DNA from: Mobula hypostoma
Lineage: Eukaryota
Assembly: GCF_963921235.1 (NCBI RefSeq)
Contig: NC_086097.1
Span: 64,482,001 to 64,546,000, forward strand
Direction: 5' to 3'
Length of the DNA stretch: 64,000 bases
Shown here: positions 1 through 64,000 of the stretch, piece by piece
How the letters are laid out: each line of letters opens with the position of its first letter
Position numbering within the stretch: position 1 is the first letter of the stretch
The notes under the pieces: generated by a model
Database searches by the model: none
Seen by the model: the letters and a program-made list of their open reading frames with translations, nothing else
Told to the model about the DNA's origin: nothing
Made by a program: the position numbers and the translations under genes

Positions 1-9
1 AAAATACAC

Positions 10-215
10 TTTGGTTGAGAGCTTCAATTTCCTAGGAATGAACATCACCAGTAACCTGGCCTGATCCAACCACATTGACACCATGGTCAAGGAAACATAC
101 CAACACCTCTACTCTACTCTACTCCCCCAAGAAGGTTAAAGAAATCTGGCAAATTAGTTAGCTCCATCATGGGTACTAGCCTGTGCAGTATCCAAAACAT
201 CTTCAAGGAGAGGTG
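10..215 (+). mobile_element. Rex1/Babar-like LINE fragment (post-RT region), degenerate
   Basis: Reads roughly VESFNFLGMNITSNLA.SNHIDTMVKE and resembles the Rex1-like copy at about 41915-42225 (SSFKFLGAKISENLTWFQHID; gacatcttcagggagcggtgtct). Confidence 0.6.
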
Positions 216-311
216 CCTTTTCACTTTGTTAGTATTCAAAAATAAAATTAAGCAAAAACATTCGAGTAAAGCAAAATAATTCAATAAAGTAATTTGCATT
301 TTTCTTTGCAA

Positions 312-1080
312 TATGCACAAATTGCTGGAGGATCTCAGTAGGTGAGGCATAATCAACGGGGGGGGGGGGGACGGACAGTCAATGTTTCATGCCAAGACCT
401 TTCTGATCCTTCATCAGGACTGGAAAAGAATGAGGCAGAGGAAGAGCGCACACTGGCAGTTGATAGATGAGTCTGGGCAAGAAGGGAAAAGTGGAATGAT
501 GGGGGAGGGGAGTGATAGGGAGTGATATAAGAAGCTAGGAACTGATAGTTGGAAGAGGCAAAGGCCTGAAGAGGAAGTAAGCTAGTAAGAGAAGACTATA
601 GAGGAATAAAGGGAAGAAGGTGGGAAACAAAAGCAAATTGATGGGCATGTCATCAGGGTCAGGGAGGGGAAGAGAAGAACTGAGGGGGCTAGAGGAATGA
701 GGGAAAATAAAGGGGTTGGGAGAACAAGGGAAACAGAGGAGAGTTGTTACCCGAAAAGAGAGAAATCGATCTTGCTGCGTTCAGATTGTAGACTACCAAG
801 CAGGAGTATGAGGTGTTGCTCCTCTATGGCCTCATCATGGCAGTAGAGGGGCTGTGGACAGACGTGTCAGTGTGAGAATGAGAAGTGGAATCGAAATGGC
901 GAGTCACCATGAGATCCTGGCTGTTGCAGCAGACAGAGCAAAGGGTCCTGATGTACAATCTCGGCCCGAAACACTGACTGTTCATTTCCCTCCATAGATG
1001 CTGCCTGAGCTGCTGAGTTCCTCCAGCATTTTGTGTGTGTTGCTCAAGATTTCCAGCATCCACAGAATCTCTGGTGTCTC
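312..1080 (-). mobile_element. Penelope-like element remnant: GIY-YIG tail plus terminal repeat (minus), with an inverted terminal-repeat copy at about 943-1080
   Basis: Minus frame gives ..RHFDSTSHSHTDTSVH.., matching the GIY-YIG C-terminus in other copies. The two ends are inverted relatives (tgctggaggatctcag / ctgagttcctccagca). Degenerate hammerhead motifs at about 377-422 (-) and 945-980 (+). Confidence 0.7.
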
Positions 1081-1366
1081 CCTGTTGCATTTTCTCGATA
1101 GATGTTACCAACCCCATTGAAATTTATGGAGTCTTGCAGCCTTGGTGTAATCTAGTACAATATTAAAGAGGCTATTCCAAGAGAACTTCTGGGTCACCAA
1201 GAGAATGACAGCGTAGGAAAAGGTCTCTCAACAAAAAAGAACATAGACTGCCCCAAAGCCAAAATTAGACAAATATTTATTATTGTATAACTATATCAAT
1301 AAAAGGGGTAAGGATGGAGTCTAACTACAAGAATCAAAAGTCTGCTCAGGAGGCTGATATAAAAAG

Positions 1367-2290
1367 ATGCAGCAAGACGAGGGGCCTAGCTCCCCCAAGG
1401 CTAACCAGGACGGAGATAATGTGGAAGAATCAGTGAATCTGGCTTTGATTCTTAGAGAAATTCGTGACTTCCGACAAGATATCAACAAACAGCTGGAAGA
1501 TACTAAAGGAGAAATAGGAACAACTAATCTGAGGTTAGATGAAGCTGAAGCGAGGATTGTAGGGACTGATGAGAGGCTGCAAAACGCAGAGGAAGTGACA
1601 GGAGAAATGCTGAATCTACAAGAGCAGCTCCAGTGGAAGCTAATAGACCAAGAAGGGAAAATGTGAGGATCTGTGGAGTTCCCAAAGGTAAACGAAGGCT
1701 CCACGAAGGTAAACCCGGATTGGTGATGCCCTTCATGGAGAAGCTGCTTAGAGAGAACCTTGAAATACCAGACTCAAAAGACCTACAGATAGAAAGGGCC
1801 CACCGCGCGTTGGCACCACAACCCCCAGCAGATGCCCAGCCCAGATGGATTTTAGTCAGATTTCTCAGTTACAGAACGAAGGAAGAAGTGCTTAAACTGG
1901 CATGGCAAAAGAAAGACTTTATGTGGAACAACGTAAAATCAGTTTAGACCAAGATTACGCACCGGGGATCCTTGCCAGATGGAAGGAATACGCGGAAACA
2001 CGGAGGGTCCTGAAGGAAAACAACATCAGATTTCAGACCCTGTATCCAGCTGGGCTAAGAGTCTTTTACGACGAAGGGACAAAAACCTACGCTACAGTGG
2101 AAGAGGCAACGTTGGATCTGGCGGTTTGGGGACTACCCATAAAAGTTATCACCCAACCGGAGTCAGCACTGGAGAAGATTCGGCGGTGAACATGGCAGCC
2201 AGTGCGGCGAGGACGCTCCACTCAATCCAGAGTGTCAAGCTATAAGGAAAAGCTCCAAGTATTCAGAAGTGAACGTACAGAGAGTGTAGA
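1367..2290 (+). pseudogene. L1 ORF1 (coiled-coil/RRM/CTD RNA-binding protein), frameshifted
   Basis: Three overlapping ORF pieces with L1 ORF1 motifs: RRENVRICGVP, IERAHRAL, LVRFLSYRTKEEVL, ISLDQDY, FQTLYPAGLRV. Confidence 0.88.
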
Positions 2291-2435
2291 ATAATTGAGA
2301 AATGACCGAAAAGAGTAAATCATACTTAAAGGTAAAATGAAAGCTGATAATTGAAAATAAACTAGGCGGAGTAACGAATGATAGCAATATGGTGGAGACA
2401 TAAAAAGGAGAGAATTCTCTATAACTGTTCACACT

Positions 2436-2618
2436 GCGGAGGGCCCTCGAACACAGTCTGGAGATAGGGGTTATCCCTCTGAACTGAGGTGGCTCGGCGG
2501 AGGGCCCTCTAACACAGACTGGAGATAGGGGTTATCCCTCTGAACTGAGGCGGCTCGGCGGAGGGCCCTCTAACACAGACTGGAGATAGGGGTTATCCCT
2601 CTGAACTGAGGCGGCTCA
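2436..2618. repeat. 3 x 61-bp tandem repeat in the L1 inter-ORF spacer
   Basis: Unit gcggagggccctctaacacagactggagataggggttatccctctgaactgaggcggctcg starts at 2436, 2497 and 2558; copies differ at only a few positions. Confidence 0.95.
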
Positions 2619-3060
2619 GTACTCAGGCCTCACTGTTGGAAGTCGGGAAAATTTTTCAAATGTTCTATGTTCAAAAATACCCAGGGTTTGGTTTTATGTT
2701 CTGGTTTACTGTGGAGAAGGGATTGCTTACTGTTAGTTCAGAAGAGGAGAGTGTTTTTTTCCTATTAGAGAAAAATGCAAATTGAACTGGTAAAAATAAT
2801 TTCCTATAATGTACATGGGGTTTTGAATCCAATTAAGAGGAATAAGATTATGTCTAAATTGAAAAAGGAGAGGGCACAAATAGCTTTCCTTCAGGAAACG
2901 TACATGAGCCAATCCGAACATGCAAGATTAAAAAGAATGGGACTTTAAGCATGTATTTTATTCATCATATAAATTGGGCCACAAAAGAGGAGTAGCTACT
3001 TTAATATCAAGTGCTCTTAATTATGAACATATTTCAGAGACTAAAGACAAGGATGGACGG

Positions 3061-3735
3061 TGAAGCACCTTCAATTACTCCAAAAGACTGAGGTTTGGGA
3101 AAATACTGAAAGGCTTTTATTCGCTGTACAATACGACCTCCACAGTGAGTGTCTGCCCCCGGACTGAGGGGGAGGGGCAAGGCGAAATCACCTTTATACT
3201 GGACTCTGTGGGAGGAGCCACAGGGGCAATCAGCAGAGGGGCGTGTCCAGACAGGTAACCCAGTTACAACATATATATGGTTTACCACATTCATCCCTCC
3301 TTTTTTTAAAAAGAGTCCCACGGGGTGAAGTGACTGACAATATTTACAAGAAGTATATTTACAGGTTAAGTCTATCAGGCGGTCGAGTCCGTCGCTGTGA
3401 TCTAGGTAGCACCGGCGGTGATTGCACCGGCGATGGCGGTTGTGCTGGCTCCGGCCTGACTTGAGGTGTCAGCACGTTAGGTGTTGTTAATCCCTCGTGT
3501 GTGTGCGTCATGCCCGGTATGGGAGTGTCGTGTGGTGTCTGTATAGGGTTTGGGGTGCACGGTGTCTTGTAGGTACATACATCGGTGGGTACGGGGTCAA
3601 TAGTCACTACGGAGTGTTCAGGGTAGGGGCCCGGAGCTCCTGTGGGTGCCAAGTCGCGGATGGAGACCGTGTCCTCCGCCCATCAGGTAAAACCACGTAG
3701 GCATACTGGGGGTTTGCATGAAGTAAGTGAAGAGT
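3061..3735 (-). mobile_element. Gypsy-type LTR retrotransposon 3' end (integrase tail, PPT, 229-bp LTR at 3061-3289)
   Basis: Minus strand: HANPQYAYVVLPDGR..RSQRRTRPPDRLNL*, then polypurine aaaaaaaggagggatgaa, then an LTR running TGTGG...TTCA with TATAAA and AATAAA. Confidence 0.8.
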
Positions 3736-3739
3736 ATGG

Positions 3740-3971
3740 GGAGCACTGAGAGATGGTTTCACTGAACTCCCTCCCATCTGTAATTTCTCCCCCTCCCCCT
3801 CCAACTTTCAAATCCCTTACTCACTCTTCCTTCAGTTAGTCCTGACGAAGGGTCTCGGCCTGAAACGTCGACTGCACCTCTTCCTAGAGATGCTGCCTGG
3901 CCTGCTGCGTTCACCAGCAACTTTTATGTGTGTTGCTTGAATTTCCAGCATCTGCAGAATTCCTGTTGTTT
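3740..3971 (+). mobile_element. Penelope-like terminal repeat fragment
   Basis: Nearly identical to the repeats at 55760-56009, 60430-60566 and 31636-31760; ends gaattcctgttgttt. Confidence 0.8.
3838..3873 (+). ncRNA. Minimal type I hammerhead ribozyme motif
   Basis: AGTC-CTGACGA-AGG(gtctcgg)CCT-GAAA-CG-TC-GACT: stem I, intact core, stem II, and palindromic ACGT in place of stem III. Confidence 0.75.
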
Positions 3972-6900
3972 GCATCATTAATGGAGAAGCTGGGAATTAT
4001 AGATGTGTGGAGGGAATTACACCCCTCTAGTAAAGACTATGTGCATTATTCTTTCCCTCATTCAGCTTATTCAAGGATAGACTTTTTTTAAATATTTAAC
4101 ACAGATAGATTCAGGATAAAAAAGTGTAATATTGAAACAATTGATCAGTCCGACCATAGTCCAGTCTCTATGTCTCTAATTCTGGAAAGGAAAATGAGGA
4201 AAACAATATGGAGGTTAAATTCCCATATACTCAATAACCTGAAAGTAATGGAGGAATAAAGGGGAGAAATCAAAGAATACTTAGACCATAATGACACGGG
4301 AGAAACATCACCGGTGATCTTATGGGATACATTGAAAACTGTACCAAGAGGGAAAATCATTTCCATTACTACTCACATGAAAAAATTCAATGCACAAAAA
4401 TTAGCAGACCTTAAGGAAAACTAAAACAACTTCAAATTGTAGATAGCAACAAAATTAGTTCTAATTTAAAACAGGAAATTAAGGAAGTGCAAAGTGAAAT
4501 TGATGATATATACAAATTGGAAACTCAGAGAAACTTTCTTTACCTGAGACAAAAGAATTATGAAGTAGGAGGAAAATCAGCTAGATTATTAGCATATAAA
4601 TTACATAAACAACAAGCAGACAATACAATTCATAAAATGAAGAATCCAAACACAAAGCTTGAGAAGAATGCAATAGGGAAAATTCAAAAGAGTTTTGAAA
4701 CATATTATCGAGAGCTGTACTCTCAACCCCGGGCCTCCAATGAGCCCTATATAGACACTTCCCTGAATTCTTTGGATCTACCCAAGCTCACTGATTTACA
4801 AAATGAAGGCCTATTAAAACCAGTAACTGCCAGTAACTATTAGAATCAGAACTGAACGTGGCCATCTCTAGATTAAAGGCCGGAAAGTCTCCAGGCTCTG
4901 ATGGATTTACCTCAGAGTGGTACAAATCACTGAAGTCACAGTTAGTTCCATTATTACTTAACACCTTTAATTAGATCTTACAGAGAAGTGAAATTCCTGC
5001 TTCCTGGAGAGAGGTGATTATCTCAGTTATTCTTAAAGAGGGTAAAGATAAACTAGAATGTGGTAATTACCGGCCAATCAGTGTTCTTAATTTGGACTAC
5101 AAATTATTTACATCTCTATTAGCTCGTAGACTGGAAAAGCTTCTACCTGGCCTCATCCACTTAGACCAGAATGGATTCATTCAGCAAAGACAAACTCAGA
5201 ACAATCTAAGGAGAACTTTACACACACTAGAACAGGTTATTAAGAATGGCACAGAGACAATAGTAGTGGGATTAGACGCTGAGAAAGCTTCCTATACAGA
5301 GTGTTAGGAAGATTCCGCTTTCATGAGAAATTTATTAAAGTAACCCAGATTTTATATGACAGCCCTACAGCTCGAATTAGGATAAATGGGGACCTCTCTG
5401 ACTCTTTTATTTTAGACAGAGGAACTAGGCAGGGATGCCCAATTTCTCCTCTCCTTTTTGCACTATACATTGAACCTCTTGCCCAACTAATAAGACAGAG
5501 CGAAGTTGTAAAAGGTATCAAGGTGGCAGGGGTTGAACAGAAGGTGGTGCTATTCGCAGATGACGTTTTAGTCTATTTGAGTGAACCAGAAAAATCATTT
5601 ATAGGATTGTTTACACTGTTGGATGAGTTAGGGAAAATATTAGGTTGTAAAATTAATGTAAAGAAAATGCAGGTTTTATCCTTAAATTATGCAGCATCCA
5701 AAAAACTGCAGGATACATATGATCTTAAGTGGGAAGCTAAATCATTAAAATATTTAGGAATAACCCTGCCAAAAGATCTTTCAACATTGTCACAGGTAAA
5801 TTATAGGCCATTAATTTCAGAGATAAAAGCAGATATACATAGGTGGAATCTTATCCCCTTTTTAAGTTTAACTTCAAGGATAAATACCATAAAAATGAAT
5901 ATTCTCCCTCGGTTACTTCACCTTTTCTGGACTTTACCTGTGGAAGTGGATGATAATCAATTCAGGGAATGGGACAAATGGATTTCCTGCTTTATCTGGG
6001 AAGGAAAGAAACCTAGAATCCGACTTAACACCTTACAGTTAGGAAAGGAAGGAGGAGGTATGGGCACTTCCTTGTTGAGAAATTATTTTTATGCCTCACA
6101 GATAACCCCTCTGTTAATATTGGTGCAATAGGGAATGTAAGGCTAGATGGATGGAAATAGCATTTGGATTGATTGACAGTTTTCCTCTACAGGCCTCAAT
6201 AGTGGACAAAGGATTGATGGCCTAATTGGAAAAGATTAAAAACAGCTGGATAAATCTCACATTAAAAGTATGGCAGAAGATGGCTAATTCATGTGGAATC
6301 AATAACACGTTAAAACTTTTCAGATGGTGTGCTTATGATACAGAAATTCTTCCCAACAGAGGAGATAAAAGATTTGAACTGTGGATAAAGAAAGGTCTTA
6401 CAACCTACCTCTCATTCACACATCAAAGTGTATTACAAAGTTTTCAATCCCTGTAGGACAAACGTGGCCTAGAACACAATTACTTTTTTAGGTACCTTCA
6501 AGTATGACATCATGTTAACCAGAGTTGTAGACATACAGACTTATCAATAGTAGGATTAGAATTTCTCAAGATTCTGAATTCGGCTTACAGTTCAATACCA
6601 AGTAAATCAATTTCTCGATTATATAATGCCCTCTCTCATGCCAAAAATGAAAACACATTGTATGTTAAAGAGTAGTGGGAGAAAGCAGGGTTGGTACTTT
6701 CGGAGGAGGCTTGGGGAAAATATGCTGCTTCCAGTGGTCTTCGACTAACTCTTTGATTTGGAGAGAACATTGTTGGAAAAATATTATAAGATACTTCAAG
6801 ACCCCATACCAGGAAAAATATGAAGACACAAATGTGGTGTGTTGGAGAAGGTGTGGCTCCAAGGAGGCAAATCATTTCCATATTTTTTGGGATTGCCCTA

Positions 6901-7724
6901 AATTAAGTTTATACTGGAAAGGTATTCGCAGTACATTAGTTAAGGTATTTAAGACTCAGATACCTCTGAACTTTGAGACTCTCTACTTGGGGCATGTTTT
7001 GTTTTTGGAACAGAAGAAAGATATAAAGCTGCTGCAGGCCCTTTTAGCGGCAAGTAAGAAATCAATCACCAGAAAGTGGTTAAATCCAACATCACCTACA
7101 TAAGAAGATTGGCATGAAATCATTTTGGAAATATTTAAAATGGAAACAATGACCTACACTCTGAGAATTCAAAAGGAAAAATTTTTATCAAATTTGGAAT
7201 AAATGGATTGAATTTATAACCCCAGAGCGAGCAGACTTTAAATGACTCTCCTAATGGTTTATACTGTTGTCTCACCAACGTAGTAATAGTGTTAACATAA
7301 GCACCCTTGGCTCGAATGTTTACTGTTCCTTTTTTTTGGAAAATGTGGAACTAACAGAAGTAAAGAAAAGATCCGGGGAAATTTTGGACCAGAAAGAAAT
7401 GGACCAGAAGAGATACATGGAAATTAGTATTCAACCGCTACTATTAATATTTTTTATAACAACTATTATCATTATTTAGTTTAATAGAGTGGAATTACAA
7501 TTGCACATAAACATCTATTTGAGTGCCTAATTATTTTCTATATTATCTCAATGTGCACTTGTGAATGTACAAATTAATATTACATAAAAATGGAAAAGGT
7601 TATATATGTAAGGTACTTGTGAATACCTTATCCAAATAAAAATAAAATTTAAAAAGAAGAGGCAATTTCTTGGGGTAAATTTGAGGAAATCATTGCAACA
7701 AAGGGCTCTGCTGATGATGGTGTA

Positions 7725-7924
7725 GGTCCGAAGTCTAATGTAGTTTTGTGTTGCTTCATGTAGTCTAGTGTAGTTTTGTGTTGTTTCAGGTAGTCTAGTG
7801 TAGTTTTGTGTTGTTTCATGTAGCACCATGGTTCTGGAGGAACGTTGTTTCATTTTTACTGTGTACTGTACCAGCAGTTATGGTTGAAATGACAATAAAA
7901 ACCACTTGACTTGACTTGACTTGA
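7725..7924 (+). mobile_element. LINE 3' end fragment (Rex1-like) with a roughly 30-bp tandem unit and (CTTGA)n tail
   Basis: gtagttttgtgttgtttcatgtagtctagt repeated about 3 times; AATAAA followed by cttgacttgacttgacttga. Confidence 0.6.
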
Positions 7925-7929
7925 TTTCT

Positions 7930-8862
7930 CTGTGGAGCTGTATGGAATAGCCTACAAAAATTAGTGGATACAGCCCAACCCATCACAGGTAAAGCCCTCC
8001 CTACTATTGAGAACTTCTACCAGGAGTGTTGTCGCAGGAAAGCAGCATCCGTTATCAAGGATGCCCACCATCTAGACCATGTTTTCTTCCATCAGGAAGG
8101 GGTACAGGTTGAAAAGTTCATTTATTATCGAAGTATACAACTCTGAAATTCTTCTCTGGGTAGCCATGAAACCGAGAAAGAAAAGAAAGGCAGCACTATC
8201 ATCAAGCCCCCAGATCCCCCTTCCCTGCACAAAAAACTTGCACATCAACCCCCAAATCAGGAACAGTTATCATCCCTCAACCACCTGGTTCCTGAAGCAG
8301 AAGGGATACCGTCACTCCCTCCAACAGTGATCTGATTCCACAACCTATGAACACACTTTCAAGGAGTCTACAACTGATGTTCTTGATATTTATTTATCTG
8401 TTTGTTTGCTTGCTTGCTTATTTATCTATCTATTTATCTATTTATTTATCTATTTATTTATTTATCTATCTATCTATCTATTTATTTATTTATTTATTTA
8501 TTTATAAATCGATCTATCTATTTATTTATCTATTTATCTATCTATTTATTTATCTATCTATCTATCTATTTATATATAAATTTATTTATCTATTTATTTA
8601 TTTATTTATTTATTTAATCAATCAATCAATTTATTTGTTTATTTATCTATCTATCTATCTATCTATTTATTTACTTTCTTTTTTATGATTTCATGTTTTG
8701 TTCTCTTTTGCATATTGGTTGGTTATCCAGCTTTGTGTGTAGTTTTTCGGTGATTATATTGTGTTTCTTTGTATTTACAGTGAATGCCAAAAGGAAAATA
8801 AATCTCAGGATAGTATATGGTGACATATAGATAATTTGATTATAAATTTATTTTGAACTTTA
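7930..8862 (+). mobile_element. Degenerate Rex1-related 3' fragments
   Basis: CRRKAASVIKDAHH matches CLRKAASISKDLQHPGH of the Rex1 copy; ends aaatttattttgaacttt as at about 43011-43031. Confidence 0.55.
8386..8685. repeat. Compound (TATC)n/(TATT)n microsatellite
   Basis: Directly visible; explains the low-complexity IYLF/IYLS ORFs. Confidence 0.95.
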
Positions 8863-9379
8863 AGCTATAAACTTCCTCTGCAGAAAATGGGTGTTATTGT
8901 TTGTGCTTTTAAGCCTATAATGAGTTGCTTAATGGGCACCTTTCATGAGCCCACATGTACAACTGTAGTTCGGGTTGAGGTAACTCAAACGTTTAAAAGG
9001 TGTTTGCTTTAGTTTTCAAGTCACTCAAATGACTAAAATGATTTACAAAGTAAGTATGTGGTCACCTGGCCTTGAGGTGGATAACTAATTAAGATGTGCT
9101 GGGAACAATTAAACAGTTAAGATGGAGGGAATGTGTTCCAATCTTTCTTTCCATTTGACACTTAAATATGTGCATGAAATACAATCAAATCCTGTCTGCA
9201 TCTTCTCTCCTCCCTCCTCCACCCAATCTTGAGTTAAGAAAGGAGAAATATTCCCATCCTCAAAGTTTTTTAAGCTTGTGGACTAGGATGAAGAATGATG
9301 GTAAATGAAAAAGGTACTGTATATTGAAAAGTTAAGGTACAACCATTTAGAGACATACTGTATACAGATATGAATTCTG

Positions 9380-9645
9380 CCAACTACACAGAGCATTGTC
9401 ACAGGAAAGCGGCATCTATCATCAAGGACACCCAACATTAGGGCTATGCTCTCTTCTCTCTGCTACTATCAGGAAGGAGTGATGGGAGCCTCAGGAACAG
9501 TTATTACCCCTCAACCATCAGGCTCTTGAACCAGAGGGGATAACTTCACTCAATTCTACTCACCCCATCACTTAACAGTTCTCGGAATCTATGCAATCAC
9601 TTTCAAGGACTCTTCATCTCATGTTCTCAATATTTATTGCTTATT
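9380..9645 (+). mobile_element. Rex1-related 3' fragment
   Basis: gagcattgtcacaggaaagcggcatctatcatcaaggaca...ctcttctctctgctactatcaggaagg, homologous to 42210-42300. Confidence 0.55.
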
Positions 9646-10459
9646 ATAGAGCTCAGAGCAAGGATCAACACCTGGAATTATGATATTGTGGCCATGAGTG
9701 AGACTGGTTTGCAGGAGGGGCAGAACTGGCAGCTCAGTATTCCGAGGTTCCATTGTTTTAGACGTGACAGAGCAGGAGGGATTAAAGGAGGAGGGATGAT
9801 GTTACTGGTCAAGGAAAAAGTCATGGCAGTGCTCAGTCAGGACAGACCAGAGAACTCGTTTAGTGAGGCATTATGGGTGGAACTGAGAATTAAGAAAGGT
9901 ATGACCACGTTAATGGGGCTATATTATAGGCCACTAAACAGTCTGCGGGAATTAGAGAAACAGATTTGTAGAGAGATTGCAGACTGTTGCAAGAAACATA
10001 AGTGTGTAACAGTGGGAGATTTTAACTTTTCAGATATTGACTGGGCTCCCATACGGTAAAAGGACTGGATGAGATAGAGTTCATCAAATGTGTTCAGGAA
10101 AGTTTCCTTAATCAGTACGTAGAAGTCCCAATGAGAGAGTGAGCAATTCTTGATCTGCTATTAGGGAATGAGACAGGGCGGGTGACAGAAGTTTGTGTAG
10201 GGAAACATTTTGCATCTAGTGATCACAATGCCATTAGCTTCAAAGTAAATATGCAAAAAGATAGGTCAGGTCAGCAGGTTGAGATTGTAAACTGGAGAAA
10301 GGCCAATTTTCATGGTATCAAAAATGATCTGGCAAATGTGGATTGGGACAGGCTGTTTTCTAGCAAAGAAGTACTCAGTAAGTGAGAGGCTTCAAATGTG
10401 AAATTTTGAGAGTATGAAGCTTGTACATGCCTGTCGGAATAAAAGGTAAAGATAACAAG
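9646..10459 (+). mobile_element. CR1 LINE fragment (endonuclease region)
   Basis: YDIVAMSET, GLYYRP, VGDFNF, SSDHNAISF; homologous to 16830-17630. Confidence 0.9.
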
Positions 10460-12666
10460 TGTAGTAGCACCATTACCCTTTGGAATTGCTAGATGTTTTC
10501 ATGTAGTTGATGTCTTTCAGGTTTGGGAATGCAGCGTGAATTGCATGAAGAGCATAGCTGTTTCCTGTTATTCACTCTGTGTGATATATAAATAACAAGG
10601 CTATGACAAGGCAGCACATGTATACATTGAGATTGTTTTATATTGGAGCTATTCTATGACCACAGCAATTTCTAGTTCATTGCAATTTATAGATCACTAT
10701 ATGAAGTTTATGGGCTTCCTGCAGAATCAGGCAGTTTTAGTCTTATTCAAATTTTTTTGCAGACTAGCCCAGAATACTCTAAACTGAGAAATCATATTAA
10801 TTATTATGCTGCTGCATACGTGATAAGACACTTGAAGCAATGCAAATACAAATATAAGCGGGCATTCAGATTTATTTTTAAAATGTCACAAAAGCTGAAG
10901 TAGCTATGATTAAACCAAGAATAATTTACTATTTGTTAAATTCTGCTTAATCTTTTCCGTATAGGATCGAAAGTATCTTTTTCGACTCTGGAACTTTGTT
11001 ATTTGGAAGCATGTCTCACAGTGTTGACCTCCTGTCTTAGCCTGTAGGCATTTTTGGTTTGTTTTAAAGTAACTGCTACATTTTGTCAACTAAAAGAATG
11101 GTTACACTGAATGAACACCAGCCTACTGCAAAGGATTGCTTCGGACTATTTGGGGAAATTGGAATCACAACACTGAGAACATGTTGGAAACAGAAGCAGC
11201 TAGCGGTACGATTACTGTTCTGCAACATATTGTTGATTCATGTTGTGAGTCTGTGATTTGAACACAGTCATGAATGGTCAGTCCTGTCCGTCCATAAGGG
11301 ACAATTGCTCATTTGTGTGGGATTTGCCTAAGGTTTGTTGCTTTGTTTTATTGAAGTGTTGAAATATTCTGGATGTCAATGTTTGAATTGAAGGCAGTTT
11401 GTTTGGTTTGGTTTAGGCGCTGTGGATGTATGGACAGTTTGATTGTTGACTACATTTATTGAATTGAATATCACTGGGCTGCAGGTGAACAGACTATTAT
11501 ATGCTGCGCAACTCGAGAAAGTAACTTGAGTGTAGCAAGCATAGAATTAGTGCCAACCACCCTGCCATTGGGGCTTGTAAAATGAGAAATTAGAGCTAAA
11601 AATAAGGCTAATCCAATTGAAAGTCTTCAAAAGAGTATGAAACAAATGTAAACAAAATTAAAAGCTTACTACCACAATTAATGATCACTTGAAAATTCAA
11701 GAAAATGCCTTAAAAGTGCAATCTCATACTGACAACTTGATTAATCTCTGTGAAGCTGTTGCTAATCAACATCACATGCTAATCTCATTACTTGCCAAGG
11801 CTGAACAAATAAAACAGAACCAATGTTTTTCAAACATTGATCTCTATTGCAGTGTATTCATAGAGGATACGAAACAATTGTTGACCCAAACATGTTATAT
11901 TTGAAGTCTTGTTGCTGCAACAAGTTAATATGTGCCTCACCTTCCACCAGTCAATGTTCTCAAATTCCAAGGCATGTTTTGACTATGCATAGAGCAAATG
12001 ACCAACAGGATGGCATGAAACCATATGGCAGCGTGTCTAATGTTAGTGCTCAAAGCTCTATTGCAGGAAAAAAATCTTCCTCATCTACCTCCTCCTCTGT
12101 ACATATTAAAACAGAGGCTGATTTTGCATTAATCACACATCCATGATTATTGAAGAACAAACATGTGCTGGAAGAGCAAGAGGAGCATCTACAGAAAAGA
12201 AGTTAAAGAAAGAAATTGCCGCACATATGGCTAAAGATAATGTGCTAAGGGCTTCAAGTGTGATGAGCACTAAAAGTACTCCATCAGGACAGTCCTATAG
12301 TGTGAGTTCCTATATTGAAAAGGCATAAAGAAAAACAAAAACACTTAATGACAATGCTGATTTATTCATTTCTCAAGTGTCCGTGAAGCATGAACAAAAC
12401 CTCCAAGAGGTAGTTCAGGGTGTTTATTTTCAACCTGCACTAATGAGGCACTCTGAACCTATGTCATAGCCAATAGCTCAAAGTGCTCATGGAAACATTA
12501 ACTTACAGCATGGAAACATTTTTGCTTTAGATGACAGAGATTAAAATGGTACTATTAATATTATGAGGAAGCAAAATGAAATATCATCCTTATTGGTACA
12601 ACTGCAATGCATTTCATCTTTGACTAAAACAGAGATTCAAATTTGTGATGGAGATCTATTGCAGTA

Positions 12667-12808
12667 TAGAACATAGAACATAGAACATAGAACATAGAAC
12701 ATAGAATAGTACAGCACAGCACAGGCCCTTCAGCCCATAATGTTGTGCTGACCCTTAAACCCTGCCTCTCATATAACACCCCCCACCTTAAATTCCTCAT
12801 TCATATAT
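12667..12808 (-). mobile_element. CR1-type 3' end fragment with (TAGAACA)n tail
   Basis: Heptamer tail plus tacagcacagcacaggcccttcagccc; splits the BEL gag motif. Confidence 0.75.
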
Positions 12809-13154
12809 CATGCTTTCATGAGGGCTTTTGAAAACAGCATTGAATGCAAGACTGACTGCCATGGTGACTGATCCTATTTCCTTGAACAGTACACTATAGA
12901 TCACTCTAGAGATTGCCAGAAGTTGCCAGTATGTTGATCCTACAAAAGGATACCTAAAGGCATTACTACAGGAACATTTTAATCCTGAAGAACATTGCCA
13001 AAGGCTCTTTCTTGGGTATCTATCAAATCTGAAGATGTGAAAGCCCTTCAAGACTTCCTTAGAGGCTGTTGCAATGCCATGAAAGAGGATCAGAACATGC
13101 GTGAGCTGGACATGCCTGCTAGTATATTGACTGTCATAAAGAATTTGCTCTATA

Positions 13155-13397
13155 TAGAAACATAGAAACATAGAAAATAGGTGCAGGAGTAGGCCATTCG
13201 GCCCTTCGAGCCTGCACCGCCATTTATTATGATCATGGCTGATCATCCAACTCAGAACCCCGCCCCAGCCTTCCCTCCATACCCCCTGACCCCTGTAGCC
13301 ACAAGGGCCATATCTAACTCCCTCTTAAACATAGCCAATGAACTGGCCTCAACAGTTTCCTGTGGCAGAGAATTCCACAGATTCACCACTCTCTGTG
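13155..13397 (-). mobile_element. Young CR1 3' end fragment with (CATAGAAA)n tail
   Basis: Nearly identical to 55194-55437. Confidence 0.9.
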
Positions 13398-16240
13398 CTC
13401 AGGAATAAAGGGAAAATGATGGACTGTAAACTGCAAGAAAGCACAACCATAAGATTACTTTCACTGACATTGTTGATTTTATAGAAAGACAAGTAAAGAT
13501 TGCTACACACTTGGTGTTTGGAAATATATAGGAAGCTACATCACCAGCAATAAGCAAAGGTGTAAAGTCACAATTTCATTGTAAGGCTAAAGGAAGCAAC
13601 TTTGTCACTACTGTGAAAAGTAAAGCTAAAACTGAACCTGGAGCTAATGGAAGGGAAATGGTCCTGCCAGCCAATAGGGTGAACATACATTGTAATCATG
13701 CCCTCAACTGGAGAAAAGGGCTCATAGTAAGAAGATTGACTGCTTTTGCCATTTGTGTATAGGACACATCAGCAAAGCTTGGAGGAAATGTCATTCATGC
13801 AAGATGTGCAGTAGCAAGCATGCCAGCATACTTCATATTCACTCTAACGAAAAGGGTGCAGAATCAAAACAAGCCAAGAAGGAATCAGACACAGCAGTGA
13901 GTAGTGCTCTGGTGTCTAATGGCCTTCCAGGGGCTGGTGATCATGATTGTAAACTTCCCATGTCCAATACAAAAGAAGTCTAAGAAAGGTAACAAGTCAA
14001 TGGTTACTTACAACAGTGTTCTGCACAGTGAGCCTCATGAACAAGCTCAAACTCAAAGCAAAAAGGACACGCATTCTCTTATGCACCATGGGTCAAGAGA
14101 AGATCGTGAATTGCTGCATTGTTTCAGGATAGGAAGTGGCTGGCTTAGATGGAGAAAACTATTGTGAACTACCGAACATCTATACATGGGAAAGTATGCT
14201 TATCCACAAAGGGAACATTTTATGACAGAGGGTTTTCCAGGGATGGTTTCACCTGAAACATGTCCTTTTGCCAACGATCCCAGTTTTGAACTCAGCTGAA
14301 TGTAGTCAGGATGAACAAACTGGTTTGTCAAGAGAGGACCACAAGTTCATGGAGCTGATTTTGAACTATGTAAAACTGGTGGATGGTCAGTACCAGATTA
14401 ATTTACATTGAGAAAGAAAGATTAACATGTCAAATAATAGGAAGATTGCTGACCGGTGTGCTCTAAATCTAAGGAGGAGATGTAAGAGGGATTTGTCATT
14501 TCACACTGACTACGCAGATTTCATGTGGATGTCATCTCCAAAGGTTATGCTGAAAGAGTGCCTGCAGAGGATCTGGAACACAGCAAGGGTGAAATCTGGT
14601 ATATTCCACATCATGGTGTTTACCTCCTCAGAATAGGGAAACTTCATGTTGTGTTTGACTGTGGAGTGACTTTTCAGGGAACATCACCTAATGCTCAACC
14701 TTTACAGGGACCAGACCTTACTAGCTCACTCTGGTAGCCAGATTCAGAAAAGAACCAGTGGTGATCATAGCAGATATTGAATCAAAGTTTCATTGGGTTA
14801 AAGTACCAGTGGAAGATGCAGATCTGCTGAAGTTTCTCTGGTGGCCTGATGGTGACCTCAGCCAAGATATGGTTGACTTTAGAATGGTGGTACATCTCTT
14901 TGCAGCAATTTATCTCCAAACTGTTCCAGCTTCACACTTAGGAATGCGCAGAAGACAATGAAGAACAGTTTAACTACAAGATGGCGGATAAAGCTTTGCA
15001 TTGCTTCGATGATGATTACTGCCTTATGTCAGTATCCTCTGAGGAAGAAGCAGTGTCCCTCTATCATGACCTTGTATCCATTTGTTCCAGAGGTGGCATT
15101 TGACAAGCAACAGACATAGTGTGCTAGCTGTGATAATAGAAGAGCAAAGACCGAAAGACATGAAGGATTTGGATTTGGATCAAGATATTCCCTCAGTGGA
15201 GAGAGTACTGGTGCATTCAGTCTGATACTTTCAAGTTTTAAATCACAATGCAAGATAGACCACTCACCACAGTTAGTTCCATCTATGGTCCTTTAGGAAT
15301 CTTGAGTTTGGTGGTGTAATCTGATGAGACGATCCTACAAGATCTATGTAAGAAAGGCTTGGCTGGGCTGGCATTATACTAACATCAGTTGCTCATGAGT
15401 GGTCAAGCTGACTGGAAGAACTCTGTCAGTTGGAAGACTTCAAGGGTGCTAGATGTTTGAAAGCCCTGGATTTTGGAGAAGTTGCTGCCACACAGTTACA
15501 CCATTTTACAGCTGCAAGCAAAGACAGTTTGGAGCAGCGACCTACCTATTGTTGTATAAGATGAGCTTTCAGCTGTACAGTGCTTTTATCATGGGAAAAG
15601 CTAAGGTAGTTCCTTTGAAGTCAGCTTCTGTTCCTTGCAGGGAGCTCATCGGTGTTACAACGGCAAGCCGTATGGATGCATTGTGGAGGAAGGAGCTGTG
15701 TGTGCAGCTTCAGGACTCTTATTTTGGACTGTAGTACTTCTGTGCTGAAGCATATCAAGAATGAAATTTCCAAGTTCCTAACCTTCATTGCAAACAGAGG
15801 TTCAGAAGTTTTAAAATTCTCACAGGCATTTCAATGGAGCTGTAAACACTCAAGCAAGCCAGCGGCTGTGGCCTTTAGAGGCTTGAAGGGGAAAGCATTC
15901 CTGAAGAATGAGACATGGATGTCAGGGTCTCAGTATCTTCTTCAGCATGAAAGTGAATTGCTTGTGCATCCCAATAGTTCTAGAGAATTTCTACTAGATG
16001 ACCTGGAGGTCAAGGAGAATGTTACAATAAATATAATTTAGATTGAAGAGGAGATGGACGCAGTAACATGTATAATCCATCACTTCTTTTCCTGGACCCA
16101 TTTGAGGAAGACAGTAGTCTGAATTCTTAGATTTAAGAATATTTTCTTCTTTCTTAGTCAGAAGAGGAAGCATGTGAACATCATTCTTACTCAGTCTGAC
16201 GGATGAAGAACAACAAGGATATTCTTTGGAAAGAGAGAGA

Positions 16241-16587
16241 GGGGCCAGCTGGTGGCACAATGACATCGACGCCGGGAGTGGAGGTTCACGGGTTTGAAAC
16301 CAGTTGCGTCCACTCCCAAGTACGCTTTTCATCTGTGCCGGGTTAAGTATCGGGATCACAACTTGACTTTGTAAAATAAAGGGAAAAATACTGCGAAAAT
16401 GTCTGTGTGGGGAGTGGCGCACCACACAGTCTATCTCTCTCTCGCTCCATGCCTTGTAAAAAGTCATGAAAAAGACATCATCATGGATGCATGCACAGGT
16501 GCACGCATGCACGGACGCACACACGCACGCACAGATGCGCATGCGCACGCACAGACTCGCATGCACGCAGGCACACGCAAAAAAAAA
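16241..16587 (+). mobile_element. tRNA-derived SINE with poly(A) tail and 13-14-bp TSD
   Basis: A-box-like tggtggcacaatg, B-box-like ggtttgaaacc, (GCAC)-rich 3' tract, A tail; TSD ggaaagagagaga(g) at 16228-16241 and 16588-16601. Confidence 0.8.
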
Positions 16588-16825
16588 GGAAAGAGAGAGA
16601 GAGATGGAAAAGGCCAAAGGTCAGTTCGGCGGAGATCGTCTCTCAGCGGAGGAGCTCAGAAAGGCTGAAATTGAGATTATTGGGTTTTGCCAAAGGAAGA
16701 GATTTCCACATGAATTCTTGTCTGCAAAGGGAAGAAAGTGTGAAAAGGGACATCCATATTTTCAAGCTAAGTCCAGTACCTGAAGATGGTTCCTTGCGAG
16801 TTGGGGAATGGCTTAGTAGGGCAGC

Positions 16826-19640
16826 CACGTGGATTGATACGTGGAATTATGACGTTATAGCAATTAGTGAAATTTGGCTACAGGAGGGACAGGACTGGCA
16901 GCTTAATATTCCAGGGTTCTGATGTTTCAGATGTGATCAAGGCAGAGGAATGAAAGGTGGGGGGGTTGCATTGCTGGTCAGGGAAAATGTTACAGCAGTG
17001 CTCAGGCAGGACAGATTAGAGGGCTTGTCTACTGAGTCCTTATCGGTGGAGCTGAGAAACAGGAAAGGTATGGCCACATTAGTGGGGTTGTGTTATAGAC
17101 CACCCAATAGTCAGCGAGAATTGGAGGAGCAAATCTGCAGAGAGATAGCAGGCAACTGCAGGAAACATAAAGTTGTGGTGGTAGGGGATTTTAATTTTCC
17201 ACATATTGATTGGGACTCCCATACTGTTAGGGGTCTAGATGGTTTAGAGTTTGTAAAATGTGTTCAGGAAAGTTTTCTAAATCAATATATAGAGGTACCA
17301 ACTAGAGGGGATGTGATATTAGATCTCCAATTAGGAAACCAGTTAGGACAAGTGATGGAAGTGTGTGTAGTGGAGCACTTTGGTTCCAGTGATCATAACA
17401 CCATTAGTTTCAACTTGATCATGGATAAAGATAGATCTGGTCCTAGGGTTGAGGTTCTAAACTGGAAGAAGGCCAAATTTGAAGAAATGAGAAAGGATCT
17501 AAAAAGTGTGGATTGGGACAGGTTGTTCTCTGGCAAGGATGTAATTGGTAAGTGGGAAGCCTTCAAAGGAGAAATTTTGAGAGTGCAGAGCTTGTATGTT
17601 TCTGTCAGGGTTAAAGGCAAAGTGAATAGGAATAAGGAACCTTGGTTCTCAAGGGATATTGCAACTCTGATAAAGAAGAAGAGAGAGTTGTATGACATGG
17701 ATAGGAAACAGAGAGTAAATAAGGTGCTTGAGGAGTATAAAAAGTGCAAGAAAATACTTAAGAAGGAAATCAGGAGGGCTAAAAGAAGACATGAGGTTGC
17801 CTTGGCAGTCAAAGTGAAGGATAATCCAAAGAGTTTTTACAGGTATATTAAGAGTAAAAGGATTGTAAGGGATAAAATTGGTCCTCTTGAAGATCAGAGT
17901 GGTCAGCTCTGCGCGGAACCAAAAGAAATGGGGGAGATCTTAAATGGGTTTTTTGCGTCTGTATTTACTAAGGAAACTGGCTGAAGTCTATGGAATTAAG
18001 GGAAACAAGTAGTGAGATCATGGAAACTGTACAGATTGAAAAGGAGGAGGTGCTTGCTATCTTGAGGCAAATTAAAGTGGATACATCCCCAGGACCTGAC
18101 AGGTTATTCCCTCGGACCTTGGAGGAGACTAGTGTTGAAATTGCAGGGGCCCTGGCAGATATATTTAAAATGTCGGTGTCTATGGGTGAGGTGCCGGAGG
18201 ATTGGAGAATGGCTCATGTTGTTCCATTGTTTAAAAAAGTATTGAAAAGTAATTCTGGAAATTATAGGCCAGTAAGTTTGACGTCGGTAGTGGGTAAGTT
18301 ATTGGAGGGAGTACTAAGAGACAAAATCTACAAGCATTTGGATAGACAGGGACTTATTAGGGAGAGTCAACATGGCTTTGTGCTTGGTAGGTCATGTTTG
18401 ACCAATCTATTGGAGTTTTTTGAGAAGGTTACCAGGAAAGTGGATGAAGGGAAGGCAGTGGATGTTGTCTACATGGACTTCAGTAAGGCCTTTGACAAGG
18501 TCCTGCATGGGAGGTTAGTTAGGAAAATTCAGTCGCTAGGTATATATGGAGAGGTGGTAAATTGGATTAGACGTTGGCTCAATGGAAGAAGCCAAAGAGT
18601 GGTAGTAGAGGATTGCTTCTCTGAGTGGAGGCCTGTGACTAGTGGTGTGCCACAGGGATCAGTGCTGGGTCCATTGTTATTTGTCATCTATATCAATGAT
18701 CTGGATGATAATGTGGTAAATTGGATCAGTAAATTTGCTGATGATACAAAGATTGGAGGTGTAGTGGACAGTGAGGAAGGTTTTCAAAGCTTGCAGAAGG
18801 ATTTGGACCAGCTGGGAAAATGGGCTGAAAAATGGCAGATGGAGTTTAATACTGACAAGTGTGAGGTATTGCACTTTGGAAGGACAGACCAAGGTAGAAC
18901 ATACAGGGTTAATGGTAAGGCACTGAGGAGTGCAGTGGAACAGAGGGATCTGGGAATACAGATACAAAATTCCGTAAAAGTGGTGTCACAGGTAGATAGG
19001 GTTGTAAAGAGAGCTTTTGGTACATTGGCCTTCATTAATCAAAGTATTGAGTATAAGAGCTGGAATGTTATGATGAGGTTGTATAAGGCATTGGTGAGGC
19101 CGAATCTGGAGTATTATGTTCAGTTTTGGTCACCAAATTACAGGAAGGATATAAATAAGGTTGAAAGAGTGCAGAGAAGGTTTACAAGGATGTTGCCGGG
19201 ACATGAAAAACTCAGATACAGAGAAAAGGTTAGGACTTTATTCCCTGGAGCGTAGAAGAATGAGGGGAGATTTGATAGAGGTATATAAAATTATGATGGG
19301 TATAGATAGAGTGAATGCAAGCAGGCTTTTTCCACTGAGGCAAGGGGAGAAAAAAACCAGAGGACATGGGTTAAGGGTGAAGGGGGAAAAGTTTAAAGGG
19401 AACATTAGGGGGGGCTTCTTCACACAGAGAGTGGTGGGAGTATGGAATGAGCTGCCAGACGAGGTGGTAAATGCGGGTTCTTTTTTAACAATTAAGAATA
19501 AATTGGACAGATACGTGGATGGGTGGTGTATGGAGGGATATGGTCCGTGTGCAGGTCAGTGGGACTAGGCAGAAAATGGATCGGCACAGCCAAGAAGGGC
19601 CAAAAGGCCTGTTTTTGTGCTGTAGTTTTTCTATGGTTTA
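16826..19640 (+). mobile_element. 5'-truncated CR1 LINE (ORF2 EN-RT, few disablements) inserted in BEL pol
   Basis: ORFs 16950-17984, 17990-19255 and 19161-19568: GDFN, SDHN, NYRPVSLTS, DFSKAFDKV, GVPQGSVLGP, KFADDTK; tail ttctatggtttactatg. Confidence 0.95.
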
Positions 19641-19756
19641 CTATGTCAGTAGAGTCTAAACACCCTGATATACTAACAAAGGATCTTCATATCTCAAACC
19701 TTATTCTGAGACATACACATCAAGAGTTGTACATGGTGGCCTAAAGCATATGTTAA

Positions 19757-20540
19757 GCAACACAAACAAAATGCTGGAGGAACTCAGCAGACCAGCCAGC
19801 ATCTATGAAAAAGAGTGAAAAACAGTCAATGTTTCAGACCGAGAGCCTTCATCAGGACTGGAACGAAAAAGGAGAGGTCAGACTAAGAAGGTTGGGGGTA
19901 CACTACACCAAGTACCTACGATCCATCTGCCAGAAAAAGCAGGATCTGCTGGTAGTCAGCTATTTCAATTCTACTTCCCAGTTTCATTCTGACATGTTAA
20001 TCTATGGCCTCTTCTGCTGCCACGATGAGGCCACACTCAGGTTGGCAGAGCAACACCTTATATTTTGTCTGGGTAGCCTCCAACCTGATGGCATGAATAT
20101 TGATTTCTCAAACTTCTGGTAATTGCATCCCCCCCCCCACTTCCCTTAACCATTCCCCATTCCTGTTTCAGGTTATTTCCTTAATTGCCCATCACCTGCC
20201 TCTGGTTTTCCTCCTCCTCCCCTTTCTTCTATGGTCTTCTATCCTCTCCTATCAGATTCTCCCTTCTCTAGCTCTTTATCTCTTTCACTAATCAACTTCC
20301 CAGCTCCTTTGTTCACCCCTCCCTCTCTCCCAGTTTCACCTATCATCTACCATCTTGTACTACTTCCTTCTCTCCCCCCATTTTCTTACTCTGACTTCTC
20401 CTCTTTATTTTCAGTTCTAATGAAGGGTCTTGGACCAAAATATCGACTCTTTACTCTTTTCTAAAGATGCTGACTGGCCTCCAGAATTTTGTGCATGTTG
20501 CTTTGGATTTCCAGCATCTGCAGATTTTATCATGTTTGTG
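19757..20540 (+). mobile_element. Penelope-like element: inverted terminal repeat (about 19757-19895, minus), then GIY-YIG C-terminus and terminal repeat
   Basis: YLRSICQKKQDLLVVSYFNS..DEATLRLAEQHLIFCLGSLQPDGMNIDFSNF; hammerhead-like motif at 19823-19860 (-), decayed copy at about 20412-20448 (+). Confidence 0.8.
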
Positions 20541-22620
20541 TAACCACATGTGTCTCATGGTTTTATGGTAACCCACTCACTATTGCTACGTTATATGCCC
20601 TTTCCTTGGCTTTTATGCAGTCCTTAACTTCTCTTGTCAGCCACAGTTGCCTACCCCTGCCAATTGAGAAGAACTCCTTCGGTGGGATATATCTATTCTG
20701 CACCTTGTGAACTATTCCCAGAAACTTCAGCCATCTTTGCTCTGTCGTCATCCCTGCCAGTATCCTCCTCCAGTCCACCTGGGCAGGCTCTTCTCTCATG
20801 CCTCTGTAATTCCCTTTATTCCATTGTGATACTGATACATGTGAGTTATGCTTCTCCCTCTCAAATTGCAATATGAATTCAAACATATTATGATCACTGC
20901 CTCTTAAGGGTTCCTTTACATTAAACTCCCTAATAAGATCTGGGTTATTACACAACACTCAGTCAAAGATAGCCTTTCACCAAATAGACTCAAGCATAAG
21001 CTGCTCTAAAAAGCTATCTCATTGACATTCAATGAACTCCCTCTCTTGCAATCTGATGCCAACCTGATTTCCTCAATCCCTTTGTATATTGAAGTTCCCC
21101 ATTACAATTGTGTCATTACCCTTATTACATGCCTTTTCCAACTCCCTTTGCAATCTCAACCCTACATCTTGGCTACTATTTGGAGGTCTATATATGATTT
21201 CCATAATTTTTTTTTACCCTTGAGTTTCTAAACTCCACCCACAAAGATCCAACATTCTCTGGCCCTATGTCACTTCTTCCTAAAGAGGTAATTCCATCTC
21301 TTACCAACAGAGCCATACCACCGCCCATGCCTTCCTGCCCGTCCTTTCGATATCAAGTACATCCTTTGATGTTAAGATCCCAACTATGGCCTTCTTTCAG
21401 CCACAACTCAGTGATGCCCACAATGTCATACCAGCCAAACTGTAATTGTGCTACAGGTTCGTCCACCTTATTCTAAATGCTACTGCATTTAAATACAGCA
21501 CCGTCAGGCCTGCATTCGGTGCCCTTTTGAATTTTGCCTCTGTGGTACAATTTAACTCTCTGCTCTGTCTGTATTTATACTCAGTCATTGGCTTGTCCTT
21601 ACTTACATTGATGTTACATTCATCATCTACTTGTAAACCTGTTGGCTCATCCTCAGCTCTATCATACTTTTTCCCATCCCCTGCCATATTAGTTTAAACC
21701 ACTTCCAACAGCTCTAGTAAATCTGCCCACAGGAATATTGGACCCCCTCGGATTTTTGCAACCCATCCCTTTTGTACAGGTCCCACCTACCCCAGAAGAG
21801 GTCCCAATTATCCAGAAATCTGACTCCCTGCCCCCTGTTCCAATTCTTCAACCACACATTTATCTGCCATCTCATTCTGTGCTTATTCTCACTGTCGCAT
21901 GGCACAGGCAGCAATCCCAAGATTACTACACTTGAGGTCCTGCTTCTCAGCTTCCTTCCCAACTCCCTGTATTCTTTTTTCAGGACCTCCTCCCTTTCCC
22001 TACCTATTTCATTGTTACCAATATATACCATGACTTCTGGCTGCTCACCCTCCCTTTTCGGGATATTGTGAACACGTTCAGAAACATTGTGGACCCTGGC
22101 ACCTGGGAGGCAAACTACCATCCATTTGTCCTTTTCGCATACACATAATCGCCTTTATGCCCCCTGACTACAGAGTCTCCTATTACTGCTGTTATCATCT
22201 TCAGTTCCCTATCCTTCTGAGCCACAGGACCGGATAGTGCCAGAGGCACCGTCGCTGTTGCTTCCTCCAGGAAGGTCCTCCACAGTGGAACTCAAAACGG
22301 AGTACTTACTGTTGAGGTTGATGGCCACATGGGTGCTCTCCACTATCTGATATTCTCCCTTCCCTCTCTTGATAGTCACCCATTTATCTGTCATGTCACC
22401 CGTAGCCTTGGGGTGACGACCTCCCTGTAGCTCCTGTCTATCACTGCTTCACTTTCCCTAACAAGCTGAAGGTCATCGAGCTGCAGCTCCAGTTCCCTAA
22501 CATGGTCTCTAAGGAGTTGCATCTCAATGCATCTGGCGCAGGTGTGGCCATCGAGGATGCTGGGAGTCTCCTGGAAATCCCACATCTGATACCCAGAACA
22601 GGCCCTGTAGACATACCCAC
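20540..22620 (-). mobile_element. CR1 LINE 5' portion (ORF1 zinc finger/esterase and endonuclease), decayed
   Basis: HTCARCIEMQLLRD, VCLPGARV..GNNEIG..FLDNWDLFW..DGL, EPLRGSDHNM. Confidence 0.9.
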
Positions 22621-22739
22621 TATTCTCTCAAGAGTTAAATAAGAAAATTGGGGTGCAGGGAGGCTGTTGGACTACTGTAGTGTACTGCGAGATGACAACT
22701 GGGTTTACAGTATTGGGTATTGTACTTTCATGTTTTATA

Positions 22740-23213
22740 TGTAACTTAGGGAATTCACAAGAGACATACTAGTCTGAGGGTTGGATCATCACGTTTGCAA
22801 CTTCTGAGGGTTGGAGTGTCTTGTGGGTCGGGGAGGCGTGCCTTAATCTGATTGTCAAAAGTCGCTTCCATCATGATTGGCTAGTTTAGAAACTGCAGCT
22901 ACTTTTCCCATTGGATATCTGCCTAGTGTCCAGTTTCATATATCCTGAATACACAGAGAGCATGTGTGTGGGGTTCGTTCTTTCCTTTTGTTTTAAGACA
23001 AACGGTGCAGATGACCATTGGGAAGGTATGCTCTGTGCGCTCTTTTAACTGGGTATGTTTGTTGAATATTCAACTTTGTAGTATGTGTAATGTGGGGAAC
23101 ATGAATGTTTGGTTGAATTTTTACTGTTTGTAAATAAATAGTTAATATATCTATTCGCAGTCAACATTTCCTGTCTCACTTGCTGAACTTCGCGAACCTG
23201 ATTCAACGTTACA
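22740..23213 (+). mobile_element. Candidate solo LTR
   Basis: TGTAAC...GTTACA termini, gattgg (CCAAT) boxes and AATAAA near 23133. No TSD seen, and an alternative GTTACA end lies at 23510. Confidence 0.4.
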
Positions 23214-23699
23214 ACCGCTTAAATATGCTAACTTTGCTAATTCTGATGTTGCTTATTTTGCTAATTGGGATGTTATTGGAACTCAGCTAGATCGCTAACT
23301 TTGCTTAAGTACATATAGAACGCTAATTCTGATATCACTAAGTAGAATGCTTAGTTACGTGGATTTAGACGCTATGACAACTATATCGCTAATTTAGTTT
23401 TGTTAGATTTTTTAATCACTGTAAGTTCATTTGCCTTTGCAGGCTTCACAGTAAAGGACCAAAAGTACCTTTCTCGACTTTTGAACTTCGTTATTTGGAA
23501 GTGGGTTACACAATGTTGATCTCCTGGCTTACTTTTTCAGCAGTTTTGGTTTGTTTTACAGTAAATGCTACAGTTGCGATGGGTAATTTTGAAGGGCGAA
23601 TGAACTGGGACAAGAGCTTGTGGGAGTTGGTGTGCAGGAGCAGATCTCTTTGGGCAGCCCTCAGGCTGGAGTCTTCCGGCCGGATGCTGCAGGCAGTTG

Positions 23700-26600
23700 A
23701 CCTAGCAGCAGTGAGTGCGGTTGTCAGCTAGGATGGCCCCCATGTCATATTCCAAGTGTTCTAGCAGCAGCAAACCAGGGCTCTGGTGGATGGGATCTCC
23801 ACCGTTGGCTCCTCTGTGGGAAACAATGGGGTTACTAGCCATGAGCACTTCAAAGGGTGACATATCTGTGGCAGAGGAGGTGTGTAAATTGTGGAAGGCT
23901 TGGCCCAGGACAGGTACTTCATCCATGTGGAAGGGTTAGAGGCAGCGGAGCATTGCAGACACTCTTCCACTTGTTGACTGACCATTGGTCTGCTGATGAT
24001 AGCCAGAGGACAAACTCACTGAGGTGCAGAAGAGGGATCGGAAGGCTCACCAGAAACGGGAGATGAATTGTTGGCCCCATTCCGACACAATATCCTAAGG
24101 GAAGATAAGGAGGTAAATGACATGTTGGAGAACCAGGTACACCATCTCAGTGGCTGATGGAAGTTTGGGGAGGGCAATGAAGTGGGCTGTCTTGGAGAAC
24201 CTGTCCACCACTGTCATGGTCACCTTGGCCCTATCGAAAGGTGACAAATCTGTGATGAAGTCCTTGGTGATGTGGGATTGCAGGAGCCTAGAGGGCCACC
24301 TCTTGGAGGAATTGTACTAGGGCAGGCAGCAATGAACTGACATACATTTGTGATCATGGAGGGCCACCAGAACAGGCATTGTAGAAAATTCAGGGTCTGC
24401 AATGTGCCTGGATGGCAGAGAGGGGCGAGGAGTGGGCCCACCAGAGTGTCTTAGAGTGCATGGCCACTGGCACATACTGTATATGCAGTTGTCAGGGGTG
24501 GAGACCTGAGCAGGCTCGTGTTATTGGGCCTGGCAGATCTGATTGTCAAGGTTCCAGATGATTAGGGTGAGTATTTATGAGGACGGGATGCTGGGGTGTG
24601 CGTCCAGCTCCATTTCAGTCGTGTCGAACTATTGTCAAAAGGGATCTGCCTTAGTTGCATTGCTAGGTGATGGTGAAGTTAATTACTCGAAGAAGAGGGC
24701 ACAATGAGCCTGCCGTGTGTTAGTGGGTCTGTTGTGTGGATATGAATTCTGGTCATCAGTCCAGATCAGGAAGGGCTTGGTGTTTCTCATCAACCAATGT
24801 CTCCATTCCTCCAAGGCCCATTTAACGGTGAGTAGCTCCCTGTCTCCTACTCCATAATGGTGCTTTGTAGAGTTGAACTTGCATAAGAAGTTGTCACGAG
24901 GGCATGCCTTTCCATCTGGTTGGTCCTCCCTGGGAGAAGGTGGCCCCGGTGCATCCTCCTCTACCATAAATGGTCTGGAGGGGTTCAGATGGTGGAAAAT
25001 TGGAGTGGTGGTGAATCGCACTGAGCTCTTTGAATTTGTGGTCTATGGCAGCAGATCGGGTTATCTGTGAGGTAGGCAATCTAGTGAAGGAGCTGAGAGG
25101 AGCAGCAATTTGGCTTGAGTTTTGGATGAGATGGTGGTAGAAGTTGGAGAAACTGCAGAAGCACAGTAGCTGTTGGAGGGAGTGTGGCTGAGGCCATACA
25201 ACCATGCCACACTTCCTCTGGGTCCATGGTTATGCCTTGGGGTGAAAGGGCATAACCCAGGAATAAAATGACTGAGTTGTGGAACTGGCGGTTCTCTAAC
25301 TCACAGTACAGTTGGTGTTCGGGGAGACACTGAAGGAATGAATGGATATGACAGGCATAACCTTGGAGAAAATGAGGATATCGTTGAGGTAACGGAAACA
25401 TACCTGTATAGCATGTTTCAGAAGATTTTGTTAATGAAGGGTTGGAAAAGGGCAGGACTGTTGGAAAGTCTGAATGGCATCACCAAGTATTCGTAGTGAC
25501 CAGTGGGTGTCATAAATGCCGTCTTGCACTCTCTCCTCCTGGAGGAGGCAGATCAGGTTGTACATGTGCCAGAGATCCAGTTTGGTGAAGATCTGCGCCC
25601 ACAGAGTGTTTCAAATACGCTATCCATAAAGAGGAGTGAGTAGCGGTTCTTAATGGTGATGCAGAGACAAACAGCTCCATCATTCTTTTTGTCAAAGAAG
25701 AACCCTGCAGTGGCTGGGGACTGGGCTGGTTGTATGAATCTGTGTTGTAGTGCTTCAGCGATGTAGTCCTTCAGGATGGGAATAAGAGAGCAGGTGCCCA
25801 GGAGGAGGTTAATTGCGCAGCCATATTGTCTGTGAGGTGGACAGTTGCTGGCTTCTATTTTACTGAAGGCGATGGCAATGTCGTGGTATTCCTGTGGGCG
25901 TTTGGTGAGGTGGACAGTTTCTTTGATCCATGGATTTATGGAGTGTGAAGTCAACTGAGGTTGCAGGCACGTGGTCGTAAGGTGTGTCCCCAACTTAGCA
26001 GTGAACCAGATGACCAGGTGAAGCGAGAGTCATGGGTGGAGAGCCAGGGTAGCCCAAGGTGAGTGTTGGGTGAGATGATCAGGAGAAATTGGATGAACTT
26101 GCTGTGCTCTCTGACTCTCATGCACACAGGTCATGTGCACGTTTGGACCATTCCAGACCCAAAGGGACGTCCGTCAATGGTTGTGACGCAGAAGGTGTGA
26201 AAGGTAGGCTCAGTAGGGCTTCCATTTGCACACATAGGGTCTGGTCAAGAAAGTTGCCTGCTGCACCGGACTCCACCAGAGCTTCTTCTGCTGAGGAGGA
26301 TGGGGTGAGAGGGTGTGGCCGTGGTGGGGAGAGATGGAGATGGAGTTAGAGATGAGAGAGAAAAGCTATGGTGCTGGAATGAGGAGCTGGCGGGAGCCAC
26401 TCTGTCTTTACCCGATTGTGCTGTTTTCTCGGGCACAGAGGGCATTTGATGCATGTGAGATGAATTAACAGTGATCAATAACTTTAATAATAAACTGTAA
26501 AATAATAAACCATGATAGGCCACGACACAAGAGGGAACTGATAGTAAACACCATGAGCAACAAGGTAACTTAAGGCTAGGAGCAGCTGGTTGAGGCTGGG

Positions 26601-26737
26601 TGGTTTGATGAGCAAACAAAGGCTATGGATGAGAGCTGGGTTTAAATAGGCTGCAGGTGATGTGTTGGAAATGAATGACAGGTGATTCCTGTTAGCTTGA
26701 TGGAGAATGAAAAGTGCCTACCTGTGCAGGACTGACA
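23700..26737 (-). mobile_element. Gypsy LTR retrotransposon (sushi/chromovirus-like), decayed; gag largely missing; candidate LTR about 26422-26737
   Basis: Protease ALVESGAAGNFLD; RT PATAGFFF..KNRYSL..EYLVMPF; RNase H YGVGDRELLTVKWALEEWRHWL; integrase HPG..C and HNLHTSSATDMSPFEV; LTR-like segment starts TGTCAG with TATTTAAA. Confidence 0.85.
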
Positions 26738-27447
26738 CTTGGGCTATCCAAAGTCCTTTCCCCTTGACTACAACCATTACATGTAAGATATAAAACTACA
26801 TCTTCCATCTTAAATCATATCTCATACCTGATATATCATTATTCCTATTCCATTTGGCTTAGCAGACAACACAGCTCAAAAGGAACTCAAAAGGGAAATC
26901 ATCAGTAAATTCAAGCACTATAATCTAGTGCATGAGAAACCATTTGTTTTCCCTACCTAAATTCCCACACACTCTCACATCAGTGGGATGTGGACCACTA
27001 CTGTTTAATTAGGGTTGAGCAATCAATTTAGTTTTATTTTTCTATTTTCAGGTGCTGGTTTGAAAACAATAATTTGATGAGCAAAGTTGTATCACCCCAA
27101 GAGCATCCTTGTAAGTTATACAATAGTAAGAAAAATGGCATTCATTGACAAAAGTATGCAAATGATACTGAGGTTACAACAAAATAGGATAAGAATGAAA
27201 AGGAATAGGCCATACAGCCCATTGAATCTGCTCCACACTGCACAAAGATCATTACTGATATTGAGCCACAAGTCTATTTTGTCACCTGATTCCAAAATCC
27301 TCTGATTTATTTAGAATCAATTGTCAGACTTGAAGATGCTTAAAGGCAGATAACTCATAGCTTTCTGAAGTAGAGAATCACAATGCTGAGGAAATTTTGT
27401 CCTATTTCAGTCACAAATTACCGATTTGTTTTCTTTTAACATTGAGA

Positions 27448-27670
27448 AAGATACAGCACAAAACAGGCCCTCCAGCTCATCAGGTGTGTGCTGACCATTA
27501 ACCACCCATTTACATTAATCCTGTTTTTAAATCTTCCCACAACTCCTCAGTGTCCTCTAGATTCTACCATTTGCCTACATATTAGAGTCAATTATAATGG
27601 ACAATTAACCTACAGACCTTTACGTCTATGGGATGTGGGAGAAAACTCATATTCCACACAGGCAACAACA
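27448..27670 (-). mobile_element. Degenerate HE1/V-SINE-like element
   Basis: caattaacctacagacctttacgtctatgggatgtgggagaaaac resembles the V-SINE core in reverse, with a CR1-type tail (gatacagcacaaaacaggccc). Recognised from memory only. Confidence 0.45.
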
Positions 27671-30099
27671 AGGTATGTTTGTTGCTAGAACTATTCTAGT
27701 TTCACGGGAGTTTTGGTAGATTATTACTAATGCATAAATTATCTCTGTAGCTACTTATTATGGAATGCAGATCACCTGGTCCCAAAAACTTGTTTGGGTT
27801 AATCTCCTTAATTTATCAAGGAAGCAAAGAAATGGTAGTTTCGTAAACTGACATCTTCATCTAAAGTGAAAAATATTGCATTTCAATTAAATATTAATTG
27901 GGCTAAAATATGAAGAAAAGCTGGTTCAAGTAAGAGATTTCTTGACAAAATCTCAGTACAACCTTAAGATTAATGCTTCTCTGCAGGGATACAAATGGCT
28001 GTTAAATGTCCTATATTGCTGGGTTAATTATTAATAAATAAAAGAATACTAACTTGTTGCTTCCAATAGTCATCGATGTAGAAAAGAGAATATACCAAAA
28101 CTTTTCACTGTGATACCTTATCTGCAAGGGAGCATCTAGGCCACCTGTTGCTGACTGATCAGTGTATTATTTCCTGTTATGTCCTGGACACAATCTCAGT
28201 TTAACATCACCTCTGGGAAGCCTTTGTTCAAGGATGCAGTTACTTTTCTCCTGCTGTGTTACACATTGGGACCTTCATTCATTGTGCCGTGCTGACCTTG
28301 TTAGTGGATTTGAATAGGCCACCACAGAAGCCTTTCATTGCGTACATGCACAGGAACTCCTGGGTGGCCTTTTGTCGGGCTGAGAGCTCTTGTTAATGGA
28401 CTGCTGAGTTAGAACGATTGCAGTACATGAACTCACTAACCAAAGAAAAGAGAGACAAAGAGCTTCTAGTGGTTACATCTAGGTCAAGCTTGTACAAAGT
28501 GAACACTGGCCTATTAATGTCAAAGCTAAATATACACGTAACCCAAGCAAGCATTTTAAAATAAAAGTACACCAAGAAATTTCATTTCATTAAATTGATA
28601 AAGGGAATCAAATTGTGTTCCACTTTGATTAGTTTTATGTGAATCTTCACTGTTACTATATTGAGAGGGGAGCTGTTCAGATCTCACCAAAAGTCTTACA
28701 CAAGAAACTTAAACACTAGCACTTTCAAAATTAGAGACCAGGCTAAATTGTACTTTTACTTTCAAAATGTGGACATTTTGAGATAAGAATAAAACTCACT
28801 AAAACCAAATTAGACAAGTTGAAAACTTTTGATCATTATTAATTTAATTTTGATATGACTTCTTTGATATATTTCCTGCTGCTGGTCCTTATAAATATCA
28901 ACAGATAATTTATTGTACAATTCTTAGATTTTTATCCCTTGAGTAAACGCATTCCTAGCATTAATAATACATTTTTGCTTTTACCCTGACAATTTTGTAA
29001 TGTTGATTAAGGGCTCGTTAATTGCTTTTTGCAATCTTATGTTGTTTGTTACTCAATTTAAATCATTACAGCTAATTTCCTCTTTCCTTTGTTCTAAGAT
29101 GTTAAATAGGGCAGGTCATCCAAAGAGAACTGTAATTGTCCAATCCAAGTATCATCATCATTTCCTGTTCTGAGCTATTCACCTGGCCATGGGGGAGCCT
29201 TGGTGCAAGAACGTATGCTTGTAAGGCTAGGTAATGACCAAATACTCCAAAATTTCAATACCCAATGCAAATAAATAATGTTTGTCTCACAAAGATTTTC
29301 TGCATGCATAAATTAACGTGTAGCTATTTTGTTATCAGTTATAACAGCTATTGTTTACTTCTCAAATGAAACCAAGAAAATATCCAGATGTTCCATATCT
29401 ATTAGCCATATACTGAAGTGCTTTACTAAAATACGCATTTGCTAGTGATTGTTCCGTCTTCATATTTATTATTTTCCAGTACAGTGGAGTAGGTTAGAAT
29501 TTAATAGTGTTGATGAATTCAGAAAACATTCAAGCAATATTCAAGCCAAGAATTGTTTGGTGTCCCATGTTATCATGAAGTGCCCCGATGAACCACAGGC
29601 TTGGGTACTACCAAATTTGCATTCCGCAGAAACTAAAAAAAAATGGAACTGAGGCTGGATCTTGGTCTGGAGCAGGAGTGGGCCACAGCTGGAGGCTTGA
29701 ATGAGGCTTGAGGTCGAAAAGGTTATGGCCATTCAATGAGTTTGGGGATTCAGGGCAGAGTTTGAGGAGTTTGGAAAGATCAGTGAAGTGCTGATCAAGG
29801 ATGTTAAGATGAGTGGGTATGCTGATGGCAGTGTGGGAGGGGTGGTGTAGCAATGGGACTTTACTTAGTATGGATCCAAACTGGAGTAACACTCACACAT
29901 GCACTTGAAGTGACCAACAATGTTCACCCTCCAGAACACCATGCTGTAATTTTCCTAGCAATGCACCGGAAGGAACAATATTCTTTGATGTCAATTTGTC
30001 TCAGAAATTATGTCATATATGCAAGTGCAACTCATATTGAGAATTCAGCATCTTGATTTCCAGAGTAATATGAAATGAAGCAGTAGCGATCATTATGGT

Positions 30100-30285
30100 C
30101 ACAGAAAATGCTGGCTATACGCAGTAGGTTAGGGACCCTCTACAAAAATTGAAACAAAATTATCGTTTCTGGTCAAAGATTGTCATCAGAACATTAGATC
30201 TTGTTTTCCTTTCCATAGATGCTGTCTACACTGTTAAGTGTTTCTTGTACTTTTTATTTACAAGATTTCCAGGATCTGAAGTTCA
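30100..30285. mobile_element. Old short inverted Penelope terminal-repeat remnant
   Basis: Left arm cacagaaaatgctgg..tcatcagaac and right arm ccatagatgctg..agatttccaggatctg are decayed inverted relatives of the terminal repeat. Confidence 0.45.
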
Positions 30286-31634
30286 TTTTACTTTCAAGCT
30301 AAGCTGAAGTATTTCTGGTACAGGCCACCAGAATTCAGTACACCAGTCTGTATGAAAATACAAGCTGTTGATACTGGAAATGTAATACAAAAGCAGAAAA
30401 TGGTGGATACAGTTACTAACTTTCCACATAAAGAGGATGATCAACTGAAAATCTTGTGTGTGTCTCCATGTTCTGTGCAATTTCAAGCCCTTTATTTCAA
30501 GGTGCTTGTGTTTCAGAAAGGCAGAAAATCTAGCCTAAACAACCTGAATATTTTTGATATGTGTGACATTGCAATTATTTCATAGTAAAATAAATAGGAA
30601 AATAATAACTTTCATTTCACTTGTGACCCTCAAAAGGTTACCATTTGCAAACTGTAGACAGGGAGAAAAAGTAGAAAAAATGGAATGGTATTCTTTACAT
30701 GCATTATCTATAAATGCCAGTTTGACATATAGATAGATTTTAATGTGGCGGCAGAGGGAAAATAGACAAGTAGCTACCTGATAACTTCAAAGGTATTTTT
30801 GTGAGGCAGAATTATTGTCCAGGACTCTGGAAGTTAAATGCTGCTCTCTAGCAACTGCAGCTTCCCCCTTGTCCACAATTCCTCCAGCTGTGGATATACC
30901 AATCGGATTGACCTCTGACCCACCCAAATAATACCAGATGCAGCTTTTGAGATGCACCTCTGCGAACAATGGGATTTAAAACAGACTGTGCTATGCCCTA
31001 TTTGTCAGGCTGACCAGGGACTGTTTGGTCTCTTGATAGTTAAGAGCTGCCTTTTGCTGCAGTAACTATCAGGACGATTTTTGTTTAAATCAGTGACTTA
31101 ATCTGGTTCTTATGAGAAATGAATTGGGCATTGAAAGAAAAGGGGGAGCCTGATCTAACACACCCACTGCATTTCATGCTTAATATTAGAAATGAAATTG
31201 CTTCTAAAAAGCTTTGGTGCTTCCCTCAAAATATATAAAACAACTTTTGCTGCTTTAAATTGGTGCTGAAGTCTAACTGACCACAATTGGCTTGTTTGGC
31301 AGAAGTTCTGCCCATGAAGCCAATTGTGTTCAATTGGATCCACATTTCCACCCAATGATACATCAAAAGAAAAATATAGCAGCCCATTTATCTTATTGCA
31401 GAGTGTGATTTGATAGTTTCTAAGTGCAGCATAACCAGACAGATGTGCCTCAAGTCCACTGTTAAATCAATAAAAGATTACACTATAGTTTTGGTTGCCT
31501 TGATGTATTTATTGAACTGGCAGTGTAGGATGCTGATGTTAACTAAGCCATGGTGCAAACTGAAGAAGGGTGATCTCTCAGTGTCTTGGTGGCCATTTAT
31601 CTCTCAACCATGCTTCAAAGACAGATTTACCTTC

Positions 31635-32115
31635 TAACACACACAAAATGCTGGTGGACGCAGCAGGCCAGGCAACATCTATAGGAAGAGGTACAGTCGA
31701 TGTTTCGGGCCGAGACCCTTCGTCAGGACTAACTGAAAGAAGAAATAATAAGATTTGAAAGTGGGAGGGGGAGATCCGAAATGATAGGAGAAGACAGGGG
31801 AGGAGGGATGGAGCTAAGAGCTGGAAAGTTGATTGGCAAAAGGGATACAAGGCTGGAGAAGGGAGAGGATCATGGGATGGGAGGCCTAGGGAGAAAGGAA
31901 GGGGGAGGGGAGCACCAGAGGAAGATATAATGACAGGGACAGAGGGAGAAAAAAGAAAGAAAAAGAAAGGGGGGGAATAAATAAATAAATCAATAAATAA
32001 GGGATGGGGTAAGCAGGGGAGAAGGAACACCTACCACCCCACCAGCCTCTGGATCCCACAAATAATTCTTCGTAACTTCCGCCACCTCCAATGGGATCCC
32101 ACCACCAAGCACATA
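31635..32115 (-). mobile_element. Penelope-like terminal repeat (minus) plus short internal fragment
   Basis: Homologous to 60200-60566 in reverse; contains a hammerhead motif at 31695-31730. Confidence 0.8.
31695..31730 (-). ncRNA. Minimal hammerhead ribozyme motif (variant)
   Basis: Reverse complement AGTC-CTGACGA-AGGG(tctcgg)CCC-GAAA-CA-TC-GACT; core intact, ACGT palindrome mutated to ACAT. Confidence 0.6.
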
Positions 32116-33060
32116 TTTCTATTTAGATGTTGCAATTGTGTTCATGCTCACTTTCATTCCTGTCTGCAACTCAATTGCATCTCTGTCAGTGGTTCCATTG
32201 GAACAGTGATTTCAACTGCTCTTTCAAATGTGAGATGTGTTTTAGCTGTTTTTGAATGCTTTCTTGTAAGATTCAACAAACGAAATGACCTGTCAGTGCA
32301 TCATTATGCCTATTACTGAACCAGCAATGTTCAGACAATCTCTTCAATTCAGCCACGTATGCTGAAATGGATTCCCTTTCTTTTTGATTCCACTTATGAA
32401 ACCTAAAGTGTTCTGCAATCAACAATGGCTTTGGTTCTAAATGTTCCTGCATTACTTTGACAATATCAGCAAAGCTAATTTCTGCTTGTTTGGTTGGACC
32501 AGCTAAACATTGAAGCAAACTGTATATGTTTAAACACAATGCGCTCAGCAAAATTGGCATTTGTTTCTCATTGGCTATTTCATTTGCTTCAAAATATTGT
32601 TCAATTAGCTCAGTACCTGAGCCAGCTATCTCTTGTGGAATCAAATGCACCAATCTTTCTGATGTAGTCAGCCATTTCTGCTTTTTTTGTAATGATTATT
32701 ATCACCCAGTATTCACTCTTTATGAACCCATGAATTCTTCTGTTTTCTTACTTTTTTCAAGAGCGTTGATCGTGTCTTCCCTTCTGAAGAACCCATGTTG
32801 GGCTGCTTTTATTTTTAACTTTACCATCTCTGCATTTTTTACTCACGTGATTTTTTTTTAGTCTGAACATCTCGCAGTGCTTCAACAGGTTGATAGCTGT
32901 CTCAGATTCATTTTTAAAAATATCATGGTGCCAATGTTATGTTTTGTAGCTTCAAATCATTGAACTAATACAAAGGAAGACTTAGAAGTCCAAACTGTTA
33001 GTCTAACTTTGTGTTTACTTTAAGTGAGGTGTGCACATATCACATGATAGCATGATCATG
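32116..33060 (-). mobile_element. Inverted 5' half of a Gypsy element (partial 5' LTR 32935-33060, PBS-like TGG, gag N-terminus)
   Basis: YFEANEIANEKQMPILLS..HLEPKPLLIAEHFRFHKWNQKERESISAYVAELKRLSEHC; LTR end ..cataaca followed by ttggcaccatg. Confidence 0.85.
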
Positions 33061-33071
33061 TATAAATAAAA

Positions 33072-33202
33072 TAGAGGCATCTGTTAGTCTTGCGAGACCA
33101 TGGATCTGCACCTGGAAGGTCTTCACTCTCCAGGGTGCAGGCCTGGGCAAGGTTGTATGGAAGACCGGCAGTTGCCCATGCTGCAGTCTCCCCTCTCCAT
33201 GA
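33072..33202 (-). mobile_element. RTE-related non-autonomous element, 3' fragment
   Basis: Minus-strand end atccatggtctcgcaagactaacagatgcctc followed by an AT-rich tail resembles RTE 3' termini. Confidence 0.55.
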
Positions 33203-34084
33203 CAATTGAGTTGCAGACAGGAATGAAAGTGAGCATGAACACAATTGCAACATCTAAATAGAAACCAGCCTGGCCAAACAAATTGTGTTACCGTTGTGGC
33301 AGGGGCTCAGATAAACCAGACCAATGCAAGTTAAAAGGTGAAACTTGCAGAAAATGCAACAAAGTAGGACACATACAAAGAGCATGTTGGGCAGACAAAA
33401 ATAAATGGACTACGCAGGGAAGAGGAAAAAGCCAAAAAATAAAGATGTATTTTAAAAAGGAGCACTCATCTACATGCTAGTGATGAAAAGTCTGATAATG
33501 ATGAGAGTGACACAGGATTGCATAGCCTTGAGATTTACATTGTGAAAGCTAACAGTACTTAAACAATATAGCTTACACTACAAGTGAACAGCAAATTAAT
33601 TAAAATGGATTGGACACTGGTTCAGCTGTTTCAGTCATTCCACAAAATGAGTCAGAACAGCATTTCAAAGATATTAAACTGATGCCTGCAGATACCTAAC
33701 TAAACCTATACTGGAAAACAGATAACTCCTGTGGGAATGACATTTGTGACAGTGAAATTCAACAGCCAACAAGCCATATTGAGCAGTTACGTGGTAAAAG
33801 CAGGAGGGCCAGCATTGTCAGACATGAGAGAGTCAGAGTGAGCGGTAGCAGAGTGTAGGGCTTTGGCTTCAACGGGCTTTGGCGGTAAACGGGAATAGGC
33901 GAGAGCGAAGAACCAACTCTTTTTTTCTCCCACCCACTTTCACGAATCGGCCACGACAGACAGGAACAACAGGGCTCTCACAGATAACGGTACGAGCTAA
34001 CGGTTTAAAAAGTTCGTCTGTTTGGCGAGGTAAGTGGGTGAGTAGACTTATTTTTCCTGTTTCATTCCTGTAGAATTAGGTAGC

Positions 34085-35020
34085 ATGCCTGCAGGGTTAG
34101 TGCTTTGTTCAGGGTGTCAGATGTGGGAATCCTGGGAGACCTCCAGCCTCCCTGATGGCCACATCTGCGCCAGGTGCACCGAGATGCAGCTCCTCAGAGA
34201 CCGTATTAGGGATCTGGAGCTGCAGCTTGATGACCTACTGCTGATCAGGGAAAGTGAAGAGGTGATAGACAGGAGCTACAGGGAGGTAGTCATCCCTAGG
34301 CTACAGGGGTCAGAGAACTGGGTCACTGTCAAGAGAGGGAAGGAAAATGCCCGGATAGTGGAGAGCACACCTGTGGCTGACCCCCTCAGCAACAAATATC
34401 TTGTTCTGGATGCTGTTGAGGGGGATGACCTGACAGGGGACGCCCATGGTGACCGGGTCTCTGGCACTGAGCCTGGCGCTGTTGTGCAGGACAGAAGGAG
34501 GGAGAAGAGGTATGTGGTAGTCGTAGGGGATTCCATAGTCAGGGGAATGGACAGGAGATTCTGTGAGCCTGATAGAGACACCCGCATGGTGTGTTGTCTC
34601 CCAGGTGCCAGGGTACGGGATGTCTTGGATTGGGTCCGGAATATTCTGAAGGGGGAGGGTGAGCAGCCAGTTGTCTTGGTACATGTTGGTACCAATGACA
34701 TAGATAGGACAAAGGAGGAGATCCTGAAGAGAGATTTCCAGGATTTAGGAAGGAAGCTGAGAAGCAGGACCTCCAGGGTAGTAATCTCGGGATTGCTACC
34801 TGTGCCACGTGCTAGCGAGGGCAAGAATAGTAGGATCAGGCAGATGAATACGTGGCTGAGAGACTGGTGCAGGGGGCAGGGCTTCAGATTCTTGGATAAT
34901 TGGGATCTCTTCTGGGGGAAGTATGATCTGTTCAAAAAGGACGGGTTACACCTGAACCCGAAGGGGACCAATATCCTGGTGGGAAAATTTAATAGAGCTG
35001 TTAGGGAGGGTTTAAACTAA
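34085..35020 (+). CDS. CR1 ORF1 protein: N-terminal CxxC..CxxC zinc finger, coiled coil, SGNH esterase domain (intact frame, 311 aa)
   Basis: CSGC..CARC; VVVGDSIVR; CLPGA; HVGTND; DGLHLN. Confidence 0.88.
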   Translation: MPAGLVLCSGCQMWESWETSSLPDGHICARCTEMQLLRDRIRDLELQLDDLLLIRESEEVIDRSYREVVIPRLQGSENWVTVKRGKENARIVESTPVADPLSNKYLVLDAVEGDDLTGDAHGDRVSGTEPGAVVQDRRREKRYVVVVGDSIVRGMDRRFCEPDRDTRMVCCLPGARVRDVLDWVRNILKGEGEQPVVLVHVGTNDIDRTKEEILKRDFQDLGRKLRSRTSRVVISGLLPVPRASEGKNSRIRQMNTWLRDWCRGQGFRFLDNWDLFWGKYDLFKKDGLHLNPKGTNILVGKFNRAVREGLN

Positions 35021-35189
35021 TTTGATAGGGGGATGGGAACCGGAATGACAGAGTGGAGGAAGGGGAAAACAGAAATAAATCTAAGATAGTGAGCAGTAAA
35101 GATGTCAGGAAAGACAGGCAGGAGATGGAGCAAATTTGTAGCCATTGGGATGAGTTGCAGTGCAATAAAGTTGCAGTGAAATCAAAGCG

Positions 35190-38007
35190 AAAAGTACCAA
35201 ATACTGGTCTTAAGGTGTTGTACTTAAATGCACACAGCATAAGGAATAAGGTGGATGATCTCGTCGTACAGCTACAGATTGGCAGATATGATATTGTGGG
35301 CATCACTGAGACGTGTCTAAAGGATGCATGTCTCTGGGAGCTGAACGTCCAAGGATACACGGTGTATCAGAAGGATAGGAAGGTAGGCAGAGGGGGAGGC
35401 GTGGCTTTATTGGTAAGAAATGATATTAAATCATTAGAAAGAGGTGATACAGGATTGGAAGGTGCAGAATCTTTATGGGTTGAGCTGAGAAATCGCAGGG
35501 GTAAAAGGACCCTGATGGCAGTTATTTATAGGCCTCCAAACAGCTGCAGTGATGTGGACTACAAATTACAACAGGAAATAGAAAAGGCTTGTCAGAAGGG
35601 CAGTGTTATGATAATTGTGGGGGATTTTAACATGTGAGAGGATTGGGAAAATCAGGACGGCACTGGATCTCAAGAGGGAGCTTTTGTAGAATGTCTGCGA
35701 GATGGCTTTTTAGAACAGCTTGTTGTTGGGCCCACCAGGGGATCAGCTGTATTGGATTGGGTATTGTGTAATGAACTGGAGGTGATCAGAGAGATTGAGG
35801 TGAAGGAACCCTTAGGAGGCAGTGATCATAACATGATTGAGTTCACTGTGACATTTGAAAAAGAGAAGCGGATATCTGATGTGTCAGTATTTCAGTGGAG
35901 TAAAGAACATTACAGTGGCATGAGAGAGGAACTGGCCAAAGTTGACTGGAAAGAGACACTGGCAGGAAAGACAGCAGAACAGCAGTGGCTGGAGTTTATG
36001 CAAGAAGTGAGGAAGGTGCAAGACAGGTATATTCCAGAAAAGACGAAATTTTCGAATGGAAGAAGGATGCAACTGTGGTTGACAAGAGAAGTCAAAGCCA
36101 AAGTTAAAGCAAAGGAGAGGGCATTCAAGGAAGCAAAAATTAGTGGGAAGACAGAGGATTGGGAAGTTTTTTAAACCTTACAAAAGGAAACTAAGAAGGT
36201 CATTAAGAGAGAAAACATTAACTATGAAAGGAAGCTAGCAAATAATATCAAAGAGGATACTAAAAGCTTTTTCAAGTATATAAAAAGTAAAAGACAGGTG
36301 AGAGTAGATATAGGACTGATAGAAAATGATGCTGGAGAAATTGTAATGGGAGATAAGGAGATGGCAGAGGAACTGAATGAGTATTTTGCATCAGTCTTCA
36401 CTGAGGAAGACATCAGCAGGATACCGGACACTCAAGGGTGGCAGGGAAGAGAAGTGTGCGCAGTCACAATTATGACAGAGAAAGTACTCAGGAAGCTGAA
36501 TAGTCTAAAGGTAGATAAATCACCCGTACCAGATGGAATGCACCCGCGTGTTCTGAAAGAAGTAGCTGTGGAGATTGCGGAGGCATTAGCGATGATCTTT
36601 CAAAAGTCGATAGATTCTGGCATGGTTCCGGAGGACTGGAAGATTGCAAATGTCACTCCGCTATTTAAGAAGGGGGCAAGGAAGCAAAAAGGAAATTATA
36701 GACCTGTTAGTTTGACATCGGTGGTTGGGAAGTTGTTGGAGTTGATTGTCAAGGATGCGGTTACAGAGTACCTGGAGGCATATGACAAGATAGGCAGAAC
36801 TCAGCATGGATTCCTTAAAGGAAAATCCTGCCTGACAAACCTATTACAATTTTATGAGGAAATTACCAGTAGGCTGGACAAGGGAAATGCAGTGGATGTT
36901 GTATATTTGGATTTTCAGAAGGCCTTTGACAAGGTGCCACACATGAGGCTACTTAACAAGATAAGAGCGCATAGAATTACGGGAAAGTTACATACGTGGA
37001 TAGAGCGTTGGCTGATTGGCAGGAAACAGAGAGTGGGAATAAAGAGATCCTATTCTGGTTGGCTACCGGTTACCAGTGGTGTTCCACAGGGGTCCGTGTT
37101 GGGGGCCGCTTCTTTTTACATTGTACATCAACCATTTGGATTATGGAATAGATGGCTTTGTGGCTAAGTTTGCTGACGATATGAAGATCGGTGGAGGGGC
37201 TGGTAGTGCTGAGGAACGGAGAGTCTGCAGAGAGACTTGGATAGATTGGAAGAATGGGCAAAGTAGTGGCAAATGAAGTACAATGTTGGAAAGTGTATGG
37301 TTATGCACTTTGGCAGAAGTAATAAACGGGCAGACTATTATTTAAATGGGGAAAGAATTCAAAGTTCTGAGATGCAACGAGACTTGGGAGTCCTTGTACA
37401 GGATACCCTTAAGGTTAACCTCCAGGTTGAGTCGGTAGTGAAGAAGGCGAATGCAATGTTGGCATTCATTTCTAGAGGAATAGAGTATTGGAGCAGGGAT
37501 GTGATGTTGAGGCTCTATAAGGTGCTGGTGAGACCTCACTTGGAGTACTGTGGGCAGTTTTGGTCTCCTTATTTAAGAAAGGATGTGCTGACGTTGGAGA
37601 GGGTACAGAGAAGATTCACTAGAATGATTCCGGGAATGAGAGGGTTAACATATGAGGAACGTTTGTCCGCTCTTGGACTGTATTCCTTGGAGTTTCGAAG
37701 AATGAGGGGAGACCGTATAGAAACATTTTGAATGTTGAGAGGCATGGACAGAGTGGATGTGGCAAAGTTGTTTCCCATGATGGGGGAGTCTAGTACGAGA
37801 GGGCATGACTTAAGGATTGAAGGGCACCCATTCAGAACAGAAATGCGAAGAAATTTTTTTAGTCAGAGGGTGGTGAATCTATGGAATTTGTTGCCACGGG
37901 CAGCAGTGGAGACCAAGTCATTGGGTGTATTTAAGGCAGAGATTCATAGGTATCTGAGTAGCCAGGGCATCAAAGGTTATGGTGAAAAAGCGGGGGAATG
38001 GGACTAA
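35190..38007 (+). pseudogene. CR1 ORF2 (endonuclease-RT), broken by stops and frameshifts
   Basis: YLNAHSIRNK, GITET, GDFN, SDHN, DFQKAFDKV, GVPQGSVLG, KFADD spread over several ORF pieces. Confidence 0.92.
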
Positions 38008-39479
38008 ATGTGAGAATGGATCAGCTCATGATAAAATGGCGGAGCAGACTCGATGGGCTGAATGGCTGACTTCTGCTTCTTTGTTTTATGGTCTTATGGT
38101 CTTATGAGTGGGTGAGACAACTACAATGCAATTTGAGATCCATCCGTTCTTTGCATGCCACATTTCCTGTAATAAAGTCAACAGAAGGCAAATTAAGAAA
38201 GATACTGGATGATGCTACAACTGCTTCCACACTGAACGCCATGAAATGTTGCCTAATGGAGGGTAAACAAATATTGGTGCCAACGTCTGTTCCTCTGGTT
38301 GGAAAGCATATTGGACCAAGGGAGGACCATCCTGCTGAGAGGAACCATGAATGTGACAAAAGCAGTGATCCGACTGCAACAGATTTTGTAGGCAACATAT
38401 CTGAGAAAGCTTTTGATATGTTCATCAGGTAGTTACTTGTGAAATCTGGGTTGGTTTTAAGCTGGAAGAGAGCTCAAGGAGCTTCAAGAAAGTTGCAAGC
38501 ATTCAGCTTTTGTAATTTAAAGAGCCAGAATCTACTCTGCACGTATTACAGTTATTGCATGAACTTCAAGTGGGAGGGAAAAAGCTGCTTGTAAAAGTAC
38601 ATGTAATGACTAAGCCCAGCTGGATGAACGGAAGACCATAAAGAAAGGAGTCAGTGGAGATATGAAAACAGAGCATTCGTCAGATGATGTTGTGGATGTG
38701 GAAACAAGAGGAGTGATCAGATCGTAAAGGGAACAATAGAAGGATTAATAAGAGAATACTCCAGTGAATGAAATGCACCATCTCAAGATCAAGATGCACA
38801 AACTAGAGGAAGAAAAAGGAAGGAGAAGAAACGTGTGCAGAGCTGTCAGAACCACTTCCTACAGTCTCAGAGTCAACTCCTACAACTGCCATGGGAGAGG
38901 CCCGAGGACCTGAGATTGTTTTCACAGCCACAAGTCTCTCCTGCCAAGCCAAGATATCCCCCTTGTCAGGAAAGACATTATTCCATAAGAATAAGAAAGC
39001 TTCCACAGTGATGAAATCTTCCGACCTAAATGGAACAATTTAAAATTTACTATGCTGTGGATGTCTGTATACAGTACTTGTATTATATAATACACTGTGC
39101 ATATAGTTGAGATCCATTCCCTATTGAGTCGGAGTTAATATACATTGGTTGATTAAGCATTCTTGTTTGTTCAGATAATTCATTACAATTATATGTATAA
39201 ATACGTGAATTGCATACATCATCATGCTACCATGTGATACATGTACACCTCACTTAAAGTAAACACAAAGTTATCAGTTCATTGTATTAGTTCAATGTTT
39301 TGAAGCTACAAAACATAGCATACTTGCTAGATAGGTATGGCAATAGTTATTTGGAACTCACTTAAGTTTAGGCTGGGCAACTCAAATTAGCACTAATGAG
39401 GGATGAATTCTCGGAATGTGTATTTCCAGATAAGAAATTGACAAAATATCTACAGAACAGGGCATTTTAGATCTTATAC

Positions 39480-42400
39480 ATTGCAATGAGGAAAGGTTAA
39501 TAAATTAATAATCTTGCTGAAAGGGGCCTCCTGGCAACGAGTAACCATGATACTTCTACTTCCGGGGTGTCTCGAGGCTACTCGTTTAGCAGCAGAACTC
39601 TCAATGGATACGATTGAATATTCTCGTTTCAGCCTATTACAGCGTAAAAGCACAACTGTTTCCAAGTTCAGTACAGTCAACCAAGCTGTCTTAATGCGTT
39701 TAAATGAACTATCGCCACTGAATACTGATGAAAACAATGCCGACTGGGGACAGATTCGTCCGTGTAGGATTCCACGCGGGAAGCATGGTTGCAGGTCAGG
39801 GATACAGGTGTACTTAAGGAAACAGGATTTTAAACTCCCAATACCGACTATTTTGTTGGCAAACGTGCAGTCTCTGGTGAATAAGATCGATGATCTCAGA
39901 GCTAGGTTGCTGAATCAGAGAGACATTAGGACTGCGTGTGTCCTTTGTTTCACAGGATCCTAGTCAAACACTTTCATACCGGATGCAGTGATTTAGATTG
40001 GTGGGTTTACTATACACCGTCAGGATAGATCTATTGTCTCTTAAAAGCAGAGGTGGAGGAGTAGGCCTCATGATCAACTTTTCTTGGTGTACAAATATAT
40101 CAGTGCTGTCCCAATTCTGCTCACCAGACCTGGAATATCTAGCAGTTAAGTGCTGTCCTTCTTACCTACCACAGGAGATTTCCGGGATCATTTTGGTAGT
40201 GGTATACATTCCACTTCAGACCAATGTCAATCAGGTTTGAGATGATCTGAGCAATGGGATCTATATGCATGAAACATTTCACCCTAATGCCTTCACCATC
40301 GTATTGGGGGATTTTAACCAGGCCAGTTTGAAAAAATCACTATAAGCAATTACCATCGCTTGCAATACCAGCGGAATCAACACTATTACTCCACCATCAA
40401 TAATGCCTTTCATGCTATTCCACACCCTCACTTCAGCAAGACTGATCACCCGGCTGTACTTCTACTCTCTGAGTACTTGCAGAGACTGAAGACTGCAGCA
40501 CTAGTAGTGAGGACCAAGAAGGTTTGGACAAGGGAAGCACAGGAGTACTTTGAATCGGTGGACTGGACTGTATTCAATCTGGATGACTATGCTGCAGTTG
40601 TTAGTGACTTCATTAAAGCTTGTGGACGAGCGTGTGCCTACAAAGACCTAGAGTACATTCCCAAACCAAAAGCCATGGATGAACCAGGAGGTACGTTGTC
40701 TGCTGAAGGCTGGATCTGTGGCATTCAAGTCTAGAGACCCAGGCCTGTACCAGAAAATCAGGTGTGACTTGTGGAGGGCTATTTCAAGGACAAAGAAACA
40801 ATTCCGAATGAGTTTGGAGACGACATTGGATGCATGGCAACTCTGGCAGGGTTTGCAAGGCATTACTTCCTACAAAGCAAAACCTAATAGCATGAATGGC
40901 AGCGATGCTTCACTACCAGATGAACTCAATGCCTTCTTGCTTTGAATGTGAGAATATAACTACAGCTGTGAAGATCCCTGCTGCACCTGATGACCCTGTG
41001 ATCTCTGTCTCAGAGGCCGATGTTAGGCTGTCTTTAAAGACAGTGAACCCTCGCAAGGCAGAAGGTCCTGATGGAGTACCTGGTAAAGCTCTGAAAACCT
41101 GTGCCAACCAACTGGTGGGAGTATTCAAGGACATTTTCAACCTCTCACTACTAGGGGCGGAAGTTCCCACTTGCTTCAAAAAGGCAACAATTATGCCAGT
41201 GCCTAAGAAGAATAATGGGAGCTGCCTTAATGACTTATCGCCCAGTAGCGCTCATATCTACAGTGATGAAATGCTTTGAGAGGCTGGTTATGACTAGACT
41301 GAACTTCTGCCTCAGCAAGGACCTGGATCCATTGCAAATTGTCTTTCCCCACAATAGGTCAATGACAGACGTAATCTCAATGGCTCTCCACACGGCTTTA
41401 GACCACCTGGACAACACAAACACCTATATCAGGATGCTGTTCATTCACTATAGCTCAGCTTTTAATACCATCATTCCCACAGTCCTGATTGAGAAGTTGC
41501 AGAACCTAGGCCTCTGTACCTCCCTCTGCAATTGGATCCTCGACTTCCTAACTAAAGACCACAATCAGTGTGGATGGGTGATAACATCCCCTCCTCGCTG
41601 ACGATCAACACTGGCACACCTCAGGGGTGTGTGCTTAGCCCAGTGCTCTATTCTCTCTATACCCATGACTGTGCGACTAGGCATAGCTCATATACTATCT
41701 ATAAATTTACTGATGATACAGCCATTGTTGGTAGAATCTCAGGTGGTGACGAAAGGGCGTACAGGAGTGAGATATGCCAACTAGTGGAGTGGTGCTGCAG
41801 CAACAACCTGGCACTCAACATCAGTAAGATGAAAGAGCTGATTGTGGACTTCAGGAAGGATAAAACGAAGGAACACATACCAATCCTCATAGAGGGAACA
41901 GAAGTGAAGGGAGTGAGCAGTTTCAAGTTCCTGGGTGCCAAGATCTCTGAGAACCTAACCTGGTTCCAACATATTGATGCAGTTTTAAGGAAACCAAGAT
42001 AGTGACTATACTTCATTAGGAGTTTGAAGAGATTTGGTATGTCAACAAATACACTCAAATACACTCTATAGATGTACCGTAGAGAGCATTCTGACAGACT
42101 GCATCACTGTCTGGTATGGGGGAACTACTGCACAGTACCGAAAGAAGGTTGTAAATTTAGTCGACTCTGTCTTGGGTACTAGCCTACAAAGTACCCAGGA
42201 CATCTTCAGGGAGCGGTGTCTCAGAAAGGCAGCGTCCATTAGTAAGGACTTACAGCACCCAGGGCATGCCCTTTTCTCACTGTTACCATCAAGTAGGAGG
42301 TACAGAAGCCTGAAGGCGCACACTCAGTGATTTCGGAACAGCTTCTTCCCCTCTGCCATCCAATTCCATAATGGACACTGAACCCGTGAATACTACTTCA

Positions 42401-42600
42401 CTTTTTCAAAAATATAGTATTTCTGTTTTGTTGCACATTTTAAAATCTATTCAATATACATATACTGTAATTGATTTACTTATTTACATATTATGATTTT
42501 TGTTTTCTTCTCTTCTATATTATGTATTGCATTGAACTGCTGCTGCTAAGCTAACAGATTTCACAACACATGCTAGTGATAGTAAACCTGATTCTGATTA
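39480..42600 (+). mobile_element. Near full-length Rex1/Babar LINE, frameshifted
   Basis: [76 protein letters not shown]; tail aaacctgattctgatt. Confidence 0.92.
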
Positions 42601-42699
42601 TAGATTAAATTTTGATGTTAAGTTTGCAAATGATATAGAGTAATCTAAGATACCTGCAACTAAGGTGGTGATGTGCAGGCAGATTTTATGGATTATTGG

Positions 42700-43031
42700 A
42701 CCTTACTCCCTTTACTACTCTTGAACTAGAAGGGTTAGCTTCACTCACTTCTCTTGACCCATCACTGAAATGTTCTCAGAACCTATGGACTCACTTTCAA
42801 GGACTTTTCATCTCATGTTACCAATATTTATTGTTTACTTATTGATTATTATTATTTATTTCTTTTTGTATTTGCACAGCTTGTTGTCTTTTGCAACTGG
42901 TTAAACCCCCAGTTGGTTCGGTCTTTCATTGACTCTAATATGTGTGTATTGAGTATGCCCACAAGAAAATTAATCTCAGGTGGCATACGGTGACATATAT
43001 GTACTTTGATAATAAATTTACTTTGAACTTT
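42700..43031 (+). mobile_element. Rex1-related 3' UTR fragment
   Basis: Homologous to 8340-8862 and 9520-9640; ends aataaatttactttgaacttt. Confidence 0.55.
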
Positions 43032-44596
43032 ATTAATGCTTCAACACAATTTCACACAGTAGTTTGATAAATTTTCCAGTTAATGTACTAAATTGAAAAA
43101 GATTGTGCAACATGGCTTCCTAACGAGTTTAAAGAAATTGAAAATAAGAATCATGTGGTGTTTCAGAGAGTGGGATAAAGGGTCCAGTTAATTTTCAAGG
43201 GATTACAGGAACTGGACCCCTCTTGTGCCAAGGGGAACATGGAAACTGACGTCATGACTGATTTCACAGAGAACATAGGAATGAGCACCAGGTCAGCTGG
43301 ATGCTCACCCATTAGAATTTCTGAACAATGGAGGTGTACAGTGGTATACAGAAGTACCCTGGAGAGTCATTATTATTGAATTCAGACTTGATGTAGTCTC
43401 GTGGTATCAGGTCAAACATTAAAAAATGTAACTCCTCCTAAGGGGTACCACCTTCCACCCTCACTCATTTAATGAATTGGTGCTCCTCCATGCTGCATAA
43501 TACTTGCCAGAGGAACTGAGGTACAAGGGTACATGCCAATGTCATCTCTGAGAGTGGTTTAGACCAAAATGGCCAAGACCTGAGGGGCACAGATACCAAT
43601 CTGAACCTGCAGCAGAAGGGAGAATTATACTTGCCTTTATCCTCAGCACTTCACCTGTTGCAGATAGACATGTATCTAACAACACTGTAAAATGTATCTG
43701 ACCTTGAGGAAACAAACTCAATCTCCAACATCCCTTGATCTTTGCAGTTCTCTTTTATCCACCCAATGCTGCCATTCTCTGTGGATTGTACACGGCTGTT
43801 TGAAGAGCTGATAACAACTTAGTAACAGTACTTAGAATCATTCTCAGGATACTTTACAGTTAAGCAGACAAGCTGAATTAATGACAGTTGGCAGGCAATT
43901 AGTGTGATTCATATGCTACATCTAAAGCAAACCCTTTTCAGATATGATCACTATACCCAAACTCTATTGCTAATCAAAATAAATGCCATGATGTAGACAT
44001 AGAGTGTTGCTATTTCACAAAGAAGACTTTGATTATCATATACTATGATAAGGTTCTACTATAATAGACAATGAACTAAGACTATTACACAGCCTCTGGG
44101 ATGTTATTAACAACGAGGAGTTGAAAAGATTTGTGATAACTATATTACTTTCATTGGATCAGAGAAGTAACCCAGGATCTTTGAACTTGGGAAAAGCCTT
44201 GATTATCAATGATAGAACATTTCTGCTAACTGTGGAGATAATACCAAAATGGCACAAATTAGAAATTCTCTTTTAATCTCATTAAGAAAGAAAATTAAAA
44301 CAAAACCTAGTGAAGCAAAGGTGAGCCATTAAATTGGTTCATTTGAATGACATATTTTATTAAGCTGCAAAGTCACTGACAAGAAAGAAAAACAATGGAA
44401 TTAAATTAGATATAATAAATAACAACGAGCACAGGCACAGTCAAAGGGCGATTGGTATTTTACAATTCCGAAATTCCAGGAATTCTTTTGAAGGGGCAGT
44501 TAAAGGAATACAGGAGCCTTAGATTCATAAAAAATTTAATTGTGGCCTGCAGGATATACTTTACCCATGACCGTTTAGAAACAGGTAATTTCTGAC

Positions 44597-45742
44597 ATAG
44601 TAGTAGTGGTGCGATCAAACGAGTCGAGTATGATGCTCTAAGGGATTGTCTGTTGGTGGGTCCTCAGTAAAAGTTGATATGAGATCCATACACTCTGGTG
44701 CAGTGTGAGCAAGAGAAAGTGGTGGTTGTGTTACTTGTTGGGTGTTTTGGTTATTCAGTCTGTCTTTTCACAGCAGCCCTTTGTTCGATGTGGCACAGTG
44801 GAGGTTGTTCTCATAACTCGCAGATCCCTCTTGAACAGATGTACCTATTGAATGCAATGTCTTCCCAGATTCTACATATAATGTTGAGTTTCTTCAAGCT
44901 GATTTTCATGTTATCTTGAAGCATTCCCTTTACTTACCAAGGGGTTGCTGAGCTCTCTTCAACTGGGAGTAAAGGGTCTATTCAGAGCGAGACATGAATT
45001 AGGCATCCAGGTGATGTGACCTATCCATCAGGGTTGGTATCACTTCATTGCAGTGGAGGTGCTAGTCATGTTAGCATCCTCCAAACTGCAGGTGCAGTGC
45101 ATCTGTCTTTCCAGCTGATACTTAAAATCTTTGGGATGGATCTTTGGTGGTATTTTTCCAGGGCTTTCAGGTGCCTACTGTAGGTGGTCCATGATTCAGC
45201 TCCAAACAGTAATGCAGGACGGACGACCACTCTATGGACCGAAAGGTTTTTTGCTTTCAAGGCGGTTTTCAAAGACCCATTTCCTTAATCTTGTCGAGGC
45301 TCCACTAACACTACTCAGGTGGTGGTTGATTTCTGCATCAATGTCTGCATTTGGAGAGAGAATGCTGCCAAGGTAGGGAAAGTGGTCTACATTTTTAAGA
45401 ATGATATAGTGAACTTTTATGGAGGGCTAGATAAATAGCTGGTTTGGCAGTGGCTGAGATAGAACCTGATATAGACAAGACAAGAACCAGGGTCCTATAT
45501 ACCTTGGCCAAAACATTCAGGATACATTGGAGGTGTTCTTCAGAGCATGGTCCAATGGCGTTGTCATCCACATACAGAAGCTTCATGATTGTGCTGGTGC
45601 TAACTTTGTTCTTGGCCTCGAACTGGTTGAGGTTGAAAAGCCTGCTGTCCATTCTCTACGTGATTGGGATTCCCTGTGGCCAGTCTTGGCCAATGAGGTG
45701 CAGTATAGCAGCAATAAAGATGGCAAGTACAATGGGCACAAA
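44597..45742 (-). mobile_element. RTE-clade LINE 3' portion, decayed
   Basis: DSRLFNLNQFEAKNKV..LLYVDD; VVRPALLFGAESWTTYSRHLKALEKYHQR; short (CTA)n tail. Confidence 0.85.
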
Positions 45743-45744
45743 CA

Positions 45745-46710
45745 TGAGAAAATCTGCAGATGCCAGAAATTCAAGCAACACACACAAAATGCTGGAGGAA
45801 CTCAGTAGACCAGGCAGTATCTACAGTTGATGTTTCAGGTCAAAACCCTTCAGTAGGACACAGGAATGGGGAATGGTGAATGGGGGGTGGGGTGGGTGGG
45901 GGTAATTAGCAGAAGTTCAAGAACTCAGTGTTAATAACATCAGGCTGGAGGCTACCCGGACGAAATATAAGGTGTTACTTCTCCAACCTGAGTGTGAGTG
46001 TGGCCTCTTTGTTCCATCCGCCACAAAAAGCAGGATCTCCTGGTAAACCACCCATTCCAATATGTCCGCCCTCCTGGTACTTATTCTTTCAAGTGGGACT
46101 AGTGCCACACCTATCCTTACAGGGCCCCAGGCAGTCCTTCCAGGTGACACAACACTTCACCTGCAAATCCTTTGAGGTCATCTACTGTTTCTGGAGCTCC
46201 CGGTGTGGCCTCCTGTATAATGGTGAGACCAGACATAGGTAGGGAGCCTGCTTCAATGAGCACCTTTGCTCCGTCTGCCACAAAAAGTGGATTTCTCTGT
46301 GGCCACCCACTTCAATTCTATTTCCCATTCTCATTCCAACATGCTAGTCCATGGCCTCCTCATCTGCTGCAATGAGGCCCTGAGGCCACACTCAGGTTGG
46401 AGCAGCAACACGCTATATTCCACCTGGGTAGCCTGAGGGTATGAACATTGATTTCTTGAACTTCTGGTAATTGCCTCCCCCCCCCACCGCTTCACCATTC
46501 CTGTTTCCCTCTTTACCTGCCCATCTCCTCCCCCTTCCCTTTCTCCCAGTGGTCTTCTGTCCTCTCCTATCAGATTCCCCCAAATCCAGCCCTTTAGCTC
46601 TTTCACCAAACAACTCTCCAGCTCCTTACTTCACACTCTCCCGGTTTCACCTATCACCTACAATCTTGTCCTTCTTCCTCCCCTCCCCCCAGCTTCTTAC
46701 TCCGACTTCT
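45745..46710 (+). mobile_element. Penelope-like composite with inverted segments and GIY-YIG endonuclease remnant
   Basis: QHFTCKSFEVIYCFWSSRCGLLYNGET (GIY-YIG motif) on plus; minus-oriented terminal repeat and GIY-YIG tail at 45745-46005. Confidence 0.8.
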
Positions 46711-46994
46711 CTTGACCAGTTACCTTCCTCTAGTTGCTTGCTGTAATTTGTTGTACTTTGTTCAACTCTACTGTATATTCAACCTTATTTCAAACATCCC
46801 TATGAATGGCCTCACTTTGAATCCCACACTCTCACTTCAAGAGTTCATCCCTGCCCGTTCCATAGTATCAGACAAATTAGAGGCCCCACTCCGAATGTAT
46901 AAGCTTTACCTCTCCACCAAAATACTTGACTTTTCTCCTTCACTTTGCTTATACATTGTTGAATTGTGAACGAGTGTTAATATCTTCTAACTAG

Positions 46995-47149
46995 TGACCA
47001 TAGGACCATAAGACATATGAGCAGAATGAGTCCATTCAGCCCATCAAGTTTGCTCTGCCATTCCATCATGGCTAATTTATTATCCTTCTCAACCCCATAC
47101 AGGCCTTCTCCCTATAACCTTTGACACCCTGATTAATCAAGAAACTATC
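46995..47149 (-). mobile_element. CR1 3' end fragment
   Basis: gaccataggaccataagacatatgagcagaa tail and 3' UTR similar to 51777-51935. Confidence 0.7.
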
Positions 47150-49437
47150 TGTTATGCTTTGTAACTCCAAAATATAAAATTGATTGAACGAAAAACACAG
47201 GAGACTGGTAGAATGTGCATATTTTATTTTTACTTTAGTGATACGACATGGTGGCATAATGCCGTCTGCCATTTACATACTTCGTACATCTAACCCGTAA
47301 CGGATTATGTGAACAACAAAGAACACCTAATCAAACTATATATTTACAATATTACTAAAATATTGTGTTGGCTGTCTGTCATTTCTGACGATGATATTAA
47401 TCTCATTATTGGGTAAAGAGCTGGAGAGAGTAAAACCTGTGCTGGAGGAGTTTTACAGCGAAAAAGCCATTGCACTGGGGCAGTTCCACACTCTCAGCCT
47501 CAAAAATCTTGGTCCAATGGTTCAAAAATTCGTCACGACTGGAGACTTCCTTGGCAGCAGTGGATAGCCAAGATGCCTTTTGTGCCTTGTCATGCCCTTC
47601 ACTCTCCACGCAGAGTTGCAGCACCACCTTCTTGGCCATTGGATCTTGTAGTTGATCTTGTCTGCCCATTCCGCCAGAACTGGCTTTGTTTGCTGGGGTA
47701 GGCCTATCCCTATCTCACCAGGGCTGGAGGGTTCCCGGCTACTGTCACCTGGTTTAGTCCGTCTGTTGAAGTGGTGTACTGGGGTGTGGCCAGTGCTACA
47801 GTCAAACAGTTGAGACTGGGTGAAAACTGGGGAAGCTCATCCACATTTGGTCCCAGGGTGGAGCACAATGAGCCTGCCATCAGAGGTGCTACTCCTCCCT
47901 GGACACCCCATACACCTATACTGAAATATTACATACACAACACTCCTCCCTGCTTAGCTATAAACTCCAACTCAATATAGAATGCATCACAACTTCTGTA
48001 CACATATATATATACAGTATACTATATATAACAACTATTAAAGAGACTTTCACGGCATAGCAAATTTTAAATTGCCCCATTCAGGCCTAACAATTTAATC
48101 GCTGTGGAGAATTTCTTACTTTTGTGGGATAATGTCTTTCCTGACAAGGGGGCACTCTACTTGACAGGAGAGACTTGTGGCTGTGAAACAATCTTAGGTT
48201 CAGGGTTCTCCTCCGTAGTGGTTGTAGGAGTTGACTCTGGGACTGCTGGAACTGGTTCTCACAGCTCTGGCCATCTTTCGTCTGGGTGTTTTGGCATCCT
48301 GAACAGTGCACAGCAACCTTCACTGGACAACATGGATCATGATGTGTGACATCACCAAATCCTTTACCTTCTAAAAGTAATTTTGTCCATTGCCATTTCT
48401 TCCTGGTCTGTAGTAATGAGTTCAAGGTGTGGAGCACAGTAGCCAGGTTTGGCAAGAACCTGTTATAACAAATATTATGACAAATCCTAAAACAGACTGC
48501 AACTGTGACACATTGTTTGGTCTTGGGGCATCCACCACAGCTTAAATTTTCTCAGCACACTTGTGTAATCTTTGTATGATCACTGTAAATGATATATGAA
48601 TTAAACAATTCACACTTGTTGCATTGTGCTCAGAGCCCCTAATCTTCCAATCTTTTTAACACTGTCTTGTAGTTGTAAGTCTCAAAGCTAATGAGTCCTG
48701 TGTCACTCTTATAATTGTTCAATTTTTTCATCAACAGCATGCAGATTAGTGTTCTTTTTCAAATTGCAACTTGACTTTTTAATCTTTTCCTCTTCCCTAT
48801 GCTGTCCATTTATTTTTGGCTTCCCTATATACTCTTTGCATGTGTTTAACTTTGTTACACTTTCTGCAAGTTTCACATTTTTACTTGCATTGGTCTGGTG
48901 TATGTGAGCCTTTGCCACAACAGTAACACACTTTGTTCGTCAAGGCAAGTTTCTGTTGAGAGATTGCAATTTTGTTCACAATCAGTTTCATTCTTGACTG
49001 CAATTTCATCTGTCTGTGGTTTCCATTGAAACAGTGATTTCAACTGCTCTTTTAAATGTGAGTTGTGCTGCAGTTGGGAGCCATTTTTGAATGCTTTCTT
49101 TTAAGATTCCACAGATTAAATAGTCTCTCAGTGCATCATTAAACCCATCACTGAACCAATAAATGCTCAAACAATTTCTTCAATTCAGCTAAGTAAGCTG
49201 AAATGGATTCCCCTTCTTTGGATTCCACTTATGAAACCTAAAATGTTCTTCAATCAACAATGGTTTTGGTTCTAAACGTTCCTGCATTGCTTTCATAATA
49301 GCACTAAACCCCATCTTGGCTGATTTGTTTAAAGCATTTAAACTTACAGGAAAACTGTGTTCTCTTCCACCTATTGCAGTCAGTAACATTGGCACTTGCT
49401 TTTCATTTGCTTCAAAAGACTGCTCAATTTGTTCACC
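47150..49437 (-). mobile_element. Internally deleted Gypsy element related to 32116-39320; 3' LTR 47150-47942, PPT 47943-47952
   Basis: FEANEKQVPMLL..LEPKPLLIEEHFRFHKWN; MPNLATVLHTLNSLLQ..WQWT; PPCQERHYP..SPQRLN; minus-strand cagggaggag-TGTTG...CATAACA. Confidence 0.82.
47365..47918 (-). mobile_element. 554-bp non-coding RTE-related non-autonomous element with 12-bp TSD
   Basis: TSD tactaaaatatt (47353-47364) / tactgaaatatt (47919-47930); RTE-like 5' UTR joined to an RTE-like 3' end (tcgtcagaaatgacagacagccaac). Confidence 0.65.
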
Positions 49438-51250
49438 TAGATAACATAGAGAGTACAGGCCATTCCGTCCACAATGTTGTGCTGAACCAGCTAAAAAACA
49501 AATCAAAAACATCCAAACACTAATCCCTCCTACCTACACCATTTCCATATCCCTCCATCCTCCTTATATCCATGTGCCTATCCAAACACCTCTTTAAAAT
49601 CCTCCAATGTATTTGCCTCTCCCACCATACCAGGCAGCATATTCCAGGCATCCACAACTCTGAGTGAAAAACTTACATCTCACATTTCCCTTGAACCTAC
49701 CTCCTCTCACCTTCAATGCAAGCCCCCTGTTCTTAGGCATTTCAACCCTCGGAAACAGATACTCTCTATCCACTCTATCTATGCCTCTCCTAATCTTGTA
49801 AACCTCTATCAGATCTCCCCTCAGCCTCTGATGCTCCAGAGAAAACAGCCTAAGTTTATCCAGCCTCTTGAAATAACACATGCCCTCTAAACCAGGAAGC
49901 ATCCTTGTGAACCATTTCTGCACCCTCTCCAAAGCCTCAACATCCTTCCTATAGGGGCGACTAGAACTGTACACAGTTCTCCAGACGTGGCCTGAACAGA
50001 GTTTCAAAAAATTACAACATTACCTCCTGACTTTTGAACTCAATGCCTCAACTAATAAAAGCAATCATTCTATAAGCCTTCTTAACCACCTTATTGACCT
50101 GTGTAGGCACTTTCATGGAGCTATAAATCTGGATCCTGAAATCTCTCTGCTCAGCAACACTGTTAAGGACCTTGCCCTTAACAGTATACTTTCTCCTTGT
50201 ATTTGCCACATCGAGGGGCAACACCTCCTGTTTATCTGGGCTAAACGCCATCTGGCATCTCTCAGCCCATATCTGCAACTGGTCTATTATTAAGCCGTAT
50301 CCTAGGCCAGTCTTCTACACTATCCACAACTCCACCAATCTTGGTATCATCCACAAGCTTATGAACCCTCCCATCTACATTTCCATCCAAGTTATTTATA
50401 TACATTACAAACAACAGGGGTCCCAGCACAGATCCCCGCGGAACTCCACTAATTACAGACCTGCAGCTCAAATAAATCCCTTCAACCACTACCCTCTGTC
50501 TTTTATGTGCAAGCTAGTTCTGAATCCAAAGAGCCAATTCACTCGTCACAGATCCCATACATCTTAATCTTCTTACTTAGCCTCCCATGAGGATCTTGTC
50601 AAACGCCTTACTAAAATCCATGTAGACAACATCCACTGCCTAACTCTCATCAATCTCTCATCACCTTATCAAAAAACTCAATCAGGTTGGTAAATCACAA
50701 CCTGCCACGCATGAATTCATGCTGGCTCTCCCTTATTAGGCCATGGGATTCCAAATGCTCATACATCCAGTCCCCAAGAATTTTCTCCAGCAATTTCCCT
50801 ATAACTGACATGAGACTCATCAGTCTATTGTTTCCAGGATTTTCCTTTGTTTCTTTTTTAAAATAGAGGTGCAACATTAGCCACTTGCCAATCCTCCAGC
50901 ACCTCGCTTGTGGTTAGAGATGACACTAAGATACTGGCCAAGGTCCAGTAATCTTGGCTCTTGCCTCCTTCAATAACCTGGGCTAAATCCCATCAGGTCC
51001 TGGAGACTTATCCACCTTAATACTCATTAGGAGGCTCACCAATTGCTCCTCCTTGATCTATAAATGGCCTAACGTATTGATACACTCAGCACTGATCTCC
51101 TGCACCTCCATATCTTTTTCCTTGGTAAATACTGAAGCAAAGCACTCATCAACTACCTCACTCACACTCTCCACATCCAGGCAAATGTTCCCCCCTTTAT
51201 CCTTGAGTGGTCCCACCTTCTCCTTAGTTATCCTCTTACTCCTGATGTAC
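49438..51250 (-). mobile_element. CR1 LINE 3' portion, decayed
   Basis: FASVFTKE, GVPRGSVLGPLLF..LVDDTK, LERVQKWFTRMLPG. Confidence 0.9.
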
Positions 51251-51776
51251 AGTTTCATGTTTTATCATTTTACAACATTGAATCACAGTGGATTTAATTT
51301 GGCTTGTTTGACACTGATCAACAGAAAAAGACTCTTTTGGCAGGTTTACAGTTATGCCATATTCTTTCATTTGATGATTAACTTATCTGTACTCCAAGGG
51401 ATATTCAGTGACTTGGAAATTTTCTTGCATCCATCTCCTGATTTTTGCTTTTCAGTAACCTTTTTGTGGAGTTGCTTTGTCTTCATGGTGTAGTTTTTGT
51501 CGGGATACTGACTCACCAGCAGTTGGACCTTCTTCTCCTTCTTCTATTTCCGGCAGTTTAGACGCTCTAGGTGTATTACTGCCCTCCGCAGGATGTATAA
51601 TTAATTAGAATTCTGCTTGGAAATGCTGTACGTGCTCAATAAATAGCAATGTCACAGATTGTTTTCCTTCTCAAATTTTCTCACCTGGTTTCCGAATAAT
51701 TGCTTTGCTTCAAATTACATTAATTTCATTTGAATCATTTGTAAAACTAAAAGCTTCTTTCTTGAGAATATTCATT

Positions 51777-53745
51777 AGACCATAAGACCATAAGACAAAG
51801 GAGCAGAAGTTGGCCATTCGACCCATCGAGTCTGCTCCACCATTTTATCATGAGCTGATCCATTCTCCCATTTAGTCCCACTCCCCCGCCTTCTCGCCAT
51901 AACCTTTGATGCCCTGGCTACTCAGATACCTATCAATCTCTGCCTTAAATACACCCAATGACTTGGCCTCCACTGCTGCCCGTGGCAACAAATTCCATAG
52001 ATTCACCACCCTCTGACTAAAAAAATTTCTTCGCATTTCTGTTCTGAATGGGCGCCCTTCAATCCTTAAGTCATGCCCTCTCATACTAGACTTCCCCATC
52101 ATGGGAAACAACTTTGCCACATCCACTCTGTCCATGCCTTTCAACATTCGAAATGTTTCTATGAGGTCTCCCCTCATTCTTCTAAACTCCAAGGAATACA
52201 GTCCAAGAGCGGACAAACGTTCCTCATATGTTAACCCTCTCATTCCCGGAATCATTCTAGTGAATCTTCTCTGTACCTTCTCCAACGTCAGCACAGCCTT
52301 TCTTAAATAAGGAGACCAAAACAGCCCACAGTACTCCAAGTGAGGTCTCACCAGCGCCTTATAGAGCCTCAACATCACATCCCTGCTCCTATACTCTATT
52401 CCTCTAGAAATGAATGCCAACATTGCATTCGCCTTCTTCACTACCGACTCAACCTAGAGGTTAACTTTAAGGGTATCCTGTACGAGGACTCCCAAGTCCC
52501 GTTGCATTTCCGAACTTTGAATTCTTTCCCCATTTAAATAATAGTCTGTCCGTTTATTTTTTCTGCCAAAGTGCATAACCATACACTTTCCAACATTGTA
52601 CTTCATTTGTCACTTCTCTGCCCATTTTTCCAATCTATCCAAGTCTCTCTGCAGACTCTCCGTTTCCTCAGCACTATTGGCCCCTCCACCTATCTTCATA
52701 TCGTCAGCAAACTTAGCCACAAAGCCATCTATTCCATAATCCAAATGGTTGATGTACAATGTAAAAAGAAGCGGCCCCAACACGGACCCCTGTGGAACAC
52801 CACTGGTAACCAGCAGCCAACCAGAATAGGATCCCTTTATTCCCACTCTCTGTTTCCTGCCAATCGCCAACGCTCTATCCACATATGTAACTTTCCCGTA
52901 ATTCCATGGGCTCTTATCTTGTGAAGTAGCCTCATGTGTGGCACCTTGTCAAAGGCCTTCTGAAAATCCAAATATACAACATCCACAGCATCTCCCTTGT
53001 CTAGCCTACTTGCAATTTCCTCAAAAAATTGTAATAGGTTTGTCAGGCAGGATTCTCCTTTAAGGAATCCATGCTGAGTTCTGCCTATCTTGTCATATGC
53101 CTCCAGGTACTCTGTAACCTCATCCTTGACAATCGACTCCAACAACTTCCCAACCACTGATGTCAAGCTAACAGGTCTATAATTTCCGTTTTGTTTCCTT
53201 GCCCCCTCCTTAAATAGTGGAGTGACATTTGCAATCTTCCAGTCCTCCGGAACCATGCCAGAATCTATCGACTTTTGAAAGATCGTCGCTAATGCCTCCG
53301 CAATCTCCACAGCTACTTCCTTCAGAACACGAGGGTGCATTCCATCTGGTCCGGGAGATTTATCTACCTTTAGACTATTCAGCTTCCTGAGTATTTCTCT
53401 GTCGTAATTGTGACTGCGCACACTTCTCTTCCCTGCCACCCTTGAGTGTCCGGTATACTGCTGATGTCTTCCTCAGTGAAGACTGATGCAAAATACTTGT
53501 TCAGTTCCTCTGCCATCTCCTTATCTCCCATTACAATTTCTCCAGCATCATTTTCTATCAGTCCTATATCTACTCTCACCTGTCTTTTACTCTTTATATG
53601 CTTGAAAAAGCTTATAGTATCCTCTTTGTTACTATTTGCTAGCTTCCTTTCATAGTTAATCTTTTCCCTCTTAATGACCTTCTTGGTTTCCTTTTGTAAG
53701 GTTTTAAGAACGTCCCAATCCTCTGTCTTCCCTCTAATTTTTGCT
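51777..53745 (-). mobile_element. 5'-truncated CR1, same subfamily as 33829-38103
   Basis: Near-identical peptides (MRVDIGLIENDAGEIV..., ...YGEKAGEWD) and (CCATAAGA)n tail. Confidence 0.95.
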
Positions 53746-55857
53746 TCGCATGCTTAACATTTAAAACAGTTGTTTTCCAAGTCTACCTGCTATTTCCAAG
53801 TTTTCCTTTTCTTGAATCAAAGCCTGAGTTGTTTATTGAGATCTTGAAATTATTCCTCAGTTGTTTCCATGTTTTCATTTTATAATCTGAATGTAGATAA
53901 TTCACTTTGCAACAAATTCCTATTTCCTTTTGTAACTTTGGAATAAGTTCCTCCATTTTTAATCCGTTTTCCATGTCACTGAATTTTTGACAACAAGCAT
54001 CTTTTTCAGAAACCGTCTCCTTTAAATGCAGTACTGTTTCGTCCAATCTCTTTCCAACTCACAGTTATTCTTATTGAGTACTTCTATTTGTTGATAGAGT
54101 TCTGCACATTTACCCTGGGTTTCAACCATGTTTCTTGTAACATAAGATCTGAGGTTTTTTCCTTAAATTCTGGGACATATTTCGTAAATTCTTGATCATT
54201 TGCGATAAGACTCCTTGCATTCCCTCGTAATATATATATACAGCCATTAATTTCCCGCTTCACCTGCCTGTGAACTGTTTGATCCTCCATTCAGTGTATC
54301 TGTGACTGCTTCCCACCTAAGCCCTGTAATACCAAGATATTTTTCTGCAGACTTGACTATAATTTAAATTTTTTCAGTTCTTTTGTCTGTTTGCGCTGAA
54401 CAGTTAATTGCATCTACCATAAACAGTACGAAATCCTTCTTACTCATAATCAGTATGTCCTTATTTATCATATTACAACCCTCACAGTTCACTGGTTTAT
54501 TACTCCCTGTATTTGTTTGCTTGATAGCCTTCTTTTTTCTAGCAAATGCTTTCACTGCCTCTACGTAATTGACGCCTTGAGTTACTTTTACATATTGTAT
54601 CTCAGCTTCTTTCTTTCTAATAATGCATCCTTGATAAGTTGCACTGTGTTCCTCACCACAATTGCAGCATTTCAGCCTAGCTCCTGCCTCACATTTTCCA
54701 TATTTGTGTTCTCCAGCGCATCTGCCACATCTTTGTTTCCCTCTGTAGACCGCTGCAATATGCCCGAATTTCTGACATTTAAAGCATCTTAAAGGCGGTG
54801 GTATATATATTCTTACCTCATAACATATATACCCTAAATAAACTTTAGTTAGCAATCTCTCTTCATCAAAGTTGATCATAACCAATAAACTATCACACTT
54901 TTCCCCATTTCTTGTAACTTTCAAACATTTCATCTCAATAATTTTTGCTCCTTTTATGTTCTGTTTAATCTCATCCATAGTAGCTTTTGTTGGTATCCCC
55001 GAAATAACTCCTCTAGTTCTTTCTATATTTTTGCCGTCTATTTTACATAACCTTATCACTTTGCCTTGTTGAGCACTACCCCGACAAATCACTAATAGCG
55101 ATCTATTTTGTAAAATCTTTGCTCTTTTGACTTCACCTATAAGTTTGTTGATTATCTTCGTCAAATGAATCGGGTTCCATTCACCAAAAGACATAGAAAC
55201 ATAGAAACATAGAAAATAGGTGCAGGAGTAGGCCATTCGGCCCTTCGAGCCTGCACCGCCATTTATTATGATCATGGCTGATCATCCAACTCAGAACCCC
55301 GCCCCAGCCTTCCCTCCATACCCCCTGACCCCCGTAACCACAAGGGCCATATCTAACTCCCTCTTAAATATAGCCAATGAACTGGCCTCAACTGTTTCCT
55401 GTGGCAGAGAATTCCACAGATTCACCACTCTCTGTGTGAAGAAGTTTTTCCTAATCTCGGTCCTAAAAGGCTTCCCCTCTATCCTCAAACTGTGGCCCCT
55501 CGTTTTGGACTTCCCCAACATCGGGAACAATCTTCCTGCATCTAGCCTGTCCAATCCCTTTAGGATCTTATACGTTTCAATCAGATCCCCCCTCAATCTT
55601 CTAAATTCCAACGAGTACAAGCCCAGTTCATCCAGTCTTTCTTCATATGAAAGTCCTGCCATCCCAGGAATCAATCTGGTGAACCTTCTTTGTACTCCCT
55701 CTATGGCAAGGATGTCTTTCCTCAGATTAGGGGACCAAAACTGCACACAATACTCCAGGAAACAACAGGAATTCTGCAGATGCTGGAAATTCAAGCAACA
55801 TACATCAAAGTTGCTGGTGAACGCAGCAGGCCAAGCAGCATCTATAGGAAGAGGCGC

Positions 55858-55893
55858 AGTCGACGTTTCAGGCCGAGACCCTTCGTCAGGACT
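55858..55893 (-). ncRNA. Minimal hammerhead ribozyme motif (left arm)
   Basis: Reverse complement is AGTCCTGACGAAGGGTCTCGGCCTGAAACGTCGACT. Confidence 0.75.
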
Positions 55894-55921
55894 AACTGAA
55901 GGAAGAGTTAGTTAGTCAGTT

Positions 55922-55957
55922 AGTCCTGACGAAGGGTCTCGGCCTGAAACGTCGACT
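55922..55957 (+). ncRNA. Minimal hammerhead ribozyme motif (right arm)
   Basis: AGTCCTGACGAAGGGTCTCGGCCTGAAACGTCGACT, identical to 3838-3873. Confidence 0.75.
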
Positions 55958-58900
55958 GCGCCTCTTCCTATAGATGCTGCTTGGCCTGCTGCGTTCACCA
56001 GCAACTTTGACAATACTCCAGGTGTGGTCTCACCAAGGCCTTGTACAACTGCAGTAGTACCTCCCTGCTCCTGTACTCAAATCCTCTTGCTATAAATGCC
56101 AGCATACCATTCGCCTTTTTCACCACCTGCTGTACCTGCATGCCCACTTTCAATGACTGGTGTATAATGACACCCAGGTCTCGTTGCATCTCCCCTTTTC
56201 CTAATCGGCCACCATTCAGATAATAATCTGTTTTCCTATTTTTGCCACCAAAGTGGATAACTTCACATTTATCCACATTAAATTGCATCTGCCATGAATT
56301 TGCCCACTCACCCAACCTATCCAAGTCACCCTGCATCCTCTTAGCATCCTCCTCACAGCTAACACTGCCACCCAGCTTCGTGTCATCCGCAAACTTGGAG
56401 ATGCTGCATTTAATTCCCTCATCCAAGTCATTAATATATATTGTAAACAACTGGGGTCCCAGCACTGAGCCTTGCGGTACTCCACTAGTCACCGCCTGCC
56501 ATTCTGAAAAGGTCCCGTTTATTCCCACTCTTTGCTTCCTGTCTGCTAACCAATTCTCTATCCACATCAATACCTTACCCCCAATACCGTGTGCTTTAAG
56601 CTTGCACACTAATCTCCTGTGTGGGACCTTGTCAAAAGCCTTTTGAAAATCCAAATATACCACATCCACTGGTTCTCCCCTATCCACTCTACTAGTTACA
56701 TCCTCAAAAAATTCTATGAGATTCGTCAGACATGATTTTCCTTTCACAAATCCATGCTGACTTTGTCCGATCATTTCACCGCTTTCCAAATGTGCTGTTA
56801 TCACATCTTTGATAACTGACTCCAGCAGTTTCCCCACCACCGACGGTAGGCTAACCGGTCTATAATTCCCCGGTTTCTCTCTCCCTCCTTTTTTAAAAAG
56901 TGGAGTTACATTAGCCACCCTCCAATCCTCAGGAACTAGTCCAGAATCTAACGAGTTTTGAAAAATTATCACTAATGCATCCACTATTTCTTGGGCTACT
57001 TCCTTAAGCACTCTAGGATGCAGACCATCTGGCCCTGGGGATTTATCTGCCTTCACTCCCTTCAATTTACCTAACACCGCTTCCCTACTAACATGTATTT
57101 CGCTCAGTTCCTCCATCTCACTGGACCCTCTGTCTCCTACTATTTCTGGAAGATTATTTATGTCCTCCTCAGTGAAGACAGAACCAAAGTAATTATTCAA
57201 TTGGTCTGCCATGTCCTTGCTCCCCATAATCAATTCACCTGTTTCTGTCTGCAGGGGACCTACATTTGTCTTTACCAGTCTTTTCCTTTTTACATATCTA
57301 TAAAAGCTTTTACAGTCCGTTTTTATGTTCCCTGCCAGTTTTCTCTCATAATCTTTTTCCCCCTTCCTAATTAAGCCCTTTGTCCTCCTCTGCTGAACTC
57401 TGAATTTCTCCCAGTCCTCAGGTGAGCCACATTTTCTGGCTAATTTGTATGCTTCTTCTTTGGAATTGATACTATCCCTAATTTCCCTAGTCAGCCACGG
57501 GTGCACTACCTTCCTTGATTTATTTTTTGCCAAACTGGGATGAACAATTGTTGTAGTTCATCCATGCAACCTTTAAATGCTTGCCATTGCATATCCACCA
57601 TCAATCCTTTAAGTGTCATTTGCCAGTCTATCTTAGCTAATTCACGTTTCATACCTTCAAAGTTACCCCTCTTCAAGTTCAGAACCTTTGTTTCTGAATT
57701 AACTATGTCACTCTCCATCTTAATGAAGAATTCCACCATATTATGGTCACTCTTACCCAAGGGGCCTCTCACGACAAGATCGCTAATTAACCCTTCCTCA
57801 TTGCTCAAAACCCAGTCCAGAATAGCCTGCTCTCTAGTTGGTTCCTCGACATGTTGGTTCAAAAAACCATCCCACATACATTCCAAGAAATCCTCTTCCT
57901 CAGCACCTTTACCAATTTGGTTCACCCAGTCTACATGTAGATTGAAGTCACCCATTATAACTGCTGTTCCTTTATTGCACACATTTCTAATTTCCTGTTT
58001 AATACCATCTCTGACCTCACTACTACTGTTAGGTGGCCTGTACACAACTCCCACCAGCGTCTTCTGCCCCTTAGTGTTACGCAGCTCTACCCATATCGAT
58101 TCCACATCTTCCCGGCTTATGTCCTTCCTTTCTATTGCGTTAATCTCTTCTTTAACCAGCAACGCCACTCCACCTCCCCTTCCTTCATGTCTATCCCTCC
58201 TGAATATTGAATATCCCTGAACGTTGAGCTCCCATCCCTGGTCACCCTGTAGCCATGTCTCTGTGATCCCAACTATATCATAATCATTAATAACAATCTG
58301 CACTTTCAATTCATCCACCTTATTACGAATGCTCCTTGCATTGACACACAAAGCCTTCAGGTGCTCTTTTACAACTCTCTTAGCCCTTATGTTGAAAAGT
58401 GGCCCTTTTTAATGCTTGCCCTGGATTTGTCGGCCTGCCACTTTTACTTTTTTCCTTAGTACTTTTTGCTTCTACCCTCACTTTACACCCCTCTGTCTCT
58501 CTGCACTGGTTCCCATCCCCCTGTTGTGAACTAACCTCCTCACGCCTAGCCTCTTTAATTTGATTCCCACCCCCCAACCATTCTCGTTTAAAGTCACCTC
58601 AGTAGCCCCCGCTAATCTCCCTGCCAGGATATTGGTCCCCCTAGGATTCAAGTGTAACCTGTCCTTTTTGTACAGGTCACACCTGCGCCAAAAGAGGTCC
58701 CAATGATCCAAAAACTTGAATCCCTGCCCCCTGCTCCAATCCCTCAGCCACGCATTTATCCTCCACCTCATCGCATTTCTACTCTCACTGTTGCGTGGCA
58801 CAGGCAGTAATCCCGAGATTACTACCTTTGCGGTCCTTTTTCTCAACTCCCTACCTAGCTCCCTATATTCTCCTTTCAGGACCTCATCCCTTTTCCTACC

Positions 58901-59665
58901 TATGTCATTGGTACCAATATGTACCACGACCTCTGGCTCCTCACCCTCCCACTTCAGGATATCTTGGACACGATCAGAAATATCCCGGACCCTGGCACCA
59001 GGGAGGCAAACTACCATCCGGGTCTCTGGACTGCGTCCACAGAATCGCCTATCTGACCCTCTTACTATTGTTGTCCCCTATCACAACTGCCCTCCTCTTC
59101 CTTGCCCTACCCTTCTGAGCTACAGGGCCAGACTCTGTGCTGGGGGCTTCCCGGGTAAGCTGTCCCCCCCAACAGTACTCAAACAGGAGTACCTGTTGTT
59201 AAGGGGCACAGCCACCGGGGTACTCCCTATTACCTGACTTTTCCCTTTCTCCCTCCTAACCATGACCCACTTGTCTGCCTCCCGTGGCCCCGGCGTGACA
59301 ACCTGCCTGCAACTCCTCTCTATCACCTCCTCACTCTCCCTGACCAGACGAAGGTCATCGAGCTGCAGCTCCAGTTCCGTAACGCGGTCCCTTAGGAGCT
59401 GCATCTCGATGCACTTGGCGCAGATGTAGACGTCCGGGAGGCTTGGAGACTCCAGGGCCTCCCACATCCGACACCGAGAACAGCAAACTGCCCTCACACT
59501 CATACTGCCCCTCTCCTCAAATAACAACAGAAAATGAATGCCAAACCTTCCTCGCCTCGCCCGTCTCCGCCTAAGCCCGTTGAGCCGAAGCCCTTAAGTC
59601 TTCACTCTGCTCCCGGCTCACTCCGCAGCCCGCAAACTACGCTGCCCGCTCTATGAGGCTTTGTT

Positions 59666-59906
59666 CCTTTTAAATCTGCCGCACTGCACTGCCCGACGTC
59701 ATACGCCTGCGCAGTCCCGCCTTTCAGAACGCCGCTGGAGAAAAAAAAATAACGAAAACTTCAAAAATGTCTTTCTCGGCACTCCCACTCAGACTCTCAG
59801 ACTCCTTCTTCGAATCAAACCCGAAGCAGGATGTCTGCCCTTTTAAATCTGCCGCGCTGCACTGCCCGACGTCACACACCTGCGCAGTCCCGCCTCTCAG
59901 AACGCC
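59666..59906 (-). promoter_or_regulatory. Duplicated 68-bp putative internal promoter module in the CR1 5' UTR
   Basis: Copies at 59666-59733 and 59839-59906; minus strand reads GGCGGG, TGCGCAGG, TGACGTC, ATTTAAAAG in order. Function is inferred. Confidence 0.55.
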
Positions 59907-60065
59907 TCTCAGAACACTCCGTCTTCGCTCAGTGTTATAATTGCTTTAATCTCATCTTCTTTCCGTTGTTTCGCTATCCTATTTTGTTTGTCCCCTGAAT
60001 CCTTAGAGTTTGACATCCCATAAATAACAGATGGGGTATGTATATAAATAAATAACGGATGGAAA

Positions 60066-60566
60066 AGATGAAGCCACGGTCAGGTTGGAGGAACAACACC
60101 TTATATTCCTTTTGGGTAGCCTCCAACCTGATGGCATGAACATTGACTTCTCAAACTTCCATTAATGTCCCACCTCCCCCTCGTACCCCATCCGTTACTT
60201 ATTTATATACACACATTCTTTCTCTCTCTCTCCTTTTTCTCCCTCTGTCCCTCTGACTATACCCCTTGCCCATCCTCTGGGTTGTTTCCCCCCTCCCCCT
60301 TTTCCTTCTCCCTGGGCCTCCTGTCCCATGATCCTCTCATATCCCTTTTACCAATCACCTGTCCAGCTCTTGGCTCCATCCCTCCCCCTCCTGTCTTCTC
60401 CTGTCATTTTGGATCTCCCCCTCCTCCTCCCACTTTCAAATCTCTTACTAGCTCTTCCTTCAGTTAGTCCTGATGAAGGGTCTCGGCCCAAAACGTCGAC
60501 TGTACCTCTTCCTAGAGATGCTGCCTGGCCTGCTGCGTTCACCAGCAACTTTGATGTGTGTTGCTC
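60066..60566 (+). mobile_element. Penelope-like 3' end (GIY-YIG tail plus terminal repeat); hammerhead motif with GAAA>AAAA change at about 60466-60501
   Basis: gatgaagccacggtcaggttggaggaacaacaccttata.. (DEATVRLEEQHLI..LGSLQPDGMNIDFSNF). Confidence 0.82.
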
Positions 60567-60937
60567 TTTACCTTCCCACTAATTTTTGCAATGTTATATG
60601 TTCTTACTTTTGTTTTTATGCTGTCTTTGACTTCCCATGGTCAGACACAGTTGCCTCATCCTCCCTTTAGAATACTTCTTCATCTTTACAATGTATCTAT
60701 TCTGTGTCTCTGAATTTCCCCTAGAAACATCAGCTATTGTTGTTCTGCTGTCCTCTCTGCTAGTAAACCCCTTCCAATCAACTTTGGCCAGCTCTTCTCT
60801 CATCCCTCTGGAATTCCCTTTACTCCACTGTAATATTGATACATTCAATTTAAGGTTTTACATTAAACTTCTGGGTGAATTTTATCATATGATGATCGCT
60901 GTAACCTAAAGGTTTCCTTACCTTAAGCTCCCTTAAT

Positions 60938-61353
60938 TGCAGGACTCTGTAGAGAATGGAGCGGACAGCCCAGCACATCTGTAGTTATGAACTTCCCGTG
61001 ATTCAGGGCATTTACAAGGACAGCTGTGTAAAAAGGGCCTGTAGGATTATTGGGGACCTGAGTCACCCCAACCACAATCTATTCCAGCTGCTACCATCCG
61101 GGATGCAGTACCACAGCATAAAAGCCAGGACCAACAAGCTCTGGGACAGCTTCTTCCACCAGGCCATCAGACTGATGAACTCACACTGATTTGAGTGTAT
61201 TCTATATTACATTGACTGTTCTATTTATTAAAAATTGTTATAAATTATTATGATTGCACATTGCACATTTAGATGGAGACGTAACATAAAGATTTTTACT
61301 CCTCATGTATATGAAGGATGTAAGAAATAAAGTCAATTCAATTCAATTCAATT
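60938..61353 (+). mobile_element. Rex1-like 3' fragment with (CAATT)n tail
   Basis: RACRIIGDLSHPNHNLFQLLPSG..DSFFHQAIRLMN; aataaagtcaattcaattcaattcaattc. Confidence 0.8.
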
Positions 61354-62109
61354 CTAATCAAATATGGATTATTACACAGCACCCAATCCAGAATTGCTGC
61401 TCCCCTAGCGGGTTCGACCACAAGCTGCTCTCAAAAGCCATCTCGTATATATACTACAAATACTCTCTCTTGGGATCCAGCACCAAGCTGACTTCCCCAT
61501 TTTGAAATTCCCCATTATTAAGGCACTTTTTACATGCCTTTTCTATCTCCCATTGTAATTTGTATCCCAAATCCTGGCTACTGTGAGTTTCTTTACTCAC
61601 AAGGATTCTACGTCTTTCAATCCTATGTCACCTGTTTCGAAGGATTGGATTTCATTTTTTACTCAGCAGAGCCATGCCACACCTCTGCCTACCTGCCTAT
61701 CCTTTTGATATAATGTGTATCCTTGGATGTTAAACTCACAACTATGATCTTCCTTCAGCCGACAAAGTCATACCTGCCAATCTCTAACTGTGCTAGAAGA
61801 TCATCTGCCTTATTCTGTATACTGCATGCATTCAAGTATAAAACTTTCAGTCCTGTTTTCATCATCCTTTTTGATTTTGACCTCTTGTTACACTTCAACT
61901 CATCTCACTCACTGTAATTTTGCCCCATTATCTACCTGTCCTTCCTCACAGTCTCACTACACACTGCATCTAGTTATGTACCAACTGCTCCATCTTCAGC
62001 CCTATCACTCTGCTTTCCATCCCCCTGCCAAATTAGTTTAAACCCCCCCCCCACTCCTCTTACAAACCTGCCCATAAGGATACTAGTCCTCCTTGGGTTG
62101 AGGTGTAAC

Positions 62110-63335
62110 ACCATAAGACAAAGGAGCAGAAGTCGGCCATTTGGCCCACCGAGTCTGCTCCGCCATTCTATCATGAGCTGATCCAATCTCCCATTTAGTC
62201 CCCCTCCCCTGCCTTCTCACCATAACCTTTCATGCCCTGGTTACTCATCTCTGCCTTAAATATACCTGATGACTTGACCTCTACTGCCACCCGTGGCAGC
62301 AGATTCCACAGATTCACCACCCTCTGGCTGAAAAAATTTCTTTGCATCTCTGTTCTGAATGGGCGCCCTTCAACCCTTAAGTCATGCCCTCTTGTACTAG
62401 ACTACCCCACCATGGGAAACAACTTTGCTATGTCCACTCTGTTCATGCCTTTCAACATTCGAAATGTTTCTATGAAGTCCCCCCTCATTCTTCTAAACTC
62501 CAAGGAGTACAGTCCATGAGCGGACAAACGTTCCTCATGTTAACCCTCTCATTCCCAGAATCATTCCAGTGAATCTTCTGTGAACCGTCTCCAGCATCAG
62601 CACATCCTTTCTTAAATAAGGAGCCCAAAACTGCACACAGTACTCCAAGTGAGGTCTTACCAGTGCCTTATAGAGCCTCAACATCACATCCCTACTCCTA
62701 TACTCCATTCCTCTAGAAATGAATGCCAACATTGCATTCGCCTTCTTCACCACCGACTCAACCTGGAGGTTAACCTTAAGGGTATCCTGTACGAGGACTC
62801 CCAAGTCCCATTGCAACTCAGAACTTTGAATTCCCCATTTAAATAATGGTCTGCCTGTTCATTTCTTCTACCAAAGTGCATAACCATACACTTTCCAACA
62901 TTGTACTTCATTTGCCACTTCTCTGCCCATTCTTCCAATCTATCCAAGTCTCTCTGTAGACTCTCTGTTTCCTCAGCACTACCAGCCCCTCCAACTATCT
63001 TTGTATCATCAGCAAACTTAGCCACAAAGCCATCTATTCCATAATCCAAATCATTGATGTACAGAGTAAAAAGAAGTGGCCCCAACACGGACCCCTGTGG
63101 AACACTACTGGTAACCAGCAGCCAAACAGAATGGGATCCCTTTATTCCCACTCTCTGTTTCCTGCCAATCAGCCAACGCTCTGTCCACCTATGTAACTTT
63201 CCCATAATTCCATGGGCTCTTATCTTGTTTAGCAGCCTCATGTGTGGCACCTTGTCAAAGGCCTTCTGAAAATCCAAATACACAACATCCACTGCGTCTC
63301 CCTTGTCTAGCCTACTTGTAATTTCCTCAAAAAAT
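62110..63335 (-). mobile_element. 5'-truncated CR1, same subfamily as 33829-38103
   Basis: MDVVYLDFQKAFDKVPHMRLLNK..KFADDTK; 3' UTR matches 51790-52100. Confidence 0.92.
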
Positions 63336-64000
63336 TTTTGTACAGGTCATACCTTCCCCAGAAGAGATCCCAATGATTCAGAAATCCGAACCCCTGCCCT
63401 CCTGCACTATTTCCTCAGCCACACATTCATCTGCCAAATCTGCCAAATCATCCTATTCTTACCCTCATTGGCATGTGGCATAGGCAATAATCCAGAGGTT
63501 AATGCCCTGGAGGTCTGGCTTTTTGCCTTACTCCCTATACTCTCTCTTCAGACCCTCCTCCCTTTTCCTACTATGTCATTGGTACCAATATATACCATGA
63601 CTCCCAGCTGTTCAATCTCCCCCTTTAGAACGTCATTAACCAGATCTGAGACACCCCTAACCCTGGCACTTGGGAGGCAACATACCATCCGGGTGTCCCT
63701 TTCACATCCACGGAGTCTGTTTTCTATTCCTCTAATTATGGAAAATAATTATTAGCAGATCTGTAACGATTCATAGCCATTCCATTATTCCACCTCTCAA
63801 ACCCCTCACCAATTCTGCAGTTATTTTTATTTCTCTGTGGGACCATGTGTTTTCTGTTGTGATGAAGTGTTTTGGATCTGATTCTCCTCAGATCCTTTGA
63901 AATCCATTATCCCTTATCCTAAATTTATGTCCTCTTGTTTTATTTGCCTCTGATTAAGGGGAAAATATACTCTACCCTAACAATACCCTTCCAAATCTTA

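What the first reader, a model, noticed from the sequence alone, without database searches (positions are those of the whole stretch)
55747..56022. 250-bp palindromic insert carrying one hammerhead ribozyme motif on each strand
Seen: a 13-bp TSD (acaatactccagg) flanks a perfect 95-bp inverted repeat with a 16-nt spacer (aggaagagttagttag) inside the ORF2 C-terminal region of a young CR1. Each arm holds an intact CTGACGA..GAAA-CG-TC hammerhead core. Known: Penelope-like elements carry minimal hammerheads and often insert with inverted terminal repeats. Inference: with no mismatches between arms the insertion is very recent. Transcription from either strand gives one sense hammerhead plus its full antisense, so a 95-bp dsRNA hairpin would sequester the ribozyme and could feed ADAR/Dicer. 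The (TTAG) stutter in the spacer looks like a template-switch scar. It could be a one-off abortive insertion or a member of a non-coding palindromic family.
Basis: partly seen in the sequence, partly recalled or inferred. Interest (0 to 1): 0.7.

Follow-up and report, generated by a model that had tools for sequence, protein, structure and literature searches.

The report
Tiny head-to-head Penelope retroelement insertion
This hairpin-shaped 250-base insert is real but ordinary: it is two truncated tail ends of a very abundant Penelope-like jumping gene joined head to head inside one target-site duplication, a published insertion pattern, and its two ribozyme motifs are predicted to be inactive.

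Summary
In detail: an exact 13-bp target-site duplication (TSD), exact 95-nt inverted arms and a minimal hammerhead motif on each strand, inside the ORF2 of a young CR1-type LINE. The insert is not a symmetric palindrome. It is a 153-nt antisense 3' end of a Penelope-like element (PLE) with a 45-nt tail, joined to a 94-nt tail-less sense copy. 13 of the 16 'spacer' bases are element sequence. The junction sits on a 7-nt self-complement and carries a short templated stutter. An inverted truncated copy, a one-sided tail and a TSD are the published PLE insertion unit. Close hammerheads on opposite strands were noted in 2014. Five of seven family units that I mapped in this window are head-to-head, and public contigs show other inversion junctions at other positions. 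A one-off is therefore likely. No genome was held, so copies of this exact junction could not be counted, and no listed contig bridges it. The full hairpin is predicted to block both ribozymes by 70-77 kcal/mol; transcription of the locus was not shown. The scan reported this pattern earlier on other DNA of this genome. Already known; low interest.

The parts
55747..55759 (+). Left copy of 13-bp target-site duplication (CR1 ORF2 sequence)
   Evidence: empty form (skip of 263, 13 letters fit both sides) in contigs of other CR1 copies, table 5
55760..55804 (-). 45-nt one-sided PLE tail (outside the palindrome)
   Evidence: 1 difference in 46 nt from the sibling at 3926-3971; same long end at 3971, 20537, 45740
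55760..55912 (-). 5'-truncated PLE 3' end (pLTR with tail), 153 nt, sense on the minus strand
   Evidence: 95.5% over 156 nt to 3971-3816 and 91.8% over 122 nt to 60565-60444; family contigs run on past 55912 into normal upstream sequence (X1 32 contigs, X5 12; table 7)
55857..55894 (-). Minimal type I hammerhead motif, predicted cut between 55862 and 55861
   Evidence: 5-bp stem I, CUGACGA, extra A, 4-bp stem II with G-U at 10.1-11.1, GAAA-CG-UC
55906..55925 (+). Inversion junction: 55906-55912 is the reverse complement of 55891-55897; 55910-55917 is repeated at 55918-55925; five 4-nt AGTY units; 55913-55915 belong to neither arm
55916..56009 (+). Inverted 5'-truncated pLTR copy without tail, 94 nt, identical to the left arm; 1-nt overlap with the TSD
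55921..55958 (+). Minimal type I hammerhead motif, predicted cut between 55953 and 55954
56010..56022 (+). Right copy of the TSD
55191..59077 (-). Host CR1-type LINE: 8-nt tail repeat 55191-55219, RT ORF 57557-55291 broken by the insert, APE endonuclease 58408-57506, esterase-type ORF1 59077-58478; 5' end not mapped
   Evidence: the name CR1 rests on my recall of this domain set and tail

Best explanation
The insert is two 5'-truncated 3' ends of an endonuclease-bearing Penelope-like retroelement joined head to head inside one 13-bp TSD, likely made in one dead-on-arrival integration in which both cut target ends primed reverse transcription and the two short cDNAs were joined by microhomology. 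Steps: (1, inferred) the GIY-YIG endonuclease cuts the CR1 target with a 13-nt stagger; (2, inferred from published in-vitro work on an anole PLE) each 3' end primes on element RNA, one at the outer start site (153 nt, with tail) and one at the inner site (94 nt, no tail); (3, inferred from the junction) the longer cDNA stopped where its last 7 nt complement the end of the other, primed one 4-nt unit out of register, added 5 nt, let go and re-primed on 2 nt, leaving the stutter; (4) fill-in gave the TSD. The hammerheads are passengers of the pLTR. In a transcript from either strand the antisense arm is made first and the ribozyme is predicted to be locked in the hairpin.
For: Sequence identity to dispersed family copies. 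A sibling 92.6% identical over the arm runs upstream into coding sequence 87.5% identical over 72 aa to P0001, a ray protein with RT-like and GIY-YIG parts (GIY-YIG E 4.6e-4). The architecture matches PMC8557442 (passages) and PMC3846280 (passages). Opposite-strand minimal hammerheads 100-700 bp apart are in PMC4209133 section 5. An anole PLE protein cuts and extends both strands and starts at two sites that define the tail (PMC11167929, parts 1-2 of 4). 5 of 7 mapped family units in the window are head-to-head. In 3 of the 4 older ones, at least one arm holds element sequence that the other lacks in a way that a fold-back copy cannot give. Of the 15 joints shown table 5 (860 in all), 6 join antisense to sense arm, each at a different place and none at this junction. 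Forcing the hammerhead costs 70.5 (+) and 77.1 (-) kcal/mol.
Against: The short end lies 45-46 nt inside the long end, against 33-37 nt for the four other short ends in the window (read from the alignment) and 30-40 in print, so it does not sit on the usual second start site. Both arms share two bases (55960, 55981) absent from the three closest siblings, which fits one template copied back as well as two templates from one source. The GIY-YIG score of P0001 (20.9 bits) is below Pfam's cut-off (22.6), and the window's own endonuclease fragments hit no Pfam or NCBIfam model. No listed contig bridges either insertion junction or the inversion junction (tables cut). Genome-wide copies of the junction could not be counted.
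Confidence: 0.88

Rival explanations
1. Same PLE origin, but the second arm is a fold-back copy: the first cDNA's 3' end snapped back on itself, was extended for 94 nt along its own sequence and then jumped to the other target end on 1 nt of homology. This is a variant within the best explanation; I put about 40% on it against 60% for two-ended priming.
For: The left piece ends at the only one of 124 positions tested with a 7-nt or longer self-complement within 40 nt (post hoc, one case; DNA hairpin -3.8 kcal/mol). The arms are identical, private bases included. The short end is off the usual site. PMC3846280 infers self-priming from palindromes at inverted junctions.
Against: The same 7 nt would also pair with the end of a second cDNA. 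Three of four older inverted units in the window cannot be simple fold-back copies. A simple snap-back would give a junction 12 nt shorter than seen.
Confidence: 0.35
2. The 250-nt unit is a copy of a propagating non-coding hairpin family, mobilised whole by the PLE protein.
For: PLE cis sequences can mobilise cargo in trans (PMC3846280). The unit keeps the tail and both pLTR ends. Some other inversion joints have summed depths of several hundred.
Against: No second copy in the window. Family contigs leave the window at 55912 into normal upstream sequence. The listed inversion joints all differ. Depth is stated not to be a copy number. A perfect 95-bp RNA hairpin would be a poor template (inference).
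Confidence: 0.05
3. Assembly or sequencing fold-back artefact.
For: Perfect palindromes are a known artefact class (recalled). No listed contig bridges the junction, and the best runs hold only 74% of the sampled words.
Against: An exact 13-bp TSD, an exact empty-site match to other CR1 copies, an asymmetric tail and a non-symmetric templated junction are not what a read fold-back gives; the flanks on the two sides are not mirror images.
Confidence: 0.04
4. An older insertion whose arms were homogenised afterwards by gene conversion or cruciform repair.
For: Shared private bases in both arms.
Against: The host CR1 is young (4 differences in 244 nt from the copy at 13154-13397; 667 open codons), so few mismatches are expected anyway. 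The two older two-hammerhead units have clearly diverged arms.
Confidence: 0.03

Closest known systems
Canonical endonuclease-bearing PLE insertion unit (Pen2a_Av of Adineta vaga, PMC3846280; fig. 2 text of PMC8557442)
   Same: Adjacent inverted 5'-truncated pLTR, head-to-head, tail at one end only, short TSD (8-10 bp there, 13 here), self-complementary sequence at the junction.
   Different: Here both pieces are cut down to pLTR only (153 and 94 nt), with no ORF. The tail offset is 45-46 nt, not 30-40. The junction carries a 12-nt stutter.
Minimal hammerheads (min-HHR) of metazoan PLEs (PMC4209133)
   Same: Core CUGANGA and GAAA-CG-UC, extra nucleotide before stem II, 5-bp helix I, no helix III; pairs on opposite strands 100-700 bp apart already reported in Schistosoma.
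   Different: G10.1-U11.1 wobble instead of G-C, also in the young sibling at 3.8 kb. The two motifs are closer (cores 36 nt apart) and sit in a perfect inverted repeat. Helix II is 4 bp, not the 7-8 bp given for Schistosoma.
PAc (Poseidon of Anolis carolinensis) in vitro (PMC11167929)
   Same: Two element ends, with and without a tail; the 3' region folds into a stem-loop at the short end (z -2.6).
   Different: The parent here has a Cys-rich linker before the endonuclease (P0001), which points to the Neptune/Nematis type; no tree was built. The hammerhead lies downstream of the ORF.
Non-LTR retrozymes (bioRxiv 10.64898/2026.07.22.740005, part 1 of 5 and passages)
   Same: Non-coding, PLE-related, type I hammerheads.
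   Different: Retrozymes are tandem repeats with hammerheads on one strand; this insert is inverted and cannot release a monomer.
L1 twin-priming inversions (recalled)
   Same: Two priming events, inversion, TSD, junction microhomology.
   Different: Twin priming copies two different parts of one RNA; here the same 94 nt were copied twice.

Membership tests
Endonuclease-bearing PLE insertion unit | Derived from an element with PLE RT and C-terminal GIY-YIG endonuclease | tested here: met
   Indirect: sibling 60064-60565 links the arm (92.6%) to P0001 (87.5% over 72 aa); P0001 GIY-YIG E 4.6e-4, just under the curated cut-off
Endonuclease-bearing PLE insertion unit | 5' truncation with an adjacent inverted truncated copy, head-to-head | tested here: met
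Endonuclease-bearing PLE insertion unit | Tail at one end only | tested here: met
   55760-55804 present on the left piece only
Endonuclease-bearing PLE insertion unit | Tail length 30-40 bp | tested here: inconclusive
   45-46 nt here; 33-37 nt for four other short ends in the window
Endonuclease-bearing PLE insertion unit | Short TSD around the whole unit | tested here: met
   13 of 13 bp
Neptune clade of PLEs | Placement by RT phylogeny; zinc-finger-like linker between RT and endonuclease | not tested
   Cys-rich linker seen by eye in P0001; no tree built
Minimal hammerhead (min-HHR) of PLEs | Conserved core, NUH site, helices I and II, palindromic 15.2-16.2, extra nt between 9 and 10.1 | tested here: met
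Minimal hammerhead (min-HHR) of PLEs | G10.1-C11.1 pair (highly conserved, though not part of the published descriptor) | tested here: not met
   G-U wobble (or A-U in the other register); so filed as a motif variant, not as a shown ribozyme
Minimal hammerhead (min-HHR) of PLEs | Self-cleavage as a dimer | not testable with these tools
   Needs in-vitro assay; a single S. mansoni min-HHR showed none in PMC4209133
Non-LTR retrozyme | Two or more tandem units with hammerheads on the same strand | tested here: not met
   One motif per strand; no tandem array here
MITE or fold-back DNA transposon | Inverted repeats at both termini | tested here: not met
   45 nt of tail lie outside the left arm
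Propagating palindromic non-autonomous family | Several loci with the same junction and ends but different TSDs | tested here: inconclusive
   None in the window; no genome held; tables are cut

The most novel reading that the evidence does not exclude
The 250-nt hairpin is one copy of a self-propagating, non-coding PLE derivative that is mobilised whole, keeps its ribozymes switched off by built-in antisense, and seeds double-stranded RNA against its own hugely amplified parent family wherever it lands in a transcribed LINE.
Probability: 0.05. Interest if true: 0.55.

Novelty: already known. Interest (0 to 1): 0.13.

Why it matters
As it stands it matters little: it is a clean, young, minimal example of a published PLE insertion pattern. 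Its one use is mechanistic. How PLEs make inverted units is still called undefined in PMC8557442, and this junction can be read base by base (7-nt complement, out-of-register priming, 12-nt stutter). A genome-wide set of such young junctions could separate two-ended priming from fold-back and show whether the telomerase-related RT re-primes repeatedly. One case cannot.

Tried and rejected
Rfam: 0 hits in the window at gathering score; at E<=10 only generic miRNA-hairpin models hit the palindrome, all below their gathering scores, rejected as hairpin matches. Pattern scans for the hammerhead region found 0 loci in viral contigs and 0 in metagenome contigs. A homologue search with the GIY-YIG-like fragment at 46150-46359 found nothing; Pfam and NCBIfam scans of the two endonuclease fragments gave nothing. 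TSD search for the other family units: none convincing; a 9-bp repeat at 294-302/1085-1093 is within background. The automatic 3'-end caller over-extended three short-ended copies (0.4k, 19.8k, 60.4k); their ends were read from the alignment instead. Depths were not used as copy numbers. Run X11 is only guessed to be RNA and holds contigs, so it shows nothing about transcription of this locus. A look-up of earlier findings near this place and by sequence returned nothing. A search for a paper on twin priming in PLEs returned 3 unrelated listings; 'Penelope, shark, hammerhead ribozyme' returned one review, seen as a listing only. Supplements of the cited papers were not opened; they may list fish or ray hammerheads. 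Rejected readings: retrozyme, MITE, miRNA precursor, spacer as wholly foreign scar, age from arm identity alone.
Full report
Observation. The window shows an exact 13-bp direct repeat at 55747-55759 and 56010-56022, and arms at 55805-55899 and 55916-56010 that are 95 of 95 complementary with 16 nt between them. The last arm base is the first TSD base. In 150 random boundary pairs the best direct-repeat score was 10, against 13 here. The insert breaks a minus-strand RT frame (RVT_1, E 6.7e-35) that is open for 667 codons without it and 520 with it. Upstream lie an APE endonuclease and an esterase-type ORF1, and downstream an 8-nt tail repeat. From recall this set marks a CR1 LINE. Contigs of runs X1, X5 and X9 show the empty form with a 263-nt skip; these may all be other CR1 copies, so they confirm the target sequence but do not show an empty allele.

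What the insert is. It is not symmetric. 55760-55912 is the antisense strand of a dispersed repeat: 95.5% over 156 nt to 3971-3816 and 91.8% over 122 nt to 60565-60444. These siblings carry the first part of the 'spacer'. In public contigs the family runs on past 55912 into its normal upstream sequence (32 contigs in X1, 12 in X5; table 7). So 13 of the 16 spacer bases are element sequence. 55916-56009 is a second, sense copy lying wholly within the span of the first, 94 nt long and lacking the last 45-46 nt. The sibling at 60064-60565 joins this repeat to coding sequence 87.5% identical over 72 aa to P0001, named by its source as a Mobula hypostoma protein, which has an RT-like N-terminal part and a GIY-YIG domain (E 4.6e-4, 20.9 bits against a cut-off of 22.6). 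The repeat is therefore the 3' end (pLTR) of an endonuclease-bearing PLE, and the genome is probably that of a ray or other cartilaginous fish (inference). A Cys-rich linker suggests the Neptune/Nematis type; I built no tree.

The pattern is common in the window. I mapped seven family units. Five are head-to-head: about 308-1081, 19755-20540, 31636-32118, 45740-46713 and the focal one. Two are single: 3786-3971 and 60064-60565. Copies end either at a long end with tail (1077, 3971, 20537, 45740, 55760) or at a short end. Four short ends lie 33-37 nt inside the long end (read); the focal one lies 45-46 nt inside, which is a departure from the rule. In the two older units with a hammerhead on each arm, one arm has the tail and the other does not. 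In three of the four older inverted units the arms cannot be simple fold-back copies of each other: at 308-1081 the tail is on the short arm and the long arm lacks it, and at 31.6 kb and 45.7 kb the opposite arm starts further upstream in the ORF. Only the focal unit has a convincing TSD. In one search, 15 of 860 joints were shown; 6 of them join the antisense arm to the sense arm, each at a different place, and none is the focal junction. Three more such joints appear among the 12 rows shown in table 5c. Two of the six are perfect palindromes with a 1-nt centre and could be sequencing fold-backs. No listed contig bridges the focal junctions; the tables are cut and the best runs hold 74% of the sampled words, so this is neither support nor refutation.

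The junction. 55906-55912 is the reverse complement of 55891-55897, 8 nt upstream. It is the only one of 124 possible end points along the left piece with a self-complement of 7 nt or more; the figures are 0 of 157 and 6 of 473 along two siblings. This is a post-hoc test on one case. 55910-55917 is repeated at 55918-55925, and 55906-55925 reads as five 4-nt units AGTT AGTT AGTC AGTT AGTC. Direct extension from the 7-bp pairing would give a junction 12 nt shorter. All bases are explained if the end primed one unit out of register, added 5 nt, released and re-primed on 2 nt. The template could be a second cDNA or the first cDNA itself. Whether the RT or a host repair polymerase made it is unknown.

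The ribozymes. Each arm has a 5-bp stem I, CUGACGA, an extra A, a 4-bp stem II opened by G-U, and GAAA-CG-UC with no helix III. Rfam does not detect them. PMC4209133 (passages and section 5) describes such motifs as dimer-dependent, with no detectable cleavage for a single motif and a highly conserved G10.1-C11.1 pair, which is a wobble here. The motifs point outward, so a transcript from either strand makes the antisense arm first. The insert folds at -210 kcal/mol (z -26.6), and forcing the hammerhead stems costs 70.5 and 77.1 kcal/mol on the two strands. Even the lone arm gives stem II a pairing probability below 0.03 in this model. Sequestration is therefore predicted, but it removes little activity. 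Nothing here shows that the locus is transcribed, edited or diced.

Age. Zero mismatches in 94 nt has probability 0.39 at 1%, 0.15 at 2% and 0.05 at 3.1% divergence, so the arms give only a loose bound. The host CR1 differs from a second copy at 4 of 244 sites and keeps a long open frame, so the insertion is young in divergence terms. No absolute date follows. The arms share two bases absent from the three closest siblings, which points to one source locus or one template.

Comparison with what is known. [quoted passage not shown] PMC3846280 (passages): Pen2a_Av has an adjacent inverted pLTR, a 31-bp one-sided tail and a 9-bp TSD; head-to-head units with palindromes at the junction are the most frequent form and are read as self-priming. 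PMC4209133: dual minimal hammerheads about 100-700 bp apart on opposite strands. PMC11167929 (parts 1-2 of 4): a PLE protein cleaves and extends both strands, is predicted to be a dimer, starts at two sites that define the tail, and does not need hammerhead cleavage in vitro. The retrozyme preprint (part 1 of 5 and passages) defines retrozymes as tandem units, which this is not. PMC8969392 (passages) lists inverted pLTRs and short 3' extensions as PLE traits; PMC9977147 (passages) reports new PLE insertions of median 128 bp. Earlier notes of this scan on other DNA of the same genome describe the same two-armed units. They are unchecked AI notes and are not counted as evidence.

Verdict. A real, young, most likely one-off PLE insertion of a published type (0.88), reduced to its smallest form. 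Within that, two-ended priming is favoured over fold-back about 60 to 40. A propagating palindromic family is not excluded but unsupported (0.05). Already known; interest 0.13.

Noticed in passing
window 32116-33264: 1.15-kb element with perfect 62-bp terminal inverted repeats, inserted right after a PLE ORF fragment; a related diverged copy lies at about 48674-49435 without matching ends. Looks like a non-autonomous DNA transposon.
   Followed up: partly
window 308-1081: Older head-to-head PLE unit in which the tail is on the short arm, and that arm starts just before the hammerhead core; cannot be a simple fold-back copy.
   Followed up: partly
window 19755-20540, 31636-32118, 45740-46713: Three more head-to-head units of the same PLE family; no clear TSD left.
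   Followed up: partly
table 5, joints ending at 55925-55931: Several other inversion junctions in public contigs start the sense arm at the first bases of the hammerhead core, three with 3-nt microhomology; two others are perfect palindromes with a 1-nt centre. May be a turning hot spot, an effect of how contigs are laid, or sequencing fold-backs.
   Followed up: no
window 55865-55870 and 55945 (position 11.1 of both hammerheads); 3.8-kb sibling: The youngest subfamily seems to carry U at hammerhead position 11.1 while nearby CpG sites are intact, so the wobble may be fixed in the active lineage.
   Followed up: partly
window 54367-55188 (-): 274-codon stop-free frame with a weak zinc knuckle (E 0.045), probably ORF1 of another LINE; the CR1 tail abuts it.
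   Followed up: partly
window 36130-38107 and 51772-53747: Two LINE copies 95.4% identical over 2 kb in inverted orientation 14 kb apart; a third at 62106-63336 is about 90% identical.
   Followed up: no
window 13154-13397: 244-bp 3' fragment of the same young CR1 family (98.4% to 55193-55436).
   Followed up: partly
window 2436-2617: Three tandem copies of a 61-bp unit, 97% matches.
   Followed up: no
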